Shown here: positions 1-64,000 of the stretch, piece by piece
Layout of the letters: the number at the start of each line of letters is the position of its first letter
Numbering within the stretch: position 1 is the first letter of the stretch
DNA from: Alphaproteobacteria bacterium
GTDB lineage: Bacteria; Pseudomonadota; Alphaproteobacteria; UBA11222
DNA length: 64,000 bases
Assembly (NCBI GenBank): GCA_023252275.1
Contig: JAHHGO010000001.1
Span: forward strand, 3,708 to 67,707
Direction: 5' to 3'
Notes under the pieces: generated by a model
Databases searched by the model: none
What the model was told of the DNA's origin: nothing
Seen by the model: the letters and a program-made list of their open reading frames with translations, nothing else
Translations under genes and position numbers: made by a program

Positions 1-706
1 CTATGGTCAGCACAACAGGAACCAGCCCGATCAGAACGCCGGTGACGCCGATACCCAGAAAATATTTCTGAAACTCCCCGGCGACAAAACTGTTCCGGGC
101 GCCGATCAGATGCATCAGCGCCACCAGTTCATTCTGGCTTTCAAGGCTGGCCTGAGTTGCGAAAATGATCACGGCGATAGCAGCCAGCGATATCAGGACC
201 ACTAATGACAAGCAGACAAGCCGCGCGGTGGTTGCAACCGAATGCATCTGGTCGCGCCATAGCCGGTGATCGTCAAGTTCGACGCCCGGAAACTCGGCTT
301 CAAGCCGGTTCCGCAAACTGTCCAGATCGCCCTCGGGGCGCATCTCCACATCAATCAGTTGCGGCAGCGGAAGTTCACGCACCGCCGCGCTCTGACCCAG
401 CCAGGGGGCCAGCAGGGCCTCCATCTCGGACAGTTCCAGCGCGCGCGCCTGCGCCACGGCGGGATGATCGCGCAATACGCCCAGCACGGATTTTACCACC
501 GCATCGCCACTGACGCCGGATTCCGGCGGAACCTGCACCGTCACCAGCTGGTCCATTTCCGACGCCCATTGGCCGGTGGCGGCAATCAGCGCCAGCCCGC
601 CTAAAATGGCCAGGCTGGCCAGATAGACATTGACGGCAATCACCAGCGGCAACAGCCGGGAGCCCGGCATTTTGCGGGGAAGAACTTTGGAATGGGGAAT
701 TAACAT
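1..706 (-). CDS. ftsX: Cell division ABC transporter permease FtsX; the C-terminus runs off the window start
   Basis: Reverse-strand translation from ATG at 706-704 gives MLIPHSKVLPRKMPGSRLLPLVIAVNVYLASLAILGG... with N-terminal TM, periplasmic loop and C-terminal TM helices (LIGARNSFVAGEFQKYFLGIGVTGVL). Start overlaps the ftsE stop (ATGA). Not in the ORF track because there is no stop inside the window. Confidence 0.6.
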   Translation of the reverse strand, partial: MLIPHSKVLPRKMPGSRLLPLVIAVNVYLASLAILGGLALIAATGQWASEMDQLVTVQVPPESGVSGDAVVKSVLGVLRDHPAVAQARALELSEMEALLAPWLGQSAAVRELPLPQLIDVEMRPEGDLDSLRNRLEAEFPGVELDDHRLWRDQMHSVATTARLVCLSLVVLISLAAIAVIIFATQASLESQNELVALMHLIGARNSFVAGEFQKYFLGIGVTGVLIGLVPVVLTI

Positions 707-1395
707 CAGCCGGCCTTCGCCCGGACGGGTGGCAGTTGGCGCAACCGGCCGCCCTCTTCCAGATGCAGTTCACCGGCATGATGGCGGTGGCGTTCCAGCA
801 GGCCGGTGTCGTGGGTTGCAATCAGCAGCGTCGCGCCCTGCCGGTTCAATTCCATCAGCAGGCCCAGCAGGCGCTCACCGATTTCCGAATCGACACTGCC
901 GGTTGGCTCGTCGGCCAGCAGCAATTGCGGGCTGGCGATGACGGCGCGGGCTATGGCCACCTGCTGCTGCTCGCCGCCGGACAGCAGTTCCGGATAATGA
1001 TCCAGTCTGTCGCCCAGCCCCACCCAGTTCAGCAATTCTTCCACGTCCCTGGTATATTCCTGTTGCGGCCGCCCATCGATCGACAGCGGCAGGGCCACAT
1101 TCTCAAACACCGTCAGATGGCTTACCAGACGAAAGTCCTGAAACACCACACCCACCCGTCGGCGGATTTCGGGTAATTCGTGCGCATCAAGCTGCGAGAT
1201 GTCCTTGCCGAACATTTCCATATAACCGCGCGAGGGGCGGTGGCCAAGATATAACATGCGCAGCAGGCTGCTTTTACCCGCGCCGCACCGTCCGGTCAGG
1301 AAATGAAAGCTGCCCGCCGCCAGTGTGAAATTGATATTGCTCAGAACCTCGGGCCCGTCCCCATATTGCAGGCCCACATTTTTAACCCGAATCAT
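706..1395 (-). CDS. ftsE: Cell division ATP-binding protein FtsE (ABC ATPase)
   Basis: MIRVKNVGLQYG...; Walker A GRCGAGKSS, ABC signature LSGGEQQQ, Walker B LLLADEPTG. GGAGGAGG SD precedes the ATG at 1395; the track ORF extends to 1470. Confidence 0.85.
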   Translation of the reverse strand: MIRVKNVGLQYGDGPEVLSNINFTLAAGSFHFLTGRCGAGKSSLLRMLYLGHRPSRGYMEMFGKDISQLDAHELPEIRRRVGVVFQDFRLVSHLTVFENVALPLSIDGRPQQEYTRDVEELLNWVGLGDRLDHYPELLSGGEQQQVAIARAVIASPQLLLADEPTGSVDSEIGERLLGLLMELNRQGATLLIATHDTGLLERHRHHAGELHLEEGGRLRQLPPVRAKAG

Positions 1396-1615
1396 CAGGC
1401 CTCCTCCCAGCTTGAAGAACGGCACGTTAAAGCATTTCCGGCGGTTTGCGAACCGCCAGTAGTTTTTCAACCCGCCAAAATCAACCGGATGGCAGGCATG
1501 CTTGCGTAAACTGTTTCAGGGCAATATGTTTCCGCTTGGCTATAACTGCTTTGCTTCGGACACAAACGGCTTATGGCGGCCCGTATAGGATATTCAATTT
1601 GATGCCCGCAATCGG

Positions 1616-2320
1616 ATGATTCTTACCTGTTCCTCATGCACGACCCGCTTTCTGGTTGACGCCGCGGCGATTGGCGCGGCGGGACGGCATGTCCGTTGCG
1701 CGCGCTGCCAGCATAGCTGGTTTCAGGAACCGGCCGCCGATCTGCCGCATTCCATTGCCCCCGGGCTCGCCGAACCGCCGCCGCCCGGGCAGGCGTCGGA
1801 ACCCCGCGCCGAAGCCGGTGCGCCTGTCCGGCGGCCGGCGCCCTTGCGCCGCGGCGCCAATCTGCCCGCGCTGCCGCGCAAGCCGAACCGGATGGCGGAA
1901 TTGCTGGCCTGGGGCGCGCTCGCGCTGTTTGTTGCGGGCCTGACCGGGGGCGGATATTTATTCCGTGATCAGATTATTCGTGCATGGCCGCAGGCGGCGA
2001 AACTTTATGCGGCGCTGGGGATTGAAGCGCCCGCCAGCCTTTTGCGGCTTTCGGATTACGCCTTTTCGCGCGGAATGCAGGGGGCGCATGCGGCGCTGAC
2101 GGTAACCGGCGCCATCAGCAATGACGGCAAGGCGGAAATAGCCGCGCCGCGGGTGCTGGTGAAATTGCGCAATGCCGCGGGCAGGGACATTTTCACCTGG
2201 ACCTATCAACTGCCCAACAAGATTCTGGCGGCGGGCGAGAAGATAAAATTTGAAACAAGCCTGATGGATCCGCCGGAAGAAGCCCGAAATATGGAGATCA
2301 TTCTGTTGCCCGCTTATTAA
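1616..2320 (+). CDS. Zinc-ribbon (MJ0042-type finger) domain protein with DUF3426-like C-terminal region
   Basis: N-terminal CSSC...RCARC double CxxC, Pro/Ala-rich linker, TM segment, conserved C-terminal domain; commonly found beside ftsEX in alphaproteobacteria. Confidence 0.55.
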   Translation: MILTCSSCTTRFLVDAAAIGAAGRHVRCARCQHSWFQEPAADLPHSIAPGLAEPPPPGQASEPRAEAGAPVRRPAPLRRGANLPALPRKPNRMAELLAWGALALFVAGLTGGGYLFRDQIIRAWPQAAKLYAALGIEAPASLLRLSDYAFSRGMQGAHAALTVTGAISNDGKAEIAAPRVLVKLRNAAGRDIFTWTYQLPNKILAAGEKIKFETSLMDPPEEARNMEIILLPAY

Positions 2321-2345
2321 CGGCCGGTTTATTTTCCGGGATTTG

Positions 2346-2360
2346 TTAACCCGCTGTTAA
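2346..2360 (-). promoter_or_regulatory. CtrA-box-like motif TTAA-N7-TTAAC upstream of the cpdR-like gene
   Basis: ttaacccgctgttaa on the + strand reads TTAACAGCGGGTTAAC on the - strand (GTTAAC at 2345-2350); ~90 nt upstream of the ATG at 2447. Confidence 0.45.
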
Positions 2361-2446
2361 TATCTGGCGGTTAAAATCTTAATTTCAGGGGCGCGAAACG
2401 GTATCCTGTTATAAAAATAACTCAAAATGTCGCAGGTGGCTTAAGG

Positions 2447-2806
2447 ATGGCGAAAATTCTCATTGCCGAGGACGAACAATCCGTTAGGGAATTGTTGACC
2501 TTGGCCTTGCGACGGAAAGGGCATGAGGTGCTGGCCGTTGCCGACGGTTCGGAGGCGCTCGGCGCATTATCAAAGAACCGCTATGATCTGTTGTTAACGG
2601 ATATTGTCATGCCGATAGTGGATGGCATTGCCCTGTCGCTGAAGGCCGCGCGGGATAATCCTGACATGCGCATCCTGATGATGACCGGCTATTCGGCTGA
2701 ACGCCAGCGCGCCTATAATCTGGAAGAATTGATCCATGATGTGGTGCTCAAGCCTTTCACGATGGATGAGATCGGCAAGGCTGTTGAATCGGCGCTGGCC
2801 GCCTGA
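2447..2806 (+). CDS. cpdR: Single-domain response regulator receiver, CpdR-like
   Basis: 119 aa, MAKILIAEDEQSVRELL...DLLLTDIVMPIVDGIAL...KPF; phospho-acceptor Asp in LLLTDIVMP. Size and sequence resemble Caulobacter CpdR. Confidence 0.65.
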   Translation: MAKILIAEDEQSVRELLTLALRRKGHEVLAVADGSEALGALSKNRYDLLLTDIVMPIVDGIALSLKAARDNPDMRILMMTGYSAERQRAYNLEELIHDVVLKPFTMDEIGKAVESALAA

Positions 2807-2828
2807 TTATCAGGAGTCAGGCGCGCCT

Positions 2829-5378
2829 TCAAAACAGTTTCAGCAAGCGGTCAATATAGTTCAGCTCTTCGGCCGGGCGGCGGCGCTGGCTGGCGCGCAG
2901 TTCAAGCTCGCGGCGGATTTGCAGGGCCCGCTCAATGCCGAACTGTTCAGGCACGACGGTAGCTGTGCCTGCGTCACTGGTCATTGGCCTGCCTAGCGGG
3001 TCTTTATCATTGCGGGGCGCGCCACTTTCTCCGCTTTCACCATTTTCCGCGCGCGCCTTTGCGTCTTCTTCACGCAGTGATTTCGCCAGCGCGCCCGCAC
3101 CCGCGCGCAATTGATCCATTGCCTGACGCTGCTGGTCCAGAGCTTCTGCGGATTCGCCCTGACGCAAGGCTTCGGCCGCGTCCCGCATGGCGCGTTCCGC
3201 GCGCCGAAGCGAATTTGGCGTTTCTCCTGGCGATTGCTGTTCAAGACTGTTGTTAAGCCCGCCCAATGCGCCGCCTAATTCATCCTGCTCGGCAGCCAGC
3301 CCGCCATTGTCTCCCTTGCCCTTTTCGCCACCGTTTTTATCGCCGCCGCTATTATCCTGTTTGCGCCTTGTATAGGTTTCGTCCTGCAATTTCTGCTGCT
3401 GGCGCATCATGCTGGACAGATCATTCAGGGCGTTTCCGTAAAGAAGCTGTTTCGCGCTCTGCTGGCCGCCCGCCTGACCTGGACGCATATTTTCCAGGAT
3501 ATTCTGCAATTTAGAAAGCATTTGCTGGGCCGCATCGCGCGCACCCGACCGGCTGAGCTTTTCAATATTATCCAGCAACTCGTCCAGATCGGATTTTTCG
3601 ATCATTTCGGAATTATCCTGGCCGTCCTGCGTCTGGGGCTGCATGCCTTCTTCCAGCGCCTGTTCCGCCATTTCCTGCACATAGCGCTCCAGGGCCTCGC
3701 GCAGCGCCTGGGTTAATTTGGAAATTTCCGTGTCGCTTGCGCCGTTTTGCAGGGCCTGCATCAGCGCCTTTTGCAGGGCGCGGATTTCATTGCCCGCGAT
3801 CGACAGATCGCCATCCTCGATGCGCAACGCCAGTTGCCATAATAAATCCACTGTCTGTGTCCGCGCATCTTCATTGCCATGAAGATGCGCGATACGGTGA
3901 CGCGCCACGCGCATCGGCAGATAAATTCCAGTTTCGGGCGTAAATTTCTGCGGAAACAGGCTCAACGCATCCAGCGCCCGGATGGTGTCCGCATCGCGTT
4001 TCGGCGTCAGCGCCACATTGCGGCGCTGCTCGATAATGGCGCGCGCCAGCGGATTGGAAAAGACGCGCTGCGGCAAAACCAGCGAAACCGGATTGCTGTA
4101 TCCGCTCTGGCCCGCCGCATCCACCGCCCGCAGGCGAAGCTGCACCCTCCGCCCCGCCCAGGGATGCCCGCCAAGATCCGCATAGGCGGTCTGTCCGCCC
4201 TTCACCGAGGATTGCGGGGCCGGGAATTCAATTTTCAGGGGTGTTTCCTTCGGCGTATTTTCCGGCATCTCAGGCATAATATCGACGCCCGCCGCGACAA
4301 CGCCATAATCGTCCGTGACGCCATATTTGAAACGCAAACTGAACTGGCGCGTGACGGTAATATCCTCCAGCAGACTGATCACGGGCGGCTGATCGGGAAT
4401 GACATTGATCCGCCATTCACGATTTTCCGAACCCGGCTCGCGCAACTGTACAGACTGACTATGCTCAAGCCGGACCGATACATGGCTATTGGCGCTATCG
4501 ATACGCGTCATGGGCAGGCGCTGTTTTTCGCCATTGTCCGGCACAAGGCGCAGCTCGGCTTCGCGGCCGCTGAACAGGCGCATGGAAAGCTCGCTTCCCG
4601 CCGGGACCGAAATGGTGCGCACCGCCGTTGCGTCTGTTGACGGCTCGGCTTTCACATCCTGGGAAATTTTGTCGAATGCCGCGCCTGCCAGCATGACGGG
4701 GGCCGCCCTTGTATAGCCGGGCGGCGTAATCCAGGCCTCGAGCCGCGATGGCGGCAGCGCCGGGCCAAGGCGCGCGGGGCTGAAGCCCGCCTCGATGCGC
4801 GGCCACCATTGCGATCCGGCGGAAATTGAACCGGCGATCAGCAAAATGCCCGCCATCTGGCGCAGGCCATGACGGTCAAGCCGGATGGCCCCCGGATGCG
4901 GCGGAACAAATTTCAGCCGCGGCAAATTCCGCAGCAGACGCCGCTGATGCGCACGCCAAAGGCTTCGCGCCTCCTCGACGCCATCGCCCAGCGCCTGCTG
5001 GTCTTCCAGTGCGCGCAACGGATGATGACGCAAGCCGTTATCCTGTTCGATGCGGGCCAGAATGTGCCGCCGATCCGGCAGCCGGAATCTGTTGCGCGCC
5101 TGAATGAGCGTTACGGCGCTGAACGAAAGCAGCGCCAGAAGCAAAAACCAGTGCACAATTGACGGCGTATGACGCCAGACATCAAACAGCGATAGCGACA
5201 GAAAAAATCCCCAGGCGCAGATGGGACGCCACAGATTTTGCCAGAGCATTTCCCACAGCAGCGCCAGCCTTGTCACCGCGACGCGCCGCCGCAAACCGGG
5301 AATGGCGCCCGGTTGCTCGCCGCGCTGGCGCAGTGGCGCAGCGGGGATGTATGGTGGCGTGTGCGGGGCCTCGCTCAA
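2829..5378 (-). CDS. Large alphaproteobacterial membrane-anchored low-complexity protein (TIGR02302/DUF4175-like)
   Basis: 849 aa, N-terminal TM helices, central Q/A/G-rich low-complexity region, conserved C-terminal part. Matches the family typically found next to cpdR/lysA in alphaproteobacteria; assignment from memory. Confidence 0.5.
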   Translation of the reverse strand: MSEAPHTPPYIPAAPLRQRGEQPGAIPGLRRRVAVTRLALLWEMLWQNLWRPICAWGFFLSLSLFDVWRHTPSIVHWFLLLALLSFSAVTLIQARNRFRLPDRRHILARIEQDNGLRHHPLRALEDQQALGDGVEEARSLWRAHQRRLLRNLPRLKFVPPHPGAIRLDRHGLRQMAGILLIAGSISAGSQWWPRIEAGFSPARLGPALPPSRLEAWITPPGYTRAAPVMLAGAAFDKISQDVKAEPSTDATAVRTISVPAGSELSMRLFSGREAELRLVPDNGEKQRLPMTRIDSANSHVSVRLEHSQSVQLREPGSENREWRINVIPDQPPVISLLEDITVTRQFSLRFKYGVTDDYGVVAAGVDIMPEMPENTPKETPLKIEFPAPQSSVKGGQTAYADLGGHPWAGRRVQLRLRAVDAAGQSGYSNPVSLVLPQRVFSNPLARAIIEQRRNVALTPKRDADTIRALDALSLFPQKFTPETGIYLPMRVARHRIAHLHGNEDARTQTVDLLWQLALRIEDGDLSIAGNEIRALQKALMQALQNGASDTEISKLTQALREALERYVQEMAEQALEEGMQPQTQDGQDNSEMIEKSDLDELLDNIEKLSRSGARDAAQQMLSKLQNILENMRPGQAGGQQSAKQLLYGNALNDLSSMMRQQQKLQDETYTRRKQDNSGGDKNGGEKGKGDNGGLAAEQDELGGALGGLNNSLEQQSPGETPNSLRRAERAMRDAAEALRQGESAEALDQQRQAMDQLRAGAGALAKSLREEDAKARAENGESGESGAPRNDKDPLGRPMTSDAGTATVVPEQFGIERALQIRRELELRASQRRRPAEELNYIDRLLKLF

Positions 5379-5383
5379 CGGTT

Positions 5384-6661
5384 TCAGCCTTCTATTGTCA
5401 GCCAGTCCGGGATGCGGTCCAGCCCCAATAATTGTTCATAGGTCTGCCGGGGCCGGATAATGGCAAACGCGTCCCCGCGCACCAGTATTTCCGGCGCCAG
5501 AAGCCTTGTATTATAGGTGCCTGACTGCACGGCTCCATAGGCGCCAGCGGATAGTATCGCCAACAGATCGTTTTCGCCAAGCTCTGTCAGTTCACGATTG
5601 CTTGCAAAACTGTCGCCGGTTTCGCAAACCTGACCCACCACGTCATAAATGCCCCTTGGGGCATGCGGCGCGGCTTCGCGCACCGGCCAGATTTCATGAT
5701 AGGCGTCATAGAGGGTGGGCCGGATCAGATCATTCATGGCCGCGTCAACAATGGCAAAGCGGCGGCTTTCCCCCTGTTTGACGTAAATGGTGCGGCATAC
5801 CAGCACACCGGCATTGCCCATGATCATGCGCCCCGGCTCAAATATCAGCCGGCAGCCCAGCCCGCCGAAAATGCCGGCCACCATCCGGGCGTAATCCTCA
5901 GGCAATGGCGGATTGGCATTGGACTGTTCATAGGGAATGCCCAGGCCACCCCCCAGATCGAGGCTGGTGATTTCATGTCCGTCGCCGCGCAGCGCCAGCG
6001 TCAGTTCGCGCACCTTGGTAAAGGCGTCGCGAAACGGCGCCAGATCGGTCAACTGGCTGCCAATATGCACATCGACGCCCGCAATGCGCAGGCCGGGCAA
6101 TTGCGCGGCTTGCGCATAGACCGCCCGCGCGCGCGCGATGGGAATGCCAAATTTATTTTCGGATTTGCCGGTGGAAATCTTGGCATGGGTTTTTGCATCC
6201 ACATCGGGATTGACCCGGATGGCGATGGCGGCTTTTTTGCCCTTTGCAACGGCGGTTTCGCTCAGCGCCTGCATTTCAGGTTCGGATTCCACATTGAATT
6301 GCGCTATGCCCGCCTCCAGCGCCAGCGCCATTTCAGCGCGGGTTTTTCCCACGCCCGAAAAAACGATCTTGCCGGCTGGAATGCCCGCAGCCAGCGCGCG
6401 GCGCAATTCCCCCTCGGATACGATGTCCGCGCCGCTGCCAAGTTTCGCCAGGGTGCGCACAACGGCCAGATTGCCATTGGCTTTCAGGGAATAACAGACC
6501 AGCGCATTCTGTCCCGCAAAGGCTTCGGCGAAAACCTTGTAATGATGCGTGATGGTGGCGCTTGAATAGCAATAAAACGGCGTGCCTGCCGCCGCCGCGA
6601 TGGCCGACAGCGCCACATCCTCGGCGTAGAGTTCGCCATTGCGATAGTGAAAATGATGCAT
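5384..6661 (-). CDS. lysA: Diaminopimelate decarboxylase
   Basis: 425 aa, PLP-dependent fold III, motifs YSLKAN, GGGLGIPY, CETGD. Confidence 0.9.
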   Translation of the reverse strand: MHHFHYRNGELYAEDVALSAIAAAAGTPFYCYSSATITHHYKVFAEAFAGQNALVCYSLKANGNLAVVRTLAKLGSGADIVSEGELRRALAAGIPAGKIVFSGVGKTRAEMALALEAGIAQFNVESEPEMQALSETAVAKGKKAAIAIRVNPDVDAKTHAKISTGKSENKFGIPIARARAVYAQAAQLPGLRIAGVDVHIGSQLTDLAPFRDAFTKVRELTLALRGDGHEITSLDLGGGLGIPYEQSNANPPLPEDYARMVAGIFGGLGCRLIFEPGRMIMGNAGVLVCRTIYVKQGESRRFAIVDAAMNDLIRPTLYDAYHEIWPVREAAPHAPRGIYDVVGQVCETGDSFASNRELTELGENDLLAILSAGAYGAVQSGTYNTRLLAPEILVRGDAFAIIRPRQTYEQLLGLDRIPDWLTIEG

Positions 6662-6667
6662 ACGGAT

Positions 6668-6808
6668 CTATTCTTTTTCTCTGTCTTTCTGCCATTCGCG
6701 TTCAACGCGCGAATCTTCGACGCCGCCGGGCGGCACTTCCAGAGCGCCTTTTTTGGCGCAGGCGCTGATCAACACCAGCGCCAGCGCCAGCCAGGCCTTG
6801 CGGGCCAT
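6668..6808 (-). CDS. Small lipoprotein (LptM/YifL-like), 46 aa
   Basis: [29 protein letters not shown]...; lipobox LISAC; start ATG overlaps argH stop (ATGA). Below the ORF-track size cutoff. Confidence 0.5.
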   Translation of the reverse strand: MARKAWLALALVLISACAKKGALEVPPGGVEDSRVEREWQKDREKE

Positions 6809-8220
6809 CAACCCAGTTCCTTTTTTGCGGCGGCGATCGCGGAGCGCACACGCTCCGGCGCGGCGCCGCCAAAACTGGTGCGGCTGGCCACCGATGCCTG
6901 CACGGACAGAATATGCCGGGCGGCCTCGGTAATACGCGGCTCCACCGCCTGTAAATCTGTCAGGCTTAATTGCTCAAGCGATACGCCTTTCGCCTCGGCG
7001 CGCTTGACCGTCTCGCCGGTAATATGGTGCGCCTGCCGGAACGGAATATTCAACTCGCGCACCAGCCAGTCGGCCAGATCGGTTGCCGTGCTGTAGCCCT
7101 TGCCCGCGGCGGCCAGCATCGCATCCTCTTTAATGATCATGGTACGGATCATACCGGTCATGGCCGCAATCGACAGGTTCATGGTGTCGGCGGCGTCAAA
7201 TACCTGTTCCTTGTCCTCCTGCATGTCCTTGGAATAGGTCAGCGGTAATCCCTTCATCACCATCAGCAGCGCGGTGAAAGAACCGGCCACCCGGCCGGTT
7301 TTGGCGCGCACCAGTTCGGCGGCGTCGGGATTGCGTTTTTGCGGCATGATCGATGAGCCGGTGGAAAATTCATCGGTCAGCGCGATAAAGCCGAACTGCG
7401 CCGATGACCACAGCACGATCTCTTCGGCCAGCCGCGACAGATGCGTGGCGGCGATGGCGCAAGCGCCGAGGAATTCCAGCGCAAAATCCCGGTCCGATAC
7501 GGCATCGAGCGAATTGCGCATGGGCCGCGCAAAACGCAGCGCCTTCGCGGTCATTTCCCGGTCAATCGGAAAGCTAGTGCCAGCCAGCGCGGCGGCGCCC
7601 AGCGGCGATTCATTCATCCGTACGCGCGCATCCCGCAGGCGCGCGCGATCCCGGCCGAACATTTCCACATAGGCCATCAGATGATGGCCGAAGGTCACCG
7701 GCTGCGCGCTTTGCAGATGGGTAAAGCCGGGCATGATGGTTGCGGCATGTTGCCCGGCGCGCTGCAGCAGTTCGTGTTGCAGATCCTTCAAGGCGGTCTC
7801 CAGCGCATCCGTGGCGTCCCGCACCCACAGGCGGAAATCGACCGCGACCTGATCATTGCGCGACCGGGCCGTATGCAGACGTCCGGCGGCGGGCCCGATA
7901 AGCTCGGCCAGCCGGGCCTCGATATTCATGTGAATATCTTCAAGCGCTTCGCTGAAATTGAATTTACCGGCGCTGATTTCAGCCAGGATCGTATCCAGCC
8001 CCGCCAGAATCTGCGCGCCATCCCTGGCGCCGATGATGCCCTGCTTTATCAGCATCTCGCAATGCGCTTTGGAACCGGCTATATCCTGGGCATACAGCCG
8101 CTGATCAAAACCGATTGAGGCATTGATGCGCGCCATGATTTCAGCCGGGCCGCCCGCAAAACGGCCGCCCCACAGGCTATTGGCGCTGCTTGTCTGCACT
8201 GGTGATGATTTTTTGCGCAT
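6808..8220 (-). CDS. argH: Argininosuccinate lyase
   Basis: 470 aa, LWGGRF N-terminus, fumarate-lyase signature [12 protein letters not shown]. Confidence 0.9.
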
Positions 8221-8257
8221 GGTTTCGGATCTGGCCTAAAGGAGACACTTGCGAGCA

Positions 8258-8869
8258 ATGTTGGACAAACGCACTGAAAAAGCTGGTAAACTGGACATTT
8301 CCAGGCGGCTGTGGAACGGAATAATCGGTGTGTTTCTTACCGGTGCGGTATACGCCATTGCAGGGCTTTCTGGCAATCCGGCTGCCGCGGCCACCGAACC
8401 CGCCGCCTCGGGGCTGCAAAATTTTGTGCTGAAAACGCTTCCCGCTCCTTTGCCGGCGGTTCAGTTTCAGGACGCCACAGGGGCGCTGCATGATTTGTCG
8501 GAATTTAATGGCAAGGTGATTCTGGTGAATTTCTGGGCCACCTGGTGCGCGCCCTGCCGCGAGGAAATGCCTTCGCTGGACAGGCTGCAACAGGCAATGG
8601 GCGGCGCGGATTTCGAGGTGGTGATCATCAGTCTGGACCGGGCCGGATATGACAAGGCGGCGGCTTTTCTCAACGAAATCGGGGTGAAAAACCTGACCAC
8701 CTATGTCGATCCGGGGGTCAGGGCGGCGCGCAGGCTGGGCGCGCTGGGCCTGCCGGTTAGCCTGCTGCTGAACCGCAAGGGCGATGAGATCGGCCGCCTG
8801 ACCGGCCCGGCGCAATGGGATTCGCCCGAGGCCAGGGCGCTGATCGCCGGGCATATGGGCGGGAAATAG
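8258..8869 (+). CDS. tlpA: Thiol:disulfide interchange protein TlpA (thioredoxin-like, periplasmic)
   Basis: WCAPC active site, N-terminal TM anchor; AAAGGAG SD 14 nt before the ATG at 8258 (track ORF begins at a TTG at 8249). Classic divergent argH-tlpA pair. Confidence 0.8.
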   Translation: MLDKRTEKAGKLDISRRLWNGIIGVFLTGAVYAIAGLSGNPAAAATEPAASGLQNFVLKTLPAPLPAVQFQDATGALHDLSEFNGKVILVNFWATWCAPCREEMPSLDRLQQAMGGADFEVVIISLDRAGYDKAAAFLNEIGVKNLTTYVDPGVRAARRLGALGLPVSLLLNRKGDEIGRLTGPAQWDSPEARALIAGHMGGK

Positions 8870-8893
8870 CCTGCCCAATCGTTGCGGCAGAAA

Positions 8894-9559
8894 TCACACC
8901 GGCCGCTTCAGCGCATCATAAATGAACTGGCCGCCCAGTTGCAGTCCGTCCGGGCCAATGCCATGCCCGACGCCGGGCGACACATGCGACTGCACGGTCA
9001 ATCCCGCCTTGACCAGCGCCTCGACAGCCGTGTGCATGCGGCTGACCGGCAGCATTTCATCCATATCGCCATGGATCATCAAAATGGGCGGCCTGACCCT
9101 GATTTCCGCCTGCAATTTCTCCGGCCCGGCCAGCGCGCCGGAATAGCCGATAATCGCGGCGGGCTGCTTGGCGCGGCGAAGTCCGACCTGTAGCGACATC
9201 ATCGTTCCCTGGCTGAAGCCCACCAGCACCAGACGGCTTTCATCCAGCCCGTGCCGGGCCAGTTCCTGATCGATGAAGGCGTCCAGAACCGGCGCGGCGC
9301 GGGTGACGCCGCGATACATTTCCTCGGGATCCAGCCGGGTGATGCCGAACCATTGATAGCCCATGGGCGACATTTCGCACCGCTCCGGCGCATTGGGCGA
9401 CACAAAGGCGGTCCCCGGCAGCAGCTTTTGCCAGAACGGGGCCAGACCGATCAGATCATTGCCGTCGGCGCCATAGCCATGACACAAAATAACCAGGCTA
9501 TCGGCCCTGCCGCCGGTGGCGGGATCAATCCTTGGTCCATCAATCATTGCCTGCGCCAT
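8894..9559 (-). CDS. Alpha/beta hydrolase, phospholipase/carboxylesterase family
   Basis: 221 aa, nucleophile elbow GFSQG, HG motif. Confidence 0.7.
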   Translation of the reverse strand: MAQAMIDGPRIDPATGGRADSLVILCHGYGADGNDLIGLAPFWQKLLPGTAFVSPNAPERCEMSPMGYQWFGITRLDPEEMYRGVTRAAPVLDAFIDQELARHGLDESRLVLVGFSQGTMMSLQVGLRRAKQPAAIIGYSGALAGPEKLQAEIRVRPPILMIHGDMDEMLPVSRMHTAVEALVKAGLTVQSHVSPGVGHGIGPDGLQLGGQFIYDALKRPV

Positions 9560-9630
9560 GCTGTTTCCTTCGTCTGCGGATCGCGTATGATGCGCATCCT
9601 ATAGCTTTACCAGACCGGCGCGCATTAATT

Positions 9631-10602
9631 ATGTTCGCAATTATGTGCTCAGGAACTGATTTGACGGCCGCTCCGGCGGCCTTGCATGGAAAGTATCATT
9701 TGCCGGATTCGCCCCCCTTTCAGAACACCGTAAACACCCGGTTTGCGCCCAGCCCGACAGGCCTGCTGCATGTTGGGCATGCTGTTGCGGCGATTGTGGC
9801 GCATGATCTGGCGCGCCAGACAGGTGGTCAGTTTTTTTTGCGCATTGATGATCTTGACGCCACGCGCTGCCGCCCGGAGTTTGAAGCCGCGATTTATGAG
9901 GATTTGCGCTGGCTGGGTCTGGACTGGAATGTGGCCGTCCGGCGGCAGTCGGAATGTCTGGCGGAATATGCTGCGGCGCTGGATCGTCTGCGCGCGCGAG
10001 GCATGATCTATGCGTGCTTTTGCACCCGGCGCGAAATTGTTGCCGAGGCTTCTCGCGCGATGGCCGCGCCGCATGGCATGGAAGGCCCCGCCTATCCCGG
10101 CACATGCCGGCGGCGATCATCTGATGAAGTTCACGCCCGTACGCAAATAGGCGAGATGCATGCGCTGCGTCTTGATTGCGCAAAAGCAATGGCCGGTTTG
10201 CGCAAGCCGCTGACATTTCAGGAGCAAGGCGAAGGCCCCGGGGCCGAAACGGGGGAAATCCAGGCCCGGCCGGATATGCTTGGCGATATTGTTCTGGCGC
10301 GCGGCGGGCCAGACGGCGTTGCGGGGTTCAGCTATCATCTGGCGGTGGTGATCGATGACGCCGCGCAGAATATTGGCTGTGTTTCACGCGGGCGCGATCT
10401 GTTTTTTGCCACGCATGCGCAGCGCCTGTTGCAGGAAATGCTGGAAATACCCGTGCCGCATTATCTGCATCACGCGCTTGCGGTGGATGATAGCGGCAAA
10501 CGGCTTGCCAAGCGGCATGACGCCCTAAGCCTGAGGCATTTACGGGAGCAGGGGCTGCCGCCCGCGCAGGTGCGGGCTATGGCGCTGGCCGTTGTAAATT
10601 AG
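9631..10602 (+). CDS. gluQ: Glutamyl-Q tRNA(Asp) synthetase (truncated GluRS paralog)
   Basis: RFAPSPTGLLHVGHA (HIGH motif), class-I aaRS catalytic core without anticodon-binding domain; ATG at 9631 avoids overlap with the convergent esterase gene (track start 9532). Confidence 0.75.
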   Translation: MFAIMCSGTDLTAAPAALHGKYHLPDSPPFQNTVNTRFAPSPTGLLHVGHAVAAIVAHDLARQTGGQFFLRIDDLDATRCRPEFEAAIYEDLRWLGLDWNVAVRRQSECLAEYAAALDRLRARGMIYACFCTRREIVAEASRAMAAPHGMEGPAYPGTCRRRSSDEVHARTQIGEMHALRLDCAKAMAGLRKPLTFQEQGEGPGAETGEIQARPDMLGDIVLARGGPDGVAGFSYHLAVVIDDAAQNIGCVSRGRDLFFATHAQRLLQEMLEIPVPHYLHHALAVDDSGKRLAKRHDALSLRHLREQGLPPAQVRAMALAVVN

Positions 10603-12485
10603 CCGGCGGAACGGATTTCAATATCCGCAACATTGGAGCTGATCTGAGCGGATTTGCGCGCCCTTGCCCATTTGACCAGATCTTCCAGCGGCAATGGCTT
10701 GCTGTAATAGTAACCCTGCACCTGATCGCAATTTTCCTGACGCAGAATATGCAGCTGTTTTTCGTTCTCCACGCCCTCGGCAATGACCCGCAAATGCAGG
10801 CTGTGCGCCAGCGCGATGACGGCGCGCACAATGGCGATATCTTCCGCGTTCTCGGACATTTCGGTAATGAATGAACGGTCGATCTTCAATGTGCTCAGCG
10901 GGAACTGGCGCAGATAGGTCAGTGACGAATAGCCGGTGCCAAAATCATCCAGCGCCAGGCCAATGCCCAGCAGATAAAGCGAATTAATCGTCATGGAGGA
11001 TTTTTCAATCTCTTCCATGACCATGGTTTCAGTAATTTCCACTTCAAAGCGCTTGGGTGGCAGGCCTGTTTCCTTCAGTATTTTTCTGATCAGGCCTGCA
11101 AGGTCATTATGAAGCAGCAAATTCGCCGACAGATTGACAGATACGCGTTCAATATCAAGGCCCTGATCCAGGCATCGCCTCATATCGCTCGCCGCTGTCT
11201 TCATGACCCATTCCGTCATTGGCAGGATAAGTCCGGATGTCTCGGCCATCGGCACGAACATTACGGGTGGTATCATGCCGCGCACGGGATGCTGCCAGCG
11301 CACCAGCGCCTCAACGCCGCGTAACAGGCCGGTATTGATGTCCACCTGCGGCTGATAATGCAATCGCAACTGGTTGTCATGGATGGCGTCATTCAGCTCG
11401 TCTTCCAGCTGCCTGCGCAATCTGACCTGTTCGTTCAAGGCGGCGTCGAAAAGCTGATAATCACGGGAGCCGTCACGCTTGGCGCCGGAAAGCGCAATCT
11501 GCGCATTCCCGAGCAGGGTTTCGGGATTTTTGGCGTCCCGGGGGTAAATTGAGGCGCCGATACTGCAGGTTATGTTCAGCGCCTGATCGCTGATAAAAAA
11601 AGGTTCCGTCATCACGGCTGAAATTTTCTGCGCCATGGCGTCCACAATCCGTGTCGCGCCCGGGCTGCTGATCAGTACACAGAATTCATCTCCGCCCAGC
11701 CTTGCAACAGTATCGGTAAGCCTCATACACTGGCGCAAGCGCTGGGCCGCCTGTTGCAAAACCATGTCGCCCGCGGCGGCGCCATATCTGTCGTTGATGT
11801 CCTTGAAATTATCAATATCAATGACCAGCAGGGAAACGGTGCGATCAAACCGCTCAGCATGACCCAGCGTATTTTTCAGCCTTGACTGGAAATAGGCGCG
11901 ATTGATCAGGCCGGTTAAATGGTCCTGATAGGCAAGGCGGCGCAAATTGCGTTCCGCCCATTTGCGCTTTACGCGCTCGCGGCGCAGCACCGCCGCATGT
12001 TTTATTATTTCTGCGCGCGGCAGCTTCGGGCCGATTGCGTTGGCGCGGGAATGGTTGACTGGATTTTTGGCATTATTGCGGCCGAGAATAATCTGGTACT
12101 GGCGTCCGCCAATCCAGTGGTTTGCGCAGGTCAACTCTAGGCTGCTCCAGCCTGCTTCAGGGGATCCGAGCCTGCAAAAGCTGCGCGCGCCCACGCCGGG
12201 CACGGGCGTTCCGCCGGGCGCGGGCCACCAGGAATCAAGCGTCCAGTGGTCCGCCTCATGCACCAGTGAAATGAAATGACTGCCGGTCGGATCATCCGCA
12301 AAACCGCCTTCACGGCCAAGCAAATGCAGGGCCTTGTCATTGATAAACACTATCAGGCCGTCCAGGCACAGACAGGCAAAATCCTCACTCCCTGAAATCA
12401 GGCTCAATATTTTCGAGTTCTTCAGTGAAATATCACCTGAAAAATTGTTCCCCATGCTCACCAGGCGCTCCCATTGGCAACACAA
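10599..12485 (-). CDS. Diguanylate cyclase/phosphodiesterase (PAS-like - GGDEF - EAL)
   Basis: RLGGDEF motif, EAL-domain motifs (EVEITET, DDFGTGYSSL); alternative start MGNNFSG at 12455. Confidence 0.85.
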   Translation of the reverse strand: MCCQWERLVSMGNNFSGDISLKNSKILSLISGSEDFACLCLDGLIVFINDKALHLLGREGGFADDPTGSHFISLVHEADHWTLDSWWPAPGGTPVPGVGARSFCRLGSPEAGWSSLELTCANHWIGGRQYQIILGRNNAKNPVNHSRANAIGPKLPRAEIIKHAAVLRRERVKRKWAERNLRRLAYQDHLTGLINRAYFQSRLKNTLGHAERFDRTVSLLVIDIDNFKDINDRYGAAAGDMVLQQAAQRLRQCMRLTDTVARLGGDEFCVLISSPGATRIVDAMAQKISAVMTEPFFISDQALNITCSIGASIYPRDAKNPETLLGNAQIALSGAKRDGSRDYQLFDAALNEQVRLRRQLEDELNDAIHDNQLRLHYQPQVDINTGLLRGVEALVRWQHPVRGMIPPVMFVPMAETSGLILPMTEWVMKTAASDMRRCLDQGLDIERVSVNLSANLLLHNDLAGLIRKILKETGLPPKRFEVEITETMVMEEIEKSSMTINSLYLLGIGLALDDFGTGYSSLTYLRQFPLSTLKIDRSFITEMSENAEDIAIVRAVIALAHSLHLRVIAEGVENEKQLHILRQENCDQVQGYYYSKPLPLEDLVKWARARKSAQISSNVADIEIRSAG

Positions 12486-12644
12486 TCCATTTGTCTGACG
12501 GCTGTCAGAGAAATAAACTTGAGGATTGTCAACCCGGTGCCAAATTTATACGAGATTAGGTAAGATTTCGTTAAGCGGCCTGTTTGGCGGCGCACATTTG
12601 AGGGGTTATTTTTCTAACCAAATTATGTATAAAAAATTGCCGGT

Positions 12645-13565
12645 CTAGCGGATGCGGGTTTCGAAATGGGTAATCTGATGATCATTGCCTTTATGCAGGA
12701 TCAGGTCGGCGCGCGGCCGGGAAGGTAGAATATGGTCGTTCAGATTCCTGCCATTGATGGCCGTCCAGACAAAATTCACAACTTCCAGCCGCTGCTCGGG
12801 GCTTAACGGCACAAAGCGTGAATAAAAGGATTTGTTGTTGTTAACAGCTGTTTCTATCAGCGCCAGAAAGCGTTGCGTGTACCATTCGCGTATCAGCTCT
12901 TCCTCCGCATGCAGATAGATGGAAAAATCGTAAAAATCCGAGGCCAGCAGATGATCCCCGTCCCGTTCCGGCAGACTGGGCAGCAATGTGTTGACGCCTT
13001 CCATAATGACGATCTGCGGGGCCTGAAGCAGGATCCCCTGATCGGGCAGCACGTCATAAATGTCGTGCGAATAGACGGGCGCCGCGATCCCGGTTTCGCC
13101 GGTTTTCAGCCGCCGGAGAAAATCCACAAGCTGGCCGGTGTCAAAACTTTCCGGAAAGCCCTTGCGCTCCATCAGGCTGCGCTGTTCCAGCACCGCATTG
13201 GGAAACAGAAATCCGTCTGTGGTCACCAGCGCCACGTCAGGGTGTTCCGGCCAGGCGGACAGGGCGCGTTGCAAAAGCCGGGCTGTAGTGCTTTTGCCGA
13301 CGGCGACGCTGCCGGCCAGGCCAATTATGAAGGGCGCGGGTACAGCAGGCGCGCCCAGCGCGGCGCTCGTTTGCGCGCGAAGCGCCTGCCAGGCGCTGAA
13401 ACGGCGCTGAATGAGCGCGGCAAGCGGCAGATAGACAGTGGCCAGTTCATCCGCGTCTTGAGCCGGAAGCCCCGGTTGCGCCAGCAGGGCGGCGCTTTTA
13501 ACCGCTCCAGGGACCTGCTCCAGAAGCCGCGTCAGGGCGGCGCGCTCATAATGTTGAAAGGCCAT
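12645..13565 (-). CDS. coaA: Type I pantothenate kinase
   Basis: P-loop GSVAVGKST, IVIMEG motif; start taken at MAFQHYE (ATG 13565), track ORF extends to 13643. Confidence 0.85.
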   Translation of the reverse strand: MAFQHYERAALTRLLEQVPGAVKSAALLAQPGLPAQDADELATVYLPLAALIQRRFSAWQALRAQTSAALGAPAVPAPFIIGLAGSVAVGKSTTARLLQRALSAWPEHPDVALVTTDGFLFPNAVLEQRSLMERKGFPESFDTGQLVDFLRRLKTGETGIAAPVYSHDIYDVLPDQGILLQAPQIVIMEGVNTLLPSLPERDGDHLLASDFYDFSIYLHAEEELIREWYTQRFLALIETAVNNNKSFYSRFVPLSPEQRLEVVNFVWTAINGRNLNDHILPSRPRADLILHKGNDHQITHFETRIR

Positions 13566-13663
13566 GTTCCTGATCCTCACATCCAGCCCGTCATTTATAG
13601 CACGGAAAAAATCCGTGCAGCATACGCTTGACCTGGGGCGCATTAGTGTGATTCTGTCCGAAA

Positions 13664-14014
13664 ATGGATCTGCGTCATGAAATGCGTCGAAGATTTCGCC
13701 ATGCGGCGGTGCCGGTGCTCTGCGCCTGCGCCGTGGTTTATTTTGGCTATCACGCCATCCAGGGCGATCACGGGCTAATCACCTATCTGCGCTATGGCCA
13801 GTATATCGATACGTTGCAGGCCGAGTATGACAAGACGGTGGATACCCGCCAGACGCTGGAGCATCGCGTGTCGCTGCTGCGATCCAAAAGCCTGGATCCC
13901 GATCTGCTGGAGGAACGGGCCCGGGATGTGCTGGGCTTTGCCCATCCCGATGACCGGGTCATCTATCTGGATCAGCAGCCCCCGGGCGAGGGCGGCGAGC
14001 CCAATGCCGACTGA
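13664..14014 (+). CDS. ftsB: Septum formation initiator family protein (FtsB/DivIC-like)
   Basis: 116 aa, N-terminal TM, coiled-coil; conserved position immediately upstream of pdhA in alphaproteobacteria. Confidence 0.65.
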   Translation: MDLRHEMRRRFRHAAVPVLCACAVVYFGYHAIQGDHGLITYLRYGQYIDTLQAEYDKTVDTRQTLEHRVSLLRSKSLDPDLLEERARDVLGFAHPDDRVIYLDQQPPGEGGEPNAD

Positions 14015-14115
14015 ACGCTTAATTAATCTGTCATTTCAATAATTAATTGATAATTTACGGTGTAACGCCGATTAAGTATCTGTTGAAGTATGAACAGAGG
14101 GAGCACGGGCCTGGT

Positions 14116-15132
14116 ATGGTTGCCGCGTCTAACAAGAAATCCGCCCGGGCCGCGTCTGACAAAGCGCCATCAAACTCAGGCATACAGGACCTGCCGGGTT
14201 TATACCGGGAAATGCTGCTGATCCGCAGGTTTGAGGAGCGGGCGGGCCAGATGTATGGCATGGGCCTGATCGGCGGGTTCTGCCATCTCTATATCGGGCA
14301 GGAAGCTGTGGTTGTCGGCATGAAGGCCGCCACGCAGGAAGGCGATCAGATGATCACCGCCTATCGCGATCATGGTCATATGCTGGCCATGGGGCTGGAT
14401 CCCAAGGGCGTCATGGCGGAACTGACCGGGCGCGAAGGGGGCCTGTCGCGCGGCAAGGGCGGCTCCATGCATATGTTCAGTGTCGAGAAGAATTTCTTTG
14501 GCGGGCACGGCATTGTCGGGGCGCAGGTGCCGCTGGGCACGGGGCTTGCCTTCGCCAACGCCTATCGCGGCAATGGCGCCGTCTCGATCGCCTATTTCGG
14601 GGATGGGGCCAGCAATCAGGGGCAGGTCTATGAAAGCTTCAACATGGCCGAGCTGTGGCGGCTGCCGGTGATCTATGTGATCGAAAATAATCATTACGCC
14701 ATGGGCACCTCGGTTGAACGCTCCAGCGCGATGCCGGATCTGCACCGTCGCGGCGAAAGCTTCGCCATTCCGGGCCGCAAGGTGGATGGCATGGATGTAT
14801 TAAGCGTGCGCGAGGCGGCGCTGGACGCGCTGGAGCATTGCCGGTCCGGCAAGGGCCCGATCATTCTGGAAATGATGACGTACCGCTATCGCGGTCATTC
14901 CATGTCCGACCCGGCCAAATACCGCACCCAGGAAGAAGTGCAGAAGGTGCGGGCCGAGCAGGACCCGATTGACCGGGCGCGCGCCAGACTGCTGGCGGAA
15001 AATCTGATCGACGAGGCCGGCCTCAAGGAAATCGACCGCGAGGTCAGGGCCATCGTCGCCGAGGCGGCGGAATTTGCGCAAACCAGTCCCGAGCCGGATG
15101 CGGCGGAACTATACACTGATATATTGCGCTGA
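14116..15132 (+). CDS. pdhA: Pyruvate dehydrogenase E1 alpha subunit
   Basis: TPP-binding GDGA...NNHYAMGT; AGGGAG SD before the ATG at 14116 (track ORF starts at 14047 in AT-rich leader). Confidence 0.9.
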
Positions 15133-15160
15133 ACTGCGCCGGAATGGAGCCGAAGCCGAT

Positions 15161-16552
15161 ATGCCCATCCAGTTGTTAATGCCTGCTTTATCCCCCACCA
15201 TGGAGGAAGGCAAACTTGTAAAGTGGCTGGTCGGAGAGGGCGCGAAGATTAAGGCGGGCGACATCATCGCGGAAATCGAAACCGACAAGGCGGTGATGGA
15301 ATATGAATCCGTCGATGATGGCGTGATGGGCCGTCTGCTGTTTCCCGATGGCGCGGAAGGCATCAAGATTAATACCCCCATTGCCCTGATCCTGCAGGAA
15401 GGCGAAACCGCTGCCGCGATGGATGGGCTTGCCAGTGCTGCCGCAACACCGGCGCCGGCGCCGGCAAAACCACCCGCAATGTCAAAGCCTGCCGCAGCCA
15501 TGCCCGCCGCCTCCAAGCCTGCTGCATCCATGTCCAAAGCAGCCGGACCGGAGGTTCCCGCAGGGACCAAATTTGTCAGCATGACTGTGCGCGAGGCGTT
15601 GCGCGATGCGATGGCCGAAGAAATGCGCCGGGACGGCAATGTGTTTTTGATGGGCGAGGAAGTCGGCCAGTATGAAGGCGCCTACAAGGTTTCTCAAGGC
15701 TTGCTGGCGGAGTTTGGCCCCAAGCGCGTGGTCGATACGCCGATCACCGAACATGGCTTTGCCGGCATCGGCGTTGGCGCGGCGCTAGCCGGGCTGCGGC
15801 CGATTGTTGAATTCATGACCTTCAATTTCGCCATGCAGGCGATCGATCACATTATTAATTCGGCGGCCAAGACATTGTATATGTCGGGCGGGCAGTTGGG
15901 CGCGCCGATTGTGTTTCGCGGCCCCAATGGCGCGGCGGCGCGGGTGGCGGCGCAACATTCGCAATGCTATGCGGCCTGGTATGCGCATATTCCGGGCCTG
16001 ATCGTGGTCGCGCCCTATGACGCGGCCTCGGCCAAGGGATTGCTGAAAGCCGCCATTCGCAATCCCAATCCGGTGGTGTTTCTCGAAAATGAAAAACTTT
16101 ATGGCCGCAGTTTTGACGTACCCGCGCTGGATGATTTTGTTCTGCCGCTTGGCAAGGCGCATATTGCGCGCCCCGGCCGGGATGCGACAATCGTCAGCTT
16201 TTCCATAGGGGTCGGAAAATCGCTCGAGGCCGCAGAGGCGCTGGCGGCGGAAGGCATTGATGCGGAGGTGATCGATCTGCGCACCTTGCGTCCACTGGAT
16301 ATGGAAACGGTTCTGGCCTCGGTGCGGCGCACCAATCGCTGCGTCAGCGTCGAAGAAGGCTGGCCGCAATCCGGCATCGGCGCGGAAATCGCAGCCGGCA
16401 TCATGGAGCAGGCGTTTGATGATCTGGACGCCCCGGTCATCCGGGTATGCGGCAAGGATGTGCCGATGCCCTATGCCGCCAATCTGGAAAGGCTGGCATT
16501 GCCACAGGTCGAAGACATTATCGCCGCGGTTAAATCCGTGTGTTACCGCTAG
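15161..16552 (+). CDS. pdhB: Pyruvate dehydrogenase E1 beta subunit with N-terminal lipoyl domain
   Basis: [24 protein letters not shown]...ETDKA lipoyl-attachment domain, Ala/Pro linker, transketolase-like E1 beta core; typical alphaproteobacterial architecture. Confidence 0.9.
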
Positions 16553-16562
16553 GATCGCGCGC

Positions 16563-17858
16563 ATGATCACCATCACCATGCCCGCCCTGTCGCCCACCAT
16601 GGAAGAAGGCAAGCTTGCCAAATGGCTGGTCAAGGAAGGCGACACGGTTTCGGCGGGCGATATTATCGCCGAGATCGAAACCGACAAGGCGACGATGGAA
16701 TATGAATCCATCGACGATGGCATTGTCGGAAAATTACTGGTCAGTGAAGGCCAGGAGGCGATCAAGATCAATGCCCCGATTGCGGTGCTGCTGGAGGCCG
16801 GCGAAGACAAGGCGTCGCTCGCCAACTTCAAAGCGCCCGCCATTCAGCCGGCCGCTGCTCCCAAGGCCGCTTCCGCGGAACCTGCAATGGCCATGAAATC
16901 CGATGGGGCGAAATCCGCCATGGCGGCATCCGCGTATCCGGCCGCGGCCCCGGTCAGAACAGGCTCCAATGCCCGCATCGCCGCCAGTCCGCTGGCCCGG
17001 CGGCTGGCCGCGCAAAAGGGGCTGGATCTCGCCCGCATCACCGGCAGCGGGCCACATGGCCGCATCATCAAACGCGATCTGGAGAGCGTGCAGCCAATGG
17101 CCGCCCCGGCGCCCGGCACAGCCGGCGCGCCATCCGCTAAAGAGACAGCGCTGTTCGCCGAAGGCTCTTATGAAATTGTGGCGCACACGCCGATGCGCAA
17201 AACCATTGCCCGGCGGCTGACAGAATCCAAAACCACCATCCCGCATTTCTATCTGACCATTGATTGCGATCTGGATGCATTGCTGGAGATGCGCGGGAAA
17301 CTGAATGCGCTATCGCCAAAAGATGCGGGCGCCTACAAGCTCAGCGTCAATGATTTCATCATTCGCGCCAGCGCGCTGGCGTTGAAGCGGGTGCCCGAGG
17401 CGCATGCGTCCTGGACGGATGCGGGCCTGCTGCGCCACAAGCATGCCGATATAGGCGTTGCGGTTTCCATTGACGGGGGGCTGATCACGCCGATCATCCG
17501 TCAGGCGGATGGCATGGGGCTGGCGGAAATTTCCAACACCATGCGCGATCTGGCCGAACGGGCGCGGGTGCGCAAGCTGAAGCCCGCCGAATATGAAGGC
17601 GGTACATTTTCAATTTCCAATCTTGGCATGTTTGGCATCCGGGAATTTTCCGCGGTGATCAATCCGCCGCATAGTATGATCCTGGCGGTTGGCGCGGGCG
17701 AGCAGCGTCCGGTGGTGAAGAATGGCGCGCTGGCCATTGCCACGCAGATGAGCTGCACCCTGTCTTGCGACCACCGGGTCGTCGATGGTGTGCTCGGCGC
17801 GCAGTTTCTGAATGTGTTCAGGGGGTTTATTGAAAATCCGCTGACCCTCATGCTGTGA
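16563..17858 (+). CDS. pdhC: Dihydrolipoamide acetyltransferase (E2) of pyruvate dehydrogenase
   Basis: Lipoyl domain ([11 protein letters not shown]), E3-binding domain, catalytic 2-oxoacid dehydrogenase acyltransferase domain (DHRVVDG). Confidence 0.9.
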
Positions 17859-17881
17859 GAATGGCTATGACATCTGTTTTA

Positions 17882-17978
17882 CGTCATTGCGAGCGAAGCG
17901 TGGCAATCCAGAGTCACAAACACAAGCCTTGCCGTGAGACTCTGGATCGCCACGCCGCTGCGCGGCTCGCGATGACGA
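17882..17978. repeat. Nested imperfect palindrome in the pdhC-lpdA intergenic region
   Basis: Outer arms cgtcattgcgagc (17882-17894) / gctcgcgatgacg (17966-17978); inner arms atccagagtc (17906-17915) / gactctggat (17938-17947). Confidence 0.5.
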
Positions 17979-17997
17979 TCAATTTATGCTGGTGTAA

Positions 17998-19401
17998 TTG
18001 ATGGCTGAAAACTCCTTTGACGTGGCGGTGATCGGATCGGGCCCGGGCGGTTATGTGGCGGCCATTCGCGCGGCGCAACTGGGGCTGTCGGTTGCCATCA
18101 TCGAGCGCGATCAGCTGGGCGGCATCTGTCTGAACTGGGGCTGTATCCCAACCAAGGCGCTGCTGCGATCGGCGGAAGTTTTTCATCTGGCGCAGCATTT
18201 GGATGCGTTCGGGCTGGCGGCCGATAATGTGCGCTTTGACGCGGCCAAAATTGTCAAGCGCAGCCGCGATGTGGCGTCGCGCCTGAATATGGGCGTCAAA
18301 CATCTGCTGAAAAAAAATAAGGTGACGGTGATCGAAGGCGCAGCCGCGCTGGCGGGCAAGGGAAAAATTTCGGTCACAGCCAATGGCAAGGCGCAGGACG
18401 TGACGGCGAAAAACATCATTCTGGCCACCGGCGCGCGCGCGCGGCAAATGCCGGGGCTTGAAACGGATGGCAAGCTGGTCTGGTCCTATCGCGAAGCCAT
18501 GGTTCCGGACGCCATTCCAAAATCGCTGCTGGTGGTGGGATCGGGCGCCATCGGCATCGAGTTTGCCAGCTTCTATCGCACCATGGGCAGCGATGTGACC
18601 GTGGTCGAGCTGCTGGATCGCGTACTGCCGGTGGAGGATGCCGAAATTTCCGCGCTGGCCCGCAAGGCGTTTGAAAAACAGGGCATGAAAATTCATACAG
18701 GCGCCAGTGTCACGGGGCTTTCGCGCGGCGTGGATAATGTCACGGCTAAAATTGATCTGGGCGGCGGCAAGACCGAAACGCTTGGCGTCGCGCGGGTGAT
18801 CATGGCGGTCGGCATTACCGGCAATGTGGAAAATCTGGGGCTGGAGGCTGCGGGGGTTAAGATCGAAAAATCCCATGTGGTGGTCAATGAATGGTGCGAA
18901 ACCGGGGTGCCGGGCGTTTACGCCATCGGCGATCTGGCTGGGCCGCCCTGGCTGGCGCACAAGGCCAGTCATGAAGGCGTGATCGCGGCCGAGCGCATTG
19001 CCGGACTGAAGGGCCTGCATCCGATGGACAAGTCGAATGTGCCCGGCTGCACCTATTGCATGCCGCAGGTCGCCAGTGTGGGCTTGACCGAGGCGGCGGC
19101 CAAGGCAGCGGGGCGCGAGGTGCGCGTGGGCCGGTTTCCCTTCGCGGGCAATGGCAAGGCCATTGCGATGGGCGAGACGGAAGGCCTGGTAAAAACCGTA
19201 TTCGACGCCAAAACCGGCGAATTGCTGGGGGCGCATATGATCGGGGCCGAGGTTACCGAACTGATTCAGGGCTATTGCGTCGCCAAAAGCCTTGAGACAA
19301 CCGAAGCCGAATTGATGCACACCATCTTTGCGCACCCGACCTTGAGCGAAATGATGCATGAAAGCGTGCTGGATGCCTATGGCCGGGTTATTCATTTTTA
19401 A
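17998..19401 (+). CDS. lpdA: Dihydrolipoamide dehydrogenase (E3)
   Basis: FAD motif GSGPGGYVAA, redox-active disulfide GGICLNWGCIPTK, C-terminal dimerisation HAHPTLSE. Confidence 0.9.
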   Translation: MMAENSFDVAVIGSGPGGYVAAIRAAQLGLSVAIIERDQLGGICLNWGCIPTKALLRSAEVFHLAQHLDAFGLAADNVRFDAAKIVKRSRDVASRLNMGVKHLLKKNKVTVIEGAAALAGKGKISVTANGKAQDVTAKNIILATGARARQMPGLETDGKLVWSYREAMVPDAIPKSLLVVGSGAIGIEFASFYRTMGSDVTVVELLDRVLPVEDAEISALARKAFEKQGMKIHTGASVTGLSRGVDNVTAKIDLGGGKTETLGVARVIMAVGITGNVENLGLEAAGVKIEKSHVVVNEWCETGVPGVYAIGDLAGPPWLAHKASHEGVIAAERIAGLKGLHPMDKSNVPGCTYCMPQVASVGLTEAAAKAAGREVRVGRFPFAGNGKAIAMGETEGLVKTVFDAKTGELLGAHMIGAEVTELIQGYCVAKSLETTEAELMHTIFAHPTLSEMMHESVLDAYGRVIHF

Positions 19402-19458
19402 TTGTTGTGGCCATATGAGCATGAATGGTTGCATTGGCTATAAGGATGAACTTTAGGC

Positions 19459-20625
19459 ATGGCGCTTGAATCCGCAATAGGTTCGGCTAACACGACGCGG
19501 GCGTCGTCCTCACTGACTCTGGGGATGAAAATCAGCCGCATCAATTGGCCGCTGCTGGTCATGCTCAGTTTGATCGCCTGTTATGGCACGGCGATTTTAT
19601 ATTCCGCGGGGCGCGGCTGGTCTCCCTGGGCGTGGATGCATCTGTTGCGCTTTGGCGTTGGCGTCGTGATGATGCTTGTAGTGGCGTTGATTGATATCCG
19701 CCACTGGATGCGGCTGGCCTATCCGATCTATGTTCTTGGCCTGATTTTGCTGATCTGGGTTGAGGTGGCCGGTGACATCGGCATGGGCGCGCAGCGCTGG
19801 ATCAATCTTGGTTTTATGCAGTTGCAGCCATCTGAAATTATGAAGGTCGCGCTGGTGCTGGTCTATGCGCGTTATTTTCATATCATCAATCCGGGGCGCA
19901 TTTCGCACCCGGTGTCTCTATTGCTGCCGCTGGCGCTGCTGGTGATACCTGTTGCTCTGGTCATGCGCCAGCCGGACCTTGGCACAGCGCTGCTTCTGCT
20001 GGCGGGTTCGGGCGGGCTGATGTTTCTGGCTGGGGTTTCCTGGATTTATTTTGCATCCGCCATTGCGGCGGTGGCTGCAGCGCTGCCCATTGCATGGGGA
20101 TTTCTGCGTGATTACCAGAAAAACCGTGTGCTGACATTCCTCAATCCCGAAGCGGATCCGCTCGGAACCGGCTATCATATCATGCAGTCGAAAATCGCCT
20201 TTGGCTCCGGCGGCGTATTTGGCAAGGGATATATGCAAGGCACCCAAAGCCACCTGGACTTTCTGCCTGAAATGCAGACGGATTTTATTTTCACCATGCT
20301 GGCCGAAGAAATGGGCATGATCGGCGCGCTGGTTCTGCTGTGCCTGTTCGGTGCGGTGATTGCCTATGGCTATATTATCGCCATGCGGGTGCGTCATCAA
20401 TTTGGCCGGCTGATCGTGCTTGGCGTTATTCTGAATTTTTCGGTCTATGTATTTATCAATATGTCGATGGTGATGGGCCTGATCCCGGTGGTGGGTGTGC
20501 CCTTGCCGTTTGTTTCCTATGGCGGCACCGCCATGCTATCCTTGCTGTTCGGGTTTGGCCTGTTATTGAGCGCTTCGGTGCATCGCGGTGTGCCTATCCC
20601 GGAAAACACGGGAATGTTCCTGTAG
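19459..20625 (+). CDS. SEDS-family peptidoglycan glycosyltransferase (RodA/FtsW homolog)
   Basis: 10 TM; RWINLGFMQLQPSEIMK SEDS signature. Confidence 0.7.
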   Translation: MALESAIGSANTTRASSSLTLGMKISRINWPLLVMLSLIACYGTAILYSAGRGWSPWAWMHLLRFGVGVVMMLVVALIDIRHWMRLAYPIYVLGLILLIWVEVAGDIGMGAQRWINLGFMQLQPSEIMKVALVLVYARYFHIINPGRISHPVSLLLPLALLVIPVALVMRQPDLGTALLLLAGSGGLMFLAGVSWIYFASAIAAVAAALPIAWGFLRDYQKNRVLTFLNPEADPLGTGYHIMQSKIAFGSGGVFGKGYMQGTQSHLDFLPEMQTDFIFTMLAEEMGMIGALVLLCLFGAVIAYGYIIAMRVRHQFGRLIVLGVILNFSVYVFINMSMVMGLIPVVGVPLPFVSYGGTAMLSLLFGFGLLLSASVHRGVPIPENTGMFL

Positions 20626-20637
20626 CGAGGTAATCAC

Positions 20638-21084
20638 ATGCAACAGCCAGATAATCCAGCCTTATGCAGTTTTCTTAACGCGCTGCTGGAAGCGGAACGC
20701 GCGGGCGCGAAAGCGGCCACGGTTTTTCGTCATGAATATGCCGAAGGCCCGGCGGCGGTACTCATAGAACAGGTGCGCCGCGACGAAGCCTGGTGCTGCG
20801 GCATGCTGTCGGGCTGGATATCGAAGCTCGGCGATGCGCCTTCCTCCCGCACGGGTGATTTTCTGGAAAAGGTGCTGGCCAGGCAGGGCCTGGAGGCGCG
20901 GCTGGCTTTTCTCAACCGGGGTCAGGACTGGGTCGTGCGCCAGCTTCAGGCCATGATCCCGCAACTTGATGAAGGCCCACTGCGCGCCGATCTGGCGAAA
21001 ATGCTGGATATGCATGTGCAGAATATAGCGGAATGCGCGGCATTTCTTGAACGCGGAATCGGCGCCGCACCGCCGCCCGGATAG
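20638..21084 (+). CDS. Hypothetical protein, 148 aa (helical; no family recognised)
   Basis: Good codon usage, follows the SEDS gene after 12 nt; no motif I can name with confidence. Confidence 0.35.
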   Translation: MQQPDNPALCSFLNALLEAERAGAKAATVFRHEYAEGPAAVLIEQVRRDEAWCCGMLSGWISKLGDAPSSRTGDFLEKVLARQGLEARLAFLNRGQDWVVRQLQAMIPQLDEGPLRADLAKMLDMHVQNIAECAAFLERGIGAAPPPG

Positions 21085-21146
21085 CAAATGCCGGTTATGA
21101 TGGACAGTCAGCCCCAGCTTTGTTATAGCACCGCTACTTCTATAAC

Positions 21147-21222
<76 letters not shown>

Positions 21223-21226
21223 GCCT

Positions 21227-23509
21227 ATGCACCGGGGGGAGCAGGTGGCGGTAAAATCTCGCGCCTCATTACCAGCCAGGGACCTTTCCGGTCTTATCCC
21301 CTATCTGCGCTGGCTTGCGCCGCTCATTGTGGTGATCGCCTATCTGTTGCTGGTGCTGTTCCAGCCGCCTTTGTTGCAGGGCGCGCGCGCGGCGGTGTTT
21401 GATTTTTATGTTTCGCAACAACCGCGCCCTTATGATCCAAACCTGCCGGTTCGAATTGTCGATATTGATGATGAATCCCTTGTGCGGCTTGGCCAGTGGC
21501 CCTGGCCGCGAACCCGTACGGCGCGGCTGATTAGCGCCTTGCGAGATGCGGGCGCAAAGGTGATTGTCTTTGATGTTGTGTTTGCCGATCCGGACAGGAC
21601 ATCCTTATCGCGCCTGTTGCCCGATCTGGCCGCGGATTTTGCCGCCAGCAATATAAAATTTGACGCCAAGAAAATCGTTAATCCGCCGGATAATGACCTG
21701 ATCCTGGCGAAAACCGTGGCGGATGGCAAAGTAGTTACCGGCTTTGCTTTTCTTGGCGCCAGGAATGAGACTGTTCCGGCCAGCAAATCCACAATATTGA
21801 CTGATGGCGGAGATGCGGGCCAGCATTTGATGCGCTTTTCAGGCGCGCTGAAAACACTGGATATCATTGAAGATGTCGCCGCGGGCAATGGCGCCTTTTC
21901 AGCGGTGCCGGATCCCGATGGCGTCGTGCGGATGATGCCGCTTGCCTATAATTATAAAGGGGCGATTTATCCATCGCTTGCCGTGGAAGCGTTGCGTGTC
22001 TATAGCGGCGCAAGTTCGATCAAGCTGATGGTTTCGCATGCGAATTCCGCCTGGAAGTTTCTGGCGGGCGGCGGCGTTCAGAAAATCCTGATTGGCGATT
22101 ATTCAGTTCCCACCGATGCGCAGGGCCGCATTCGCCTTTACGACAGCGCCAGCAAAGTTTCACGCTATCTTCCGGCGTGGGAAGTGCTGGCGGGTGAAAC
22201 CGATCCGGATGAACTGGCGGGCGCCATCGTTTTTATTGGCGCCAGCGCAATGGGCCTTAGCGATATTCGCGCCACGCCCCTGGATCGCGCCGTGGCCGGT
22301 GTGGAAGTTCACGCGCAGATCGCGGAACAAATTCTGACCGGAAACTATCTGCTGCGGAGCGTCTGGGGGGAAAGGGCGGAGCTTGCATTATTTCTGCTGT
22401 TTTCTGTGATGATCAGCCTGGCAAGCTGGCGCAAGCGGACAGGGCTGGCAAGCATCTATCTGGTTGCCGGCGAGGCGATATTGATTGGCGGCAGCATTGC
22501 GGCCTTCAAATATCAATCCCAGCTGATTGACCCGGTATTGCCCGGAATTGGTCTTCTCGCGGTGCTGGGGATGGTGGTTTCTGTCGGATTTGTGGGGGCT
22601 GTGGCCGAACGCCGGCGGGTGCGCTCGGCGTTTAACCGCTATCTGGCGCCTGCGGCGATTGACCGTCTGGTGAGCAATCCCGGTCAGCTTCGGCTTGGCG
22701 GTGAGATGCGTACGATGACGTTTATGTTTTCCGACATACGCGGCTTCACGAGTATTTCTGAAAGAATGGAGCCGGAAGAACTGACCGGGTTCATCAATAA
22801 TTTTCTGACGCCGATGACCAACGCCATCCTCGCGACCGGCGGCACGATAGATAAATATATGGGTGATTGCATCATGGCGTTCTGGAATGCGCCGCTGGAT
22901 GATCCCGATCACGCCGCGAATGCCTGCCGCGCAGCCCTGCTTATGCTGAAAGCGCTGGATGAATTGAACGCGGAACTAAATGCGATGATGCCGGGGAGCA
23001 GTCTGGCGATAGGTATTGGCATCAATAGCGGGCCATGCTGTGTCGGCAATCTGGGCTCGGAATATCGATTTGATTATTCGGTGCTGGGAAATGATGTCAA
23101 CATCGCCTCGCGCTTGGAAGGGCAATCCAAGGCCTATTCGCTCACGGCGCTTGTGGGCGAAAACGCCCGCGCGCTGGCGCCGCAATTCGCCATGCTGGAA
23201 CTGGACCAGATCATCGTTAAAGGCAAGACCGCGCCTGTTACCGTATGGGGTCTGCTGGGGGATGAAAGTACGCGGGCGTCGCCGGATTTTATGGCGCTGG
23301 CTGAAACCCATTCGCAGATGCTGTCCTGCTACCGTGCCCAGGATTGGGACGCGGCGGCGCGGCTGTGCGGCGGTCTTGGCACGAGTGAAATTGCCACCCG
23401 TTTGGGGCTGGCCGATTTCTATCAGCTTTATGCCGAACGCATCGCCAGCTATGCCGCATCGCCACCCGGCGCGGATTGGGATGGCGTCTATGTGGCGTTA
23501 AGCAAATAA
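21227..23509 (+). CDS. CHASE2 sensor domain - class III adenylate/guanylate cyclase
   Basis: N-terminal TM + CHASE2 periplasmic domain, additional TM block, C-terminal cyclase homology domain (FSDIRGFTS...GDCIMAFWNAP). The ATG at 21227 lies 5 nt after the tRNA; an in-frame GTG at 21245 with GGGGGGAG SD may be the true start. Confidence 0.8.
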   Translation: MHRGEQVAVKSRASLPARDLSGLIPYLRWLAPLIVVIAYLLLVLFQPPLLQGARAAVFDFYVSQQPRPYDPNLPVRIVDIDDESLVRLGQWPWPRTRTARLISALRDAGAKVIVFDVVFADPDRTSLSRLLPDLAADFAASNIKFDAKKIVNPPDNDLILAKTVADGKVVTGFAFLGARNETVPASKSTILTDGGDAGQHLMRFSGALKTLDIIEDVAAGNGAFSAVPDPDGVVRMMPLAYNYKGAIYPSLAVEALRVYSGASSIKLMVSHANSAWKFLAGGGVQKILIGDYSVPTDAQGRIRLYDSASKVSRYLPAWEVLAGETDPDELAGAIVFIGASAMGLSDIRATPLDRAVAGVEVHAQIAEQILTGNYLLRSVWGERAELALFLLFSVMISLASWRKRTGLASIYLVAGEAILIGGSIAAFKYQSQLIDPVLPGIGLLAVLGMVVSVGFVGAVAERRRVRSAFNRYLAPAAIDRLVSNPGQLRLGGEMRTMTFMFSDIRGFTSISERMEPEELTGFINNFLTPMTNAILATGGTIDKYMGDCIMAFWNAPLDDPDHAANACRAALLMLKALDELNAELNAMMPGSSLAIGIGINSGPCCVGNLGSEYRFDYSVLGNDVNIASRLEGQSKAYSLTALVGENARALAPQFAMLELDQIIVKGKTAPVTVWGLLGDESTRASPDFMALAETHSQMLSCYRAQDWDAAARLCGGLGTSEIATRLGLADFYQLYAERIASYAASPPGADWDGVYVALSK

Positions 23510-23517
23510 ACCTGTCT

Positions 23518-25143
23518 TCAGCGCCTGCCCAAAAATCCTCCCAGCGGGTTGCCGCCGCCCGTCAGGCCCGGCAGGCCGGGAATCAGGCTGGGTTTTTGCG
23601 CGGCCGCCGGCTGTCCCGCCTGCGCTGAGCCGCCAGCGGCGGACTGGCAGAATTCATAGGACTGCTTGTCACCCTTCATTTGACACCGCATCAGCAAGGG
23701 CTGAATTTTTTCTGTATTGCCGGTCTGCTGATAAAATCGGATGGCCTCGGGGATAAAGCCTATCGGCGTGTCATAGCGGCGGTTTGCCTCGTCAATGAAG
23801 CTCGCAGCTATTGGAAGGCTGCCGGTTTTTATCGCATTGCTCGCTGCATAGCGATAGCCGGCAATGGGGGGTTGGGGGCCGCGCAATATGGCGTCAATAT
23901 TTGTGGCTGCATCCGGCCGCCCCTGCCGGCTGGCAACTTCGTACATGGTAAGCCTTGGATAGGTATGGTTTGCTGCGGGGCCGCTAATGGCCTGCGTGGC
24001 AAGTTTGGCCGCCTCGTCAAGCTTTCCGGACTCCATCAACTGACGCGCTTTGGAGGCCGAGGTATAACTGGAAAACACCGGCATGCCGCGCTGCTTATCC
24101 CATTGCTGCGCGCCCAGGGGCGGGCGGGGAGAGGTGCGGTAAAATTCCCCCAGATATTGAATGACATCCGCCTTGCGTTCGCTGACCGGCCGGTGATCCT
24201 TGCCTTTATTGCTGCTGGCTACCGCTGTTATCGCGGATGGCGCCAATTTTGCCATCATGCCGCCGACGCTGGCGGCGGAAGGCGCCATCATCGCAGAAGA
24301 AGCCGCGCCCATCATTGACATGGCGTTTGCCTCCATGGAAGCCTTCACAAACTGGTCCTGAACCGCCTCACGCTTGGCGATTTTCTTTTCCCAGTCTTCC
24401 AGCTTCGCCATCATTGTGCCGATGGCCGCCTTGTTATATCCAGCAGTAATAAACAGATCCGCGCCAAGCAGATCGGCTTCGTCTTCCTGGCCGGAAGTCC
24501 AGTTCGGCGCAATGACATTTTCACTCACCGCATAAACGGCCTCGGCAATGTTAAGCGAGGTTTGCCCGTTAATCGGGGGTGCGATGCCGGAAACCTGTTG
24601 AACCGCCGAAAATGCACCCATCGCCATGCCGCCAGCCTTCAGAAGGCCTTGCTGGGATTTCAGAAAGGCGTCGGATTTGTGGTGGTTTTTCAGAATATGC
24701 GCTACTTCGTGGGCAAGCACCGCCGCGATTTCATCTTCGCTTTTCAGATCGCGTAACAACCCCATCGGCAGGAATATGCCCCCATCGGCGGCGGCGGCGG
24801 CGGCAAAATGCTCCTGCGGAATGACATATACTTTAATGGCGCAGCCAGGCAGGGGTGACGCTTTCAACAGCCGGTCTTTTATTCCGTTCAGAAACATATC
24901 CAGCGCCGCATCATTGACAACGCCGTAAGCCACGCCATCAATGCTCTGACGCAGGGCGCTGTCCGAGCCCGAGCCGCCACAGGGTTGCCCTGGCTTGGCT
25001 TTGGTTTTGAAATCCTCAAGCAGCGGCCGTTCCGGCAATTTCCGCTTTTCCTTTTTATCTTCGGCGAATGCGGGCTGTAAAAGCGCCATGCCGATAAGCG
25101 CAATTTGTACGGCCGGTAAAAACCGGCTGAATAGCGCGCGCAT
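23518..25143 (-). CDS. M48-family zinc metallopeptidase with TPR-like C-terminal region (BepA-like)
   Basis: HEVAHILKNHH (HExxH), signal peptide MRALFSRFLPAVQIALIGMALLQPAFA from ATG at 25143, helical-repeat C-terminus. Confidence 0.75.
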   Translation of the reverse strand: MRALFSRFLPAVQIALIGMALLQPAFAEDKKEKRKLPERPLLEDFKTKAKPGQPCGGSGSDSALRQSIDGVAYGVVNDAALDMFLNGIKDRLLKASPLPGCAIKVYVIPQEHFAAAAAADGGIFLPMGLLRDLKSEDEIAAVLAHEVAHILKNHHKSDAFLKSQQGLLKAGGMAMGAFSAVQQVSGIAPPINGQTSLNIAEAVYAVSENVIAPNWTSGQEDEADLLGADLFITAGYNKAAIGTMMAKLEDWEKKIAKREAVQDQFVKASMEANAMSMMGAASSAMMAPSAASVGGMMAKLAPSAITAVASSNKGKDHRPVSERKADVIQYLGEFYRTSPRPPLGAQQWDKQRGMPVFSSYTSASKARQLMESGKLDEAAKLATQAISGPAANHTYPRLTMYEVASRQGRPDAATNIDAILRGPQPPIAGYRYAASNAIKTGSLPIAASFIDEANRRYDTPIGFIPEAIRFYQQTGNTEKIQPLLMRCQMKGDKQSYEFCQSAAGGSAQAGQPAAAQKPSLIPGLPGLTGGGNPLGGFLGRR

Positions 25144-25523
25144 CAGCAGCCATTCCCCAGACCGCGAATACCCATCGGTACGGGCGCGCTGTTCGCCATC
25201 TTTTCTCCGCATGTGCCCGTCGTCAGGCCGCTTTCATTGGTTTCAACCTGAAGCGCGTCCACCCAATATTTCTTGCCGTCAATTTTCACAAGCAGCATGC
25301 CGTTTTCACTAACGGCCTGCACCGGCAGCGGCAACTTAATAGTGGCGGCGTCCAGTTGAGAGGCGGGTTCCGAGGATTGGTCTGTTGCAAACAGATCCAG
25401 ACTGGGAACAGTAACCCCAACAACATCATAATTGGGGCGCTCCACTGCAAATCCGCTTGTCCAGGAAAAAGCTAATATCAATGCCGCGCAAAACGGCAGT
25501 TTCAGTCTTGCTGTCTTATGCAT
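25143..25523 (-). CDS. Secreted hypothetical protein (126 aa) co-transcribed with the M48 peptidase
   Basis: Signal peptide MHKTARLKLPFCAALILAFSWTSGFA; stop overlaps the peptidase ATG (ATGA). Confidence 0.4.
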   Translation of the reverse strand: MHKTARLKLPFCAALILAFSWTSGFAVERPNYDVVGVTVPSLDLFATDQSSEPASQLDAATIKLPLPVQAVSENGMLLVKIDGKKYWVDALQVETNESGLTTGTCGEKMANSAPVPMGIRGLGNGC

Positions 25524-25689
25524 GAGGCCCCCATGAGATTCTATAGAAACTGATGCTTATGTTAGCTGATCTATTATTAAGAATTAAAGTTAATTTGTCA
25601 CAGGATGCGTTGTTAGTTATCCTCTTTCCATCTGAAATTTTATATCCAGGGCAGTTAATCATATTCTTTGCCGTCCGAAGAAGAAAATA

Positions 25690-25980
25690 ATGCAAGACGA
25701 ACAATTATCTGATGAATGTAAATCCTGTTATGTCTATGTGCTGGGCACTTGCGCCGTCAATGGCATAAGGACATATGTCGGCTGGACAACCAATCTGGAA
25801 CGCCGCCTGGCCGAACATAATTCTGGCAAGGGCGCGCGCTCCACGCGCGGGCGGGAATGGCGGCTGCTTTATTCCGAGCGTGCGGAAGATCGCAGCCTGG
25901 CGCAATCCAGGGAATATGCCCTGAAAAAGGACCGCGGCTTTCGCAAAATGCTGGCGCGGCATATTCCGGGTACTGATTGA
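25690..25980 (+). CDS. GIY-YIG nuclease domain protein (stand-alone, UPF0213-like)
   Basis: CYVYVLG...YVGWTTNLERRLAEHN; 96 aa. Confidence 0.75.
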   Translation: MQDEQLSDECKSCYVYVLGTCAVNGIRTYVGWTTNLERRLAEHNSGKGARSTRGREWRLLYSERAEDRSLAQSREYALKKDRGFRKMLARHIPGTD

Positions 25981-25988
25981 GAGCGGTT

Positions 25989-26498
25989 CTAGCCGATTCT
26001 CAAGCGGCTGCCGGGTCCGCACATTCTCAGCACAGTCAGCAGGTCTTCGCGGCGCAGCGCCACGCAGCCCGCGGTGGGCGCAAAGCCGGGCGTGGCCACA
26101 TGCATGAAAATGGCGCTGCCCATGCCGTTGATAACCGGCGCGTCATTGTAACCCAGCACAACAACAATATCATACAGCGGATCGGCGCGGCGCAGGCGTT
26201 CGGCGCTGGCGTTAAGCGGTAATTGCACCTGACAATTATAGTCCGCATGGCCTGGCGCATCACACCAGCCATCGCGCGGGCCAATCGGATTTAACTCAAG
26301 CGCGGTTTCGGGCGCCGGAAGGCGATCGGCGCGATACAGCACCCGGCGCAATTCATATTCCCCTATGGGCGTTGCGCCGTCGCCTTCACGCTTGTCTTTG
26401 CGGATGCCGGTGCGCCCGATGGCGCAGGGAAAGCTGAGCCGGCCTGCGCGCAACAGGCCACGGGACGGGCGGATATGCTGGATTAGGCGGAGTTTCAA
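25989..26498 (-). CDS. L,D-transpeptidase family protein
   Basis: 169 aa; YkuD-like catalytic region with HV...TAGCVAL. Confidence 0.6.
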   Translation of the reverse strand: MKLRLIQHIRPSRGLLRAGRLSFPCAIGRTGIRKDKREGDGATPIGEYELRRVLYRADRLPAPETALELNPIGPRDGWCDAPGHADYNCQVQLPLNASAERLRRADPLYDIVVVLGYNDAPVINGMGSAIFMHVATPGFAPTAGCVALRREDLLTVLRMCGPGSRLRIG

Positions 26499-26504
26499 TC
26501 CCGC

Positions 26505-27101
26505 CTACGCGTCAAAATCACCCGCTAGCGCGGCGCGCGCCTGCGGTGTCAGCTGCGCCAGATGGGCATAGTTTTCATGTTCAAATCCCAGCATCACTTT
26601 CTGCGCCGGATCCCGGAAGGCCTTGATCTGCGCTGGCGTAAACGGGAAATGCAGAAAATGCACGGAGGATGTCTTGCCATCTTCACGGGTGCGGTCCTCG
26701 CCCGGCTCCGGCACGGCCATGATGCGATCATCGCCCACCTGCAGGAATGTAGCGCGTTCGATGAAAGACAGGGTTCGCAAAATCCGTTCGCGGCGGACCG
26801 GGTCTTCGATTTCGAACATCAGGGTGCAGACAAGTTCATTGCCCTGCGGGATCAGCGGATTATAGGCGGCCAGTTCATCTTCGATCTGTGCCTCGCCGCC
26901 TTTTTCGATATACAGCATTTCCTGAATCTGCTGCAGCATGGTGTCGAAATTTTCGAAATAGAATGTCGCCACCGGCCCCACTTCAACCCGGCGGTTCTGC
27001 TTCAGCGCCACCATTTCCGCGCGGCGCTGTTTGCGTATGGCGGCATAGTCCGCTGTGGACAGCAGATCTGACCGGCTGATGGCGCGGCGTTTTGCGGTCA
27101 T
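26505..27101 (-). CDS. DUF3501 family protein
   Basis: 198 aa; conserved partner of rubrerythrin and the CCG-domain Fe-S protein. Confidence 0.6.
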   Translation of the reverse strand: MTAKRRAISRSDLLSTADYAAIRKQRRAEMVALKQNRRVEVGPVATFYFENFDTMLQQIQEMLYIEKGGEAQIEDELAAYNPLIPQGNELVCTLMFEIEDPVRRERILRTLSFIERATFLQVGDDRIMAVPEPGEDRTREDGKTSSVHFLHFPFTPAQIKAFRDPAQKVMLGFEHENYAHLAQLTPQARAALAGDFDA

Positions 27102-28483
27102 GGCGTCAGCCCATAGGCGCGGGCCAGCAATTCAACCGGATGATGCGCCTGTTCGGGAATTTTCGCCTCGCCATCGATGTTTTCCATGCCCTGCAAAATA
27201 TGCTTGGCCGCCAGCGGGCATTCCGAAACAACAAACGCATTGGCCTGCTGGCGCGCGGCGGCGGCCACCGGCTTGCCGACTTTCATGGCGGAGGGGCGGG
27301 TTTTTTTCATGACGCCGAAGGTGCCGCCATGGCCCGAGCAGCGCTCGATCACATCCAGCTTGATCTCTGGAATGAGGCGCAGCAATTCCGCGCCCTTGGC
27401 GCCCATATTCTGGGCGCGCGCATGACAGGCCAGATGCAGGCTGGCGCCGCCTGGCAGGGGCTGCATACCCGGGGCGATGCCCTGTTTTTTGGCGATGTCG
27501 ACAATATATTCGTCAATGTCGAAGGTGGATTTGGACAGGCGCGCAATGGCTTTATCTTCGGGCAGGATCAGCGGCCATTCGAATTTCAGCATCAATCCGC
27601 AACTGGCGGTGAGCGTGATAATGTCATAGCCCTTGTCTGTCCATTTGATCAGTTCGCGCGAAACCTTGCCGGCCTGCTGCGCGACACGGGGCAGATTGCC
27701 CTGTTCCAGAAATGGCATGCCGCAACAGGCGGGATAGACCACTTCGGTTTCGACGCCGTTCTTCGCCAGCACGGCGCGCGCCGCCATGCCGATGCCGGGA
27801 TTATTGTAATTCACAAAACAGGTGGCATAGAGCACCGCCTTGCGGCCAAAAGCGGGCGCGTCTTTGTTGACGGCAGGCGGCGCGGATTTGGCGTTCATCA
27901 CAAAAGTTTTGGAATTGAATTTCGGCAGTTCCGCCTTCGCGTCAATCCCGGTGATTTTTTCCACGATGGGACGGGTCAGTTTGTTGTCCGTGGACGATCC
28001 CCAATTGACCAGCGGCGCCAGCGGGCGCGCCAGGGTTCCGTTGCGGTCCATTTCGGCCAATTGTCCGGGCACAAATTCCGCATTGCCCTGTTTATATTGC
28101 GCGGCGCGATAGCGCAGCATCAGATGCGGAAAATCCAGATTAAATTCATGCGGCGGCACATAGGGGCATTTGGTCATGAAGCACATGTCGCACAGCGTGC
28201 AGGCTTCGACGACAGGCGCAAAGTCCTTACTGTCCACGCTGTCCAGTTCGCCTGTGGGGCTTTCATCCACCAGATCGAACAGGCGCGGAAACGAATCGCA
28301 CAAATTAAAGCAGCGCCGGCAGCCATGACAAATATCGAAAACCCGGTGCAGTTCCGCATCGATCTTTTCCATGTCGTAAAAATCCGGATTGTTCCAGTCC
28401 AGCGCATGACGAATTGGCGCTTCGGTGCTGCCTTCTTTCATGGGATATCCTTTTGCTCGCATGTCTGCGCTCCCTCTCCCCAA
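27098..28483 (-). CDS. (Fe-S)-binding protein with two 4Fe-4S motifs and CCG cysteine-rich domains (heterodisulfide reductase subunit D / GlpC-like)
   Basis: CHGCRRCFNLCDSFP and CTLCDMCFMTKCPYVPP ferredoxin motifs; C-terminal CCG repeats (CCGMPF, SCG). Confidence 0.8.
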   Translation of the reverse strand: MGRGSADMRAKGYPMKEGSTEAPIRHALDWNNPDFYDMEKIDAELHRVFDICHGCRRCFNLCDSFPRLFDLVDESPTGELDSVDSKDFAPVVEACTLCDMCFMTKCPYVPPHEFNLDFPHLMLRYRAAQYKQGNAEFVPGQLAEMDRNGTLARPLAPLVNWGSSTDNKLTRPIVEKITGIDAKAELPKFNSKTFVMNAKSAPPAVNKDAPAFGRKAVLYATCFVNYNNPGIGMAARAVLAKNGVETEVVYPACCGMPFLEQGNLPRVAQQAGKVSRELIKWTDKGYDIITLTASCGLMLKFEWPLILPEDKAIARLSKSTFDIDEYIVDIAKKQGIAPGMQPLPGGASLHLACHARAQNMGAKGAELLRLIPEIKLDVIERCSGHGGTFGVMKKTRPSAMKVGKPVAAAARQQANAFVVSECPLAAKHILQGMENIDGEAKIPEQAHHPVELLARAYGLTP

Positions 28484-28497
28484 TCAATGGGGAGAGG
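28473..28497. repeat. Intercistronic hairpin ccctctcccc-aatcaat-ggggagagg between rubrerythrin and the Fe-S gene
   Basis: Perfect 9-bp stem, 7-nt loop, CT/GA-armed; same arm composition as the hairpins at 42832 and 42875. Confidence 0.5.
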
Positions 28498-28523
28498 CCG
28501 CCAGCAGTGGCGTTAATCGCGGC

Positions 28524-28946
28524 TTAGCTGTCGAGTGTGGTCAGCGCCTTGGTGAAACGTCCGGCATGGGACTTTTCGGCTTTGGCAAGAGTTTCGAACC
28601 AGTCGGCGATTTCGGCAAAGCCTTCTTCGCGGGCGGTGCGGGCCATGCCGGGATACATGTCGGTATATTCATGGGTTTCACCGGCGACGGACGCCTTCAG
28701 ATTATTGCTGGTGGAGCCGATGGGCAGGCCGGTGGCCGGATCGCCAACATTTTCCATGAATTCCAGATGGCCGTGCGCATGGCCGGTTTCGCCTTCGGCG
28801 GTGGAGCGGAATACCGCCGCCACGTCATTATAGCCTTCCACGTCGGCCTTTTGCGCGAAGTACAGATAGCGGCGGTTGGCCTGGCTTTCGCCGGCAAAAG
28901 CCGCTTTCAGATTGTCGAGGGTTTTGCTTTTTCCCAGTGTTGCCAT
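28524..28946 (-). CDS. Rubrerythrin family protein
   Basis: [27 protein letters not shown]...; di-iron ligands (E..H, E..E..H); AAGGAGA SD before ATG at 28946. Confidence 0.8.
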
Positions 28947-29065
28947 TGTCGTTCTCCTTGGCTTGGATGATGCCCATTTGGGCTGATAGATTTGAAATGA
29001 AGCTGTTTGGGACCGTTCCCGTTTACCATACAGACTATATAGCGCGCAGAATACCGGCGTCAACA

Positions 29066-29098
29066 GTTTAGAATGGTTTTAATTTGTGAAATTATCGT
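29066..29098. promoter_or_regulatory. AT-rich operator-like sequence in the regulator-rubrerythrin intergenic region
   Basis: gtttagaatggttttaatttgtgaaattatcg contains a TTTAGAA half-site resembling the Irr iron-control-element consensus TTTAGAA-N3-TTCTAAA. Confidence 0.3.
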
Positions 29099-29117
29099 GA
29101 CGGGCCAGCCCGCCAGC

Positions 29118-29546
29118 CTATTCCTGTCCGGACAGCCGGATGATCACATCGACGCGGGAAATCCTGGCCCCGTCAGGCGCTTTGGGAAGGCCGCGAATGT
29201 CCACATTGGCGCCATCAATATCAATTAACTCGCCGCTATCTTCAAAAAAGAAATGATGGTGGCCGGTGATATTCGTGTCGAAATAGGTGCAGGCTGAATT
29301 CACCACCACTTCGCGCAGCAATCCTGCCGTGGTGAACTGATGCAGGGTGTTGTACACCGTCGCCAGCGACACTTTCACGCCCGCCGCCTGCGCTTGCTCA
29401 AACAGAATTTCAGCCGTGACATGATGATCGCCTGGCTCAAACAGCAGCTTGGCCAAGGCCAGCCGCTGCTTTGTCGGGCGCAATTTCGCGTCTCGCAGCC
29501 GCGCCAGCGCGGCCAATCTGTGCGGGGGGGTTGATTGGGTCTCCAT
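29118..29546 (-). CDS. Fur-family transcriptional regulator lacking structural Cys pairs (Irr/PerR-like)
   Basis: 142 aa, winged-helix N-terminus, GHHHFFFE motif, no CxxC pairs; immediately upstream of the rubrerythrin operon. Confidence 0.7.
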   Translation of the reverse strand: METQSTPPHRLAALARLRDAKLRPTKQRLALAKLLFEPGDHHVTAEILFEQAQAAGVKVSLATVYNTLHQFTTAGLLREVVVNSACTYFDTNITGHHHFFFEDSGELIDIDGANVDIRGLPKAPDGARISRVDVIIRLSGQE

Positions 29547-29605
29547 TAAGTTTGAATATCAGCATCGGCGGGGCATTTGTCCAGTCTATTATGGTTTTAG
29601 TCTAA

Positions 29606-31324
29606 GTGGACGAGGATAGGATGACACAGCAGCCTGCAACGCGTTTCTCCCCGGCATGGCATCTGTTTGTGCCAAAGCTGTACACCGTGTTGCGCGAGGG
29701 GTACCGGGCGCCGCACTTCCGGGATGATGCGATTGCCGGCCTGACGGTGGCGATTGTTGCTCTGCCATTGGCCATGGCGCTGGCCATTGCCTCTGGCACG
29801 ACCCCGGATAAAGGGCTGGTTACGGCCATTGTCGCCGGATTTCTGATATCCGCATTGGGCGGCAGCCGGTTTCAGATCGGCGGCCCGACCGGCGCCTTTG
29901 TAGTGGTGGTGTTCAATGTCATTCACGCGCATGGCTATGACGGGCTGGTGCTGGCCACCCTGATGGCGGGGGCGATGCTGCTGATTGCCGGCATTGCGCG
30001 GTTTGGCGACTGGATCAAATATATTCCCGATCCGGTGGTGACCGGCTTCACCTCGGGCATCGCGGTGATCATATTTTCAAGTCAGATCGGCGATCTGTTT
30101 GGACTGTCTCTGGCCAGTGTGCCCGCGGACTTTATCGCCAAATGGGCGGCGTTCTGGAATGCGCGCGGCAGCGTCAGCCCCTGGGCGGCGGGTGTTGCTT
30201 TCGGCGCGCTGGGTGTGATTATTGTGCTGCGGCGATTGGCCCCCAAACAGCCCGGATTTCTGATTGCGGTAGTGGCGGCTTCGCTGTTCGTCTACCTCCT
30301 GAATGCGCCTGTTGACACAATAGGCTCGCGTTTTGGGGGTATTCCCAGCCATTTGCCGATGCCGCACTGGCCGGAAATCACGGTTTCGCGCCTGCAGGAA
30401 TTATTGCCCAGCGCCTTTACCATTGCATTTCTGGCGGGCGTAGAAAGCCTTTTGTCGGCGATGGTGGCGGATGGCATGACCGGCAGGCGGCATCGTTCCA
30501 ACTGCGAACTGGTGGCGCAGGGCACGGCCAATATCGCCTCGGCGCTGTTTGGCGGTATGCCCGCCACGGGGGCCATTGCGCGCACCGCCACCAATATCCG
30601 CTCCGGTGCAAGATCGCCCATTGCCGGGATGCTGCATGCGCTGTTTGTGTTGCTGTTTATCCTGCTGCTGGCGCCGCTGGCGTCCTTCATTCCGATGGCG
30701 TCGCTGGCCGCTATTCTGGTCATTGTCGCCTGGAATATGAGCGAGTTGGAGAAATTCCGCGCCCTGATGCGCGCGCCGCGGGGGGATCAATTCGTATTGC
30801 TGTTGACCTTCGGGCTTACGGTGATGGTTGATCTTACCGTGGCCATCGAGGTCGGCGTTGTGCTGGCGGCGATTCTGTTCATGCACCGCATGTCACAGGT
30901 GGATACCCATGAACAGGGCGCCGGGATGTGGGAGCATGATGAGGATGATTTCACCCGCGCGCCGAATGGCGGCTATACCCAGCGTGACGCTCTTCCTGTG
31001 GGTGTTGAGGTGTTTCGACTGCGCGGCCCCCTGTTTTTTGGCAATGCATCGCGGCTGGGGGACATTCTCGATGCGCTTATCGGCCCCTGGCCAGGCACAT
31101 TCATCCTGAGAATGCGTGATGTGCCGATGGTGGATGCAACGGGAGTGGGCGCCTTGCGGGAATTTTTGCACCGCTGCCAGATGCACGGCACAAAGGTTAT
31201 TGTCAGCGGTATTCAACCGCAGCCGCGCCAGGTGCTGACCCAGATGGGTTTTGGGACCGATTCAACCGCACTACAGTTAGCCGAAGATTTTCAGGCTGCG
31301 CTGGCACTGGTGCGGGCCGCGTAA
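29606..31324 (+). CDS. SulP-family anion transporter with C-terminal STAS domain
   Basis: ~11 TM, C-terminal STAS domain; alternative ATG at 29621. Confidence 0.85.
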   Translation: MDEDRMTQQPATRFSPAWHLFVPKLYTVLREGYRAPHFRDDAIAGLTVAIVALPLAMALAIASGTTPDKGLVTAIVAGFLISALGGSRFQIGGPTGAFVVVVFNVIHAHGYDGLVLATLMAGAMLLIAGIARFGDWIKYIPDPVVTGFTSGIAVIIFSSQIGDLFGLSLASVPADFIAKWAAFWNARGSVSPWAAGVAFGALGVIIVLRRLAPKQPGFLIAVVAASLFVYLLNAPVDTIGSRFGGIPSHLPMPHWPEITVSRLQELLPSAFTIAFLAGVESLLSAMVADGMTGRRHRSNCELVAQGTANIASALFGGMPATGAIARTATNIRSGARSPIAGMLHALFVLLFILLLAPLASFIPMASLAAILVIVAWNMSELEKFRALMRAPRGDQFVLLLTFGLTVMVDLTVAIEVGVVLAAILFMHRMSQVDTHEQGAGMWEHDEDDFTRAPNGGYTQRDALPVGVEVFRLRGPLFFGNASRLGDILDALIGPWPGTFILRMRDVPMVDATGVGALREFLHRCQMHGTKVIVSGIQPQPRQVLTQMGFGTDSTALQLAEDFQAALALVRAA

Positions 31325-31407
31325 TATTTCCTAAACCGCTTTCGCGGATTGTTACGATATGTTACCTGAGATCACGAAAAATGGATTCCGCCCCGAAGGG
31401 ATGATCG

Positions 31408-31929
31408 ATGCCGAATAGACCGGCCAGCCTTAGTTATGAGGATTTGCTGCGCTGCGGCCATGGGCAGATGTTCGGCCCCGGCAACGCGCAATTGCCGCTG
31501 CCGCCGATGCTGATGTTTGACCGGATTACCCGGATTTCCGACACAGGCGGCGCGCATGGCAAGGGCGAAGTGGTGGCCGAACTGGATATAAGGCCGGATT
31601 TGTGGTTTTTCGCCTGTCATTTTGAGGGCGACCCGGTGATGCCGGGCTGTCTGGGGCTGGATGCACTGTGGCAGTTAACTGGATTTTTCCTGGGCTGGCT
31701 GGGGGGGCAAGGCCGGGGCCGCGCTTTGGGTGTTGGTGAAGTAAAGTTGATGGATATGGTTGAACCCAGGCACAAACTGCTAACTTACCGGCTGGATCTG
31801 AAGCGGGTGATCAATCGCCGGCTGGTCATGGGTGTTGCCGATGGCGTCATCAGCGTGGATGGTGCCGAAACCAGCCGCGCCACAGACCTGAAGGTTGGCC
31901 TGTTCAGGTCTGGCGAAACGCCGCAATGA
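31408..31929 (+). CDS. fabA: 3-hydroxydecanoyl-ACP dehydratase/isomerase
   Basis: 173 aa hotdog fold; active-site context [19 protein letters not shown]. Confidence 0.9.
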
Positions 31930-31945
31930 GCGGAAGGAGAGTGCT

Positions 31946-33160
31946 ATGAGACGTGTCGTGGTTACGGGCATGGGCATCGTATCCAGTATCGGCAATAATA
32001 CGCAACAGGTGCTGGCCAGCCTGCGCGAGGGCCGTTCCGGCGTGGAATTTGTCGATACCTATCGCGACATGGGATTTCGCAGCCATATTGCGGGTACGCT
32101 GAAGATCGATCTGGAAGAAGCGGTGGACCGCAAGCTGAAACGCTTTATGGGCGATGCGGCGGCCTATGCCTGGATTTCCATGGATCAGGCGATCCGCGAT
32201 GCGGGGCTGACGCCGGCGGAAATCTCGCATGAGCGCACCGGCATCATTGTCGGCTCCGGCGGCCCGTCGACGCATAATATTCTGCTGGCCTGCGATACGG
32301 CGCGCGAAAAGGGGCCGAAAAAGGTCGGCCCTTTCATGGTGCCGCGTAATATGTCCAGCAGCACCTCGGCGAACCTCGCCACGGCGTTTCACATCAAGGG
32401 GCTGAACTACACCATTTCATCCGCCTGTTCGACCAGCGCGCATTGCATCGGCGCAGCCGCCGAACAAATTCAATATGGCAAACAGGACATCATGTTCGCA
32501 GGCGGCGGCGAGGAACTGGACTGGTCGTTGACCGTGCTGTTCGACGCCATGGGCGCGCTATCCAGTAAATATAATGATACGCCCGCGAAAGCCTCGCGCG
32601 CCTATGACGCCAACCGCGACGGCTTTGTGATATCGGGCGGCGGCGGCTGTCTGGTGCTTGAGGAGCTGGAGCACGCCAAGGCGCGCGGCGCGAAAATTTA
32701 TGGCGAACTGACCGGCTATGGCGCCACTTCGGACGGGGTGGATATGGTGCAGCCATCGGGCGAAGGCGCGGTGCGTTGCATGCGCATGGCGATTGCGGGG
32801 CTGAAGGGGCCGGTTGATTATATCAATGCCCATGGCACCTCGACGCCGATTGGCGACACCAAGGAACTGGAAGCCATCCGCATCGTGTTCGGCGATAAAA
32901 TCCCGCCGATCAATTCCACCAAAAGCCTGACCGGCCACAGCCAGGGCGCGACCGGGGTGCATGAGGCGATCTATTCGCTGCTGATGCTGAATAACCAGTT
33001 TGTCTGCGTGTCGGCTAATATCGAAACGCTTGATCCCGAGGCGGAAGGCATGCCTATTGTCCGTGAACGGATCGATAATGCGGGGCTGAACACCGTGCTT
33101 TCGAACAGCTTTGGTTTTGGCGGCACCAATGCGTGCCTGGCCTTCTCCCGGCTTGTTTAA
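31946..33160 (+). CDS. fabB: 3-oxoacyl-ACP synthase I
   Basis: [18 protein letters not shown], catalytic Cys in SACSTSAHC, His-His dyad, C-terminal GFGGTNA. Confidence 0.9.
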
Positions 33161-33192
33161 CTTTATGCAAGAAATATAAGGAACGCCTGAGA

Positions 33193-34011
33193 ATGACGGT
33201 TACGGGCAAACTGATGGCCGGCAAGCGCGGCCTGGTGATGGGCATCGCCAATGATCATTCCATCGCCTGGGGCATCGCCAAAATGCTGGGCGAGCATGGC
33301 GCGGAAATGGCCTTTACCTTTCAGAACGAAGCGTTTGGAAAGCGTCTGCAGCCGCTGGCGGATTCTGTTGGCTCCAGCCTGATGGCGCCGTGCGACGTTT
33401 CCGACCGCGACAGCATGGACAGGGTTTTCGCGATGCTGGAAACCGTCTGGGGACAGCTGGATTTTGTCGTGCATGCGCTGGCCTATTCGGACAAGGAAGA
33501 ACTTAAGGGCCGTTTTCTGGATACGACGCGCGAAAATTTTCTCAACACGATGGATATTTCCTGTTTTTCGCTGAATGAAGTGGCGCGCCGCGCCGCGCCG
33601 CTGATGAAAAAAGGCGGCTCGATTATCACGCTGACCTATATGGGCGCGGTAAAGGTGATGCCGGATTATAATGTGATGGGGGTCGCCAAGGCGGCGCTGG
33701 AGGCGAGCGTGCGCTATCTGGCCGCCGATCTGGGGCCGCAGGGCATTAGGGTGAATGCGATTTCGGCGGGGCCGATGCGCACTCTGGCCGGCTCGGCCAT
33801 CGGCTCGGCGCGGTATGTCTATCGCACATCGCGCCAGCATTCGCCGCTGCGCATGAATGTTGATCTGGAGCATCTGGGCGGCGCGGGGCTTTATCTGCTC
33901 AGCGATCTGTCCGCCGGAACGACAGGTGAAATTCATTATGTCGATGCGGGCTATAATATTATCGGCATGCCTCACCCCGATATGTTGAATGCTTCGTCTA
34001 CGGATGATTAG
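33193..34011 (+). CDS. fabI: Enoyl-ACP reductase (NADH), SDR family
   Basis: GKRGLVMGIANDHSIAWGIAK N-terminus, Y-x6-K catalytic pair. Confidence 0.9.
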   Translation: MTVTGKLMAGKRGLVMGIANDHSIAWGIAKMLGEHGAEMAFTFQNEAFGKRLQPLADSVGSSLMAPCDVSDRDSMDRVFAMLETVWGQLDFVVHALAYSDKEELKGRFLDTTRENFLNTMDISCFSLNEVARRAAPLMKKGGSIITLTYMGAVKVMPDYNVMGVAKAALEASVRYLAADLGPQGIRVNAISAGPMRTLAGSAIGSARYVYRTSRQHSPLRMNVDLEHLGGAGLYLLSDLSAGTTGEIHYVDAGYNIIGMPHPDMLNASSTDD

Positions 34012-34053
34012 TTAGCGCCAATAAAGGCGCGCCGCCAGCCAGGGGAGGGAACG

Positions 34054-34287
34054 ATGCGCGATCTGTTTTATCTCGATAATATGCTTGTGCCGAAGGTCAT
34101 TACGTTTTTCTACTGGGCGCTGCTTTTTGCGGCGGTCGCCAGTGGTCTTGGAACAATGCTGGCAGGTGGTTTTATATGGGGGCTGCTGGTGATTACCGGC
34201 GGTATGTTGGCAGCCAGAGTATGGTCCGAGCTGATCATTGTTCTGTTCAAAATCAACGAAGCCTTGCAGGAAATACGTACAAAATAA
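34054..34287 (+). CDS. Small membrane protein (DUF4282-like), 77 aa
   Basis: Two TM helices. Confidence 0.4.
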   Translation: MRDLFYLDNMLVPKVITFFYWALLFAAVASGLGTMLAGGFIWGLLVITGGMLAARVWSELIIVLFKINEALQEIRTK

Positions 34288-34288
34288 C

Positions 34289-35230
34289 ATGCCAGCCACA
34301 CATCATTCACGCCTATTGATCATTGGTTCCGGGCCGGCGGGCTATACAGCGGCGATTTATGCCGCGCGCGCCATGCTGGAACCCATTCTGGTGACGGGGC
34401 TCGATCAGGGCGGGCAGCTGACCATCACCACAGATGTGGAAAATTATCCGGGCTTTGCCGATGTCATTCAAGGGCCCTGGCTGATGGAGCAGATGCGCGA
34501 TCAGGCTGCGCATGTGGGGGCGCGGCTGATGAATGATTACATTGTGAAGGTGGATTTTTCATCGCGGCCATTTGTGTGCACGGGCGACAGCGGCGATATT
34601 TATACCGCCGATGCGGTGATCGTTTCCACCGGGGCGCAGGCGCGCTGGCTGGGCCTGCCGTCGGAGGACCGCTTCAAGGGCTTTGGGGTTTCGGCCTGCG
34701 CCACCTGTGACGGATTTTTCTATCGCGGCAAGGAAGTGCTGGTCATCGGTGGCGGCAATACGGCGGTGGAAGAAGCCCTGTTCCTGACCAATTTCGCCAG
34801 CAAGGTGACTTTGGTGCACCGGCGCGATAGCTTGCGCGCGGAAAAAATCCTGCAAAACAGACTGCACGCCAATCCCAAGGTCAGTTTCGTCTGGGATAGC
34901 GAGATTGATGAAATTCTGGGTACGGAAAATCCGCTGGGCGTTACCGGCGCGCGCTTGCGCAATGTTAAATCCGGGGCGGCGCGGGAAATTTCCGCGCATG
35001 GCGTGTTCATCGCCATTGGCCACAGCCCGTCGACGGAAATATTCAAGGGCAAGCTGCCGATGGACAAAGATGGCTATTTGCTGAAGCGGCCTGATTCAAC
35101 AGCGACAGAAATTCCCGGCGTGTTCGCCGCGGGCGATGTAACCGACAAGATTTTCCGTCAGGCCGTCACGGCGGCGGGACTTGGCTGCATGGCGGCGCTG
35201 GAAGCGGAAAAATTCCTGGCGGGGCATTAG
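34289..35230 (+). CDS. trxB: Thioredoxin reductase
   Basis: GSGPAGYTAAIYAAR FAD motif, redox CATCDGFF, NADPH motif GGGNTAVEEA. Confidence 0.9.
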   Translation: MPATHHSRLLIIGSGPAGYTAAIYAARAMLEPILVTGLDQGGQLTITTDVENYPGFADVIQGPWLMEQMRDQAAHVGARLMNDYIVKVDFSSRPFVCTGDSGDIYTADAVIVSTGAQARWLGLPSEDRFKGFGVSACATCDGFFYRGKEVLVIGGGNTAVEEALFLTNFASKVTLVHRRDSLRAEKILQNRLHANPKVSFVWDSEIDEILGTENPLGVTGARLRNVKSGAAREISAHGVFIAIGHSPSTEIFKGKLPMDKDGYLLKRPDSTATEIPGVFAAGDVTDKIFRQAVTAAGLGCMAALEAEKFLAGH

Positions 35231-35275
35231 CGATAACTGCTTTGCTGCGGCGCTGATTGCCTGTTATGATGGTTC

Positions 35276-36127
35276 ATGAACCCGGGGAACCAGGAATCGC
35301 GTGATCAGGTGCTGGCGATGTTGCGCTGGCAACTGGAATCCGGCGCCGATGAGGCGATCGGCCACACGGCGATCAATCACTTCATTGTCAGCGCGCAAAT
35401 CAAAAATGCGCAAATTGAAAATCCGCGATTCGAAAATCCGCGGATTGCAAAGCCGCCACTGCAACGCATGGCCCCTCCGCCGGTTATGCGGCCTGCGCCG
35501 CCGCGCCCTGCGATCATGGCCTCCGGCGCCTCGCCGCATGAAATCGCCGCCGCCTGCTATGATCTGGCGGCCTTGCGCGCGGCGATCGAAAATTTTCAGG
35601 GATGCGCGTTGAAGACAACCGCAAAACATACGGTTTTCGCAGATGGCAATCCGGATGCGCGGATAATGCTGGTGGGCGAAGCGCCGGGCCGTGAAGAGGA
35701 TTTGATGGGGCTTCCTTTTGTTGGTCGCAGCGGCCAGTTGCTGGATCGTATGCTGGCGGCCATTGGGTTTGATCGCAGCCAGGTTTATATTTCCAATATT
35801 CTGCCCTGGCGGCCGCCGGGCAACCGTACCCCGACCAGCGCCGAGATCGCGCTGTGCCTGCCATTCATCGAGCGGCATATTCAACTGGCCTCGCCGGATA
35901 TATTGCTGCTGCTGGGCGGCATCAGCGTCAAGGCGCTGTTTGACACCAGCGAGGGCATTATGCGCTTGCGGGGGCGCTGGAAATTATATCGGTCCGGGGA
36001 ACGCGAAATTCCCGCGCTGGCCACGTTTCACCCAGCGTTTCTGTTGCGCCAGCCAGCGCAGAAAAAACAGGCCTGGCAGGATATTCTCGCATTGCGCACA
36101 CGCTATGATTCATTGCCGGTTAACTAA
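35276..36127 (+). CDS. Uracil-DNA glycosylase, family 4, with N-terminal extension
   Basis: GEAPGREED motif, [15 protein letters not shown]. Confidence 0.8.
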
Positions 36128-36215
36128 ATCCGGGTTTACTGGCCGGAATTGCCCGCTTGTGCGCGTATGGCCTTATGGTTTATTGTACGCCAACTGAAAC
36201 AATAAAGGGGTTGGA

Positions 36216-37958
36216 GTGAAGGCAGAAAATCTCATCCGGGATAATGCTGTCAGGATTTTCCGGGCATTGTCACTCGCCGTGATTATCGCGGGCATATGGG
36301 TGATGGCCCCCATAACCGCGCGCGCCGTTGAAATGCCGCGCATTCTCTCCACTGCCGACGCCGCCACCTACAATCAGATATTTACCCTGCTTTCCCAGGA
36401 GAATATGGGCGGCGCATCGCGCCTGATGAATGAATTGCAGGACAAGCGTCTGCTCGGGCATGTGCTGGCGCAACGCTATCTGCATCCAACCGCCTACCGT
36501 TCCAGCTTCAGCGAACTCAGGCAGTGGCTTGATCAGTATGCGGATTATCCGCAGGCCGCGCAGATATACGCTCTAGCGCTCAGGAAACGTCCTGAAGGCG
36601 CGGCCGTTCCGCGCAAGCCCGTCGTCCTGCCCGGCCGTTCCGGAACGCCGCATGAGAAGATAAAGGAATATCGCCCGCCCGCGCCGCGATCAAAAGCGTC
36701 GATGCAGCAGATGGCGGTTATCCAGCTGCATCTGAAAAGCCTGCTTAAAAAGTCAGATCCCGATGATGCGTTTGCCTATCTGCAGCGCGCCGACATCAAG
36801 CACAGGCTTGATCCGGTTGAAACCGATATTGCCCTTCAGGCCGTTGCGGATGCCTATTTCAGGGATGGCCGCGATCTGGAGGCGCTTCGCCTTGCTTCCG
36901 GGGCGGCCAGCCGTAATGGCCGGATCGTGCCCCGGGCGCACTGGACAGCCGGCCTTGCCGCCTGGCGTCTGGGAAATATCGATCAGGCGGTTACGCATTT
37001 TTCCGCCATGGCGGATGCGCATTCCCCCTATGCCAGTCAGGCTTCGCTGACGGCCGCATCCTATTGGGCGGCGCGGGCCAATCTGGCGGCGCACAAGCCG
37101 CAAAAGGTCAATCAATATCTTCAGGCGGCGGCGCGCTATCCGCACACCATGTATGGCATGCTGGCGCATCGGCAATTGGGACAGGCGCTGCCCTTTGACT
37201 GGTCGCTGCCGCAACTGACACAGGCCGATATTACGGCGCTTGCGCGCCGCCCGGGTTTCGCGCGCCTGCTGGCGCTGCATGAGGCCGGGCAAACCGGACT
37301 GGCGGATAAGGAATTGCAGTCCTTGCACAATGGCATGGGCCCTAAAAGTGACCCGCGCCTTCTGGCGGTGGCGGATGCGCTCAAACTGCCACGCAGTCAG
37401 ATCCGCATTGCCGAAACCGCGCGGGTGAATGGCCGGGTCTGGCTTGCCGGCCTGTATCCGGTGCCGGACTGGCGTCCCGAGGGCGGCTTTACCATTGACC
37501 CTGCGCTTCTCTATGCCATTGCCCGCAAGGAAAGCAATTTCGTTGCAACCGCCGAGGGCAGGGGCGGGGCGCGCGGATTGATGCAATTAATGCCCGCAAC
37601 CGCCAGATTTGTTTCGCGTGACCGTACGCTGCGCGGCGATGGCCGTGCAAAACTGTTCGATCCGGAATATAATCTGACCCTTGGTCAGCGTTATCTGAAA
37701 TATTTGCAGACCCAGTCCGGGGCAGACGATTTATTCTCGTTGATTGCGTCCTATAATGTGGGGCCCGGCACTGTTGAGGATTGGCGCAAACAGGCAAAAA
37801 CCAGCGATACGCTGTTATTTCTGGAAAGCCTGCCAAATGCCGCCACACGCAATTATGTGACAAAAATATTGTCGGATTACTGGATTTATCAAAGCCGGAT
37901 GGGCGTTCCGGCGGATACGCTGGATGCGGTTGCCGAAGGCAAATGGCCGCAACTTTAG
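36216..37958 (+). CDS. Soluble lytic murein transglycosylase (Slt family)
   Basis: Signal peptide, superhelical N-terminal domain, catalytic SLT domain (ESNFVATAEGRGGARGLMQLMP). Confidence 0.8.
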   Translation: MKAENLIRDNAVRIFRALSLAVIIAGIWVMAPITARAVEMPRILSTADAATYNQIFTLLSQENMGGASRLMNELQDKRLLGHVLAQRYLHPTAYRSSFSELRQWLDQYADYPQAAQIYALALRKRPEGAAVPRKPVVLPGRSGTPHEKIKEYRPPAPRSKASMQQMAVIQLHLKSLLKKSDPDDAFAYLQRADIKHRLDPVETDIALQAVADAYFRDGRDLEALRLASGAASRNGRIVPRAHWTAGLAAWRLGNIDQAVTHFSAMADAHSPYASQASLTAASYWAARANLAAHKPQKVNQYLQAAARYPHTMYGMLAHRQLGQALPFDWSLPQLTQADITALARRPGFARLLALHEAGQTGLADKELQSLHNGMGPKSDPRLLAVADALKLPRSQIRIAETARVNGRVWLAGLYPVPDWRPEGGFTIDPALLYAIARKESNFVATAEGRGGARGLMQLMPATARFVSRDRTLRGDGRAKLFDPEYNLTLGQRYLKYLQTQSGADDLFSLIASYNVGPGTVEDWRKQAKTSDTLLFLESLPNAATRNYVTKILSDYWIYQSRMGVPADTLDAVAEGKWPQL

Positions 37959-37997
37959 CCGCGCTTGGCTCGCGAGGCGGCATAATCAACAGGGTCT

Positions 37998-38546
37998 ATG
38001 ATCATGCCTGAACTGGATAAAAGCCGGGGCTTCATTCCCGTTTCAATTGCGCTGCTGACCGTTTCGGACACCCGCAGCCGCGCGGATGACAAATCCGGCG
38101 ATATTCTTGAGGAGCGCATCAAGGCGGCCGGGCATCATCTTGCGGCGCGTGAAATTGTCGCGGATGACCGCGATCTGATCATTGCGCAATTGCGCCGCTG
38201 GATTATCGATCCGGCCATTGACGTGGTGATTTCAACAGGCGGCACCGGCCTGACCGGGCGCGATGTGACGCCGGAAGCCTTTCATGCCGTGTATGAAAAG
38301 GAAATTGACGGATTTTCAGCCGTGTTCCATGCCATCAGCTACGCCAAGATCGGCGTTTCCACCATTCAGTCGCGCGCGACGGCGGGCGTGGCGGGAGGCA
38401 CTTATCTGTTCGCGCTGCCCGGCTCGCCCGGGGCCTGCAAGGATGGCTGGGACGGCATATTGCAATGGCAGCTCGATTACCGTTTCAAACCCTGCAATTT
38501 TGTCGAGATCATGCCGCGCCTTGAGGAACATAAACGCCGCCAGTGA
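37998..38546 (+). CDS. moaB: Molybdenum cofactor biosynthesis protein B (MogA/MoaB fold)
   Basis: STGGTG motif, ~180 aa. Confidence 0.8.
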   Translation: MIMPELDKSRGFIPVSIALLTVSDTRSRADDKSGDILEERIKAAGHHLAAREIVADDRDLIIAQLRRWIIDPAIDVVISTGGTGLTGRDVTPEAFHAVYEKEIDGFSAVFHAISYAKIGVSTIQSRATAGVAGGTYLFALPGSPGACKDGWDGILQWQLDYRFKPCNFVEIMPRLEEHKRRQ

Positions 38547-39145
38547 TGGTAATCGGCGGCACTATCCACATCCGATAAAGTGTCCACATAGCTGATCCGC
38601 GTGCGCCCCCCGCCGCTGATCGTCATGGCGCGGATCGTCGCGTTCAGCACCTGCGGCCCCTCCCAGTCAATGCCGGTAAACAGGCGCCTGCCATGCGGTC
38701 CGCCCGGATGACGCAGGCGTTTCAGGCCAACCAGCCAGAAGCCGCCATCGCTGGCGGGGCCAAACACCATTTCGTTTCGTCCCAGCGCGGCAAAGGCGCG
38801 GGCAATATGCACGGCGCGTATATCTGGAATGTCACTGCCGACAAGCACGGCAGGCCCCGGCGGCAGGGCGCGAAAACTGTTCGCCATGCGGCTTCCCAGA
38901 TCGCCCTGGCCCTGTTTCAGCAAGGCAAAACCCGTGAATAGATTAAAACTGCTTTGCGCATGAATATCCGGGGTTACGGCCAGCCAGACTTTCCATCTTG
39001 GGTCCTGGCCAATCCCCCGGGCGAGTTGCGTCAGCATGGCGCGGTGAAACCGCAGCGCAGCCGGTGCGCCAATTTCCGATGCAAGCCGTCGTTTGACACG
39101 GCCAAGCCGGGGCGCGCGCGTAAAAATAATCAGATGCCGCATCAT
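38477..39145 (-). CDS. DUF2064 / TIGR04282-family glycosyltransferase-like protein
   Basis: MMRHLIIFTRAPRLGRVKRRLASEIG N-terminus typical of DUF2064; ATGA-coupled to the upstream GT2 gene. Confidence 0.6.
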   Translation of the reverse strand: MMRHLIIFTRAPRLGRVKRRLASEIGAPAALRFHRAMLTQLARGIGQDPRWKVWLAVTPDIHAQSSFNLFTGFALLKQGQGDLGSRMANSFRALPPGPAVLVGSDIPDIRAVHIARAFAALGRNEMVFGPASDGGFWLVGLKRLRHPGGPHGRRLFTGIDWEGPQVLNATIRAMTISGGGRTRISYVDTLSDVDSAADYHHWRRLCSSRRGMISTKLQGLKR

Positions 39146-39822
39146 CCATACAGCCGGACGATCATGCGCGGCGGCACACGCAGGAAAAACAGTGACAGGC
39201 AGAACAGATTGCGCAATTGACGGCGCGGATATCCGCCGGAAATATAGCGCGCGGCGGAGGTCAGCGCCGTACTGCGAAAATAGATCAGCCGCGCCCGCCC
39301 GATACGCCGGATCAGATCCACATCTTCCATCAGCGGAATCTTTGCATAGCCGCCAAGCTGGTCATACAGGCTGCGATGGATCAACAGGCCCTGATCCCCG
39401 TAGGGCAGCGCAAACAATTTGCAGCGCATCGCCACCAGCCATTCCAGACGGCGCGCCGGGGGCCTGAAATCATCGAGCGCAAAGCGGAATATGCCGGCAT
39501 GGGTGCGGCTATAGTCCTGCTCGATATAATGCGCCACCTCCTTCTCCCAGCCTTCCGAAAGCACCGTGTCGGCATGCAGGAACAAAAGCCAGTTGCACTT
39601 GGCGGCCTCTGCCCCCCTGGCCAGTTGCCCGCCGCGCCCGGCGGGGCCGGTAACCAGCCTGCAGCCGGTATTTTCGGCAATTTCGCAGCTGGCGTCGTTT
39701 GATCCGCCATCAGAAATAATGACTTCCTTGACCAGCCCGCTGACGACCCCGGGGATCAGGGCGCTCAGCGACAGGGGCAGATGCGGCTCGGCCTCCAGCG
39801 TGGGGATGATGACGCTTAACAT
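39142..39822 (-). CDS. Family 2 glycosyltransferase (TIGR04283-like partner of DUF2064)
   Basis: MLSVIIPTLEAEPHLPLSL...ISDGGSNDAS GT2 motifs. Confidence 0.7.
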   Translation of the reverse strand: MLSVIIPTLEAEPHLPLSLSALIPGVVSGLVKEVIISDGGSNDASCEIAENTGCRLVTGPAGRGGQLARGAEAAKCNWLLFLHADTVLSEGWEKEVAHYIEQDYSRTHAGIFRFALDDFRPPARRLEWLVAMRCKLFALPYGDQGLLIHRSLYDQLGGYAKIPLMEDVDLIRRIGRARLIYFRSTALTSAARYISGGYPRRQLRNLFCLSLFFLRVPPRMIVRLYG

Positions 39823-39913
39823 AAGGGCAATCTACGCCGGACAGGGCGTTCAAAAAAGACTTTACACGTGTCATGATATGTTCTATTAATGTTCTCTTTA
39901 TGTTCAAGACAGG

Positions 39914-41038
39914 ATGACGATAATGGATCAGGCAATGGTGCAGGTTCGTGACGGGGCGGCAATTGTGCATCCCGATGCAAGGCGGGGGCGCGGGGCGGTT
40001 TCCAACGCCAGCGGCCGGTATGAGCCGGTGCAGCATGTGACCCTGGACGATGGCTGGGGCATGCTCGATGAAGCGCCACCGGCGCGCAAAACCAGCGTCA
40101 TGATGGATACGACCCGCACCATTATCGCGCGCAATAATTCGCCGGATATTCCGTTTGACCGCTCGATCAACGCCTATCGCGGCTGTGAACATGGCTGCAT
40201 CTATTGTTTTGCCCGGCCCACGCACGCCTTTTTGGGCTTTTCGCCCGGGCTGGATTTCGAAAGCAGGCTGCTGGCCAAGCCCGATGCGCCCGCTTTGCTG
40301 GAAAAGGAATTGTGCAACCCCAATTACCGGCCGCAGCCCATCGCCATGGGAACGAATACGGATGTTTATCAGCCGGTTGAAAAACATTATCGCATCACGC
40401 GCGGCATTCTGGAGGTGCTGAACCGTTTCAATCATCCGGTGTCGATTGTCACCAAATCGGCGCTGATCACCCGCGACATTGATATACTTTCCGATATGGC
40501 GTCACGCGGGCTGGCCAAGGTCTATGTATCGGTGACGACGCTGGATCGCGGTCTTGCACGGCGCATGGAGCCGCGCGCAGCAACGCCGTGCCGCCGGCTG
40601 CAAACCATCCATAATTTAACCGAGGCGGGCATTCCCACCGGGGTGATGGTGGCGCCGATTATTCCCGCCATCAATGATATGGAGATCGAAGCCATTCTGG
40701 AGGCGGCCAAAAAGGCGGGCGCCCAAAGCGCGGGCTTTGTCATGTTACGCCTGCCGCTGGAAATAAAGACGCTGTTTCGCGAATGGCTGGTGAATGAATT
40801 TCCGGACCGCGCCGATAAGGTTATGTCGCTGGTGCGGGATGTGCGCGGCGGCAGGGATAATGATGCGGCGTTTCATTCGCGAATGCGCGGGCAGGGGCCG
40901 TATGCTGATATGATTGCCGCGCGTTTTCAGATCGCGGTGCGCCGTATTGGTTTTAGCATGTCCGTCCGCAAGCTTGATGTTACGCAATTCCGCGTTCCGC
41001 CGCGCCCCGGCGATCAGATGGATTTGTTCGCGTCGTAA
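39914..41038 (+). CDS. Radical SAM protein, PA0069/SplB-like family
   Basis: CEHGCIYCFARP CxxxCxxC motif in a TIM-barrel-like core; 374 aa. Confidence 0.7.
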   Translation: MTIMDQAMVQVRDGAAIVHPDARRGRGAVSNASGRYEPVQHVTLDDGWGMLDEAPPARKTSVMMDTTRTIIARNNSPDIPFDRSINAYRGCEHGCIYCFARPTHAFLGFSPGLDFESRLLAKPDAPALLEKELCNPNYRPQPIAMGTNTDVYQPVEKHYRITRGILEVLNRFNHPVSIVTKSALITRDIDILSDMASRGLAKVYVSVTTLDRGLARRMEPRAATPCRRLQTIHNLTEAGIPTGVMVAPIIPAINDMEIEAILEAAKKAGAQSAGFVMLRLPLEIKTLFREWLVNEFPDRADKVMSLVRDVRGGRDNDAAFHSRMRGQGPYADMIAARFQIAVRRIGFSMSVRKLDVTQFRVPPRPGDQMDLFAS

Positions 41039-42207
41039 AAGCGCAGGGTTTCGGCAAAGGCCAGGAACAAATGATAGAGCGATGTGGCCGGTATATAGGC
41101 CGAGACGGATTTTCCGGACGCATCCAGCTGATCATTCCAAAGGCCGCTGTCCGGAATGAAATAATTGTCAAAAATCGCGTCAACCGCGGGTGCTATGCGC
41201 GCGTGCGCGGCGGCGCGGATATCGCCGGATGGGCCATGTTCGGCGGTGGATATATAGGCCTTTATGGCCTCGGTCTGCGGCCACAGCCGGTGGGTGGCGC
41301 GCAATTTTTCTCCGCTGCGGCTGATTTCGTCATAGGCAAGGTTACGGCCCGCATGGACGCCATGTTTGCGGGCGAATTCAAATGCCAGATACGACACTTC
41401 ATGCGCTCGCGGCTCACCGGCAAGTTTGGCGTAATTATGCAAAATCCACGACCATTCGAAATGGTGCCCCGGTTCCACAATCTGTCCTTGCGGCCCTTCC
41501 ATCGGCTGCCATTCAAGGCTGAAATATTCACCCAGGCTGTGCGTCTTCACGTCAAAAAACCGTGTACGGAACAGTTCGAACAGATGCGCGCCGCGCTTCA
41601 GATAGGCGGCGTCGCCCGTTGCCTGGTGCAGCGCCAGCATTGCCTCCAGCATATGCATATGCGGGTTTTGCAGGCGCGGCGGGCCCTGAAGCAGCTGACC
41701 TGTGTCGGAAAGCCCGTCAAAATATCCGCCATGCGTGGTGCAGGCCAGACGCTGGTCTAAAAAATCCAGGGTCTGATTGACAATCTCAAGCGCATGCGCG
41801 TCCTGCGACAGGCGGTAGTGCCATGCGCAAGCAAACAGCACGAAGGCCTGGTCATAACTGTCAGCGGCCCTGTCAAGAAGCCGCCCCTCGGGCGTGACGG
41901 TTTTGGCCCATCCCCGCGCCGGACCCTGCCAGTAATTTTGCGTTAAAAAATCAAAGCCCTGTTTTGCCGCTGCGCGCCACGTGCTCTGCCGCGCCGGATC
42001 AGGATCAATCAGCGCCGCATGGGAAAAAACATAAATCTGCCGCGCCTGCACACGGATGCGCTTGTAATCCACCGCGTCGGGCACGCCCGAAAGCGCAAGC
42101 CGTTCGGTAAAGCCGCCATGCGCATGGTCAACCCCGTGCAGACGCCAATGCGGCAGTGCGTGCTCAAACATCCATTTTTCAATTTTGTGTCTGGTTTGGG
42201 CGGACAA
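41014..42207 (-). CDS. AGE-family epimerase/isomerase (N-acylglucosamine 2-epimerase / mannose-6-P isomerase-like)
   Basis: 397 aa (alpha/alpha)6 barrel. Confidence 0.65.
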   Translation of the reverse strand: MSAQTRHKIEKWMFEHALPHWRLHGVDHAHGGFTERLALSGVPDAVDYKRIRVQARQIYVFSHAALIDPDPARQSTWRAAAKQGFDFLTQNYWQGPARGWAKTVTPEGRLLDRAADSYDQAFVLFACAWHYRLSQDAHALEIVNQTLDFLDQRLACTTHGGYFDGLSDTGQLLQGPPRLQNPHMHMLEAMLALHQATGDAAYLKRGAHLFELFRTRFFDVKTHSLGEYFSLEWQPMEGPQGQIVEPGHHFEWSWILHNYAKLAGEPRAHEVSYLAFEFARKHGVHAGRNLAYDEISRSGEKLRATHRLWPQTEAIKAYISTAEHGPSGDIRAAAHARIAPAVDAIFDNYFIPDSGLWNDQLDASGKSVSAYIPATSLYHLFLAFAETLRFYDANKSI

Positions 42208-42303
42208 AATTTCCCCTCGCAGGGTTGATTCAGATCAAAGCGCGGTTAATTCAGAAGTAACACCTTAAGGGCGGATTATTACCAAGTAATGGAGGAATGC
42301 ACC

Positions 42304-42738
42304 ATGTTCGAGAAGTCGAGAGGCCTGTCCTTGCTAGGAAATGAGCATTTCTGGCCGCGCTTTATTGATCCGTTCCGCGAGCTGGGATCAGCCATTTCAA
42401 ACTTTTTCTCGCCCAGCGCGGATGCGCTGGACAAGGAGGATAGTTACGAAATACGCCTTGAGCTTCCGGGGGTCAATGAAAAGGATGTGGAGATAAGCAT
42501 CGAGAATAACAGCCTGATTATCCGTGGCGAAAAGCGAACGGAGCGCGAGGAAAAGGAGAAAAATTATTACTTTTCCGAACGCCGTTTCGGCGCGTTTGAG
42601 CGCGCCTTCCGGCTGCCGGAAGATGTGCATGAGGCCGACATCAAGGCTACCTTCAAGGATGGCGTGTTGACCATACGCATCCCCAAGACCGAGCAGAAAA
42701 AGCCTGTCAGCCGCAAGATTGAGATCAGGCCCAATTAA
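42304..42738 (+). CDS. Hsp20/alpha-crystallin family small heat shock protein
   Basis: ACD domain (RLELPGVNEKDVEISIENNSLIIRGEK...GVLTIRIPK); GGAGGA SD before ATG 42304. Confidence 0.85.
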   Translation: MFEKSRGLSLLGNEHFWPRFIDPFRELGSAISNFFSPSADALDKEDSYEIRLELPGVNEKDVEISIENNSLIIRGEKRTEREEKEKNYYFSERRFGAFERAFRLPEDVHEADIKATFKDGVLTIRIPKTEQKKPVSRKIEIRPN

Positions 42739-42831
42739 CCGGACGCCCGCCCGGCCTATTACAGGCTATAGCGTTTTGCGATCCGATTGAAACAGGCCTC
42801 GCTTTCTCGCATATTGTTGAACCCCTCCCTA

Positions 42832-42856
42832 TCCCTCCCCTTTACAAGGGGAGGGA
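42832..42856. repeat. Hairpin tccctcccc-tttacaa-ggggaggga
   Basis: Perfect 9-bp CT/GA stem downstream of hsp20. Confidence 0.5.
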
Positions 42857-42874
42857 ACCTCGCCGCGAATACCT

Positions 42875-42895
42875 CCTCCCCCGGAAAGGGGGAGG
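42875..42895. repeat. Hairpin cctccccc-ggaaa-gggggagg
   Basis: 8-bp CT/GA stem; second member in tandem with 42832. Confidence 0.5.
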
Positions 42896-42941
42896 TTGGG
42901 AGGGGGTCCGATTCAGTGTGAAAACAAAATGCGCCAAGGCC

Positions 42942-42966
42942 GGGGCGCGGGGATGGTCCCCGCGCC
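42942..42966. terminator. GC hairpin ggcgcgggg-atggt-ccccgcgcc; candidate terminator for the convergent hsp20 and MaoC genes
   Basis: 9-bp GC stem; on the minus strand followed ~10 nt later by AUUUUGUUUUC. The T-run at 42984-42990 on + is the Lys-Lys C-terminus of the minus gene. Confidence 0.4.
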
Positions 42967-42982
42967 AGGTTCTGCCGGCGGA

Positions 42983-44134
42983 TTATTTTTTGCCCGGCAG
43001 GCGCACCTGCGCGGTTCCGAAAATGGATAATTCGCCGTCCTGATTTTCGGCGCGCTGCGCAATATCGATAATGTTTTCACCATTCTCCTGGCGCTTGCCG
43101 GTCACCTCGCCATGAATATAAAGCACATCGCCCACCGGATTATGGCGGCGGATCTGCGCTTTGGCCTGCCGTAAAAATCCATCATCGCCCATCCAGTTGG
43201 TCAAATGATGGGTCATCCAGGAAAACCGCTCCGGCCCATAATCATAGGCTTCCGGCGCGCCGACCGTGGCGGCAAACTCGCTTTCCCAATGTACCCGTTC
43301 CGGGCAATCGGGAATGCCGAAGCGGTTCTTGATGCCCAGCCCCGGATGTTTGTGGATCTGCTGCCAGTTCAGCTTGTTGGCGCGGATATACAGGCCGCCC
43401 CAGCCCTGCGCATAGGCGATGAAACCTGTCACCGTCATGGGGCCCTTGACGATAGCGGGAATTTTGTCTCCGACCTTCACATCCTCGAAATAGCGCGGGG
43501 TTTTTCCGCGCACTTGCTCATGGGCGTAGTTGCGGTAAAACTCCACCAGTTCGGCATCGCTATAGACTTTAGGCTGCGCGGCCTTGACCGCGTCATATTT
43601 GGTGCCGCGCTCGCGCGCAATGTCGCGGTCGGTGCGGAAACACCAGCTATCGGCCTCGCATAACAGATCGCCATCCTGATTATAGAAATTGACATGATAG
43701 ACCTGCTGAATGGCCATGCCTGAAAACCGGGTTTCGTGCGGGATCAATTCCTTGAGCCAGGCTTCGGTGCGCAATTCATCATTGCGGCGGATATGTTTAT
43801 GCCAGTTGAAATCCGCGCCCGCCCACATGGCGTGTACGCCGGGAAGCCCGCCCACGTAACCGGAAATAATCCGGTCACAGGCAAACAGAAAGCTGGGCGG
43901 CGCGATAATGCCCTTATGCGCCGTGCCGGCCGCATAGGCGGGATCGCACCATAGCGGATTGTCATCACCAATGCCATGCGCGTAATGGCGGATATTGTCG
44001 CGGGTGGCCTCATAACACCAGGGCTCCAGCGAATCCTCGATCCGCACGCCTATGCGGGCGCGCAAATCCTCCAGGCCGCGCTCGGTAATGCCGGTAAATT
44101 GCCGTTCCAGCCCGTCCAGTTCATCTGTGCTCAT
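42983..44134 (-). CDS. Double-hotdog MaoC-like (R)-specific enoyl-CoA hydratase/dehydratase
   Basis: ~380 aa, two hotdog halves; GAGGAG SD before ATG at 44134 (track extends to 44158). Confidence 0.65.
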   Translation of the reverse strand: MSTDELDGLERQFTGITERGLEDLRARIGVRIEDSLEPWCYEATRDNIRHYAHGIGDDNPLWCDPAYAAGTAHKGIIAPPSFLFACDRIISGYVGGLPGVHAMWAGADFNWHKHIRRNDELRTEAWLKELIPHETRFSGMAIQQVYHVNFYNQDGDLLCEADSWCFRTDRDIARERGTKYDAVKAAQPKVYSDAELVEFYRNYAHEQVRGKTPRYFEDVKVGDKIPAIVKGPMTVTGFIAYAQGWGGLYIRANKLNWQQIHKHPGLGIKNRFGIPDCPERVHWESEFAATVGAPEAYDYGPERFSWMTHHLTNWMGDDGFLRQAKAQIRRHNPVGDVLYIHGEVTGKRQENGENIIDIAQRAENQDGELSIFGTAQVRLPGKK

Positions 44135-44159
44135 AATATCTCCTCTTACCCCTTCCAAA

Positions 44160-44187
44160 ATGTTCCGCTCATCAGTAACGGAAACAT
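44160..44187. promoter_or_regulatory. Near-perfect inverted repeat atgttccg-N11-cggaaacat in the MaoC/PTE divergent promoter
   Basis: Operator-like 8/9-bp arms. Confidence 0.35.
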
Positions 44188-44258
44188 TTGCAAATTAAAC
44201 CAATCCGCAGCAAGCTAGTGAGCGGAATAATAATAACAGTCTAGCAGGGAGAGGGATC

Positions 44259-45227
44259 ATGTCGATCAATACTGTCACGGGCGCTGTGAGCGCCGATGAT
44301 CTGGGTTTTACGCTCATACACGAGCATTTGACGGCGGGCATGCCGGGCTGGGAGCTGGACCCGGATGATTTCAACCGCAAGGACGAAGTTGCCAGCGCGG
44401 TGGTTAAGCTCAAGGAAATCAAGGAGCTGGGCGTCAAAAGCTTTGTCGATCCCTGCCCGATGGAATTGGGCCGCGACCCTGAATTCGCTGCGGAATGCGC
44501 CTCCAGAAGCGGCATGCAGGTGATTATCGCCACCGGCCTGTATAATGAGGCGCTGGGTATTCCGCAACATTTCCGGATGATGGATGCGGACGCGATCGCC
44601 GAAATCTATACGCGTGAACTGACCGATGGAATTGGCAAAACCGGAATCAAGGCCGGCATTATCAAGGTGGCGACGGGCGGCATTCCCGGCATGACCGCCA
44701 GCAGCAACGCCATCAGCAAGGCGGAAATGCTGACCCTGCGCGCCGCAGCCAAGGCGCAAAAGGCCACCGGCGCACCCATCCTGTGCCACAATAGCGAGGT
44801 CGAACCCTATGGCCGCCAGGTGCTGGACGTCATGGCGGAGGAAGGGGTTGATTTCAACAAGGTGCTGATCGGCCATGCCTGCGGCGTCGGTGATCTGAGA
44901 TATTATTTCGACATACTGGATCGCGGCGCATGGCTGGGCTTTGACCGTTTCGGGCTGGAATCCATTGCGACCGACAAATTGCGTCTGGCGGGCCTGATGG
45001 GGCTGCTGGCGGTGGGCTATGACCGGATTATGCTGTCGCATGACGCGGTGCATTGTCTGCGCGGGCGCGCAGGCGGCGGCTTCAGCGCCATGTTGCAGGG
45101 CAATCCGAAATGGAATTACGCGCATATCTCGCGCAACATTCTGCCGCAAATGCGCGCAGCCGGGGTGCCTGAAGAAAAAATCAGGAACCTGACCACCAAT
45201 AATCCCCGCAGCTATTTCAAAAAATAG
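44259..45227 (+). CDS. Phosphotriesterase-family (PTE-like lactonase/amidohydrolase) protein, copy 1
   Basis: LIHEHL metal-binding HxH, TIM-barrel amidohydrolase; 322 aa. Confidence 0.8.
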   Translation: MSINTVTGAVSADDLGFTLIHEHLTAGMPGWELDPDDFNRKDEVASAVVKLKEIKELGVKSFVDPCPMELGRDPEFAAECASRSGMQVIIATGLYNEALGIPQHFRMMDADAIAEIYTRELTDGIGKTGIKAGIIKVATGGIPGMTASSNAISKAEMLTLRAAAKAQKATGAPILCHNSEVEPYGRQVLDVMAEEGVDFNKVLIGHACGVGDLRYYFDILDRGAWLGFDRFGLESIATDKLRLAGLMGLLAVGYDRIMLSHDAVHCLRGRAGGGFSAMLQGNPKWNYAHISRNILPQMRAAGVPEEKIRNLTTNNPRSYFKK

Positions 45228-45236
45228 GAACCAGAC

Positions 45237-46013
45237 ATGGCCGGAAGACTTGACGGAAAAGTAGTGCTGATCACGGGCGGCGCCAGCGGTATTGGCGCAG
45301 CCCATGCCCGTACATTCGCCGCGGAAGGCGCGAAAGTGCTGATCGGCGACATACAGGACAAAATGGGCCAGGAAGTGGCCGATGGCATCGGCATCACCAA
45401 TAGCGGCGGCCAGGCGGCCTATACCAATCTGGACGTGACCAGCGAAAAAAGCTGGGACGATGCGGTGAAGAAAGCCGTCAATATGTATGGCAAGCTGACG
45501 ACGCTGATCAACAATGCGGGCCTGGCCATCATGGGCGGCGTTACCACGGAAACCCAGGCGAGCTGGGACAAGACCATCGCCGTCAATCAGATGGGCGTAT
45601 GGTACGGCATGAAGGCCGCGATTCCGGAAATGCTGAAGGCGGGCGGCGGCGCGATTGTCAATATATCGTCCGTCTACGGTATTATTGGCAGCCCGGACAT
45701 GCTTTCCTATCACGCCTCCAAGGGCGCGGTGCGGCTGATGTCCAAGGCGGCGGCGCTGGAATACGCCACCAGGGGTATCCGCATCAATTCCGTGCATCCG
45801 GGCATTATCGAAACGCCGATCCTGACCAAAACCTTTTCCGGCGGCGGCCCCGCCGTGGATTCGTTCGTCAAGGCCATTCAGACCAGAACGCCGCTGGCGC
45901 GTTTCGGCAAGCCGGAGGAAATCGCCTATGGCTCGCTCTATCTGTGCTCGGACGAGGCTTCGTTTGTCACCGGCGCCGAACTGGTGATCGATGGCGGCTG
46001 GACCGCGCAGTAA
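45237..46013 (+). CDS. SDR-family oxidoreductase, copy 1
   Basis: GKVVLITGGASGIGAA, NNAG, S...YxxxK. Confidence 0.85.
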   Translation: MAGRLDGKVVLITGGASGIGAAHARTFAAEGAKVLIGDIQDKMGQEVADGIGITNSGGQAAYTNLDVTSEKSWDDAVKKAVNMYGKLTTLINNAGLAIMGGVTTETQASWDKTIAVNQMGVWYGMKAAIPEMLKAGGGAIVNISSVYGIIGSPDMLSYHASKGAVRLMSKAAALEYATRGIRINSVHPGIIETPILTKTFSGGGPAVDSFVKAIQTRTPLARFGKPEEIAYGSLYLCSDEASFVTGAELVIDGGWTAQ

Positions 46014-46083
46014 ATGATTTGTGTGGAGCGCGCGCCGAACCGCGCGCTCCGGCTTTGCTTATTTTCAAAAGCAGGAAGCGTAG

Positions 46084-46842
46084 ATGGCCGGAAGACTTGA
46101 AGGAAAAGTAGCGCTGATCACGGGCGGCGCCAGTGGTATTGGCGCGGCGCATGCCCGTATCTTTGCCGCCGAGGGCGCCAAGGTGCTGATCGGCGACATA
46201 CAGGATAAAATGGGCCAGGACGTGGCCGATGGCATCGGCATCACCAATAGCGGCGGCCAGGCGGCCTACACCAATCTGGATGTGACATCTGAGAAAAGCT
46301 GGGCGGATGCGGTAAAAAAAGCCGTCAATATGTATGGCAAGCTGACCACGCTGATCAATAATGCCGGTATCGGAATCATGGGCGGCGTCACGACGGAAAC
46401 CCAGGAAAGCTGGGACCGGACCATGGCGGTCAACCAGACCGGGGTATGGTACGGCATGAAAACCGCGATCCCGGAGATTCTGAAGGCGGGCGGCGGGGCG
46501 ATCGTCAATATTTCATCTTTATACGGAATTATTGGCAGTCCGGACATGTTCGCCTATCACGCTTCCAAGGGCGCGGTGCGGCTGATGTCCAAGGCGGCGG
46601 CGCTGGAATATGCCACCCAGGGCATCCGCATCAATTCGGTGCATCCGGGCATCATCAACACCCCCATTCTGGGAACGGCTCTGACCCCGGAAATTGTTCA
46701 GGGGATTATCGGCAAGACCCCTGTCGGAAGGCTGGGCCGGCCCGAGGATATTGCCTATGGATCGCTTTATCTGTGTTCGGACGATGCCTCATTTGTAACC
46801 GGCGCCGAACTGGTTATCGATGGCGGGTGGCTGGCGCAATAA
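46084..46842 (+). CDS. SDR-family oxidoreductase, copy 2 (tandem paralog)
   Basis: ~90% nt identity to copy 1 over the first ~300 nt by eye. Confidence 0.85.
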   Translation: MAGRLEGKVALITGGASGIGAAHARIFAAEGAKVLIGDIQDKMGQDVADGIGITNSGGQAAYTNLDVTSEKSWADAVKKAVNMYGKLTTLINNAGIGIMGGVTTETQESWDRTMAVNQTGVWYGMKTAIPEILKAGGGAIVNISSLYGIIGSPDMFAYHASKGAVRLMSKAAALEYATQGIRINSVHPGIINTPILGTALTPEIVQGIIGKTPVGRLGRPEDIAYGSLYLCSDDASFVTGAELVIDGGWLAQ

Positions 46843-46890
46843 TCAACGGCTCACAAGAGACTGACACCAACTCAAACAGGGAGATCAGCA

Positions 46891-47856
46891 ATGGCTATCA
46901 ATTCAGCAACGGGAAAAATGAACCCGGAAGATCTGGGATTTACACTGGTGCACGAACATCTTTCGGTAGGCTGGCCCGGCTGGGAGCTGGACCCGAAAGA
47001 TATTGACCGCAAGAAAGAAGTGGCCAGCGCCGTGGTCAAGATGAAAGAGATCAGGGAGCTTGGCGTTAAAAGCATTGTTGATCCGTGCCCGATGGATCTG
47101 GGCCGCGATGTCGAATTCGCCGCCGAGGTTTCGGATAAATCCGGGGTCAATGTGATTGTCGCCACAGGCCTGTATAATGACGCGCTGGGCATTCCGCAGC
47201 ATTTCCGGCTGATGGATATTGACGGCATTGCCGAGATTTACGCACATGAAATTCAGGAAGGCGTCGGCAAGACCGGTATCCGGGCGGGCCTCATCAAGGT
47301 GGCGTCCGGCGGCATCAAGGGCGTTACGCCGCAGGGGGCGGGCATTACCAGCGCGGAAGAAAAATGCATGCGCGCCGCCGCCCGGGCGCATCGCAAAACC
47401 GGCGTGCCCATCCTGTGCCATAATGACGAGTTCGATCCGCATGGCTCGAAATCGCTGGATATTTTTGCCGAGGAGGGCGTCGATTTCAACAAGGTGATGA
47501 TCGGCCATTCCTGCGGCGTTGGCGATATGCGCTATTATTTTGAAGTTCTGCAACGCGGCGCATGGCTTGGCTTTGACCGTTTTGGCATTGAAACCATCTG
47601 TTCTGACAAGATGCGCATGGCGTCGCTGATCGGCCTTCTCGGGGTTGGCTTTGACCGCATCATGCTGTCGCATGACGCGCTGCATTGCTGGCGCGGGCGC
47701 GACACCGGGGTGCTTGATGGCATGATGAAAGGTTCGCCGAACTGGAATTTTTCGCATATCTCGCGCAACATTCTGCCGGCGCTGCGCAAATCCGGCGTGC
47801 CGGATGCCCAGATCAATACGCTGACGACCAACAATCCCATGAACTATTTCAAATAG
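46891..47856 (+). CDS. Phosphotriesterase-family protein, copy 2
   Basis: LVHEHL, same architecture and length as copy 1. Confidence 0.8.
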   Translation: MAINSATGKMNPEDLGFTLVHEHLSVGWPGWELDPKDIDRKKEVASAVVKMKEIRELGVKSIVDPCPMDLGRDVEFAAEVSDKSGVNVIVATGLYNDALGIPQHFRLMDIDGIAEIYAHEIQEGVGKTGIRAGLIKVASGGIKGVTPQGAGITSAEEKCMRAAARAHRKTGVPILCHNDEFDPHGSKSLDIFAEEGVDFNKVMIGHSCGVGDMRYYFEVLQRGAWLGFDRFGIETICSDKMRMASLIGLLGVGFDRIMLSHDALHCWRGRDTGVLDGMMKGSPNWNFSHISRNILPALRKSGVPDAQINTLTTNNPMNYFK

Positions 47857-47867
47857 CAGGAGCGTAT

Positions 47868-48623
47868 ATGACCGGAAGACTTGAAGGCAAAGTGGTTCTG
47901 ATCAGCGGCGGCGCCAGCGGCATTGGCGAGGCGCATGCGCGCGTCTTTGCCGCCGAGGGCGCCAAGGTGCTGATCGGCGACATTCAGGAAAAAATGGGCA
48001 AGGATGTGGCCGATTCCATTGGCATCACCAATAGCGGCGGCCAGGCGGCCTTTACCGCGCTGGACGTGTCGAACGAAGCAAGCTGGAACGACGCGGTTAA
48101 AAAGGCGGTGAACCTGTATGGCAAACTGACCACGCTGATCAACAATGCGGGTATCGGCATGGCGGGCGGCGTCACCACCGAGTCCCAGGCCAGCTGGGAC
48201 AAAACCATTTCGGTCAATCAGATGGGCGTATGGTACGGCATGAAAACCGTTATTCCGGAAATGCTGAAGGCGGGCGGCGGGGCCATCGTCAATGTTTCTT
48301 CCGTATACGGAATTATTGGCAGCCCCGGCATGCTGTCCTATCACGCCTCCAAGGGCGCGGTGCGGCTGATGTCCAAGGCGGCGGCGCTGGAATACGCAAC
48401 CCAGGGTGTCCGCATCAATTCGATCCATCCGGGTATTATCGCAACGCCGCTGGCCAAATCCATGCCGCAAGCCTTTCTGGATGATCTGGTCAGCAAAACG
48501 CCGATCGGCCGGCTGGGCAAGCCGGAGGATATTGCCAGAGGTTCGCTCTATCTGTGTTCCGACGAAGCATCCTTTGTAACCGGCGCGGAACTGGTTGTGG
48601 ACGGTGGCTGGACGGCGCAATAA
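47868..48623 (+). CDS. SDR-family oxidoreductase, copy 3
   Basis: Same motifs; third paralog. Confidence 0.85.
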   Translation: MTGRLEGKVVLISGGASGIGEAHARVFAAEGAKVLIGDIQEKMGKDVADSIGITNSGGQAAFTALDVSNEASWNDAVKKAVNLYGKLTTLINNAGIGMAGGVTTESQASWDKTISVNQMGVWYGMKTVIPEMLKAGGGAIVNVSSVYGIIGSPGMLSYHASKGAVRLMSKAAALEYATQGVRINSIHPGIIATPLAKSMPQAFLDDLVSKTPIGRLGKPEDIARGSLYLCSDEASFVTGAELVVDGGWTAQ

Positions 48624-48649
48624 ACTTCTAACCGGACAGGCAATTACTC

Positions 48650-49267
48650 ATGGGCATTTACGAGAAATATTTTCTGCCAAAGCTGATCAATTGCGCCTGT
48701 GGGGCCAAACCGATCACCCGCCAGCGCGCCAAGGTGGTGCCGCTGGCGCATGGCCGGGTGCTGGAAATTGGCGTGGGGGCGGGCCACAATATTCCGCATT
48801 ATGACGCCGCAAAAATTGAAATGCTCTATGCGCTGGAACCATCGGGCGAAATGCGCGCATTGGCGGCGGAACGGGCCGGCAAGGCGCCTTTCAAGGTGGA
48901 ATTTATCGATCTGCCCGGCGAGCGGATTCCTCTGCAAGACAACAGCGTCGATACGGTGGTGACGACCTTTACCCTCTGCACCATCCCGGATACACTCACG
49001 GCGCTGCGCGGTATGCTGCGGGTGCTGCGCCCCGATGGGCAGCTTTTGTTTTGCGAACATGGCATCGCGCCCGACGCCTCGGTGGCGGCCTGGCAAAACC
49101 GGATTAATCCGTTCTGGAAACCCATTGGCGGAGGCTGCAACATAAACCGGGCAATTCCGCAGCTTATCGAGGCGGCAGGATTCAAAATTAATGACCTTGA
49201 GACCATGTATCTGCCCAATACCCCCCGAATTATGGCCTATAATTACTGGGGTTCGGCGCGCCGTTAA
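48650..49267 (+). CDS. Class I SAM-dependent methyltransferase
   Basis: VLEIGVGAGHN motif I. Confidence 0.75.
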   Translation: MGIYEKYFLPKLINCACGAKPITRQRAKVVPLAHGRVLEIGVGAGHNIPHYDAAKIEMLYALEPSGEMRALAAERAGKAPFKVEFIDLPGERIPLQDNSVDTVVTTFTLCTIPDTLTALRGMLRVLRPDGQLLFCEHGIAPDASVAAWQNRINPFWKPIGGGCNINRAIPQLIEAAGFKINDLETMYLPNTPRIMAYNYWGSARR

Positions 49268-49470
49268 CGCTTTGCCATTTGTCAGCGCAAGGAGCTATTT
49301 TGGCCCCTGCCGACTGCGGCATAAAAGCAGGGAATATAGCGGCCGCGAAAGACGCACAAAGCAAGCGCTTGCCTCCGCCGGATAGGCCCAACCGCTATAC
49401 CGCATCGCAGAGCCGCTTCCAATTGGATGAAGGCTGTTCTAATGCATTAATTTCTGGAGCAATTCTACCT

Positions 49471-49502
49471 GATTAGATTGAGCCGGGTGGTTCTATCTAA
49501 TC
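49471..49502. promoter_or_regulatory. Inverted repeat gattagat-N16-atctaatc in the 278-nt intergenic region upstream of the acyltransferase gene
   Basis: 8-bp perfect arms. Confidence 0.3.
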
Positions 49503-49545
49503 GCGTGTTGCTCTACTCTGACGGCCAGAAGCTTATTGACGGAAA

Positions 49546-50283
49546 GTGCGGGAACAGATGCGCAAGGAACATCGGCCTTTTTTTCTCAAACGTATTATGG
49601 AAAATTTTTCCTATGCCTGGGCGCGGCATTTTCTTGTCCCCGCATTTGATTCAATTGGCGGCGGCGGCAAATTTGTCAGCCCCTGGAGCGTCAGCATATT
49701 CGGCGAAAATATTTCAGCCGGCCGCAATCTGCATCTGCTTTCCGCGCGCTATGCCCCGGTGCAATTATGCGTCTGGCCGGACGAAGTGGGCAAAGGCGAA
49801 ATCCGCATTGGCGATCACTGCCTGATCTGCCCCGGCGTGCGGTTTTCCTCTGCCAGCAGCATCACAATCGGCGATAATTGCATGTTCGCCAGCGGCGTTT
49901 ATCTGACCGATGCCGACTGGCATGATATTTATGACCGCACCAAATCCATTGGCGCCACCGCGCCGATAAAAATTGGTAATAATGTTTGGTTCGGCGATGG
50001 CGCCTTTGTCGCCAAGGGTGTGACGATTGGCGATAATGCCATTGTTGGCGCGCGCGCCGTGGTGGTGAATGATGTTCCGGCCAATGCCGTCGCTGCCGGA
50101 AACCCCGCCACAGTGCGCAAACTTTTGGATCCCGATCATGCAATCAGGGTCCGCGCCAGCCTGTTTCATCTGTCCCCGGAAGATTTCATAAGATGGGAAT
50201 CTTCCATGGATAAGGTGTTTACCGCGCGCAATAGCTGGTCCGGCTGGCTGCGAACGCGGTTTTTTCCAACGACCGCCGATTGA
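49546..50283 (+). CDS. Hexapeptide-repeat (left-handed beta-helix) acyltransferase
   Basis: Hexapeptide repeats (IGDNCMFASGVYL, IGNNVWFGDGAFV, IGDNAIVGARAVV); GTG start in the track, alternative ATGs at 49558/49597. Confidence 0.7.
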   Translation: MREQMRKEHRPFFLKRIMENFSYAWARHFLVPAFDSIGGGGKFVSPWSVSIFGENISAGRNLHLLSARYAPVQLCVWPDEVGKGEIRIGDHCLICPGVRFSSASSITIGDNCMFASGVYLTDADWHDIYDRTKSIGATAPIKIGNNVWFGDGAFVAKGVTIGDNAIVGARAVVVNDVPANAVAAGNPATVRKLLDPDHAIRVRASLFHLSPEDFIRWESSMDKVFTARNSWSGWLRTRFFPTTAD

Positions 50284-51794
50284 CGGAATTTGTTCGAGTG
50301 TCCCCCGCCATACCGGATCAGCATGCAATTATTATCGGCGCGGGCTTTACCGGGCTAGCCGCGGCGCTGGCGCTGGCCAGCCGGGGCTGGCGGGTGCGGC
50401 TGCTTGAACGTGATGGCGCGCCGCCGGATGGCGGCCCGGATGAAGCTTTTACCGGCTGGCCCCGGCGCGGCGTGGCGCAGATGCGGCACAGCCATGTATT
50501 CCTGTCGCGCCTGACCAATCTGCTGCGCGATCATTATCCGGCGGTGCTGTCGGAAATGCGCGCTGCCGGCTGCCGCGTTCTCGAATTTCGGGATGGGCTG
50601 CCCTCGGGCTTGCTGGCCAATTATGTCTGGGCGCCGGAAGATGCGGATCTGAGCTTTGTGTCCGGCCGCAGGATTACGCTGGAACTGGTGCTGCGCCGGC
50701 ATGTGGCGGCACTGCGCAATGTGGAAATCCTGGAGGCTGGCCGGGTTCGGGGCCTGCTGTTTGATAGCCTCGCCGACACACGCAGCGTTGCGGGGGTGGA
50801 GCTGGAAACGGTCACGGGCGCGCGCGAAATCAGGGCCGGTCTGATTATTGATGCGTCGGGGCGCGGTTCGCGCAGCCTGGGCTGGCTGGAACGGGACGGA
50901 ATCGTGGTGAAAGAAGAAACCGCGCCCGCGGGCATTGTTTATTTTACGCGGCATTACCGCCTGCTGTCCGGCATGGCCGAGCCGCCACGCAGCGATCATC
51001 CCACGGTGGGCGATCTGGATTATCTGAAATTCGGTGTGTTCCGCGCCGATAATGGCTGGTTCTCGCTGACCCTGGCCGTACCGGAAATTGAAACTGAATT
51101 AGGCGAGGCCATTCGCGCTCCGGAAATTTTCGATCATATCTGCGCCTTATTGCCGGGTGTTGCGCCATGGACGGACCCTGGCCGGGCGGAAGCCATGTCG
51201 CCGGTTTTCAGCATGGGTGGTTTGCGCAGTCATTGGCGGCATTTTGTGACGAATGGCAATCCGGCGGCGCTGAATTTTTTTGTTATCGGCGACGCCGCCG
51301 CGTGCAGCAATCCGCTCTATGGCCGGGGCTGTTCGGCGGGCTTTCTGCAGGCGCATCTGCTGGCTGAAATCTGCGCGCAAAAAAGCAATCCATTTGAACG
51401 CGCCATGCTGTTCGATACGATGATGCGCCGTGAAATCCGGCCTTATTATGATCTGATGGTCAAGCAGGATGCGCAATCCATCCGCCGCGCCAGCGGCCAG
51501 CGCCAGGGCGATTACCATCCCTCATTGCGCGCCCGCATGGCGCGGCGTTTTTTTGAACAGGGCATACGCCCGGCGTCGCGCGGTGATATAAAGGTCATGC
51601 GCGCTCTGATGCGCGGCTTTCATATGCTGGAAAATCCGAACATGGCGCTGCAAAACCCGGAAATTATTTTGCGCATTGGCCGTTTTTTACTGCGGGGAGG
51701 CGCGCGAAACGCGGCGTTACTCGGGCCGCCGATCGGGCCGGCGCGCAACGTGATGATGGAAAAACTTTCTTTAGCCAGCGAGGCATACCCATGA
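50280..51794 (+). CDS. FAD-dependent oxidoreductase / flavin monooxygenase-like
   Basis: IIIGAGFTGLAAALALASRG Rossmann motif, GDAAACSNPLYGRGCSAG second FAD motif; TTG start overlapping the upstream stop (TTGA). Confidence 0.7.
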   Translation: MTEFVRVSPAIPDQHAIIIGAGFTGLAAALALASRGWRVRLLERDGAPPDGGPDEAFTGWPRRGVAQMRHSHVFLSRLTNLLRDHYPAVLSEMRAAGCRVLEFRDGLPSGLLANYVWAPEDADLSFVSGRRITLELVLRRHVAALRNVEILEAGRVRGLLFDSLADTRSVAGVELETVTGAREIRAGLIIDASGRGSRSLGWLERDGIVVKEETAPAGIVYFTRHYRLLSGMAEPPRSDHPTVGDLDYLKFGVFRADNGWFSLTLAVPEIETELGEAIRAPEIFDHICALLPGVAPWTDPGRAEAMSPVFSMGGLRSHWRHFVTNGNPAALNFFVIGDAAACSNPLYGRGCSAGFLQAHLLAEICAQKSNPFERAMLFDTMMRREIRPYYDLMVKQDAQSIRRASGQRQGDYHPSLRARMARRFFEQGIRPASRGDIKVMRALMRGFHMLENPNMALQNPEIILRIGRFLLRGGARNAALLGPPIGPARNVMMEKLSLASEAYP

Positions 51795-52192
51795 GCGATA
51801 GTGAAACACTGCTGTTCGCCAATGAATTTTTTTACCGCGCCTTTGCCGGGCGCGACATGAAGGGGCTGGAGGAAATCTGGCATTATTCCCCCGGCGTCAG
51901 TTGCACGCATCCGGGCTGGAACCCGATCATCGGGCGGATCGCTGTGCTGCAAAGTTTTCGCACGATCCTGCAAGGCGCCAGTCCGCCCGATGTGCGTTGC
52001 CTGGCGCCAAAGCCGGTGTTGCTGGGCGATAGCGCTTATGTGTTATGTCATGAGGCGCTGGGCGGCAATTATCTTGTCGCCACCAATATATTTGTCCGGG
52101 ATGGGCGGCTGTGGCGGCTGCATCATCATCATGCCGGGCCGGCCGTAAACCCGCCGGAAACTGCGGAATTTCCTCCCATATCCATTAATTAA
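51791..52192 (+). CDS. NTF2-like / SnoaL-like small protein
   Basis: 133 aa; ATGA overlap with upstream gene. Confidence 0.5.
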   Translation: MSDSETLLFANEFFYRAFAGRDMKGLEEIWHYSPGVSCTHPGWNPIIGRIAVLQSFRTILQGASPPDVRCLAPKPVLLGDSAYVLCHEALGGNYLVATNIFVRDGRLWRLHHHHAGPAVNPPETAEFPPISIN

Positions 52193-52232
52193 CCATCATA
52201 CGAAAAACCCCGGGCTTGATTTTGACGAGAAT

Positions 52233-52250
52233 ATGAACAATTTTGTTCAT
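52233..52250. promoter_or_regulatory. Perfect 18-bp palindrome ATGAACAATTTTGTTCAT upstream of the GT4 gene
   Basis: 7-bp arms, 4-nt AT spacer, 15 nt before the ATG at 52265. Confidence 0.45.
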
Positions 52251-52264
52251 TTTTAGGATCGATC

Positions 52265-53578
52265 ATGAATATTGAAAACATCCCGCCGGTTGGACGCAAT
52301 CTTCGGCGCACGGACGAACTGCCGCATCGCGGCAGGCCGTTGCGCATTCTGCTGCCCAGTTATCGCAGCGACCCCTATACGGGCGGGCAGGGGGTCTATA
52401 TGCGCCATTTTAGCAAGGCGCTGGTTGATATGGGGCATCATGTGGATGTGATTTCCGGCCCGCCCTATCCGCATCTGGATCCGCGCGTGGGGCTGATCAA
52501 GCTGCCTTCGCTGGATTTGTACGCCGCAAAGTGGCCCTCGTTCGGGCTGCCGTTCAATCGCTGGAAAAACTCCGCCGACTGGATAGAATATTTTGTTCAC
52601 ATGTCGGGCGGGTTTCCGGAAATTTATACATTTGGCCGGCGGCTTGCCGATTATATGAAAGACCGGGTGCACGAATATGATCTGGTGCATGACAATCAGA
52701 CCATCTGCCCCGGCCTGCTGGATTTACAGCGTATGGGCTTGCCAGTGGTCAGCATCATTCATCATCCGATCACCATGGACCGCAAGCTGGCGATCGACGC
52801 GCAGACAAATCCGTTTTACAAATTTCTGTCCTGGCGCTGGCACAGCTTTGTGAATATGCAAATTCGCGTCGCCCGGCAATTGCCCAATATTATCGCCGTG
52901 TCAAAATCCACCCATCGCGATCTGATGGCGCAATTCGGCGTCAAACCGGAGCAAATGGAGATTATTTTTGAAGGTATTGATTGCGAAACCTTCCGCCCAA
53001 TGCCGGAAATACCCCGCAAGCCCAACCGGCTGATGGCAACCGCCAGCGCCGACGTGGCGCTGAAAGGCCTGGTCTATCTGGTGCAGGCCTATGGCAAATT
53101 GCTGCAGGATTTTCCCGATCTTGAACTGGTCGTTGTCGGAAAATTGCGTTCCGGTCCGACGGAGCGTCTGCTCGACAAGCTTGGCATCAAATCAAAAGTG
53201 CAGTTTGTCACGGGCGTCACCGATGATGAAATCCGCCGGCTTTACGCGGAAACGACCATCGCGGTCAGCCCGTCGCTCTATGAGGGGTTTGGCTTTCCGG
53301 CAGGCGAGGCGATGGCTTGCGGGGTTCCGCTCGTCGCCACCACAGGCGGCGCGCTGCCCGAAGTTGTGGGGGATGCGGGAATAATTGTGCCTGCGGGTGA
53401 TGCCGGTGCGCTGGCTGGCGCCATTGCAGATCTGTTGCGCGATTCCGCCAAACGCAACCTGCTCGGGCCGCTTGGCCGCGAACGGATTGTGCGCGAATTC
53501 AGCTGGCCCTTATGCGCGCAAAATATGACGGAATATTATCACCGGCTGCTGGACAACCATGCGCACCATCGAAATTGA
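52265..53578 (+). CDS. Glycosyltransferase family 4 (GT-B, group 1)
   Basis: C-terminal E-x7-E region SPSLYEGFGFPAGEAMACGVPLVAT. Confidence 0.8.
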   Translation: MNIENIPPVGRNLRRTDELPHRGRPLRILLPSYRSDPYTGGQGVYMRHFSKALVDMGHHVDVISGPPYPHLDPRVGLIKLPSLDLYAAKWPSFGLPFNRWKNSADWIEYFVHMSGGFPEIYTFGRRLADYMKDRVHEYDLVHDNQTICPGLLDLQRMGLPVVSIIHHPITMDRKLAIDAQTNPFYKFLSWRWHSFVNMQIRVARQLPNIIAVSKSTHRDLMAQFGVKPEQMEIIFEGIDCETFRPMPEIPRKPNRLMATASADVALKGLVYLVQAYGKLLQDFPDLELVVVGKLRSGPTERLLDKLGIKSKVQFVTGVTDDEIRRLYAETTIAVSPSLYEGFGFPAGEAMACGVPLVATTGGALPEVVGDAGIIVPAGDAGALAGAIADLLRDSAKRNLLGPLGRERIVREFSWPLCAQNMTEYYHRLLDNHAHHRN

Positions 53579-54305
53579 AAGCCTCGACATCAAGGATGGG
53601 GATGTGGCGCTGGACCTTGGCTGCGGGGAAGGGCGGCATCTGCATGCGCTATATTTCGCCAAACGGCTGCATGCGGTGGGTGTCGATCTGGGATATGAGG
53701 ATCTGCGCAAGGCGCGCCGCGGGCTGGAGCTGAACCCCGATCTGGAATCCAATCCGCAGCGCTATTGCAGTTTCGCGCAGGCGAATGCGCTTTCGCTGCC
53801 GTTCCCGGATGGCTGTTTTGATCTTGTGCTGTGCTCGGAAGTGCTGGAACATATTCCCGATTATCAGGCGGCGCTGGATGAAGTTTTCCGGGTGCTGAAA
53901 CCTGGCGGCACACTTGCGGTCAGCGTTCCGCGCACCTGGCCCGAATGGATATGCTGGCAGCTCAGCCCGCATGGCTATGCAAATTCGCCCGGCGGGCATA
54001 TCCGGATTTTCCGCTCCGGCGTGTTGCGCAAGGATATTGAACGCCGCGGCTTGCGCTTTATGCGCCGCCACTGGGCGCATGGGCTGCATTCGCCCTATTG
54101 GTGGCTGCAATGCCTGCTATGGGACCGCAAGGAAACCGCGCGCTCCGTCAGGCTCTACAGGCGTTTTCTGGAATGGGATATTCTCCAGCGGCCGCTTTTG
54201 ACACGGGTGCTGGAAAGGCTGGCCAGCCCCGTCATGGGTAAAAGCGTCGTGATGTATTTTGGCAGGGCGGCGCTGGATGGGGGCGAACCAGCAGCCCGGG
54301 CCTGA
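53559..54305 (+). CDS. Class I SAM-dependent methyltransferase (Methyltransf_11-like)
   Basis: LDLGCGEG motif I; 20-nt overlap with GT4. Confidence 0.75.
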   Translation: MRTIEIESLDIKDGDVALDLGCGEGRHLHALYFAKRLHAVGVDLGYEDLRKARRGLELNPDLESNPQRYCSFAQANALSLPFPDGCFDLVLCSEVLEHIPDYQAALDEVFRVLKPGGTLAVSVPRTWPEWICWQLSPHGYANSPGGHIRIFRSGVLRKDIERRGLRFMRRHWAHGLHSPYWWLQCLLWDRKETARSVRLYRRFLEWDILQRPLLTRVLERLASPVMGKSVVMYFGRAALDGGEPAARA

Positions 54306-54358
54306 TTGATAAGATAATAATCCGGAAAAAATCCGGATCAGCACAGGGAAGCAGGATT

Positions 54359-55468
54359 ATGGAAAAGCTATATTTGGGAAAAGGCCAGTTCCCGCCGGAT
54401 TTTTTTGAGGGCGCGGCTGCGCGAATTTTACATCTGCAACGCCCCGATGGGGCGATCCCCTGGTTCGATGGCGGCGTGGTGGATCCGTGGAACCATGTGG
54501 AAGCGGCCATGGGACTCAGCATTCTGGGCCATCGGGACGCCGCCATAAAAGCCTATGACTGGCTGATTGATAATCAGCTTGCGGATGGTTCCTGGTGGGG
54601 AGAACTGGGGGCGGCTGTGCCCATTGATCTTGAAACGGGCGTCTTCAAGGCGGAAGGCCCCAAGGACGAAACGCCGGTGCGCGACAGTAATTTTTGCGCC
54701 TATATCGCGGTGGGTGTGTGGCACCATTATCTGGTTACGGGGGATGGCGGTTTTCTGGCGCGCATGTGGCCCGCTGTTTCCGCCGCCATGGGATTTGTGC
54801 TGTCGCTGCAATCGGAACATGGTGAAATCCGCTGGGCGGCGTGGGATTCACGCGATGCCGACGATGCGCTGCTGACCGGCAGTTCCTCCATTTATAAAAG
54901 CCTGGAATGCGCCATTCGCATCGCGCGCGCGCTGAATGAACCGCAGGATGCATGGGTCCGCGCGCGGGCGCTGCTGGGGAATGCGCTGCGTCATAAACCG
55001 CACCGGTTTGACCGCACCTGGGAATCCAAGGAGCGCTATTCGATGGACTGGTATTATCCGGTGCTTTCGGGCGCGCTGCGCGGCGACGCGGCGTTTTCGC
55101 GCATTGCCAGTAAATGGCATATATTTGTTGAAAACGGGCATGGCTGCCGCTGCGTATCCGATGAACCCTGGGTCACCGTCGCGGAAACCTGCGAACTGGT
55201 GCTGGCGCTGATTACCTCCGGACAGCCGGTGCGGGCGATGGAAATGTTCAGCTGGGTGCACAAATACCGCCACGACAATGGCGCCTACTGGATGGGTTAT
55301 CAGATCGTGGAGAATGTTCCGTGGCCGGAGGAAATGCCGGCCTGGACAGCGGGCGCGGTGCTGCTGGCGGCGGATGCATTGTGTGGCGTGACCTCCGCTT
55401 CGCGCCTGTTCATTGATGTGCTAGACGAGGATGCGGCGCAGCAGACCAAGCGATTTTACCATCGCTAG
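54359..55468 (+). CDS. Alpha/alpha-toroid repeat protein (prenyltransferase/terpenoid-cyclase-like or LanC-like fold); function unknown
   Basis: 369 aa, repeated aromatic/Gly-Trp motifs (DGSWWGE, NGAYWMGY); fold assignment is inference only. Confidence 0.35.
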   Translation: MEKLYLGKGQFPPDFFEGAAARILHLQRPDGAIPWFDGGVVDPWNHVEAAMGLSILGHRDAAIKAYDWLIDNQLADGSWWGELGAAVPIDLETGVFKAEGPKDETPVRDSNFCAYIAVGVWHHYLVTGDGGFLARMWPAVSAAMGFVLSLQSEHGEIRWAAWDSRDADDALLTGSSSIYKSLECAIRIARALNEPQDAWVRARALLGNALRHKPHRFDRTWESKERYSMDWYYPVLSGALRGDAAFSRIASKWHIFVENGHGCRCVSDEPWVTVAETCELVLALITSGQPVRAMEMFSWVHKYRHDNGAYWMGYQIVENVPWPEEMPAWTAGAVLLAADALCGVTSASRLFIDVLDEDAAQQTKRFYHR

Positions 55469-56053
55469 CTCTTCGAACATTCCTGAAGCCAGCGCCAGCC
55501 GGTAGATTTCATAGGGCGCCTGTCCGCCATCCCTGGGGTCGGGAAAAATGTCGTGAATGGCCAGGATGCCGCCCTGCATGACATGCCCGCTGAAGCCGCG
55601 ATAATCAATCAGGGCCATTTCCAGCGCATGGCCGCCGTCGATGAACAGCATCGATAGCGGTATGTTCCAGTGCCGCGCCGCCAATCTGGATTTGGTCACG
55701 ATCGCAATAACGGTGTCTTCCAGCCCGGCGCGGCGCAGCGTGTCGCGGAAAAATGGCAATGTGTCCATGGCGCCCGCTTTGGCGTCCCAGGTGCCGGGAT
55801 CATGATGTTCCCAGCCCGGCTGGTTTTCTTCCGATCCGCGATGATGATCGAGCGCATATAATAGCGCGCCGCGCGCCTTGCAGGCCGCGCCCAGATAGAC
55901 GGTGGATTTACCGCAGTATGATCCGATTTCCATGACCGGCCCGCGATCCGCCATGCCAAATGCGGCGTCATGCAGCGCCGCGCCTTCCACCGGGTCCATG
56001 AAGCCTTTTACCGCTTCAATGTCGATGGGCAGGGTGAGGCCGGTCTTGCTCAT
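55421..56053 (-). CDS. Class I SAM-dependent methyltransferase, CmcI/Methyltransf_24-like
   Basis: VMEIGSYCGKST, LFIDGGH motifs; ATGA overlap with upstream SDR. Confidence 0.6.
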   Translation of the reverse strand: MSKTGLTLPIDIEAVKGFMDPVEGAALHDAAFGMADRGPVMEIGSYCGKSTVYLGAACKARGALLYALDHHRGSEENQPGWEHHDPGTWDAKAGAMDTLPFFRDTLRRAGLEDTVIAIVTKSRLAARHWNIPLSMLFIDGGHALEMALIDYRGFSGHVMQGGILAIHDIFPDPRDGGQAPYEIYRLALASGMFEELAMVKSLGLLRRILV

Positions 56054-56910
56054 TGTTTTATCCCGGTCAGCCTTTCGCATTCAGTCCAAAGCCGCGCGGC
56101 GGCTTCTTCTGATTGCGATTCGGGTGATGGCCTCACCTGACGGCAATGCGCGAAATATTTTCCGCTGATCCCCGCCGCCTCCGGTGCGGACGCCAGATAA
56201 ATACTGGTTTCAGCGCCCTTCTCCACCGAAATACCAAATAATCCCGAGCTTAACGAAATCAGGCGGCCGATAAGGAAGTTATTGTTCTGGCCAAAATTCG
56301 AATGAACAAAACCCGGATGCAGGGAATTAACGCAAACCCCCTGGCCTTGCAGCCGCCGCGCCAGTTCGTTGCTGAATAAAATATTGGCCAGTTTAGATCT
56401 GCCATAGGCCTTCATGCCGCTATATCCATTGCGCATCTGCAGATCGTTAAAATCAAGCTGCGGCCCCTTATGCAAATCCGACGAGACATTGACAATGCGG
56501 GCATGGGGATTTTTGGTGATCAGGTCAAGCAGCAGATGGGTAACCAGAAAATAGCCGATCTGATTAACTGCAAAAGTCATTTCAATGCCATCAACGCTTT
56601 CCTGGCGTTTCATGAACACGCCCCCGGCATTGTTGATCAGCACGTCAATCTGGCTGGTGCGATCATGAATCTGTTTGGCGAGCGCATGAATTTCCGCTTG
56701 CGATGAAAGATCAGCGCGTAAAAATTCCGCGCTGCCCTGTCCCGCCAGCGCACCAATCTTTGCTGTGGCGGCGGCGCCTTTGTCTGGATTTTTCCCAATC
56801 AGCAGCAACCGCGCGCCGCGCGCCGCCAGGCCGCAGGCGGTGGCAAGTCCAATGCCATCTGTCCCGCCGGTAATTACGCATAGTTTGCCCTGAAGACTGC
56901 CCTGCATCAT
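56050..56910 (-). CDS. SDR-family oxidoreductase (retinol dehydrogenase/WWOX-like branch)
   Basis: ITGGTDGIGLA, NNAG, YxxSK. Confidence 0.8.
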   Translation of the reverse strand: MMQGSLQGKLCVITGGTDGIGLATACGLAARGARLLLIGKNPDKGAAATAKIGALAGQGSAEFLRADLSSQAEIHALAKQIHDRTSQIDVLINNAGGVFMKRQESVDGIEMTFAVNQIGYFLVTHLLLDLITKNPHARIVNVSSDLHKGPQLDFNDLQMRNGYSGMKAYGRSKLANILFSNELARRLQGQGVCVNSLHPGFVHSNFGQNNNFLIGRLISLSSGLFGISVEKGAETSIYLASAPEAAGISGKYFAHCRQVRPSPESQSEEAAARLWTECERLTGIKQ

Positions 56911-58211
56911 CCACCTCCATAGGCCGGAACCTGCGCTATCCGGCGGTCAATATCCAGCAGCAATTCCTTGTAGCGCTCGCTTTCCACATCCCCGTACCGG
57001 CGTTCAAATTCAGCCTGGGTCATATTATCCGGCAGGCCGGTAATATCGGGAAAAAAATCCGCTTCGCTATTTATCCCAGCCAGCGCGTTCTGAATGGGTA
57101 TGGCCGTTGCGGCCTCGCTGGCCAGCACCGCAAGCGTCACGCCGGCCTTGTCGCCCGCAATGTCTGAAAAGCTGAAGCCGCTGCCGCCGCGCAGCGTATC
57201 AGCGATTTCCTTGAATTCCCCGATCGCATTGGCAATGCCCACGCCCGCCGCCAGTTTCAGCCCGGCGGATGTAAGATAATGCTGCACCAGATCGTGGCGT
57301 CCTTTTATGGTTACATTGTGACTGCCCATGCGGGATCCGGAAAAATATTTATTATCCGACTTGCTAACCAGTGACTGCATGCGCTCATCGCCAAAATAAA
57401 TCGCCAGCGCCAGAATTGCCGCCTGGTTCTCGGCTATGGCCCTGGTTTCATCCAATTGGCCGCGGCTGACCGCCAGTTCGAATACCGGCTTCAAATAGCG
57501 TGTAAGCGGCACATAACCGCCCCGCAGGCTGGCGGCGGTATCCTGAAGCAGTTTGAAATAGATCTGCACCAGTTCGGGATCGGCAATGCGCAATTGCTCA
57601 TTGTCCTTTATTCTGTCAAACAGATTGTTCAGCTTTCCGGATATTTCTCCGGCGCTATTCTGGTCTGCGGCAATCATCAGAAACATTTTATTTTCCGAGA
57701 ACCGAACCTGCGTGACCACATTGGTCAGTGTCTCCTTGATCCCGGGTCCAAACAGATAATCGAGTCCCCAGCCAAATACGGGTTTCAGAAATTGCGCCGA
57801 GATTTCAGTTTCTCCAAGCATGAGATGCTTAAGCTCCAGCCCGTGTGTGGATGGCAGGACGGCAAAGCCCAAATTCAGATACGGGCCAACCGGGTTGGCT
57901 GGCAGGGCGATGGTCAAATGCGCTTCAAGTCCCTGCGCGTCAATTCTGGCGTCGGCGCTGGCGGAGGGAATGCCCCTGACCGCAAAGGCGATAATGCCTT
58001 CCAGATCCTGTTCGCTGATGGTGATTTCGGTATTCTTCCCGGACCGGATTTGACTTACAAGCTGTTTGACGCGCCGGGCGTTTTCCGTATTTGCGACCGG
58101 CGCCTCTTTGATAACCAGAGGTTTGTCGCCGATTGCTTTAAATAGCAGAAATCCCACCCCTGCGGGCACGGCAAGCAGGGCCAGCAACAGAAGGCTGATG
58201 AGGGTTTTCAT
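56907..58211 (-). CDS. Exported/membrane-anchored hypothetical protein, 434 aa
   Basis: N-terminal signal-anchor MKTLISLLLLALLAVPAGVGFLLF; no recognisable family; start directly abuts the asmA-family stop. Confidence 0.4.
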   Translation of the reverse strand: MKTLISLLLLALLAVPAGVGFLLFKAIGDKPLVIKEAPVANTENARRVKQLVSQIRSGKNTEITISEQDLEGIIAFAVRGIPSASADARIDAQGLEAHLTIALPANPVGPYLNLGFAVLPSTHGLELKHLMLGETEISAQFLKPVFGWGLDYLFGPGIKETLTNVVTQVRFSENKMFLMIAADQNSAGEISGKLNNLFDRIKDNEQLRIADPELVQIYFKLLQDTAASLRGGYVPLTRYLKPVFELAVSRGQLDETRAIAENQAAILALAIYFGDERMQSLVSKSDNKYFSGSRMGSHNVTIKGRHDLVQHYLTSAGLKLAAGVGIANAIGEFKEIADTLRGGSGFSFSDIAGDKAGVTLAVLASEAATAIPIQNALAGINSEADFFPDITGLPDNMTQAEFERRYGDVESERYKELLLDIDRRIAQVPAYGGG

Positions 58212-61200
58212 CTCGACGGCTCCTTAATAAGGCCATCAATGATGCTGTTTAACATTTTCCTGGCCGTACTTTCTTGCGGCGCTACGGAAGGCGCTGGTGC
58301 GGATGGTTGCTGCGCTGATACGGGTGGTTCGGATGGCGGTGCTGTTTGTTCCGCCACCGGCGGGGCATCGGTTACAGGAATTGGCGCGGGCGCGGCGTCT
58401 CTGTCGCTGATGATGCGCTGAAGGCTTTTGGACATCAACGCCTGTGTGAAATGATTTTCAATCCGGCTGGTGCGCAGGCTTCGTTCGGGCGCGTTCAGCG
58501 GGCCGATAAAGGCAATGCCCAATGGCGGCGCGCTCATATGATCATTGAATGTCAGATTGGCTTCTGCGGTTAACCAGTAACGCGGCAGGTCGATGCTGGC
58601 CTCCAGGCCCCCGGTTGCGGTGGCGATGCTGATTTCGGGATTGTCGCTTTGCGCCACCCCCTGAGCGATCGTGAATGGCGCACTGATGCGTGTATAGGGG
58701 GTCGCCCCGTCCTGCAAAGCCGGAGCCGCCAGTTTTTGAAAATCAGCGGCCCGTTCCAGTTTGGCCAGTTGTGCGCTGAAAGCGGGCAGGTTGATCCCCT
58801 GGATAAACCCCTTGTTTGCGGTAAGCTGGGCCTTGCCTTCCAGGCTGGAAACAAGGGCAAAGCTGCTGGCCCCCGCTCCCTTGACGGAACCCGAAAAATT
58901 CAGTTGCCCGGTCATGGCGGGCGAACCGGCAACGGCCAGGCTGACGGCCTGTATATCCGCATCTTTCAGATTCCAGCCGGCGGTAAATTCCGGCATGTCC
59001 GGCACATTCGAGAGGCTTGCGCTCAAGACGGCCTCGCCGCCGAATAGCTGGCCGGTCAACTGTTTCAGGCTGGCCCGGCCCGCGCGCAGTTCAAGCGTCA
59101 CGGATGGTTTGACAATATCATATCCCGCAGCTGAAATCCGCGCCGCGTCCAGTATGATATCGGCTTCGAACCTGTCCATAAATGTCAGATCCAGCGGCGC
59201 GCCGGACCATGGCAGTTGCCGGTTCTGGCTGGATCGCGCCGCGTCCGTTGACGGCGCGGTCTGGAACAGATTGTCCATAAGAATTTCGCCGGCATGGGCT
59301 TCCGCACGAAATACCGGTTTGGGCCCGGCAGCGTTCCAGCTTGCCTGTCCCTGAATCGGAATAGCGCCAATGACCCCATTCAGCGCGCTCAAACTGATCT
59401 CATTATTTGCGCTGGCAAGTTCCGCCGTCAGGGAAATACCCGCGTCATCCCCGGCTTCAGCCGGAGAAATTTTATACCCGGCCTGTGCGGCAATGCCGTG
59501 AAGGCTCGGGCTGTTCAGCGCAATGCGCATTCTGGATGCGGCGGCCTCGCCAGCCGGCGCGATAATGCCCGGCGCCAGACCATTGAAGCTGCCCGCGATC
59601 TCCAATGATGTTTCACCGAACTGCGAATTTATCGCCGCTTCCACCCCGTTATCGGCCAGCAGAAACTTTGCTTCGATCCGCGTCTTTCCCAATTGCGCGC
59701 CCGGGATCGGCAGCGGCGTTCCGAGCGTCCTCGCCAGGCCGCCAAGATCATTGGACGCCAGACGCAGATTTATTTCTCCCTGCATCGCTGCGGAAAAATT
59801 ACTCAGTATGCCGCTCAGGCTGAAGGCGCTGCCGGCAATATCCGCAATAGTGAATTTGTTAAACGCCACCGTCCCGCTGACAAGCGATCCCTCCGCCTGT
59901 AATTTTGTGATTGGAAGGCCGTGATAGATAAGCTCATTGACCGACAGGTCGAAATTACTGTCATGCTGCATGATCAGTTCACGGATGATAGGCCATTTCG
60001 GCGCAGCCGGGTCGGCAATATTCGCCGCAGGATCCGCTACGGGCGCTGCGACCGCTTCGGGAAAATAATTATCGGCGTTCAACTGGTCGATCTTCAACTC
60101 AATGCCCAATGCGGGACGGCCCCGCAGCGCCAAAGCCAGATCGCCGGTCAGCTTGGACGCATCAATTGCGGCCGTGATTTTGTGCAGTTGCGCAAGCTCC
60201 GGCGTGATATCGATCTGCGCGGTTAATTCCGCCCGGCCAAGGCTGCGATCAGGTATGTCTGGCGTCTGCATACCCAGCCAGCCAAGCAGGGCGCGAAAAT
60301 ATTCCGCCCGCACATCCAGATTGCCCTTAAAATTTGGCGCGCCTCCGGAATGTGTCAGTTCGCCCGAAATCTTTAATGCGGTGCTGCCGGGCAGATAGGC
60401 GCTGAAATTTTCCAGCGTCAGGGCGCCGTCGCTTACTTTGGCGGCGATGGCTATGTCGCGGACCGTGCCATTATTCAGCTTTACCGCATTACCAGTAATC
60501 CGGACTGTGCCTTTCAGATCAGGCCGGATTTCAAAACCGGCGGGCAATGTCAGGGATGGCGCGTCAGATGCGGTGGCCTTGCGCAATTTGTCCAGATCAA
60601 GACTGGAGGCGTTCACTACAGCCTCAAATACCGGCGCCGCCGTCATGTCAATCTTGAGAGAGGCCGTCAGCGCGTTTTCGTTCAGGCTGAACTTGACCTT
60701 GTCAAAATCAAACCTGTCCGGCGTAAAGGAAAGCACACCTTCCAGCTGATAGGCATAAGGCAAAAAACCGGCCTGCATGCCGGCAAGGGCAGGCACACCC
60801 AATTTCACCATATGGGTCATAAGCAGGTTTAGATCCGCACCCTGACTAACCAGTGTCCCGGCCATATCTCCATGCGAAGTGACAGTTCCATTAAAATCAA
60901 GCCGGGTGTTTTCCGGCAGCATCGATTTCAATATCAAAGCGGCGGGCTGACCGCCTGAAAATTTACCGGCTTTCGCTTCCAGCCGAAGCGGTACATCCTG
61001 TATCCGCATGGCGCCGGCGAGTTTGAACGGCCCGAACAGGGATTCGCCGGAAAGCTGCAAATCCATTTCGCTGGCCGACAGCGCCGCGCCGGAAACACGG
61101 TTGCGATACCGCATCTGGCCGCGTTCTATCAGCACATGATCAAATTTTATTTCCGCAGGCGGTGTGGCGCCCGCCGCCAGAATATCCCAATTGTTAACAC

Positions 61201-61600
61201 CGTCAGGCAGGGTTTCCAGATTCAGAATGGGGGCAATCAGCCGGAAATTCGCCACCTGGATTTTCCCCGAAAGCAGCGCCGCCATGGCAAGCTGCGCATC
61301 CAGCCGCTCCAGGCTGAGCATTACCGGTTCCGAGGCGTCGGCGTGATTGGCGAGTGTGGCGTTTTCCAGCGACAAAGCGGGGCGGGGCAGCATGCTGAAA
61401 CTGATCGGGCCGTTAATTCGGACCTGCCCGCCCGCAAAGGTGCTCGCCTGGCTTTCGATCTGGTCTTTGAAACGGTTCCAGTCAATGAAACCCGGCAGCA
61501 GCAGCGCGGCAATAAGCAGCAGCAGCACGGACGCCGCCAGGCTATAGGCGATTTTCCGGCCGCGGGACGGGGGGCGTTTGAATTTGCGCACTGTCCGCAT
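58208..61600 (-). CDS. AsmA-family protein (bridge-like lipid transfer protein superfamily)
   Basis: 1130 aa, N-terminal TM anchor, long beta-rich periplasmic region, Pro/Ala-rich C-terminus. Confidence 0.7.
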   Translation of the reverse strand: MRTVRKFKRPPSRGRKIAYSLAASVLLLLIAALLLPGFIDWNRFKDQIESQASTFAGGQVRINGPISFSMLPRPALSLENATLANHADASEPVMLSLERLDAQLAMAALLSGKIQVANFRLIAPILNLETLPDGVNNWDILAAGATPPAEIKFDHVLIERGQMRYRNRVSGAALSASEMDLQLSGESLFGPFKLAGAMRIQDVPLRLEAKAGKFSGGQPAALILKSMLPENTRLDFNGTVTSHGDMAGTLVSQGADLNLLMTHMVKLGVPALAGMQAGFLPYAYQLEGVLSFTPDRFDFDKVKFSLNENALTASLKIDMTAAPVFEAVVNASSLDLDKLRKATASDAPSLTLPAGFEIRPDLKGTVRITGNAVKLNNGTVRDIAIAAKVSDGALTLENFSAYLPGSTALKISGELTHSGGAPNFKGNLDVRAEYFRALLGWLGMQTPDIPDRSLGRAELTAQIDITPELAQLHKITAAIDASKLTGDLALALRGRPALGIELKIDQLNADNYFPEAVAAPVADPAANIADPAAPKWPIIRELIMQHDSNFDLSVNELIYHGLPITKLQAEGSLVSGTVAFNKFTIADIAGSAFSLSGILSNFSAAMQGEINLRLASNDLGGLARTLGTPLPIPGAQLGKTRIEAKFLLADNGVEAAINSQFGETSLEIAGSFNGLAPGIIAPAGEAAASRMRIALNSPSLHGIAAQAGYKISPAEAGDDAGISLTAELASANNEISLSALNGVIGAIPIQGQASWNAAGPKPVFRAEAHAGEILMDNLFQTAPSTDAARSSQNRQLPWSGAPLDLTFMDRFEADIILDAARISAAGYDIVKPSVTLELRAGRASLKQLTGQLFGGEAVLSASLSNVPDMPEFTAGWNLKDADIQAVSLAVAGSPAMTGQLNFSGSVKGAGASSFALVSSLEGKAQLTANKGFIQGINLPAFSAQLAKLERAADFQKLAAPALQDGATPYTRISAPFTIAQGVAQSDNPEISIATATGGLEASIDLPRYWLTAEANLTFNDHMSAPPLGIAFIGPLNAPERSLRTSRIENHFTQALMSKSLQRIISDRDAAPAPIPVTDAPPVAEQTAPPSEPPVSAQQPSAPAPSVAPQESTARKMLNSIIDGLIKEPSR

Positions 61601-61659
61601 ATGCGAATCTGTTCCTTATTCTTGTGGCAAAAACATACAGCAATGTGGATAATGTCTCC

Positions 61660-61854
61660 ATGACCGAGATCGTCAATCTTAATAAGGTCCGCAAGCGGCG
61701 CGCCAAACAGAAGCGGCTGGAAACAGCGAGCCGGAACCGCATCAAGTTCGGGCTGACCAGTCAGGTGCGCGAGGCCGCGCGCCGTCAACAGCAAATTCAG
61801 TCCGACAGGCTGGACGCCACCCGCCTGCCGCCCGGCACGGATCAGAAAACATAA
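61660..61854 (+). CDS. Small basic protein, DUF4169-like
   Basis: MTEIVNLNKVRKRRAKQKR...; ~64 aa (track ORF begins at GTG 61624). Confidence 0.45.
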   Translation: MTEIVNLNKVRKRRAKQKRLETASRNRIKFGLTSQVREAARRQQQIQSDRLDATRLPPGTDQKT

Positions 61855-61888
61855 ACTTATCACGCATTCATCGCAGGGAACCGCCGCC

Positions 61889-63517
61889 ATGCTACAGTCA
61901 GGGCCGCTGAACGGCATTAAGGTCATTGATCTTTCACGGGTCCTGGCAGGCCCCTATTGCACCATGCTGCTGCTGGATCTTGGCGCCAGCGTCACCAAGG
62001 TGGAAACCCCTGCCGGTGGCGATGATGCGCGGGCCTTTGGCCCTTTTATCGGCGATCGCTCGGCCTATTTCATGTCGCTCAACCGGGGTAAGCGCTCCAT
62101 CGCGCTTGATCTGAAGGCGCCCGCAGATCGGGAAATATTCGAGCAACTGCTGGCGAACGCCGATGTGCTGGTGGAAAATTTCCGTGCTGGAACCATGGAA
62201 AAGCTGGGTTATGGCTGGGATGCGCTGCGGGCGCGTTATCCGCATCTGATCTATGCCGCCACCAGCGGTTTTGGCCATACCGGGCCTTATTCGGATCGTC
62301 CGGCCTATGACATGGTCGTTCAGGGCATGGGCGGCATTATGAGCCTGACCGGTTATCCCGGTGGCCCGCCCACAAGGGTTGGCAGTTCCATCGGCGATAT
62401 TACCGCGGGCCTGTTTACTTCTATCGGCATTCTGTCGGCGCTGCATCACCGCACCGAAACCGGCAGGGGCCAGAAGGTGGATGTCTCGATGCTGGATTGC
62501 CAGCTGGCCATTCTGGAAAACGCCATTGTGCGTTATTTTACCACGGGCGAAATTCCGGCGCCGCTGGGCGCACGGCACCCGTCCATCACACCGTTCGAGG
62601 CCTACGCCGCGCAGGATGGACATGTGATTATTGCCGCGGGCAATGACAAACTGTTCCATCTGGCGCTGGAAGCGCTTGACCTGCCGGAATTGCAGCATGA
62701 TCCGCGCTTTACCAGCGGACCGTTGCGCAACATGAATGTCGAGGCGCTGAAGCAATGTTTTGAAGCGGCGCTGCTGAAAAATACCGTCGATTACTGGCTG
62801 GCGCGGCTGCAGGAACGCGGCGTCCCGGCCGGGCCGATCAATAATGTGGCGCAGATACTGGCCGATCCGCAGATCAAGGTCCGCAATATGGTGGTGACGG
62901 CGCAAGACCCGGTGGCGGGTACGCTGCATATGGCCGGTAATCCCATCAAGCTGTCGGCGTTTCATGATCCTGAAACGCGCGGCGCGCCGCCATCGCTGGA
63001 TGGCGACCGGGCGGCGATTCTGCGTGAGTTGAGCGGAACGCAACTGAATCTGGCGCGCATCAAAGAAGCGGATCGGGAAACTATTGAACATTTCATGCTG
63101 GAGAGGTTCAGCTCTGTTTATATGCCCGGCCCGGAGGCGGTGCAGGATGTGCGCTCACTTCCGGGTTTCACCGCGAGAAATGCGGATGGCCTTGCGGGGC
63201 TGGCGAGTGTCACAATCCAGCAGGACCGCGCGCAACTTGTGTGTCTGGACAGCCTGCATTCCGGTCGCGGCTGCGGCGGGGCGCTGCTGGCGGCGGCGAT
63301 TGATTTTGTCCGCTCCGAGGGGTGCAATAAAATCAGTGTACTGACCGGCAACAATAATCTGCGCGCCATCGGCTTTTTCCAGAAACGCGGTTTTGCAATA
63401 AGCGGGGTGCGTCCGGGCCAGCTTGCCGGTTTTGTGAGGCAAACGCCGGGCTTCCTTGCGCCCGGCGACACGCACATTCCCGCACGGGATTTTCTGGAAA
63501 TGGAACTGGCGCTTTGA
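61889..63517 (+). CDS. CoA-transferase family III (CaiB/BaiF) fused to a C-terminal GNAT N-acetyltransferase domain
   Basis: GIKVIDLSRVLAGPYCTMLLLDLGA...catalytic Asp region (YDMVVQ); residues ~420-542 carry a GNAT-like fold (GRGCGGALLAAAIDFVRSEGCNKISVLT...). Confidence 0.7.
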   Translation: MLQSGPLNGIKVIDLSRVLAGPYCTMLLLDLGASVTKVETPAGGDDARAFGPFIGDRSAYFMSLNRGKRSIALDLKAPADREIFEQLLANADVLVENFRAGTMEKLGYGWDALRARYPHLIYAATSGFGHTGPYSDRPAYDMVVQGMGGIMSLTGYPGGPPTRVGSSIGDITAGLFTSIGILSALHHRTETGRGQKVDVSMLDCQLAILENAIVRYFTTGEIPAPLGARHPSITPFEAYAAQDGHVIIAAGNDKLFHLALEALDLPELQHDPRFTSGPLRNMNVEALKQCFEAALLKNTVDYWLARLQERGVPAGPINNVAQILADPQIKVRNMVVTAQDPVAGTLHMAGNPIKLSAFHDPETRGAPPSLDGDRAAILRELSGTQLNLARIKEADRETIEHFMLERFSSVYMPGPEAVQDVRSLPGFTARNADGLAGLASVTIQQDRAQLVCLDSLHSGRGCGGALLAAAIDFVRSEGCNKISVLTGNNNLRAIGFFQKRGFAISGVRPGQLAGFVRQTPGFLAPGDTHIPARDFLEMELAL

Positions 63518-64000
63518 ATGCAACGATCTGACCGGCGATTGGCGGCATGGCTTGGCGGTTTTGTTCTGTTCGCCTTGCTGCTCCCGTCCGCCGGGATAGC
63601 GCAAAACTATTCGCGCATCGAACTGATGCAGGCCTCGACAGGGTTGGGCGATGGCCAGCCTTTATTGTTCGGCATCCGGATCGAGCCGCGTCCGGGATGG
63701 AAAACCTATTGGCGCGCGCCGGGCGAAAGTGGCCTGCCGCCTGTTTTCACTTTTCGGGTGCATGACAATATGGATGTGCCGGAAATCAAATGGCCTGCGC
63801 CAAAACGCCTGATGCTGCAGGGGCTTGAATCCTATGGCTATGATGGGCCGGTGATTTTTCCATTCCATGTTCAGCCGCGGGATACCACGCGGCCAATACA
63901 GATTGAGGTGCAGGCGGATTACGCCGTATGTATGGATATATGCGTGCCGGAACAGGCTGTTCTGAAGCTTTTGCTTCAACCGGGCCCATCCGGCCCCGCG
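63518..64000 (+). CDS. DsbD N-terminal-domain-like periplasmic thiol:disulfide protein, N-terminal fragment
   Basis: Signal peptide MQRSDRRLAAWLGGFVLFALLLPSAGIA, YAVCMDICVPE cysteine pair; the gene continues beyond the window end (not in ORF track, no stop). Confidence 0.5.
   Translation, partial: MQRSDRRLAAWLGGFVLFALLLPSAGIAQNYSRIELMQASTGLGDGQPLLFGIRIEPRPGWKTYWRAPGESGLPPVFTFRVHDNMDVPEIKWPAPKRLMLQGLESYGYDGPVIFPFHVQPRDTTRPIQIEVQADYAVCMDICVPEQAVLKLLLQPGPSGPA

Follow-up and report, generated by a model that had tools for sequence, protein, structure and literature searches.

An aerobic-type rubrerythrin system in a 64-kb alphaproteobacterial window (the whole stretch of 64,000 nucleotides that was analysed) lies directly behind the gene of an Irr-type regulator, and its promoter abuts a complete Irr box (ICE) whose position and conservation over orthologous promoters are far beyond chance. 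The best reading of this arrangement, to which we give a probability of about 0.6, is that the locus encodes a cytoplasmic peroxide reductase, costly in iron, that Irr represses at low haem or iron.

Gene order and gene starts

The minus-strand order is irr, rubrerythrin (rbr), a GlpC/HdrD-like Fe-S/CCG protein (RFO), DUF3501 and a YkuD-type L,D-transpeptidase. Gene positions and Pfam/NCBIfam profile scores bear out the five identities and the order given in a preliminary description of this DNA, whose title includes the YkuD gene although its span, ending at 26505, covers only the other genes. The features of the locus are as follows.

29555..29583, minus strand: promoter-like site upstream of irr, TGGACA-17-GATATT (consensus scan, 9/12 matches)
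29118..29546, minus strand: irr, Fur-family haem/iron response regulator Irr, 142 aa (PF01475, FUR, 67.8 bits, and NCBIfam Irr models)
29067..29083, no strand assigned: predicted ICE (Irr box), 17-bp palindrome, 2 mismatches to TTTRGAAYNRTTCYAAA
29034..29063, minus strand: rbr promoter, sigma-70-type, -35 TTGACG (29063-29058), 18 nt, -10 TATAGT (29039-29034), 10/12
28947..29027, minus strand: predicted rbr 5' UTR (alignment with nearest relatives; start inferred from the -10 position)
28524..28946, minus strand: rbr, aerobic-type rubrerythrin, 140 aa (PF02915, Rubrerythrin, 106 bits)
28473..28497, minus strand: perfect hairpin, CCTCTCCCCA-UUGAU-UGGGGAGAGG, 10-bp stem, 5-nt loop, no T tract
27098..28441, minus strand: RFO, GlpC/HdrD-like Fe-S/CCG protein, 447 aa (PF02754, CCG, 44.3 bits, and weak Fer4)
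26505..27101, minus strand: DUF3501 protein, 198 aa (PF12007, 208.8 bits), start overlapping the RFO stop
25989..26498, minus strand: YkuD-type L,D-transpeptidase-fold protein, 169 aa, TTG start (PF03734, YkuD, 60.4 bits)

Two gene starts had to be revised. The TTG at 29063 formerly assigned to rbr gave way to the ATG at 28946 (MATLGK, RBS AAGGAG), because solved homologues align from residue 1, and the irr-rbr intergenic region thus measures 171 nt (29117-28947). The former start of the CCG protein was replaced by the ATG at 28441, on which independent gene calls from other contigs and 120 homologues agree (444-467 aa, most of them 444-450, with coverage of 99-100%). As a consequence, the rbr-RFO spacer is 82 nt long and not 40, although the perfect hairpin first reported in it stands (28497-28473). 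The 4-nt overlap between the RFO stop and the DUF3501 start (ATGA at 27101-27098) and the 6-nt gap between DUF3501 and YkuD (26504-26499) needed no correction.

The rubrerythrin system

This triad was described by Cardenas, Quatrini & Holmes (2016, PMC5114695) as the "aerobic-type rubrerythrin system", RBR-RFO-DUF3501. The preliminary view of it as recurrent and biochemically unsolved was right, and the electron route through the CCG protein suggested there is a rediscovery of a published hypothesis. In PMC5114695, the Fe-S/CCG protein is proposed as an electron conduit that replaces the lost rubredoxin domain, the three genes are found together in 185 genomes, Nitrosomonas has RFO-DUF3501 fusions, and Thermoproteales have DUF3501 without RFO. 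Gray et al. 2020 (PMC7050145) place the system also in protist mitochondria, with eukaryotic RFO and DUF3501 only in species encoding an aerobic-type rubrerythrin. Nothing essential differs in the window: the three components lie co-linearly on a single strand, a rubredoxin domain is missing from the rubrerythrin, RFO is a COG0247/GlpC-like Fe-S protein with CCG, DUF3501 is PF12007, and the electron-conduit role proposed for RFO is identical. The additions are irr and a putatively ICE-controlled promoter ahead, and YkuD behind.

The window rubrerythrin also lacks Cys. It aligns with Burkholderia pseudomallei Rbr (BpRbr; 4DI0/9ONM) over residues 1-137 (E = 1e-69; about 80% identity by hand count on the printed alignment) and with sulerythrin (E = 7e-50), and its candidate di-iron ligands are E20, E53, H56, E90, E93, E124 and H127. 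Together with ferriperoxin (Fpx) of Hydrogenobacter thermophilus, sulerythrin of Sulfolobus tokodaii and BpRbr share with it the subfamily, the length of about 140 aa and the E/ExxH ligand pattern, and within the subfamily it is only for these three that enzymology (peroxidase) or a solved structure (domain-swapped dimer) exists. Fpx is an FNR/NADPH-dependent peroxidase for H2O2 and organic hydroperoxides, essential to aerobic growth and active in vitro with FNR in the absence of RFO or DUF3501 (PMC3317640); peroxidase and catalase activities are reported for sulerythrin (bioRxiv 10.1101/2025.06.01.657255). These comparators differ from the window in that Fpx was assayed with FNR/NADPH and comes from an organism whose RFO gene is unlinked, and in that Irr is absent from the organisms of all three. 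We consider it quite improbable that the module serves primarily some other form of iron or oxygen handling, such as O2 reduction, detoxification of iron by a ferroxidase-type activity, or the repair or metallation of iron centres, in which DUF3501 would act as metallochaperone.

RFO combines two ferredoxin-type 4Fe-4S motifs with two CCG-type domains, and its cysteines 38/41/44/48, 81/84/87/92, 208/239/240/281 and 339/368/408 show no variation across 30 homologues. HdrB/HdrD, GlpC, LutA and mycobacterial EtfD have the same domain plan, a pair of CxxCxxCxxxC-type motifs and then two CCG-type domains, and among solved folds the closest are those of the electron-transfer proteins LutA (TM 0.79 on target), EtfD (over 410 aligned columns) and HdrB. 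RFO differs from EtfD, a transmembrane protein, by having no transmembrane part, and its CCG motifs (the last two cysteine groups, the second being CSG) are reduced relative to HdrB, which has two five-cysteine motifs. Identity with GlpC was rejected, the score of 183.7 bits lying below the cut-off of 278 and glpA/glpB neighbours being absent. Since Fpx works without RFO and DUF3501, and Thermoproteales have DUF3501 without RFO, RFO may not be an obligatory donor.

Irr and its box

Judged by its profile scores, the regulator is Irr. It passes both Irr equivalog cut-offs (NCBIfam IrrA 206 bits, cut-off 150; Irr 183.9, cut-off 170), and the next best models are PerR (70.6 and 64.7 bits; cut-offs 200-250) and Fur (45.6). 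Identification as Zur, Mur or Fur was rejected, given these passes and PerR and Fur scores far under their cut-offs. The HHH motif (96-98) and the absence of CxxC pairs had been recognised correctly, but the protein is not cysteine-less, as it has a single Cys, C86. The Bradyrhizobium-type Cys-Pro haem regulatory motif is absent from it. Fur-superfamily regulators also adjoin rbr in the PerR/Fur-regulator and rubrerythrin operons of anaerobes, as in Nitratidesulfovibrio vulgaris (bioRxiv 10.1101/2025.06.01.657255). The window differs from these in both partners, its regulator having no CxxC zinc site and PerR scores far under the cut-offs, and its rubrerythrin belonging to another subfamily, devoid of a rubredoxin domain; to derive both regulator-rbr pairs from a common ancestor would be speculative.

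The TTTAGAA half-site in which a hint of an ICE had been seen is correct in its letters (TTCTAAA at 29067-29073, plus-strand TTTAGAA) but is not a half-site. The motif search of the irr-rbr region extended it to a full palindrome, conserved in relatives, whose minus-strand reading, ATTAAAACCATTCTAAA, has 2 mismatches to the consensus compared, TTTRGAAYNRTTCYAAA. No site in the 64 kb other than this ICE, at 29067-29083, comes within 2 mismatches. The ICE lies 3 nt upstream of the -35 of the rbr promoter, itself the top promoter match within 25800-29800, and roughly at -39 to -55 relative to the predicted rbr transcription start. The predicted 5' UTR holds a clade-conserved GGTAAACGGG, a small stem and the RBS AAGGAG. 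At the promoter-like site upstream of irr, the only ICE-like sequence immediately ahead of the site is a degenerate one with 5 mismatches.

Counted over the window alone, the ICE match does not stand out genome-wide: the 64 kb contain 2 sites with 3 mismatches or fewer, where 1.33 are expected, as would fit a coincidental adjacency of irr and rbr, an ICE-like sequence arisen by chance and an operon outside Irr regulation. Comparison of loci makes this very improbable. Among 68 alphaproteobacterial loci spanning Hyphomicrobiales and Rhodospirillales, which share ancestry and are not independent events, 54 have irr as the immediate upstream neighbour of rbr in the same orientation, and 62 carry an ICE with 3 mismatches or fewer ahead of rbr, as compared with 1.3% of 3400 dinucleotide shuffles (with 2 or fewer, 47 loci as compared with 0.06%). 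The combination of irr, ICE and rbr is thus that of most related genomes sampled. Moreover, the intergenic alignment is best conserved at the ICE, whose spacing to the -35 is fixed while flanking sequence and length diverge; 33 of the 46 loci with a good promoter have a gap of exactly 3 nt, and the layout ICE-3 nt-TTGAC-N16-18-TATAnT is common to 33 related loci. Coincidence is strongly disfavoured by these observations.

Irr control of rubrerythrin was predicted in 2006 by Rodionov et al. for Pelagibacter, Rhodospirillum and Magnetospirillum, where rubrerythrin would be the sole or main target of minimal Irr regulons (PMC1698941). The available text of the papers on the aerobic-type rubrerythrin system (PMC5114695, PMC7050145) does not discuss Irr regulation. 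The window resembles the Irr/ICE regulons used as comparators (Bradyrhizobium blr7895/mbfA and bfr; Rhizobium; Rhodobacter mbfA and ccpA) in its regulator and its operator, and Rbr is an iron-containing oxidative-stress protein like the products of mbfA, ccpA and katG. Repression by Irr at low iron is experimental for bfr and mbfA/blr7895, and predicted for katG and ccpA (PMC1698941, PMC3413700, PMC7762939). However, the characterised 'rubrerythrin-like' Irr target, blr7895/MbfA, exports iron across the membrane and bears its erythrin domain at the N-terminus, whereas the window Rbr is soluble, and identity with MbfA was rejected (18.5 bits against a cut-off of 450). The Rhodobacter sphaeroides mbfA start site lies inside the Irr box (PMC3413700), whereas the window ICE abuts the -35.

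Extent of the transcription unit

The Irr-controlled unit might be limited to rbr, with the stem-loop acting as a terminator and RFO-DUF3501(-YkuD) transcribed separately or by weak read-through, in which case the five genes are not one operon. Stems of at least 8 bp follow rbr in 59 of 72 related loci, at least 13 of them with the T-rich tails typical of intrinsic terminators, rbr and RFO are separated by spacers of considerable and varying length (37-493 nt), and in Hydrogenobacter and Thermocrinis the RFO gene is at another genomic location (PMC5114695). We nevertheless hold this to be possible rather than probable: a promoter search in the window's 82-nt spacer gave no convincing candidate, a T tract is missing from the window hairpin, and rbr, RFO and DUF3501 keep their order on a single strand in every sufficiently long locus examined. 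The spacer folds at -35.1 kcal/mol (z = -3.2), and its hairpin looks like a lineage-specific REP-type palindrome, the CTCCCC...GGGGAG type being seen again at 42835 and 42876. With this look and no T tract, it may have no dedicated role. In the preferred reading of one Irr-repressed operon, a stem-loop after rbr would probably ensure a high ratio of Rbr to RFO/DUF3501, by partial termination or transcript stabilisation.

The YkuD protein, with H133 and C145 within FMHVATPGFAPTAGC, is encoded after DUF3501 only in the window's closest relatives (loci L004-L009 and L012, and the identical contigs L001-L003). Rightly described as appended, its gene is a clade-specific add-on and would be a recent 3'-end passenger.

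Function and sign of control

Within the complex that we propose, Rbr would be the catalytic di-iron subunit, reducing H2O2, and probably also organic hydroperoxides, to water. The rubredoxin domain that feeds electrons in classical rubrerythrins is missing here, and RFO would be the electron-entry subunit, with its two ferredoxin-type [4Fe-4S] clusters and HdrB/LutA/EtfD-like CCG domains; candidate physiological donors are quinol, thiol, or ferredoxin/FNR. DUF3501, a putatively cofactor-less beta-sandwich/helix protein translationally coupled to RFO, may serve as a docking or assembly subunit.

Irr might instead activate the operon, apo-Irr recruiting RNA polymerase from upstream of the -35 when haem is scarce. 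A non-haem rubrerythrin system would then substitute for haem catalases and peroxidases under iron or haem limitation. The ICE indeed lies upstream of the -35, off the core promoter, in most loci; whether control is positive or negative is held to depend on its position, and Irr is often a direct activator (PMC1698941, PMC7762939), upstream positions having been linked to possible positive control (PMC1698941). In Pelagibacter, rbr mRNA is 1.57-fold higher under iron limitation (PMC2864753), a weak effect that runs opposite to simple Irr repression. Yet the rubrerythrin system is itself very iron-rich, and the promoter is already near consensus, with 10-11/12 matches in many related loci, so that an activator should be needless. 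The 3-nt gap also centres the site near -47, away from where activators usually bind on bacterial promoters. In Methylocystis loci, which have no adjacent irr, the ICE is retained and overlaps the -10, where it can only repress, a placement incompatible with activation of an orthologous operon. Activation is therefore unlikely in our view.

Under the repression that we favour, scarce haem or iron would bring apo-Irr onto the ICE at 29067-29083. Because this site abuts the -35 of a near-consensus promoter, bound Irr would most likely occlude RNA polymerase and shut off an iron-costly system, with 2 Fe per Rbr and Fe-S clusters on the 15 invariant cysteines of RFO. Haem sufficiency, joined by oxidants for some Irr proteins, would release Irr, and the operon would be on when the Fenton risk is highest.

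Gene content and boundaries

Five co-directional genes occupy the minus strand from 29546 to 25989, as established by ORF listing and direct reading, with identities assigned by Pfam and NCBIfam. The five-gene array of the preliminary description is thereby confirmed, with minor corrections.

Features of the locus and palindromes related to its hairpin (window positions)
29546-29118, minus strand, Fur-family regulator (Irr), 142 aa
start ATG 28946, minus strand, rubrerythrin (rbr), beginning MATLGK with AAGGAG ahead, 140 aa
28497-28473, minus strand, perfect hairpin, 10-bp stem and 5-nt loop
start ATG 28441, minus strand, Fe-S protein with CCG domain (RFO), 447 aa
27101-26505, minus strand, DUF3501 protein, 198 aa
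26498-25989, minus strand, YkuD-domain protein, TTG start, 169 aa
42835-42853, 42876-42894 and 28476-28494, CTCCCC-loop-GGGGAG palindromes

The corrections concern mainly two start codons. The start first assigned to rubrerythrin was wrong, and ATG 28946 is correct because the alignment with solved homologues begins at residue 1; this leaves 171 nt between irr and rbr. The start first assigned to the CCG protein was also wrong: ATG 28441 is used in the gene calls on three independent identical contigs, and 120 homologues measure 444-467 aa (most 444-450) at a coverage of 99-100%. The rbr-RFO spacer, given as 40 nt, is therefore 82 nt, although the perfect hairpin described in it is indeed present. 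The 4-nt overlap between the RFO and DUF3501 genes (ATGA) and the 6-nt gap between DUF3501 and YkuD were borne out. A 474-aa ORF on the plus strand (27092-28516) was taken to be a shadow of the RFO gene, as full-length homologues support the minus-strand gene.

The last gene of the array encodes a YkuD protein (PF03734, 60.4 bits) with the catalytic H133 and C145. Its N-terminus, MKLRLIQHIRPSRGLLRAGRLSF, has by eye no obvious hydrophobic signal. Such an N-terminus would be unusual for a peptidoglycan L,D-transpeptidase, which needs export to the periplasm, by a signal peptide or lipobox, to act on peptidoglycan. The gene is probably co-transcribed with DUF3501, given the 6-nt gap. Yet, among the fetched loci it follows DUF3501 only in the nearest relatives of the window, so that the L,D-transpeptidase earlier described as appended to the operon is a clade-specific neighbour, and comparison of related loci gave no evidence tying it to the rubrerythrin system. 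Further downstream, genes for a GIY-YIG protein, a 126-aa protein and an M48 peptidase are common to the contigs identical to the window (L001-L003) and to the well-covered close relatives L004, L006 and L007. The GIY-YIG gene (25690-25980, plus strand) converges on YkuD (25989-26498, minus strand), with 8 nt between the stop codons.

The regulator is Irr by its sequence signature

The regulator has the winged-helix and dimerisation fold of the Fur family (PF01475 at residues 21-116, 67.8 bits for a cut-off of 23.1). Both Irr equivalog models of NCBIfam match it above cut-off (IrrA, 206 vs 150; Irr, 183.9 vs 170), and it remains far under the cut-offs of PerRB (70.6 vs 250), PerRA (64.7 vs 200) and Fur (45.6 vs 146). 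The sequence GHHHFFF contains H96-H97-H98, matching the HxH motif that is the haem site of Irr (PMC7762939). The protein had been called cysteine-less; it does lack CxxC pairs, but it has one cysteine, C86. By model scores and residue pattern, we conclude that the regulator is Irr. The scores and the absent CxxC pairs rule out PerR, Fur, Zur and Mur, and the regulatory reading of the preliminary description, to which a Zur or Mur affiliation would run counter, stands. A search of the PDB with the regulator found no Irr structure; the best matches were Fur and PerR (E ~1e-12).

The N-terminal Cys-Pro haem regulatory motif marks only the Bradyrhizobium-type subclass of Irr, which is controlled by degradation. 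Since the Irr of the window has no Cys-Pro anywhere, we would expect it to be of the Rhizobium type, in which haem lowers DNA binding.

Autoregulation of irr was rejected for the window, where the best ICE-like site (ICE, iron control element, the Irr operator) upstream of irr has five mismatches; this site is degenerate, with 5-7 mismatches, in the window and its nearest relatives. Elsewhere, an ICE-like palindrome with at most three mismatches precedes irr in 22 of 55 loci of relatives (including L013-L015, L024, L027, L028, L032, L042, L043, L048, L055 and L081), about 55-65 nt upstream, for example TTTATAATAATTATAA or ATTGTAATCATTACAAA. These sites point to autoregulation of irr in many relatives. 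Beyond irr, many alphaproteobacterial loci have a divergent fabA-fabB pair. In the clade of the window (window 29606-33160, plus strand; L004-L006) a SulP/DauA-like transporter gene (29606-31324) lies between fabA and irr.

A predicted Irr operator is conserved upstream of rbr

A TTTAGAA half-site reminiscent of the ICE had been noticed between the regulator and rbr. The link with the ICE holds, but the half-site is only the right half of a complete 17-bp palindrome. This predicted ICE lies at 29067-29083; it reads ATTAAAACCATTCTAAA on the minus strand (29083-29067), with two mismatches to the consensus TTTRGAAYNRTTCYAAA of Rodionov 2006 (PMC1698941). Another ICE-like site, with three mismatches (61466-61482), was rejected, as it falls within a 1130-aa ORF and does not exceed chance expectation.

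We mapped the proteins of the window onto 80 loci that encode close relatives of DUF3501 and come from a one-genome-per-species collection. Almost all of them bear an alphaproteobacterial label; four bear labels of other taxa. Loci L039, L060, L072 and L035, from MAGs labelled Candidatus Kuenenia, Bordetella, Marinimicrobia or Candidatus Cybelea, have the typical alphaproteobacterial irr-rbr synteny and are probably mis-binned contigs. Sufficient upstream sequence was available for 68 loci (67 fetched and the window). In 54 of the 68, irr immediately precedes rbr in the same orientation, at a distance of 136-296 nt. Such loci occur in Hyphomicrobiales (Parvibaculaceae, Reyranellaceae and Rhodobiaceae), in Rhodospirillales (Dongiaceae, Aestuariispiraceae and Stellaceae) and in the PS1 clade, with Rhodobiaceae, Stellaceae and PS1 placed by record titles.

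Within 250 nt upstream of rbr, 62/68 loci have an ICE match with three mismatches or fewer, and nine of these matches are perfect. The corresponding rates are 2% when 250-nt windows are drawn at random from these loci and 1.3% when the upstream regions themselves are shuffled with dinucleotides preserved (3,400 shuffles). With at most two mismatches the count is 47/68, against 0.06% of shuffles. The predicted ICE is conserved at orthologous promoters beyond chance, these percentages being read with the reservation that the 68 loci are related by descent and are therefore not independent trials. The 62 sites have the consensus wTTAGAAYNATTCTAAw. When the intergenic regions of the nearest relatives are aligned, only the block made up of the ICE and the -35 element is fully conserved, whereas the surrounding sequence and its length have diverged freely.

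Some loci depart from the common arrangement. In the Baikal MAG locus L008 (1614-4451), irr and rbr are ~2.8 kb apart, vs ~170 nt in sister genomes, and the best ICE match within 250 nt of rbr is a poor one, with five mismatches; an insertion may have split the regulator from its target. Two tandem ICE-like sites precede rbr in L010 (~3800-4060) and L011 (~3790-4030): TTCAGAATAATTCTCAA, then ~40 nt downstream ATTAAAATTATTCTAAA, which adjoins the -35 element.

Operator position and the sign of control

The ICE of the window ends 3 nt before TTGACG-18-TATAGT, the best sigma-70-type match of the region (10/12). A promoter match scoring 9/12 or better stands beside the ICE in 46 loci. The ICE and the -35 element are separated by exactly 3 nt in 33 of them and by 1-6 nt in 44, so that the ICE comes to lie at about -39 to -55. 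An ICE situated ahead of the promoter has been associated with positive control (PMC1698941), and the single expression measurement for an rbr linked to Irr, a 1.57-fold increase of its mRNA under iron limitation in Pelagibacter, points in the same direction (PMC2864753). That Irr activates the rbr operon nevertheless seems unlikely to us. In all loci of the Methylocystis type (those of Methylocystis, without adjacent irr, and two further loci of like layout) the right half of the ICE (TCTAAT) stands where the -10 element belongs, and there Irr could only repress. This arrangement favours repression, as do an rbr promoter of near-consensus strength and the amount of iron that the products require. 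A further argument comes from other stress and storage targets that contain iron: at low iron, Irr has been shown experimentally to repress bfr and mbfA/blr7895 and is predicted to repress katG and ccpA (PMC3413700; PMC1698941; PMC7762939). Repression of the rbr operon by Irr at low haem or iron, to which we give a probability of about 0.6, is thus our preferred reading. The operon would then be derepressed once haem becomes available and, with some Irr proteins, also by oxidants (PMC7762939).

The predicted 5' UTR of rbr has features of its own (28970-29027). The clade of the window keeps GGTAAACGGG, followed by a short stem in which some paired positions vary between relatives (GGGAAC..GTCCC, GGGC..GCCC, GGAC..GTCC), and the RBS is immediately preceded by another small stem, GCCCAAAnGGGC. 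An Rfam scan of 25800-29800 at E <= 1 returned only a sub-threshold BSnc120 match (19 bits vs 114), and hence no known RNA family in the rbr UTR or the rbr-RFO spacer.

Rubrerythrin, RFO and DUF3501

The rubrerythrin has the four-helix-bundle domain (PF02915, 106 bits) with the full di-iron ligand pattern E, ExxH, ExxE, ExxH (E20, E53/H56, E90/E93, E124/H127). With 140 aa and zero cysteines, it lacks the C-terminal rubredoxin domain. It matches the rubrerythrin of Burkholderia pseudomallei (BpRbr, PDB 4DI0/9ONM) at E = 1e-69, with ~80% identity counted on the printed alignment, and sulerythrin at E = 7e-50. The equivalents of E53 and E124 are Ala in the variant BpRbr chain 9ONR, which we assume to be the non-metal-binding mutant of a recent preprint (bioRxiv 10.1101/2025.06.01.657255).

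The co-localisation of rbr with the RFO and DUF3501 genes in the window had been presented as an uncharacterised triad; it is in fact the aerobic-type rubrerythrin system already in the literature. Cardenas, Quatrini and Holmes defined in 2016 the aerobic-type rubrerythrin lineage without rubredoxin domain, described its co-localisation and co-occurrence with DUF3501 and a COG0247 Fe-S protein that they named RFO, found all three in 185 of 4,461 finished genomes, and proposed that RFO takes over the electron-transfer role of the missing rubredoxin domain (PMC5114695). The 2025 preprint on BpRbr restates this electron-partner hypothesis (bioRxiv 10.1101/2025.06.01.657255). Gray et al. (2020) reported the trio, of alphaproteobacterial origin and targeted to mitochondria, in several protist lineages (PMC7050145). 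Hydroperoxide reductase activity has been reported for relatives only, ferriperoxin (Fpx) and sulerythrin (PMC3317640; bioRxiv 10.1101/2025.06.01.657255). Ferriperoxin is an FNR/NADPH-dependent peroxidase acting on H2O2 and organic hydroperoxides, required for aerobic growth of Hydrogenobacter, the one organism tested (PMC3317640).

RFO carries two ferredoxin-type 4Fe-4S motifs (C38xxC41xxC44xxxC48 and C81xxC84xxC87xxxxC92) and two CCG-type segments, one with C208, C239-C240-G (239-241) and C281, the other with C339, C368-S-G (CSG 368-370) and C408; all 15 cysteines are invariant among 30 homologues. The CCG domain scores 44.3 bits (PF02754). Searching the PDB with the sequence gave no match at E <= 0.01. 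A fold search with the AlphaFold model (pLDDT 80) found LutA, mycobacterial EtfD and HdrB closest; these are all electron-transfer proteins with CCG domains. Identity with GlpC was ruled out (183.7 vs a cut-off of 278, and 121.4 vs 279.9; no glpA or glpB nearby). Many database homologues of RFO are named 'glycerol-3-phosphate dehydrogenase subunit C' (GlpC) although their scores fall short of the GlpC equivalog cut-off and their genes belong to rubrerythrin clusters; this naming is a systematic misannotation.

The DUF3501 protein matches the PF12007 model and the 3FJV fold. A profile search of 1.84 billion representatives found its homologues in 3,290 clusters at 50% identity. Cardenas et al. 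reported an RFO-DUF3501 fusion in Nitrosomonas (PMC5114695); the best 150 of the 3,290 clusters include no fusion of RFO or Rbr to DUF3501. Several of the longer homologues (P0269, P0353, P0326 and P0306) have 50-115 extra residues at the N-terminus, with an abundance of Ser, Arg and Leu. These extensions look like mitochondrial presequences, which fits the reported mitochondrion-targeted eukaryotic copies of the system (PMC7050145).

A stem-loop recurs after rbr

The 82-nt spacer between rbr and RFO folds at -35.1 kcal/mol (z = -3.2 vs shuffles). When the spacers were folded as RNA, nearly all loci showed a strong stem-loop shortly behind the stop codon of rbr, with unrelated sequences; in 59 of 72 spacers the stem runs for at least 8 bp without interruption, and at least 13 of these 59 hairpins have T-rich tails like those of intrinsic terminators. 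In the window, the stem is followed by GAGCGCAGA, without a T tract, so that it does not qualify as an intrinsic terminator. Palindromes of the CTCCCC...GGGGAG type occur three times in the window vs 0.07 expected, and hairpins of similar kind, CCCCTCCCC/GGGGAGGGG, fill the rbr-RFO spacers of the close relatives L004, L006 and L008. Given this recurrence and the missing T tract, the hairpin looks like a lineage-specific REP-type element, at a place where a stem-loop is generally kept.

The terminator-like tails raise the alternative that RFO and DUF3501 form a transcription unit separate from rbr. The most economical reading of the hairpins would be differential dosage within one operon, the stem-loop allowing abundant Rbr and less RFO and DUF3501, through partial termination or stabilisation of the 3' end.

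Implications

Our analysis supports the interpretation of the preliminary description, which largely rediscovers published proposals: the triad and the idea of RFO as electron conduit date from 2016 (PMC5114695), and the control of rubrerythrin by Irr from 2006 (PMC1698941). For the window itself this is annotation rather than a discovery of a new kind. What is new is the quantitative case for irr-rbr-RFO-DUF3501 as a conserved block in many alphaproteobacteria, with an ICE at a fixed position relative to the -35 element and a stem-loop after rbr.

The block might even be the ancestral core of the Irr regulon. Irr would have arisen early in alphaproteobacteria from a PerR-like regulator adjacent to rbr, keeping rbr as its target while its signal switched from metal-catalysed oxidation to haem. 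This scenario is tentative and we hold it to be rather doubtful, but it is compatible with the synteny across Hyphomicrobiales and Rhodospirillales, with minimal Irr regulons that consist of rbr or ccpR (PMC1698941), and with PerR models being the next-best matches after those of Irr. If true, the fixed geometry of ICE and -35 would be the original design of the Irr operator.

The aerobic-type rubrerythrin system is widespread and extends to the mitochondria of protists. A conserved predicted operator with fixed promoter geometry hard-wires the module to Irr in many alphaproteobacteria, and this link provides a concrete and inexpensive handle on the system, with haem or iron status as the expected switching condition. 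Cultured hosts include Parvibaculum, Dongia, Reyranella and Methylocystis. The same operon has an ICE abutting the -35 element in some species and an ICE over the -10 in others, which is a natural experiment on how the position of the ICE affects the sign of control. The electron donor of the system, what DUF3501 does and whether Irr represses or activates become directly testable at this locus.

Follow-up and report, generated by a model that had tools for sequence, protein, structure and literature searches.

Gene Content and Layout of the Locus

Within the analysed window (the whole stretch of 64,000 nucleotides), five intact open reading frames follow one another on the plus strand in the order PTE-SDR-SDR-PTE-SDR. 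PTE1 (44259-45227, 322 aa) and PTE2 (46891-47856, 321 aa) are paralogous phosphotriesterase-like lactonases matching PF02126 with E-values of 4e-56 and 6e-61. The other three genes encode paralogues of a classical NAD-type short-chain dehydrogenase, each matching the Pfam families adh_short/adh_short_C2 at E about 1e-60: SDR1 (45237-46013, 258 aa), SDR2 (46084-46842, 252 aa), and SDR3 (47868-48623, 251 aa). The gap from the PTE1 stop to the SDR1 start is 9 nt and that from the PTE2 stop to the SDR3 start is 11 nt, and at this spacing SDR1 and SDR3 are each predicted to be translationally coupled to their partner PTE.

A double-hotdog acyl dehydratase gene lies upstream on the minus strand (42983-44134), with a FAS1_DH_region domain (Pfam, E 7.6e-18) and a MaoC domain that scores 28 bits, the cut-off being 27. 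Its frame, with start codons read from the sequence, can be extended to a TTG at 44158; the homologues of this protein (383 aa, 72-100% identical) begin at the ATG at 44134. All alphaproteobacterial loci, the single-cassette L048 and L089 among them, have this gene and PTE1 in divergent orientation. Farther upstream Pfam places an N-acylglucosamine 2-epimerase-family gene (41014-42207). At the opposite end, 26 nt 3′ of SDR3, begins a class I SAM methyltransferase gene (48650-49267, plus strand, 205 aa; Methyltransf_11, E 3e-18). Nine double-cassette loci have contigs long enough to show it (L009-L016; L017, whose contig stops just past SDR3, is not counted), and in all of them it follows SDR3 or PTE2; it is absent as a neighbour from L018 and L048. 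As a conserved neighbour of double-cassette loci only, it is an uncertain member of the pathway.

The reading frames and Pfam matches thus agree with a preliminary description of this DNA as to gene content, family assignments, tandem paralogy, and the divergent double-hotdog MaoC gene.

Noncoding Elements

The intergenic block between the MaoC gene and PTE1 (44176-44250) is conserved in an alignment of 11 loci. It contains a 10-bp palindrome, ATTTGCAAAT (44186-44195), shared without change by 10 of these loci, the distant L048 among them; L013 has one substitution (ATTTGCATAT). The palindrome has a single copy across the window. The block is probably a shared promoter/operator region. RNA structure in it found no support (-1.0 kcal/mol, no covariation), and an Rfam search of the block gave no match.

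Directly 3′ of the SDR1 stop, the terminator scan detected a GC-rich hairpin on the plus strand (46024-46051) with an 11 bp stem, nine G-C pairs, and a weak T tract. It is unique within the window and kept in L016; in L014 and L006 its position is taken by another GC-rich inverted repeat. This element may be a partial terminator or may contribute to mRNA stability.

The leader of SDR2, TTATTTTCAAAAGCAGGAAGCGTAG (46060-46083, plus strand), aligns with the last PTE2 codons and the ribosome-binding site preceding SDR3, CTATTTCAAATAGCAGGAGCGTAT, and also with the equivalent stretch ahead of SDR1. It seems to be what is left of a PTE 3′ end together with a ribosome-binding site. Repeat family D2 begins 24 nt ahead of the SDR start codons, and the SDR2 leader marks the 5′ boundary of the duplicated SDR unit.

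Divergence between the Copies

How much difference has accumulated between the copies? The window contains repeats well beyond chance, in the form of 300-nt families with three copies, and the copies find each other by tblastn with E-values of 1e-134 to 1e-156. Full-length nucleotide identity is 82.4% for SDR1/SDR2, 81.0% for SDR1/SDR3, 80.6% for SDR2/SDR3, and 72.1% for PTE1/PTE2, falling at third codon positions to 65% for the SDRs and 58% for the PTEs. At the protein level SDR1 and SDR2 are 85% identical, each is 79-80% identical to SDR3, and the PTEs share 66%. The identity of about 90% previously estimated for SDR1 and SDR2 holds for their first 300 nt (89%) but not for the full length; likewise the near-total protein identity reported for the first 100 residues was measured as 93/100 and does not extend to the whole proteins.

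Values of dS between the copies are 0.57-0.61 for the SDRs and 0.80 for the PTEs, and dN/dS of 0.16-0.32 indicates that the copies are maintained under purifying selection. The dS of the paralogues (about 0.6) is not above some orthologue values (0.65-1.24). Saturation, common codon usage, and conversion would lead one to expect this, but it weakens dating by dS alone.

Related Loci and Phylogeny

The five-gene order recurs in three alphaproteobacterial metagenome-assembled genomes, L016, L006, and L014. Since it was assembled independently in each of them, the suspicion of an assembly artefact can be set aside. The window locus is collinear with L016 at 91.4% and with L014 at 82.9% nucleotide identity, the latter divergence being about as large as that among the SDR copies of the window itself. 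Shorter versions also exist. L010, L011, and L013 have four genes with an SDR of the SDR1 type, L004/L015 have four with the SDR2 type, L012 is without SDR3, L008/L018 carry PTE-PTE-SDR, and L048/L089 a single cassette, with the MaoC gene divergent from one PTE-SDR pair. The partial contig of L009 shows SDR1-PTE2-SDR3.

In trees built by neighbour-joining only, every copy fell into a multispecies orthologue clade, with bootstrap values of 99% for SDR1, 100% for SDR2 (with members from L016, L014, and L015), 84% for SDR3, 100% for PTE1, and 99% for PTE2. The sister group of the PTE1 clade was formed by single-copy genes of L046-L051, from other lineages (98%), and that of the PTE2 clade by genes of Porticoccaceae (96%). 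The SDRs were monophyletic relative to those of L048/L051, whereas PTE1 and PTE2 were not. The PTE-SDR pair was therefore perhaps not one duplication unit, or the SDRs were homogenised early. The PTE family is 62-97% identical across Alphaproteobacteria, Gammaproteobacteria, and Binatia; in the latter two the gene often stands without SDR or MaoC beside it.

Taken with nucleotide identities of 72-82% and dS of 0.57-0.80, these multispecies clades contradict the recent or ongoing amplification proposed in the preliminary description. The PTE pair, at 72%, lies well below the level of about 80% at which that proposal was to be given up; the SDRs, at 81-82%, lie at its border.

Gene Conversion and Copy Number

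The longest exact nucleotide runs measure 47, 62, and 47 nt in the SDR pairs and 26 nt in the PTE pair. The three SDR runs exceed the codon-shuffled expectation (p = 0.048, 0.0006, and 0.012, resp.). At third positions of codons 1-100, SDR1 and SDR2 of L014 pair together (91%). From the rest of the codons the SDR2 orthologues come out as a group (72-80%) and SDR1 and SDR2 do not pair by genome, while the SDR1 and SDR3 groups are not separated. The patches of high identity fit purifying selection combined with short gene-conversion tracts. Such tracts would hold parts of the SDR genes near-identical, which is what first drew attention to the locus. The existence of three-, four-, and five-gene versions in related species suggests that copy number shifted slowly, over species-level time, probably by unequal crossing-over among the tandem SDRs.

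Catalytic Residues and Substrate Pockets

The PTEs have every catalytic residue expected in phosphotriesterase-like lactonases, and the SDRs every one expected in classical SDRs of the NAD type. All PTE ligands (H21, H23, K136, H177, H206, and D262) are present, and the metal ligands, Tyr95, and Arg230 are invariant. SDR1 carries TGGASGIG at 13-20, D38, NNAG at 92, N117, S144-145, and Y158/K162; the catalytic motifs of SDR2 are the same, and those of SDR3 are also present. Asp38 is an NAD-type signature, with no NADPH-reductase signature.

The fixed differences between paralogue groups fall in substrate-pocket positions. PTE position 28 is Met in PTE1 and Trp in PTE2. Position 267, five residues past the catalytic Asp, is Leu in PTE1 and Trp in PTE2; its counterpart by alignment in GsP is the loop-8 Trp, at the SsoPox W263 position that governs specificity (PMC4323659). 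In the SDRs the loop at residues 192-207 differs between groups, including a six-residue indel, the SDR1 substrate loop being six residues longer than those of SDR2 and SDR3. This divergence points to subfunctionalisation.

The closest solved relatives of PTE2 are GsP (3f4c), GkaP (3orw), and Dr0930 (3fdk), with E about 1e-56 to 1e-54. PTE2 shares 37% identity with GsP, and the nearest solved lactonases are only about that similar. Scores are 188-194 bits for relatives of the PLL-B type against 175-178 for those of the PLL-A type, a gap too small for predicting specificity.

Gene Neighbourhoods and Proposed Function

At least 25 of 80 loci have family III CoA-transferase genes in their flanks, in many cases directly 3′ of the PTE; luciferase-like monooxygenases occur in 13 loci and Baeyer-Villiger-type flavin monooxygenases (BVMO) in eight. 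L087 has the order BVMO, ferredoxin reductase, SDR, DUF1329, PTE, CoA-transferase, and its SDR is 64% identical to SDR2. In Sneathiella limimaris the MaoC family adjoins an acyl-CoA ligase and a CoA-transferase; this family has a wide distribution and is not confined to PTE loci. In the window the cluster is not adjoined by a CoA ligase, a CoA-transferase, or a monooxygenase of the lactone-forming kind, and the closest homologue of CoA-transferase III lies at a distance of 13 kb (61889-63031). Because CoA-transferases and monooxygenases stand beside the PTE subfamily in other lineages, its context favours lactone catabolism over quorum quenching. A lactone-degrading role, suggested earlier as a hypothesis, is a reasonable reading.

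We consider the best explanation of the whole, and a rather probable one, to be an old, stably inherited operon whose paralogues serve parallel lactone breakdown with differing pockets. Its host would be an uncultured alphaproteobacterial lineage, with the operon on the chromosome. An ancestral module of a divergent MaoC-type acyl-CoA dehydratase, a PTE-like lactonase, and a coupled NAD-dependent SDR would have expanded long ago into two lactonase and three dehydrogenase paralogues. Since the copies diverged mainly at pocket positions, they most likely serve differing members of one substrate class rather than dosage. Each PTE would hydrolyse a lactone ring to a hydroxy acid, and the adjacent SDR with NAD+ would oxidise a hydroxyl on the same carbon skeleton, either the one freed by ring opening or that of an alcohol or lactol lying upstream of the lactone. 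The acid would then be carried as a CoA thioester, which the MaoC-type enzyme may hydrate or dehydrate.

An oxidative sugar or lactol pathway, with the SDRs as aldose/lactol 1-dehydrogenases, the PTEs as matching lactonases, and the paralogues for different sugars, seems unlikely. Dehydrogenase-lactonase pairing is the commonest cause of such gene adjacency, and the epimerase-family gene upstream would suit it. The SDRs exceed the NCBIfam cut-off of PRK07231 "glucose 1-dehydrogenase" (238-244 bits versus 215), but this model is a broad subfamily, and the glucose 1-dehydrogenases among the solved relatives (E about 1e-42) are more distant than secondary-alcohol and hydroxysteroid dehydrogenases (E about 1e-57), with which the best NCBIfam matches agree. 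In the phospho-furanose lactonase model of NCBIfam, whose cut-off is 630 bits, the PTEs reach only 74-79. The operon contains no sugar transporter, sugar-acid dehydratase, or aldolase, and the hotdog acyl dehydratase and the CoA-transferases suit acyl-CoA rather than sugar-acid chemistry.

Quorum quenching, raised in the preliminary description, would make the PTEs lactonases that act on N-acyl-homoserine lactones (AHLs) and let the SDRs and MaoC modify their acyl chains, whether 3-oxo, 3-hydroxy, or enoyl. Enzymes of the PLL-A type are efficient in AHL hydrolysis (PMC4323659), there is the precedent of QsdA in Rhodococcus (PMC6262395, PMC3689677), and the PTEs retain the PLL Tyr, Arg, and loop-8 features. 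The PTE scores are nevertheless slightly better to PLL-B enzymes, described as exclusive oxo-lactonases (PMC4323659). Asp38 of the SDRs is an oxidative signature, their scores lie below the NCBIfam cut-offs for FabG/3-oxoacyl reductases, the recurrent partners elsewhere are catabolic, and none of the neighbour genes in the loci examined has a Pfam call with a luxI or luxR family name. We regard this role, including the 3-oxo-AHL idea, as quite improbable.

Detoxification of phosphotriesters by the PTEs, with the SDRs as unrelated passengers, is very improbable. In NCBIfam, organophosphate hydrolase OPH is the top name (E 6e-37 to 4e-42) and many solved relatives carry the phosphotriesterase label, but with 128-145 bits the proteins stay below the OPH cut-off of 500. 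They carry Tyr95 at a position that is Trp in true PTEs. Conservation of the family at 62-97% across three large lineages ill suits a recent xenobiotic activity, and the close coupling of SDR to PTE does not suit passengers.

Recent or ongoing tandem amplification, in which young, unstable copies of one cassette are selected for dosage, is scarcely credible: the tandem, codirectional genes, common leader sequences, similar 5′ parts of SDR1 and SDR2, and variable copy number of related genomes speak for it, but it is already contradicted by the nucleotide identities, dS, orthologues of every copy in other species, and an order kept in genomes 83-91% identical in DNA, and fixed pocket differences argue against simple dosage.

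Under the preferred reading, an old operon for lactone breakdown, this would be an ordinary, mildly interesting paralogue cluster. Among known systems, the sugar pathway would resemble the nonphosphorylative routes for fucose, rhamnose, and xylose, and the Rhodococcus PLL QsdA, which degrades AHLs, is a member of a gamma-lactone catabolic operon (PMC6262395, PMC3689677).

Organization of the cluster

The cluster consists of five intact, co-directional ORFs. Two of them encode phosphotriesterase-like lactonase (PLL) paralogues, PTE1 (44259-45227, 322 aa) and PTE2 (46891-47856, 321 aa), and three encode short-chain dehydrogenase paralogues, SDR1 (45237-46013, 258 aa), SDR2 (46084-46842, 252 aa) and SDR3 (47868-48623, 251 aa). 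A double-hotdog MaoC gene (42983-44134/44158) lies upstream of PTE1 in divergent orientation on the (-) strand. Gene order and family assignments were as the preliminary description had given them, all five ORFs being found with Pfam matches to PF02126, adh_short_C2 and, for the divergent gene, FAS1_DH_region/MaoC. The gaps along PTE1-SDR1-SDR2-PTE2-SDR3 are 9, 70, 48 and 11 nt, Shine-Dalgarno-like leaders precede all five genes, and the sole strong hairpin of the cluster is located 3′ of SDR1 (46024-46051).

Antisense ORFs of 518, 284 and 258 aa lie over the PTE and SDR genes (44241-45797, 46903-47757 and 47844-48620, all on the (-) strand). Such long ORFs are artefacts of the GC-rich coding strand, and they misled a simple longest-ORF gene caller in related loci. 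Further upstream (38477-41038) there is a TIGR04282/TIGR04283 pair, named "arsenosugar biosynthesis glycosyltransferases", both members exceeding their cut-offs; it is adjoined by a PA0069-family radical SAM gene (534.9 bits, cut-off 360). The methyltransferase encoded 3′ of SDR3 (48650-49267) is weakly similar to ArsM-type arsenite methyltransferases (E 2.5e-11, well short of the cut-off).

Divergence between the copies

The preliminary description regarded the cluster as a recent tandem amplification. The near-identity at synonymous sites by which a recent duplication would be recognized was not found, as dS between copies was 0.57-0.80 and third-position identity 58-65%. Over their full length SDR1 and SDR2 are identical at 82.4% of nucleotides, 85% of amino acids and 65.1% of third positions (dS 0.61, dN/dS 0.16). 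The corresponding values are 81.0%, 80% and 65.3% for SDR1/SDR3 (dS 0.57, dN/dS 0.22), 80.6%, 79% and 65.7% for SDR2/SDR3 (dS 0.58, dN/dS 0.24), and 72.1%, 66% and 57.6% for PTE1/PTE2 (dS 0.80, dN/dS 0.32). A repeat finder recovered the paralogy as 300-nt families. The nucleotide identity of about 90% ascribed to SDR1 and SDR2 is correct for their first 300 nt (89%) and overstated for the whole genes; near-total protein identity is likewise a local feature, seen in the first 100 residues (93/100).

Related loci and copy number

Loci from other genomes and sequencing runs (designated L plus a number) were found by searching with the PTE2 protein, then looking up contigs and scanning species-representative genomes. 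A matching chromosomal neighbourhood is present in about ten MAGs of uncultured Alphaproteobacteria, with SLT, MoCF, the glycosyltransferase pair, the radical SAM gene, an AGE-family epimerase, the MaoC gene and sometimes Hsp20 as common flanking genes. The five-gene order of the window is repeated in L016, L006 and L014, so that a lineage-specific duplication, absent from relatives, is not borne out. Two of these loci are collinear with the window over about 6.3 kb, L016 at 91.4% and L014 at 82.9% nucleotide identity, and the five-gene order is therefore common to genomes whose divergence matches that among the SDR copies.

Copy number varies among the other loci. The order PTE1-SDR1-PTE2-SDR3 is present in L010, L011 and L013, and the partial contig L009 shows SDR1-PTE2-SDR3; L004/L015 have PTE1-SDR2-PTE2-SDR3, L012 is without SDR3, and L008/L018 have PTE-PTE-SDR. 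A more distant alphaproteobacterium (L048/L089) carries a single module, MaoC(-) then PTE-SDR. In L011 a 2.9-kb insertion (5110-8001) separates SDR1 from PTE2 and encodes a TetR-family regulator together with a 613-aa protein in which a fatty-acyl reductase-like NAD_binding_4 domain is fused to an alpha/beta hydrolase.

An assembly artefact is contradicted by the identical gene order in independent assemblies, and a horizontally acquired island had no support, as the GC content of the cluster (0.56-0.60) is like that of its flanks and synteny of the flanking genes extends to related genomes. An exact look-up of the PTE2 protein of the window returned only three short Logan contigs from metagenomes (L001-L003, 1.3-1.4 kb; public runs SRR13723395, SRR14271333 and SRR24775931). 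Their breaks fall inside the flanking SDR genes, as expected if the identical runs common to the SDR paralogues tangle short-read assembly graphs.

Age and history of the duplications

In neighbour-joining trees with bootstrap each copy formed its own multi-species orthologue clade (SDR1 99%, SDR2 100%, SDR3 84%, PTE1 100%, PTE2 99%). The sister group of PTE1 is formed by the single-copy genes of L046-L051 (98%) and that of PTE2 by Porticoccaceae-type gammaproteobacterial genes (96%), so that the PTE1/PTE2 split predates this alphaproteobacterial group. SDR1-3 form one clade to the exclusion of the L048 and L051 SDRs (100%). Since PTE1 and PTE2 are not monophyletic, either the PTE-SDR pair was not duplicated as one unit or the SDRs were homogenized early.

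The 24 nt 5′ of SDR2 resemble the last PTE codons and the ribosome-binding site found before SDR1 and SDR3, and this leader probably survives as a scar of the SDR duplication. In the four-gene species one gene of the SDR1/SDR2 pair is retained, of the SDR1 type in some and of the SDR2 type in others, and a five-gene ancestor would give rise to such versions through unequal crossing-over between its tandem copies.

Identity, dS, orthologue trees and synteny all contradict recent amplification. We are nearly certain that the genes are old paralogues with slow copy-number turnover, which as an evolutionary point is ordinary.

Patches of high identity

Runs of identical nucleotides between SDR copies reach lengths of 47, 62 and 47 nt. 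The 62-nt run spans the catalytic Tyr-Lys segment, and all three exceed the expectation from codon-column shuffling (p = 0.048, 0.0006 and 0.012, respectively). On third positions of codons 1-100, SDR1 and SDR2 of L014 group together (91%). The remaining codons recover the SDR2 orthologue group (72-80%) with no SDR1/SDR2 pairing by genome, and the SDR1 and SDR3 groups are unresolved there. Within a genome, dS between SDR1 and SDR2 over the first 300 nt is 0.37-0.42, lower than the 0.64-0.82 between orthologues of different genomes. In the window itself, the contrast between the 5′ part and the rest of SDR1/SDR2 (dS 0.41 vs 0.76) is a trend that does not reach significance (Fisher p = 0.09), and the conversion signal is clearer in L014 and in the long identical runs. 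This pattern points to strong purifying selection with an occasional short gene-conversion tract superimposed, and not to a young duplication. It corrects a tempting misreading, as the local high nucleotide identity of tandem genes is here a matter of constraint and short conversion tracts.

Divergence between genomes is uneven along the locus. Between the window and L016, dS reaches 0.55 in PTE1 but falls to 0.15 in PTE2 and 0.13 in SDR3. Against L014, protein identity is 85% for PTE2 and 95-96% for PTE1, SDR1 and SDR2, and in the comparison with L010 PTE2 is 95% and SDR3 86% identical. Such mosaic divergence suggests homologous recombination between lineages inside the operon.

Properties of the encoded proteins

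Both PTE proteins match PF02126 end to end (profile 1-298), PTE1 with 191 bits (E 4e-56) and PTE2 with 206.9 bits (E 6e-61), against a cut-off of 22.4; 128 solved chains match at E <= 1e-10. The nearest solved relatives of PTE2 are GsP (3f4c), GkaP (3orw) and Dr0930 (3fdk), at E of about 1e-56 to 1e-54, with SsoPox-type enzymes next. The binuclear metal site is complete in both proteins (H21, H23, K136 as the carbamylated Lys, H177, H206 and D262), and its residues are invariant in 14 family members and align to the GsP ligands. Also invariant are the lactonase-type pocket residues Y95 (ATGLYN) and R230 (FDRFG), aligned with ATGYY and FDRFG of GsP. True PTEs have a Trp where PLLs have this Tyr. 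The Tyr (Y97 in SsoPox) and a conserved Arg (R223 in SsoPox) are PLL hallmarks; R223 and the Tyr are named in PMC4323659. By every sequence feature tested, PTE1 and PTE2 are predicted members of the PLL family.

Two PLL classes have been distinguished, PLL-A acting on AHLs and oxo-lactones and PLL-B on oxo-lactones only, and the loop-8 Trp (W263 in SsoPox) is a key specificity residue (PMC4323659). PLL-B relatives scored 188-194 bits, SsoPox-type enzymes 175-178 and PPH 174.5, a small difference. With 127.7 and 144.5 bits the two proteins fall far short of the 500-bit cut-off of the organophosphate hydrolase OPH model (NCBIfam NF041153), and with 74.1 and 78.9 bits of the 630-bit cut-off of the phospho-furanose lactonase model (NF045706). 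Sixteen positions carry fixed differences between the two PTE orthologue groups. Residue 28, beside the HxH motif, is Met in PTE1 and Trp in PTE2, and residue 267, aligned to the loop-8 Trp, is Leu in PTE1 and Trp in PTE2.

The three SDRs match adh_short_C2 at E 1e-60 to 2e-62 and have in common the motifs T/SGGASGIG (13-20), NNAG (92), N117, SS(V/L)YG (144) and YHASK (158-162). By every sequence feature tested they are classical SDRs. All three have Asp38 (LIGDI) at the end of strand beta-2, and an acidic residue closing this strand is the usual NAD signature. Their best solved relatives are, over the full length, the L. brevis R-alcohol dehydrogenase and 3alpha(20beta)-hydroxysteroid dehydrogenases (E about 1e-57). 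The highest-ranked match is the L. brevis ADH entry 1zjy, which we take to be the NAD-preferring G37D mutant of an NADP enzyme. The sole subfamily model that passed its cut-off was the broad PRK07231; that of the 3-oxoacyl-ACP reductase FabG (TIGR01830) gave 181-195 bits against 297.75. Twenty positions carry fixed differences between the SDR orthologue groups, ten of them within residues 192-207, the substrate loop, where SDR1 has a 6-residue insertion. The fixed pocket differences in both PTEs and SDRs fit stable subfunctionalization, not dosage.

The MaoC-type protein matches FAS1_DH_region with 65.4 bits and MaoC with 28 bits (cut-off 27). It has an N-terminal GDDNPLW motif, with Trp where hydratase 2 has His, and a PDCPERVHW motif in the C-terminal domain. 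Profile search among solved structures yielded weak matches only (E about 1e-6), and an AlphaFold model from a 13-sequence alignment was too poor for use (mean pLDDT 49.9). Members 72-76% identical are present in many Alpha- and Gammaproteobacteria, so the family is well conserved, and it is without a close structural or functional reference. In Sneathiella limimaris the gene follows an acyl-CoA ligase and has a CoA-transferase and an IclR regulator as neighbours.

Conserved block between the MaoC gene and PTE1

A block of about 75 nt (44176-44250) between the MaoC gene and PTE1 is nearly invariant where coding DNA differs by up to 17%. It contains the 10-bp palindrome ATTTGCAAAT (44186-44195), which is unchanged in 10 of the 11 loci aligned, among them the distant L048 with its single cassette, and has one substitution in L013. 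Judged by this conservation, the block looks like a putative operator/promoter for the divergent MaoC gene and PTE1; no regulator gene adjoins it in the window. An RNA element found no support, with an RNAalifold consensus of only -1.0 kcal/mol, no covarying pair and no Rfam match at E <= 1, and the block is therefore treated as a DNA-level regulatory site.

Genomic neighbours and possible pathway

The survey of neighbours covered 80 loci, counted at species level, that carry this PTE subfamily. The counts are lower bounds, since the crude ORF-based clustering was distorted by long antisense ORFs of GC-rich DNA (PTE itself was recovered in 68/80 loci). Family III CoA-transferase genes are in the flanks of at least 25 of the 80 loci, often directly 3′ of PTE, while luciferase-like monooxygenases occur in at least 13, Baeyer-Villiger-type flavin monooxygenases (BVMO) in at least 8 and aldo-keto reductases in at least 8. 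In L087, genes for a BVMO, a ferredoxin reductase, an SDR (64% identical to SDR2), DUF1329, PTE and a CoA-transferase lie in a row. In the window no CoA-transferase or monooxygenase adjoins the cluster, the closest CoA-transferase III homologue being at 61889-63031, and tblastn with the single L087 query detected no BVMO-type homologue in the 64 kb (E <= 1e-5). Four Porticoccaceae-type loci (L023, L026, L034 and L044) have 4-5 paralogous family III CoA-transferase genes in tandem, at a distance of about 1-7 kb on the 3′ side of PTE. These are about 50-54% identical to the L051 enzyme and form a far more striking tandem expansion than that of the window.

The associations with CoA-transferases, monooxygenases and the MaoC-type context favour a catabolic lactone route. 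In this route a lactone would be opened to a hydroxy acid and converted to a CoA ester, and the SDR would oxidize a hydroxyl on the same carbon skeleton. We find this account possible, with doubt slightly outweighing confidence. The lactone catabolism suggested in the preliminary description thus remains plausible and has gained some comparative support from the neighbours, the enzyme functions being predicted ones. Quorum quenching, its other suggestion, is possible too, but less likely given where these associations point.

The PTE genes may define a strongly conserved PLL branch. Its members, which occur in Binatia, in Porticoccaceae-type Gammaproteobacteria and in uncultured Alphaproteobacteria, are 62-97% identical and have 8 additional residues in the loop behind the carbamylated lysine. 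The branch is common in freshwater, groundwater and sediment metagenomes and is without a characterized member. A broader proposal, which we consider rather unlikely, is that this branch would perform the ring-opening step of a widespread environmental pathway, in which lactones from Baeyer-Villiger or luciferase-type monooxygenases (e.g., from alicyclic or terpenoid compounds) feed CoA-transferases; the alphaproteobacterial array would then represent paired neofunctionalization, with lactonase and dehydrogenase pockets diverging together. If the functional inference is true, the array is a source of two lactonases and three dehydrogenases whose pockets have diverged in nature, and such enzymes are of practical interest as lactonases in quorum quenching and biocatalysis.

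Comparison with known systems

As an array of paralogues the cluster is ordinary, and its products are new, uncharacterized members of known enzyme families. With the PLL-B-type enzymes GkaP and GsP of Geobacillus and Dr0930 of Deinococcus radiodurans, the PTEs have in common PF02126, all six metal-site residues and the PLL Tyr and Arg. PTE2 also keeps the loop-8 Trp, which is Leu in PTE1. Identity to GsP is only about 37%, an extra 8 residues follow the carbamylated Lys in its loop relative to GsP, three other loops are shorter, and, unlike these enzymes, the PTEs of the window are a paralogue pair coupled to SDR genes. The window SDRs share the catalytic tetrad and glycine motif with L. brevis ADH and the hydroxysteroid dehydrogenases, but score 254-263 bits, below the NCBIfam equivalog cut-off of 400, and their substrate loops vary among the three copies.

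Literature searches for a PLL plus SDR operon, or for a cluster of BVMO with a PTE-family lactonase, yielded reviews only. The nearest described operon logic is that of the Rhodococcus erythropolis qsd operon, with the lactonase QsdA, the acyl-CoA ligase QsdC and the TetR regulator QsdR. In qsd gamma-lactone catabolism a PTE-family lactonase acts within a catabolic operon, and what it releases by ring opening goes on as a CoA ester (PMC6262395, PMC3689677). The same logic, lactonase and then CoA ester, is proposed here for the window. The partners differ, being SDRs and a divergent MaoC-type dehydratase, and the lactonase is duplicated. Among the window neighbours there is no AMP-binding ligase or TetR gene, the latter occurring only in the L011 insertion, so that the cluster is not a member of the qsd system.

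In pathways for cycloalkanols and cyclic ketones an SDR alcohol dehydrogenase is followed by a Baeyer-Villiger monooxygenase and then by a lactone hydrolase, which in the described cases is usually an alpha/beta hydrolase and not a PTE-family enzyme. The window resembles them in pairing a secondary-alcohol-type SDR, with cyclohexanol dehydrogenase 4ure among its relatives, with a lactone hydrolase, and L087 unites all three steps of this type in a BVMO-type monooxygenase, an SDR and a PTE.
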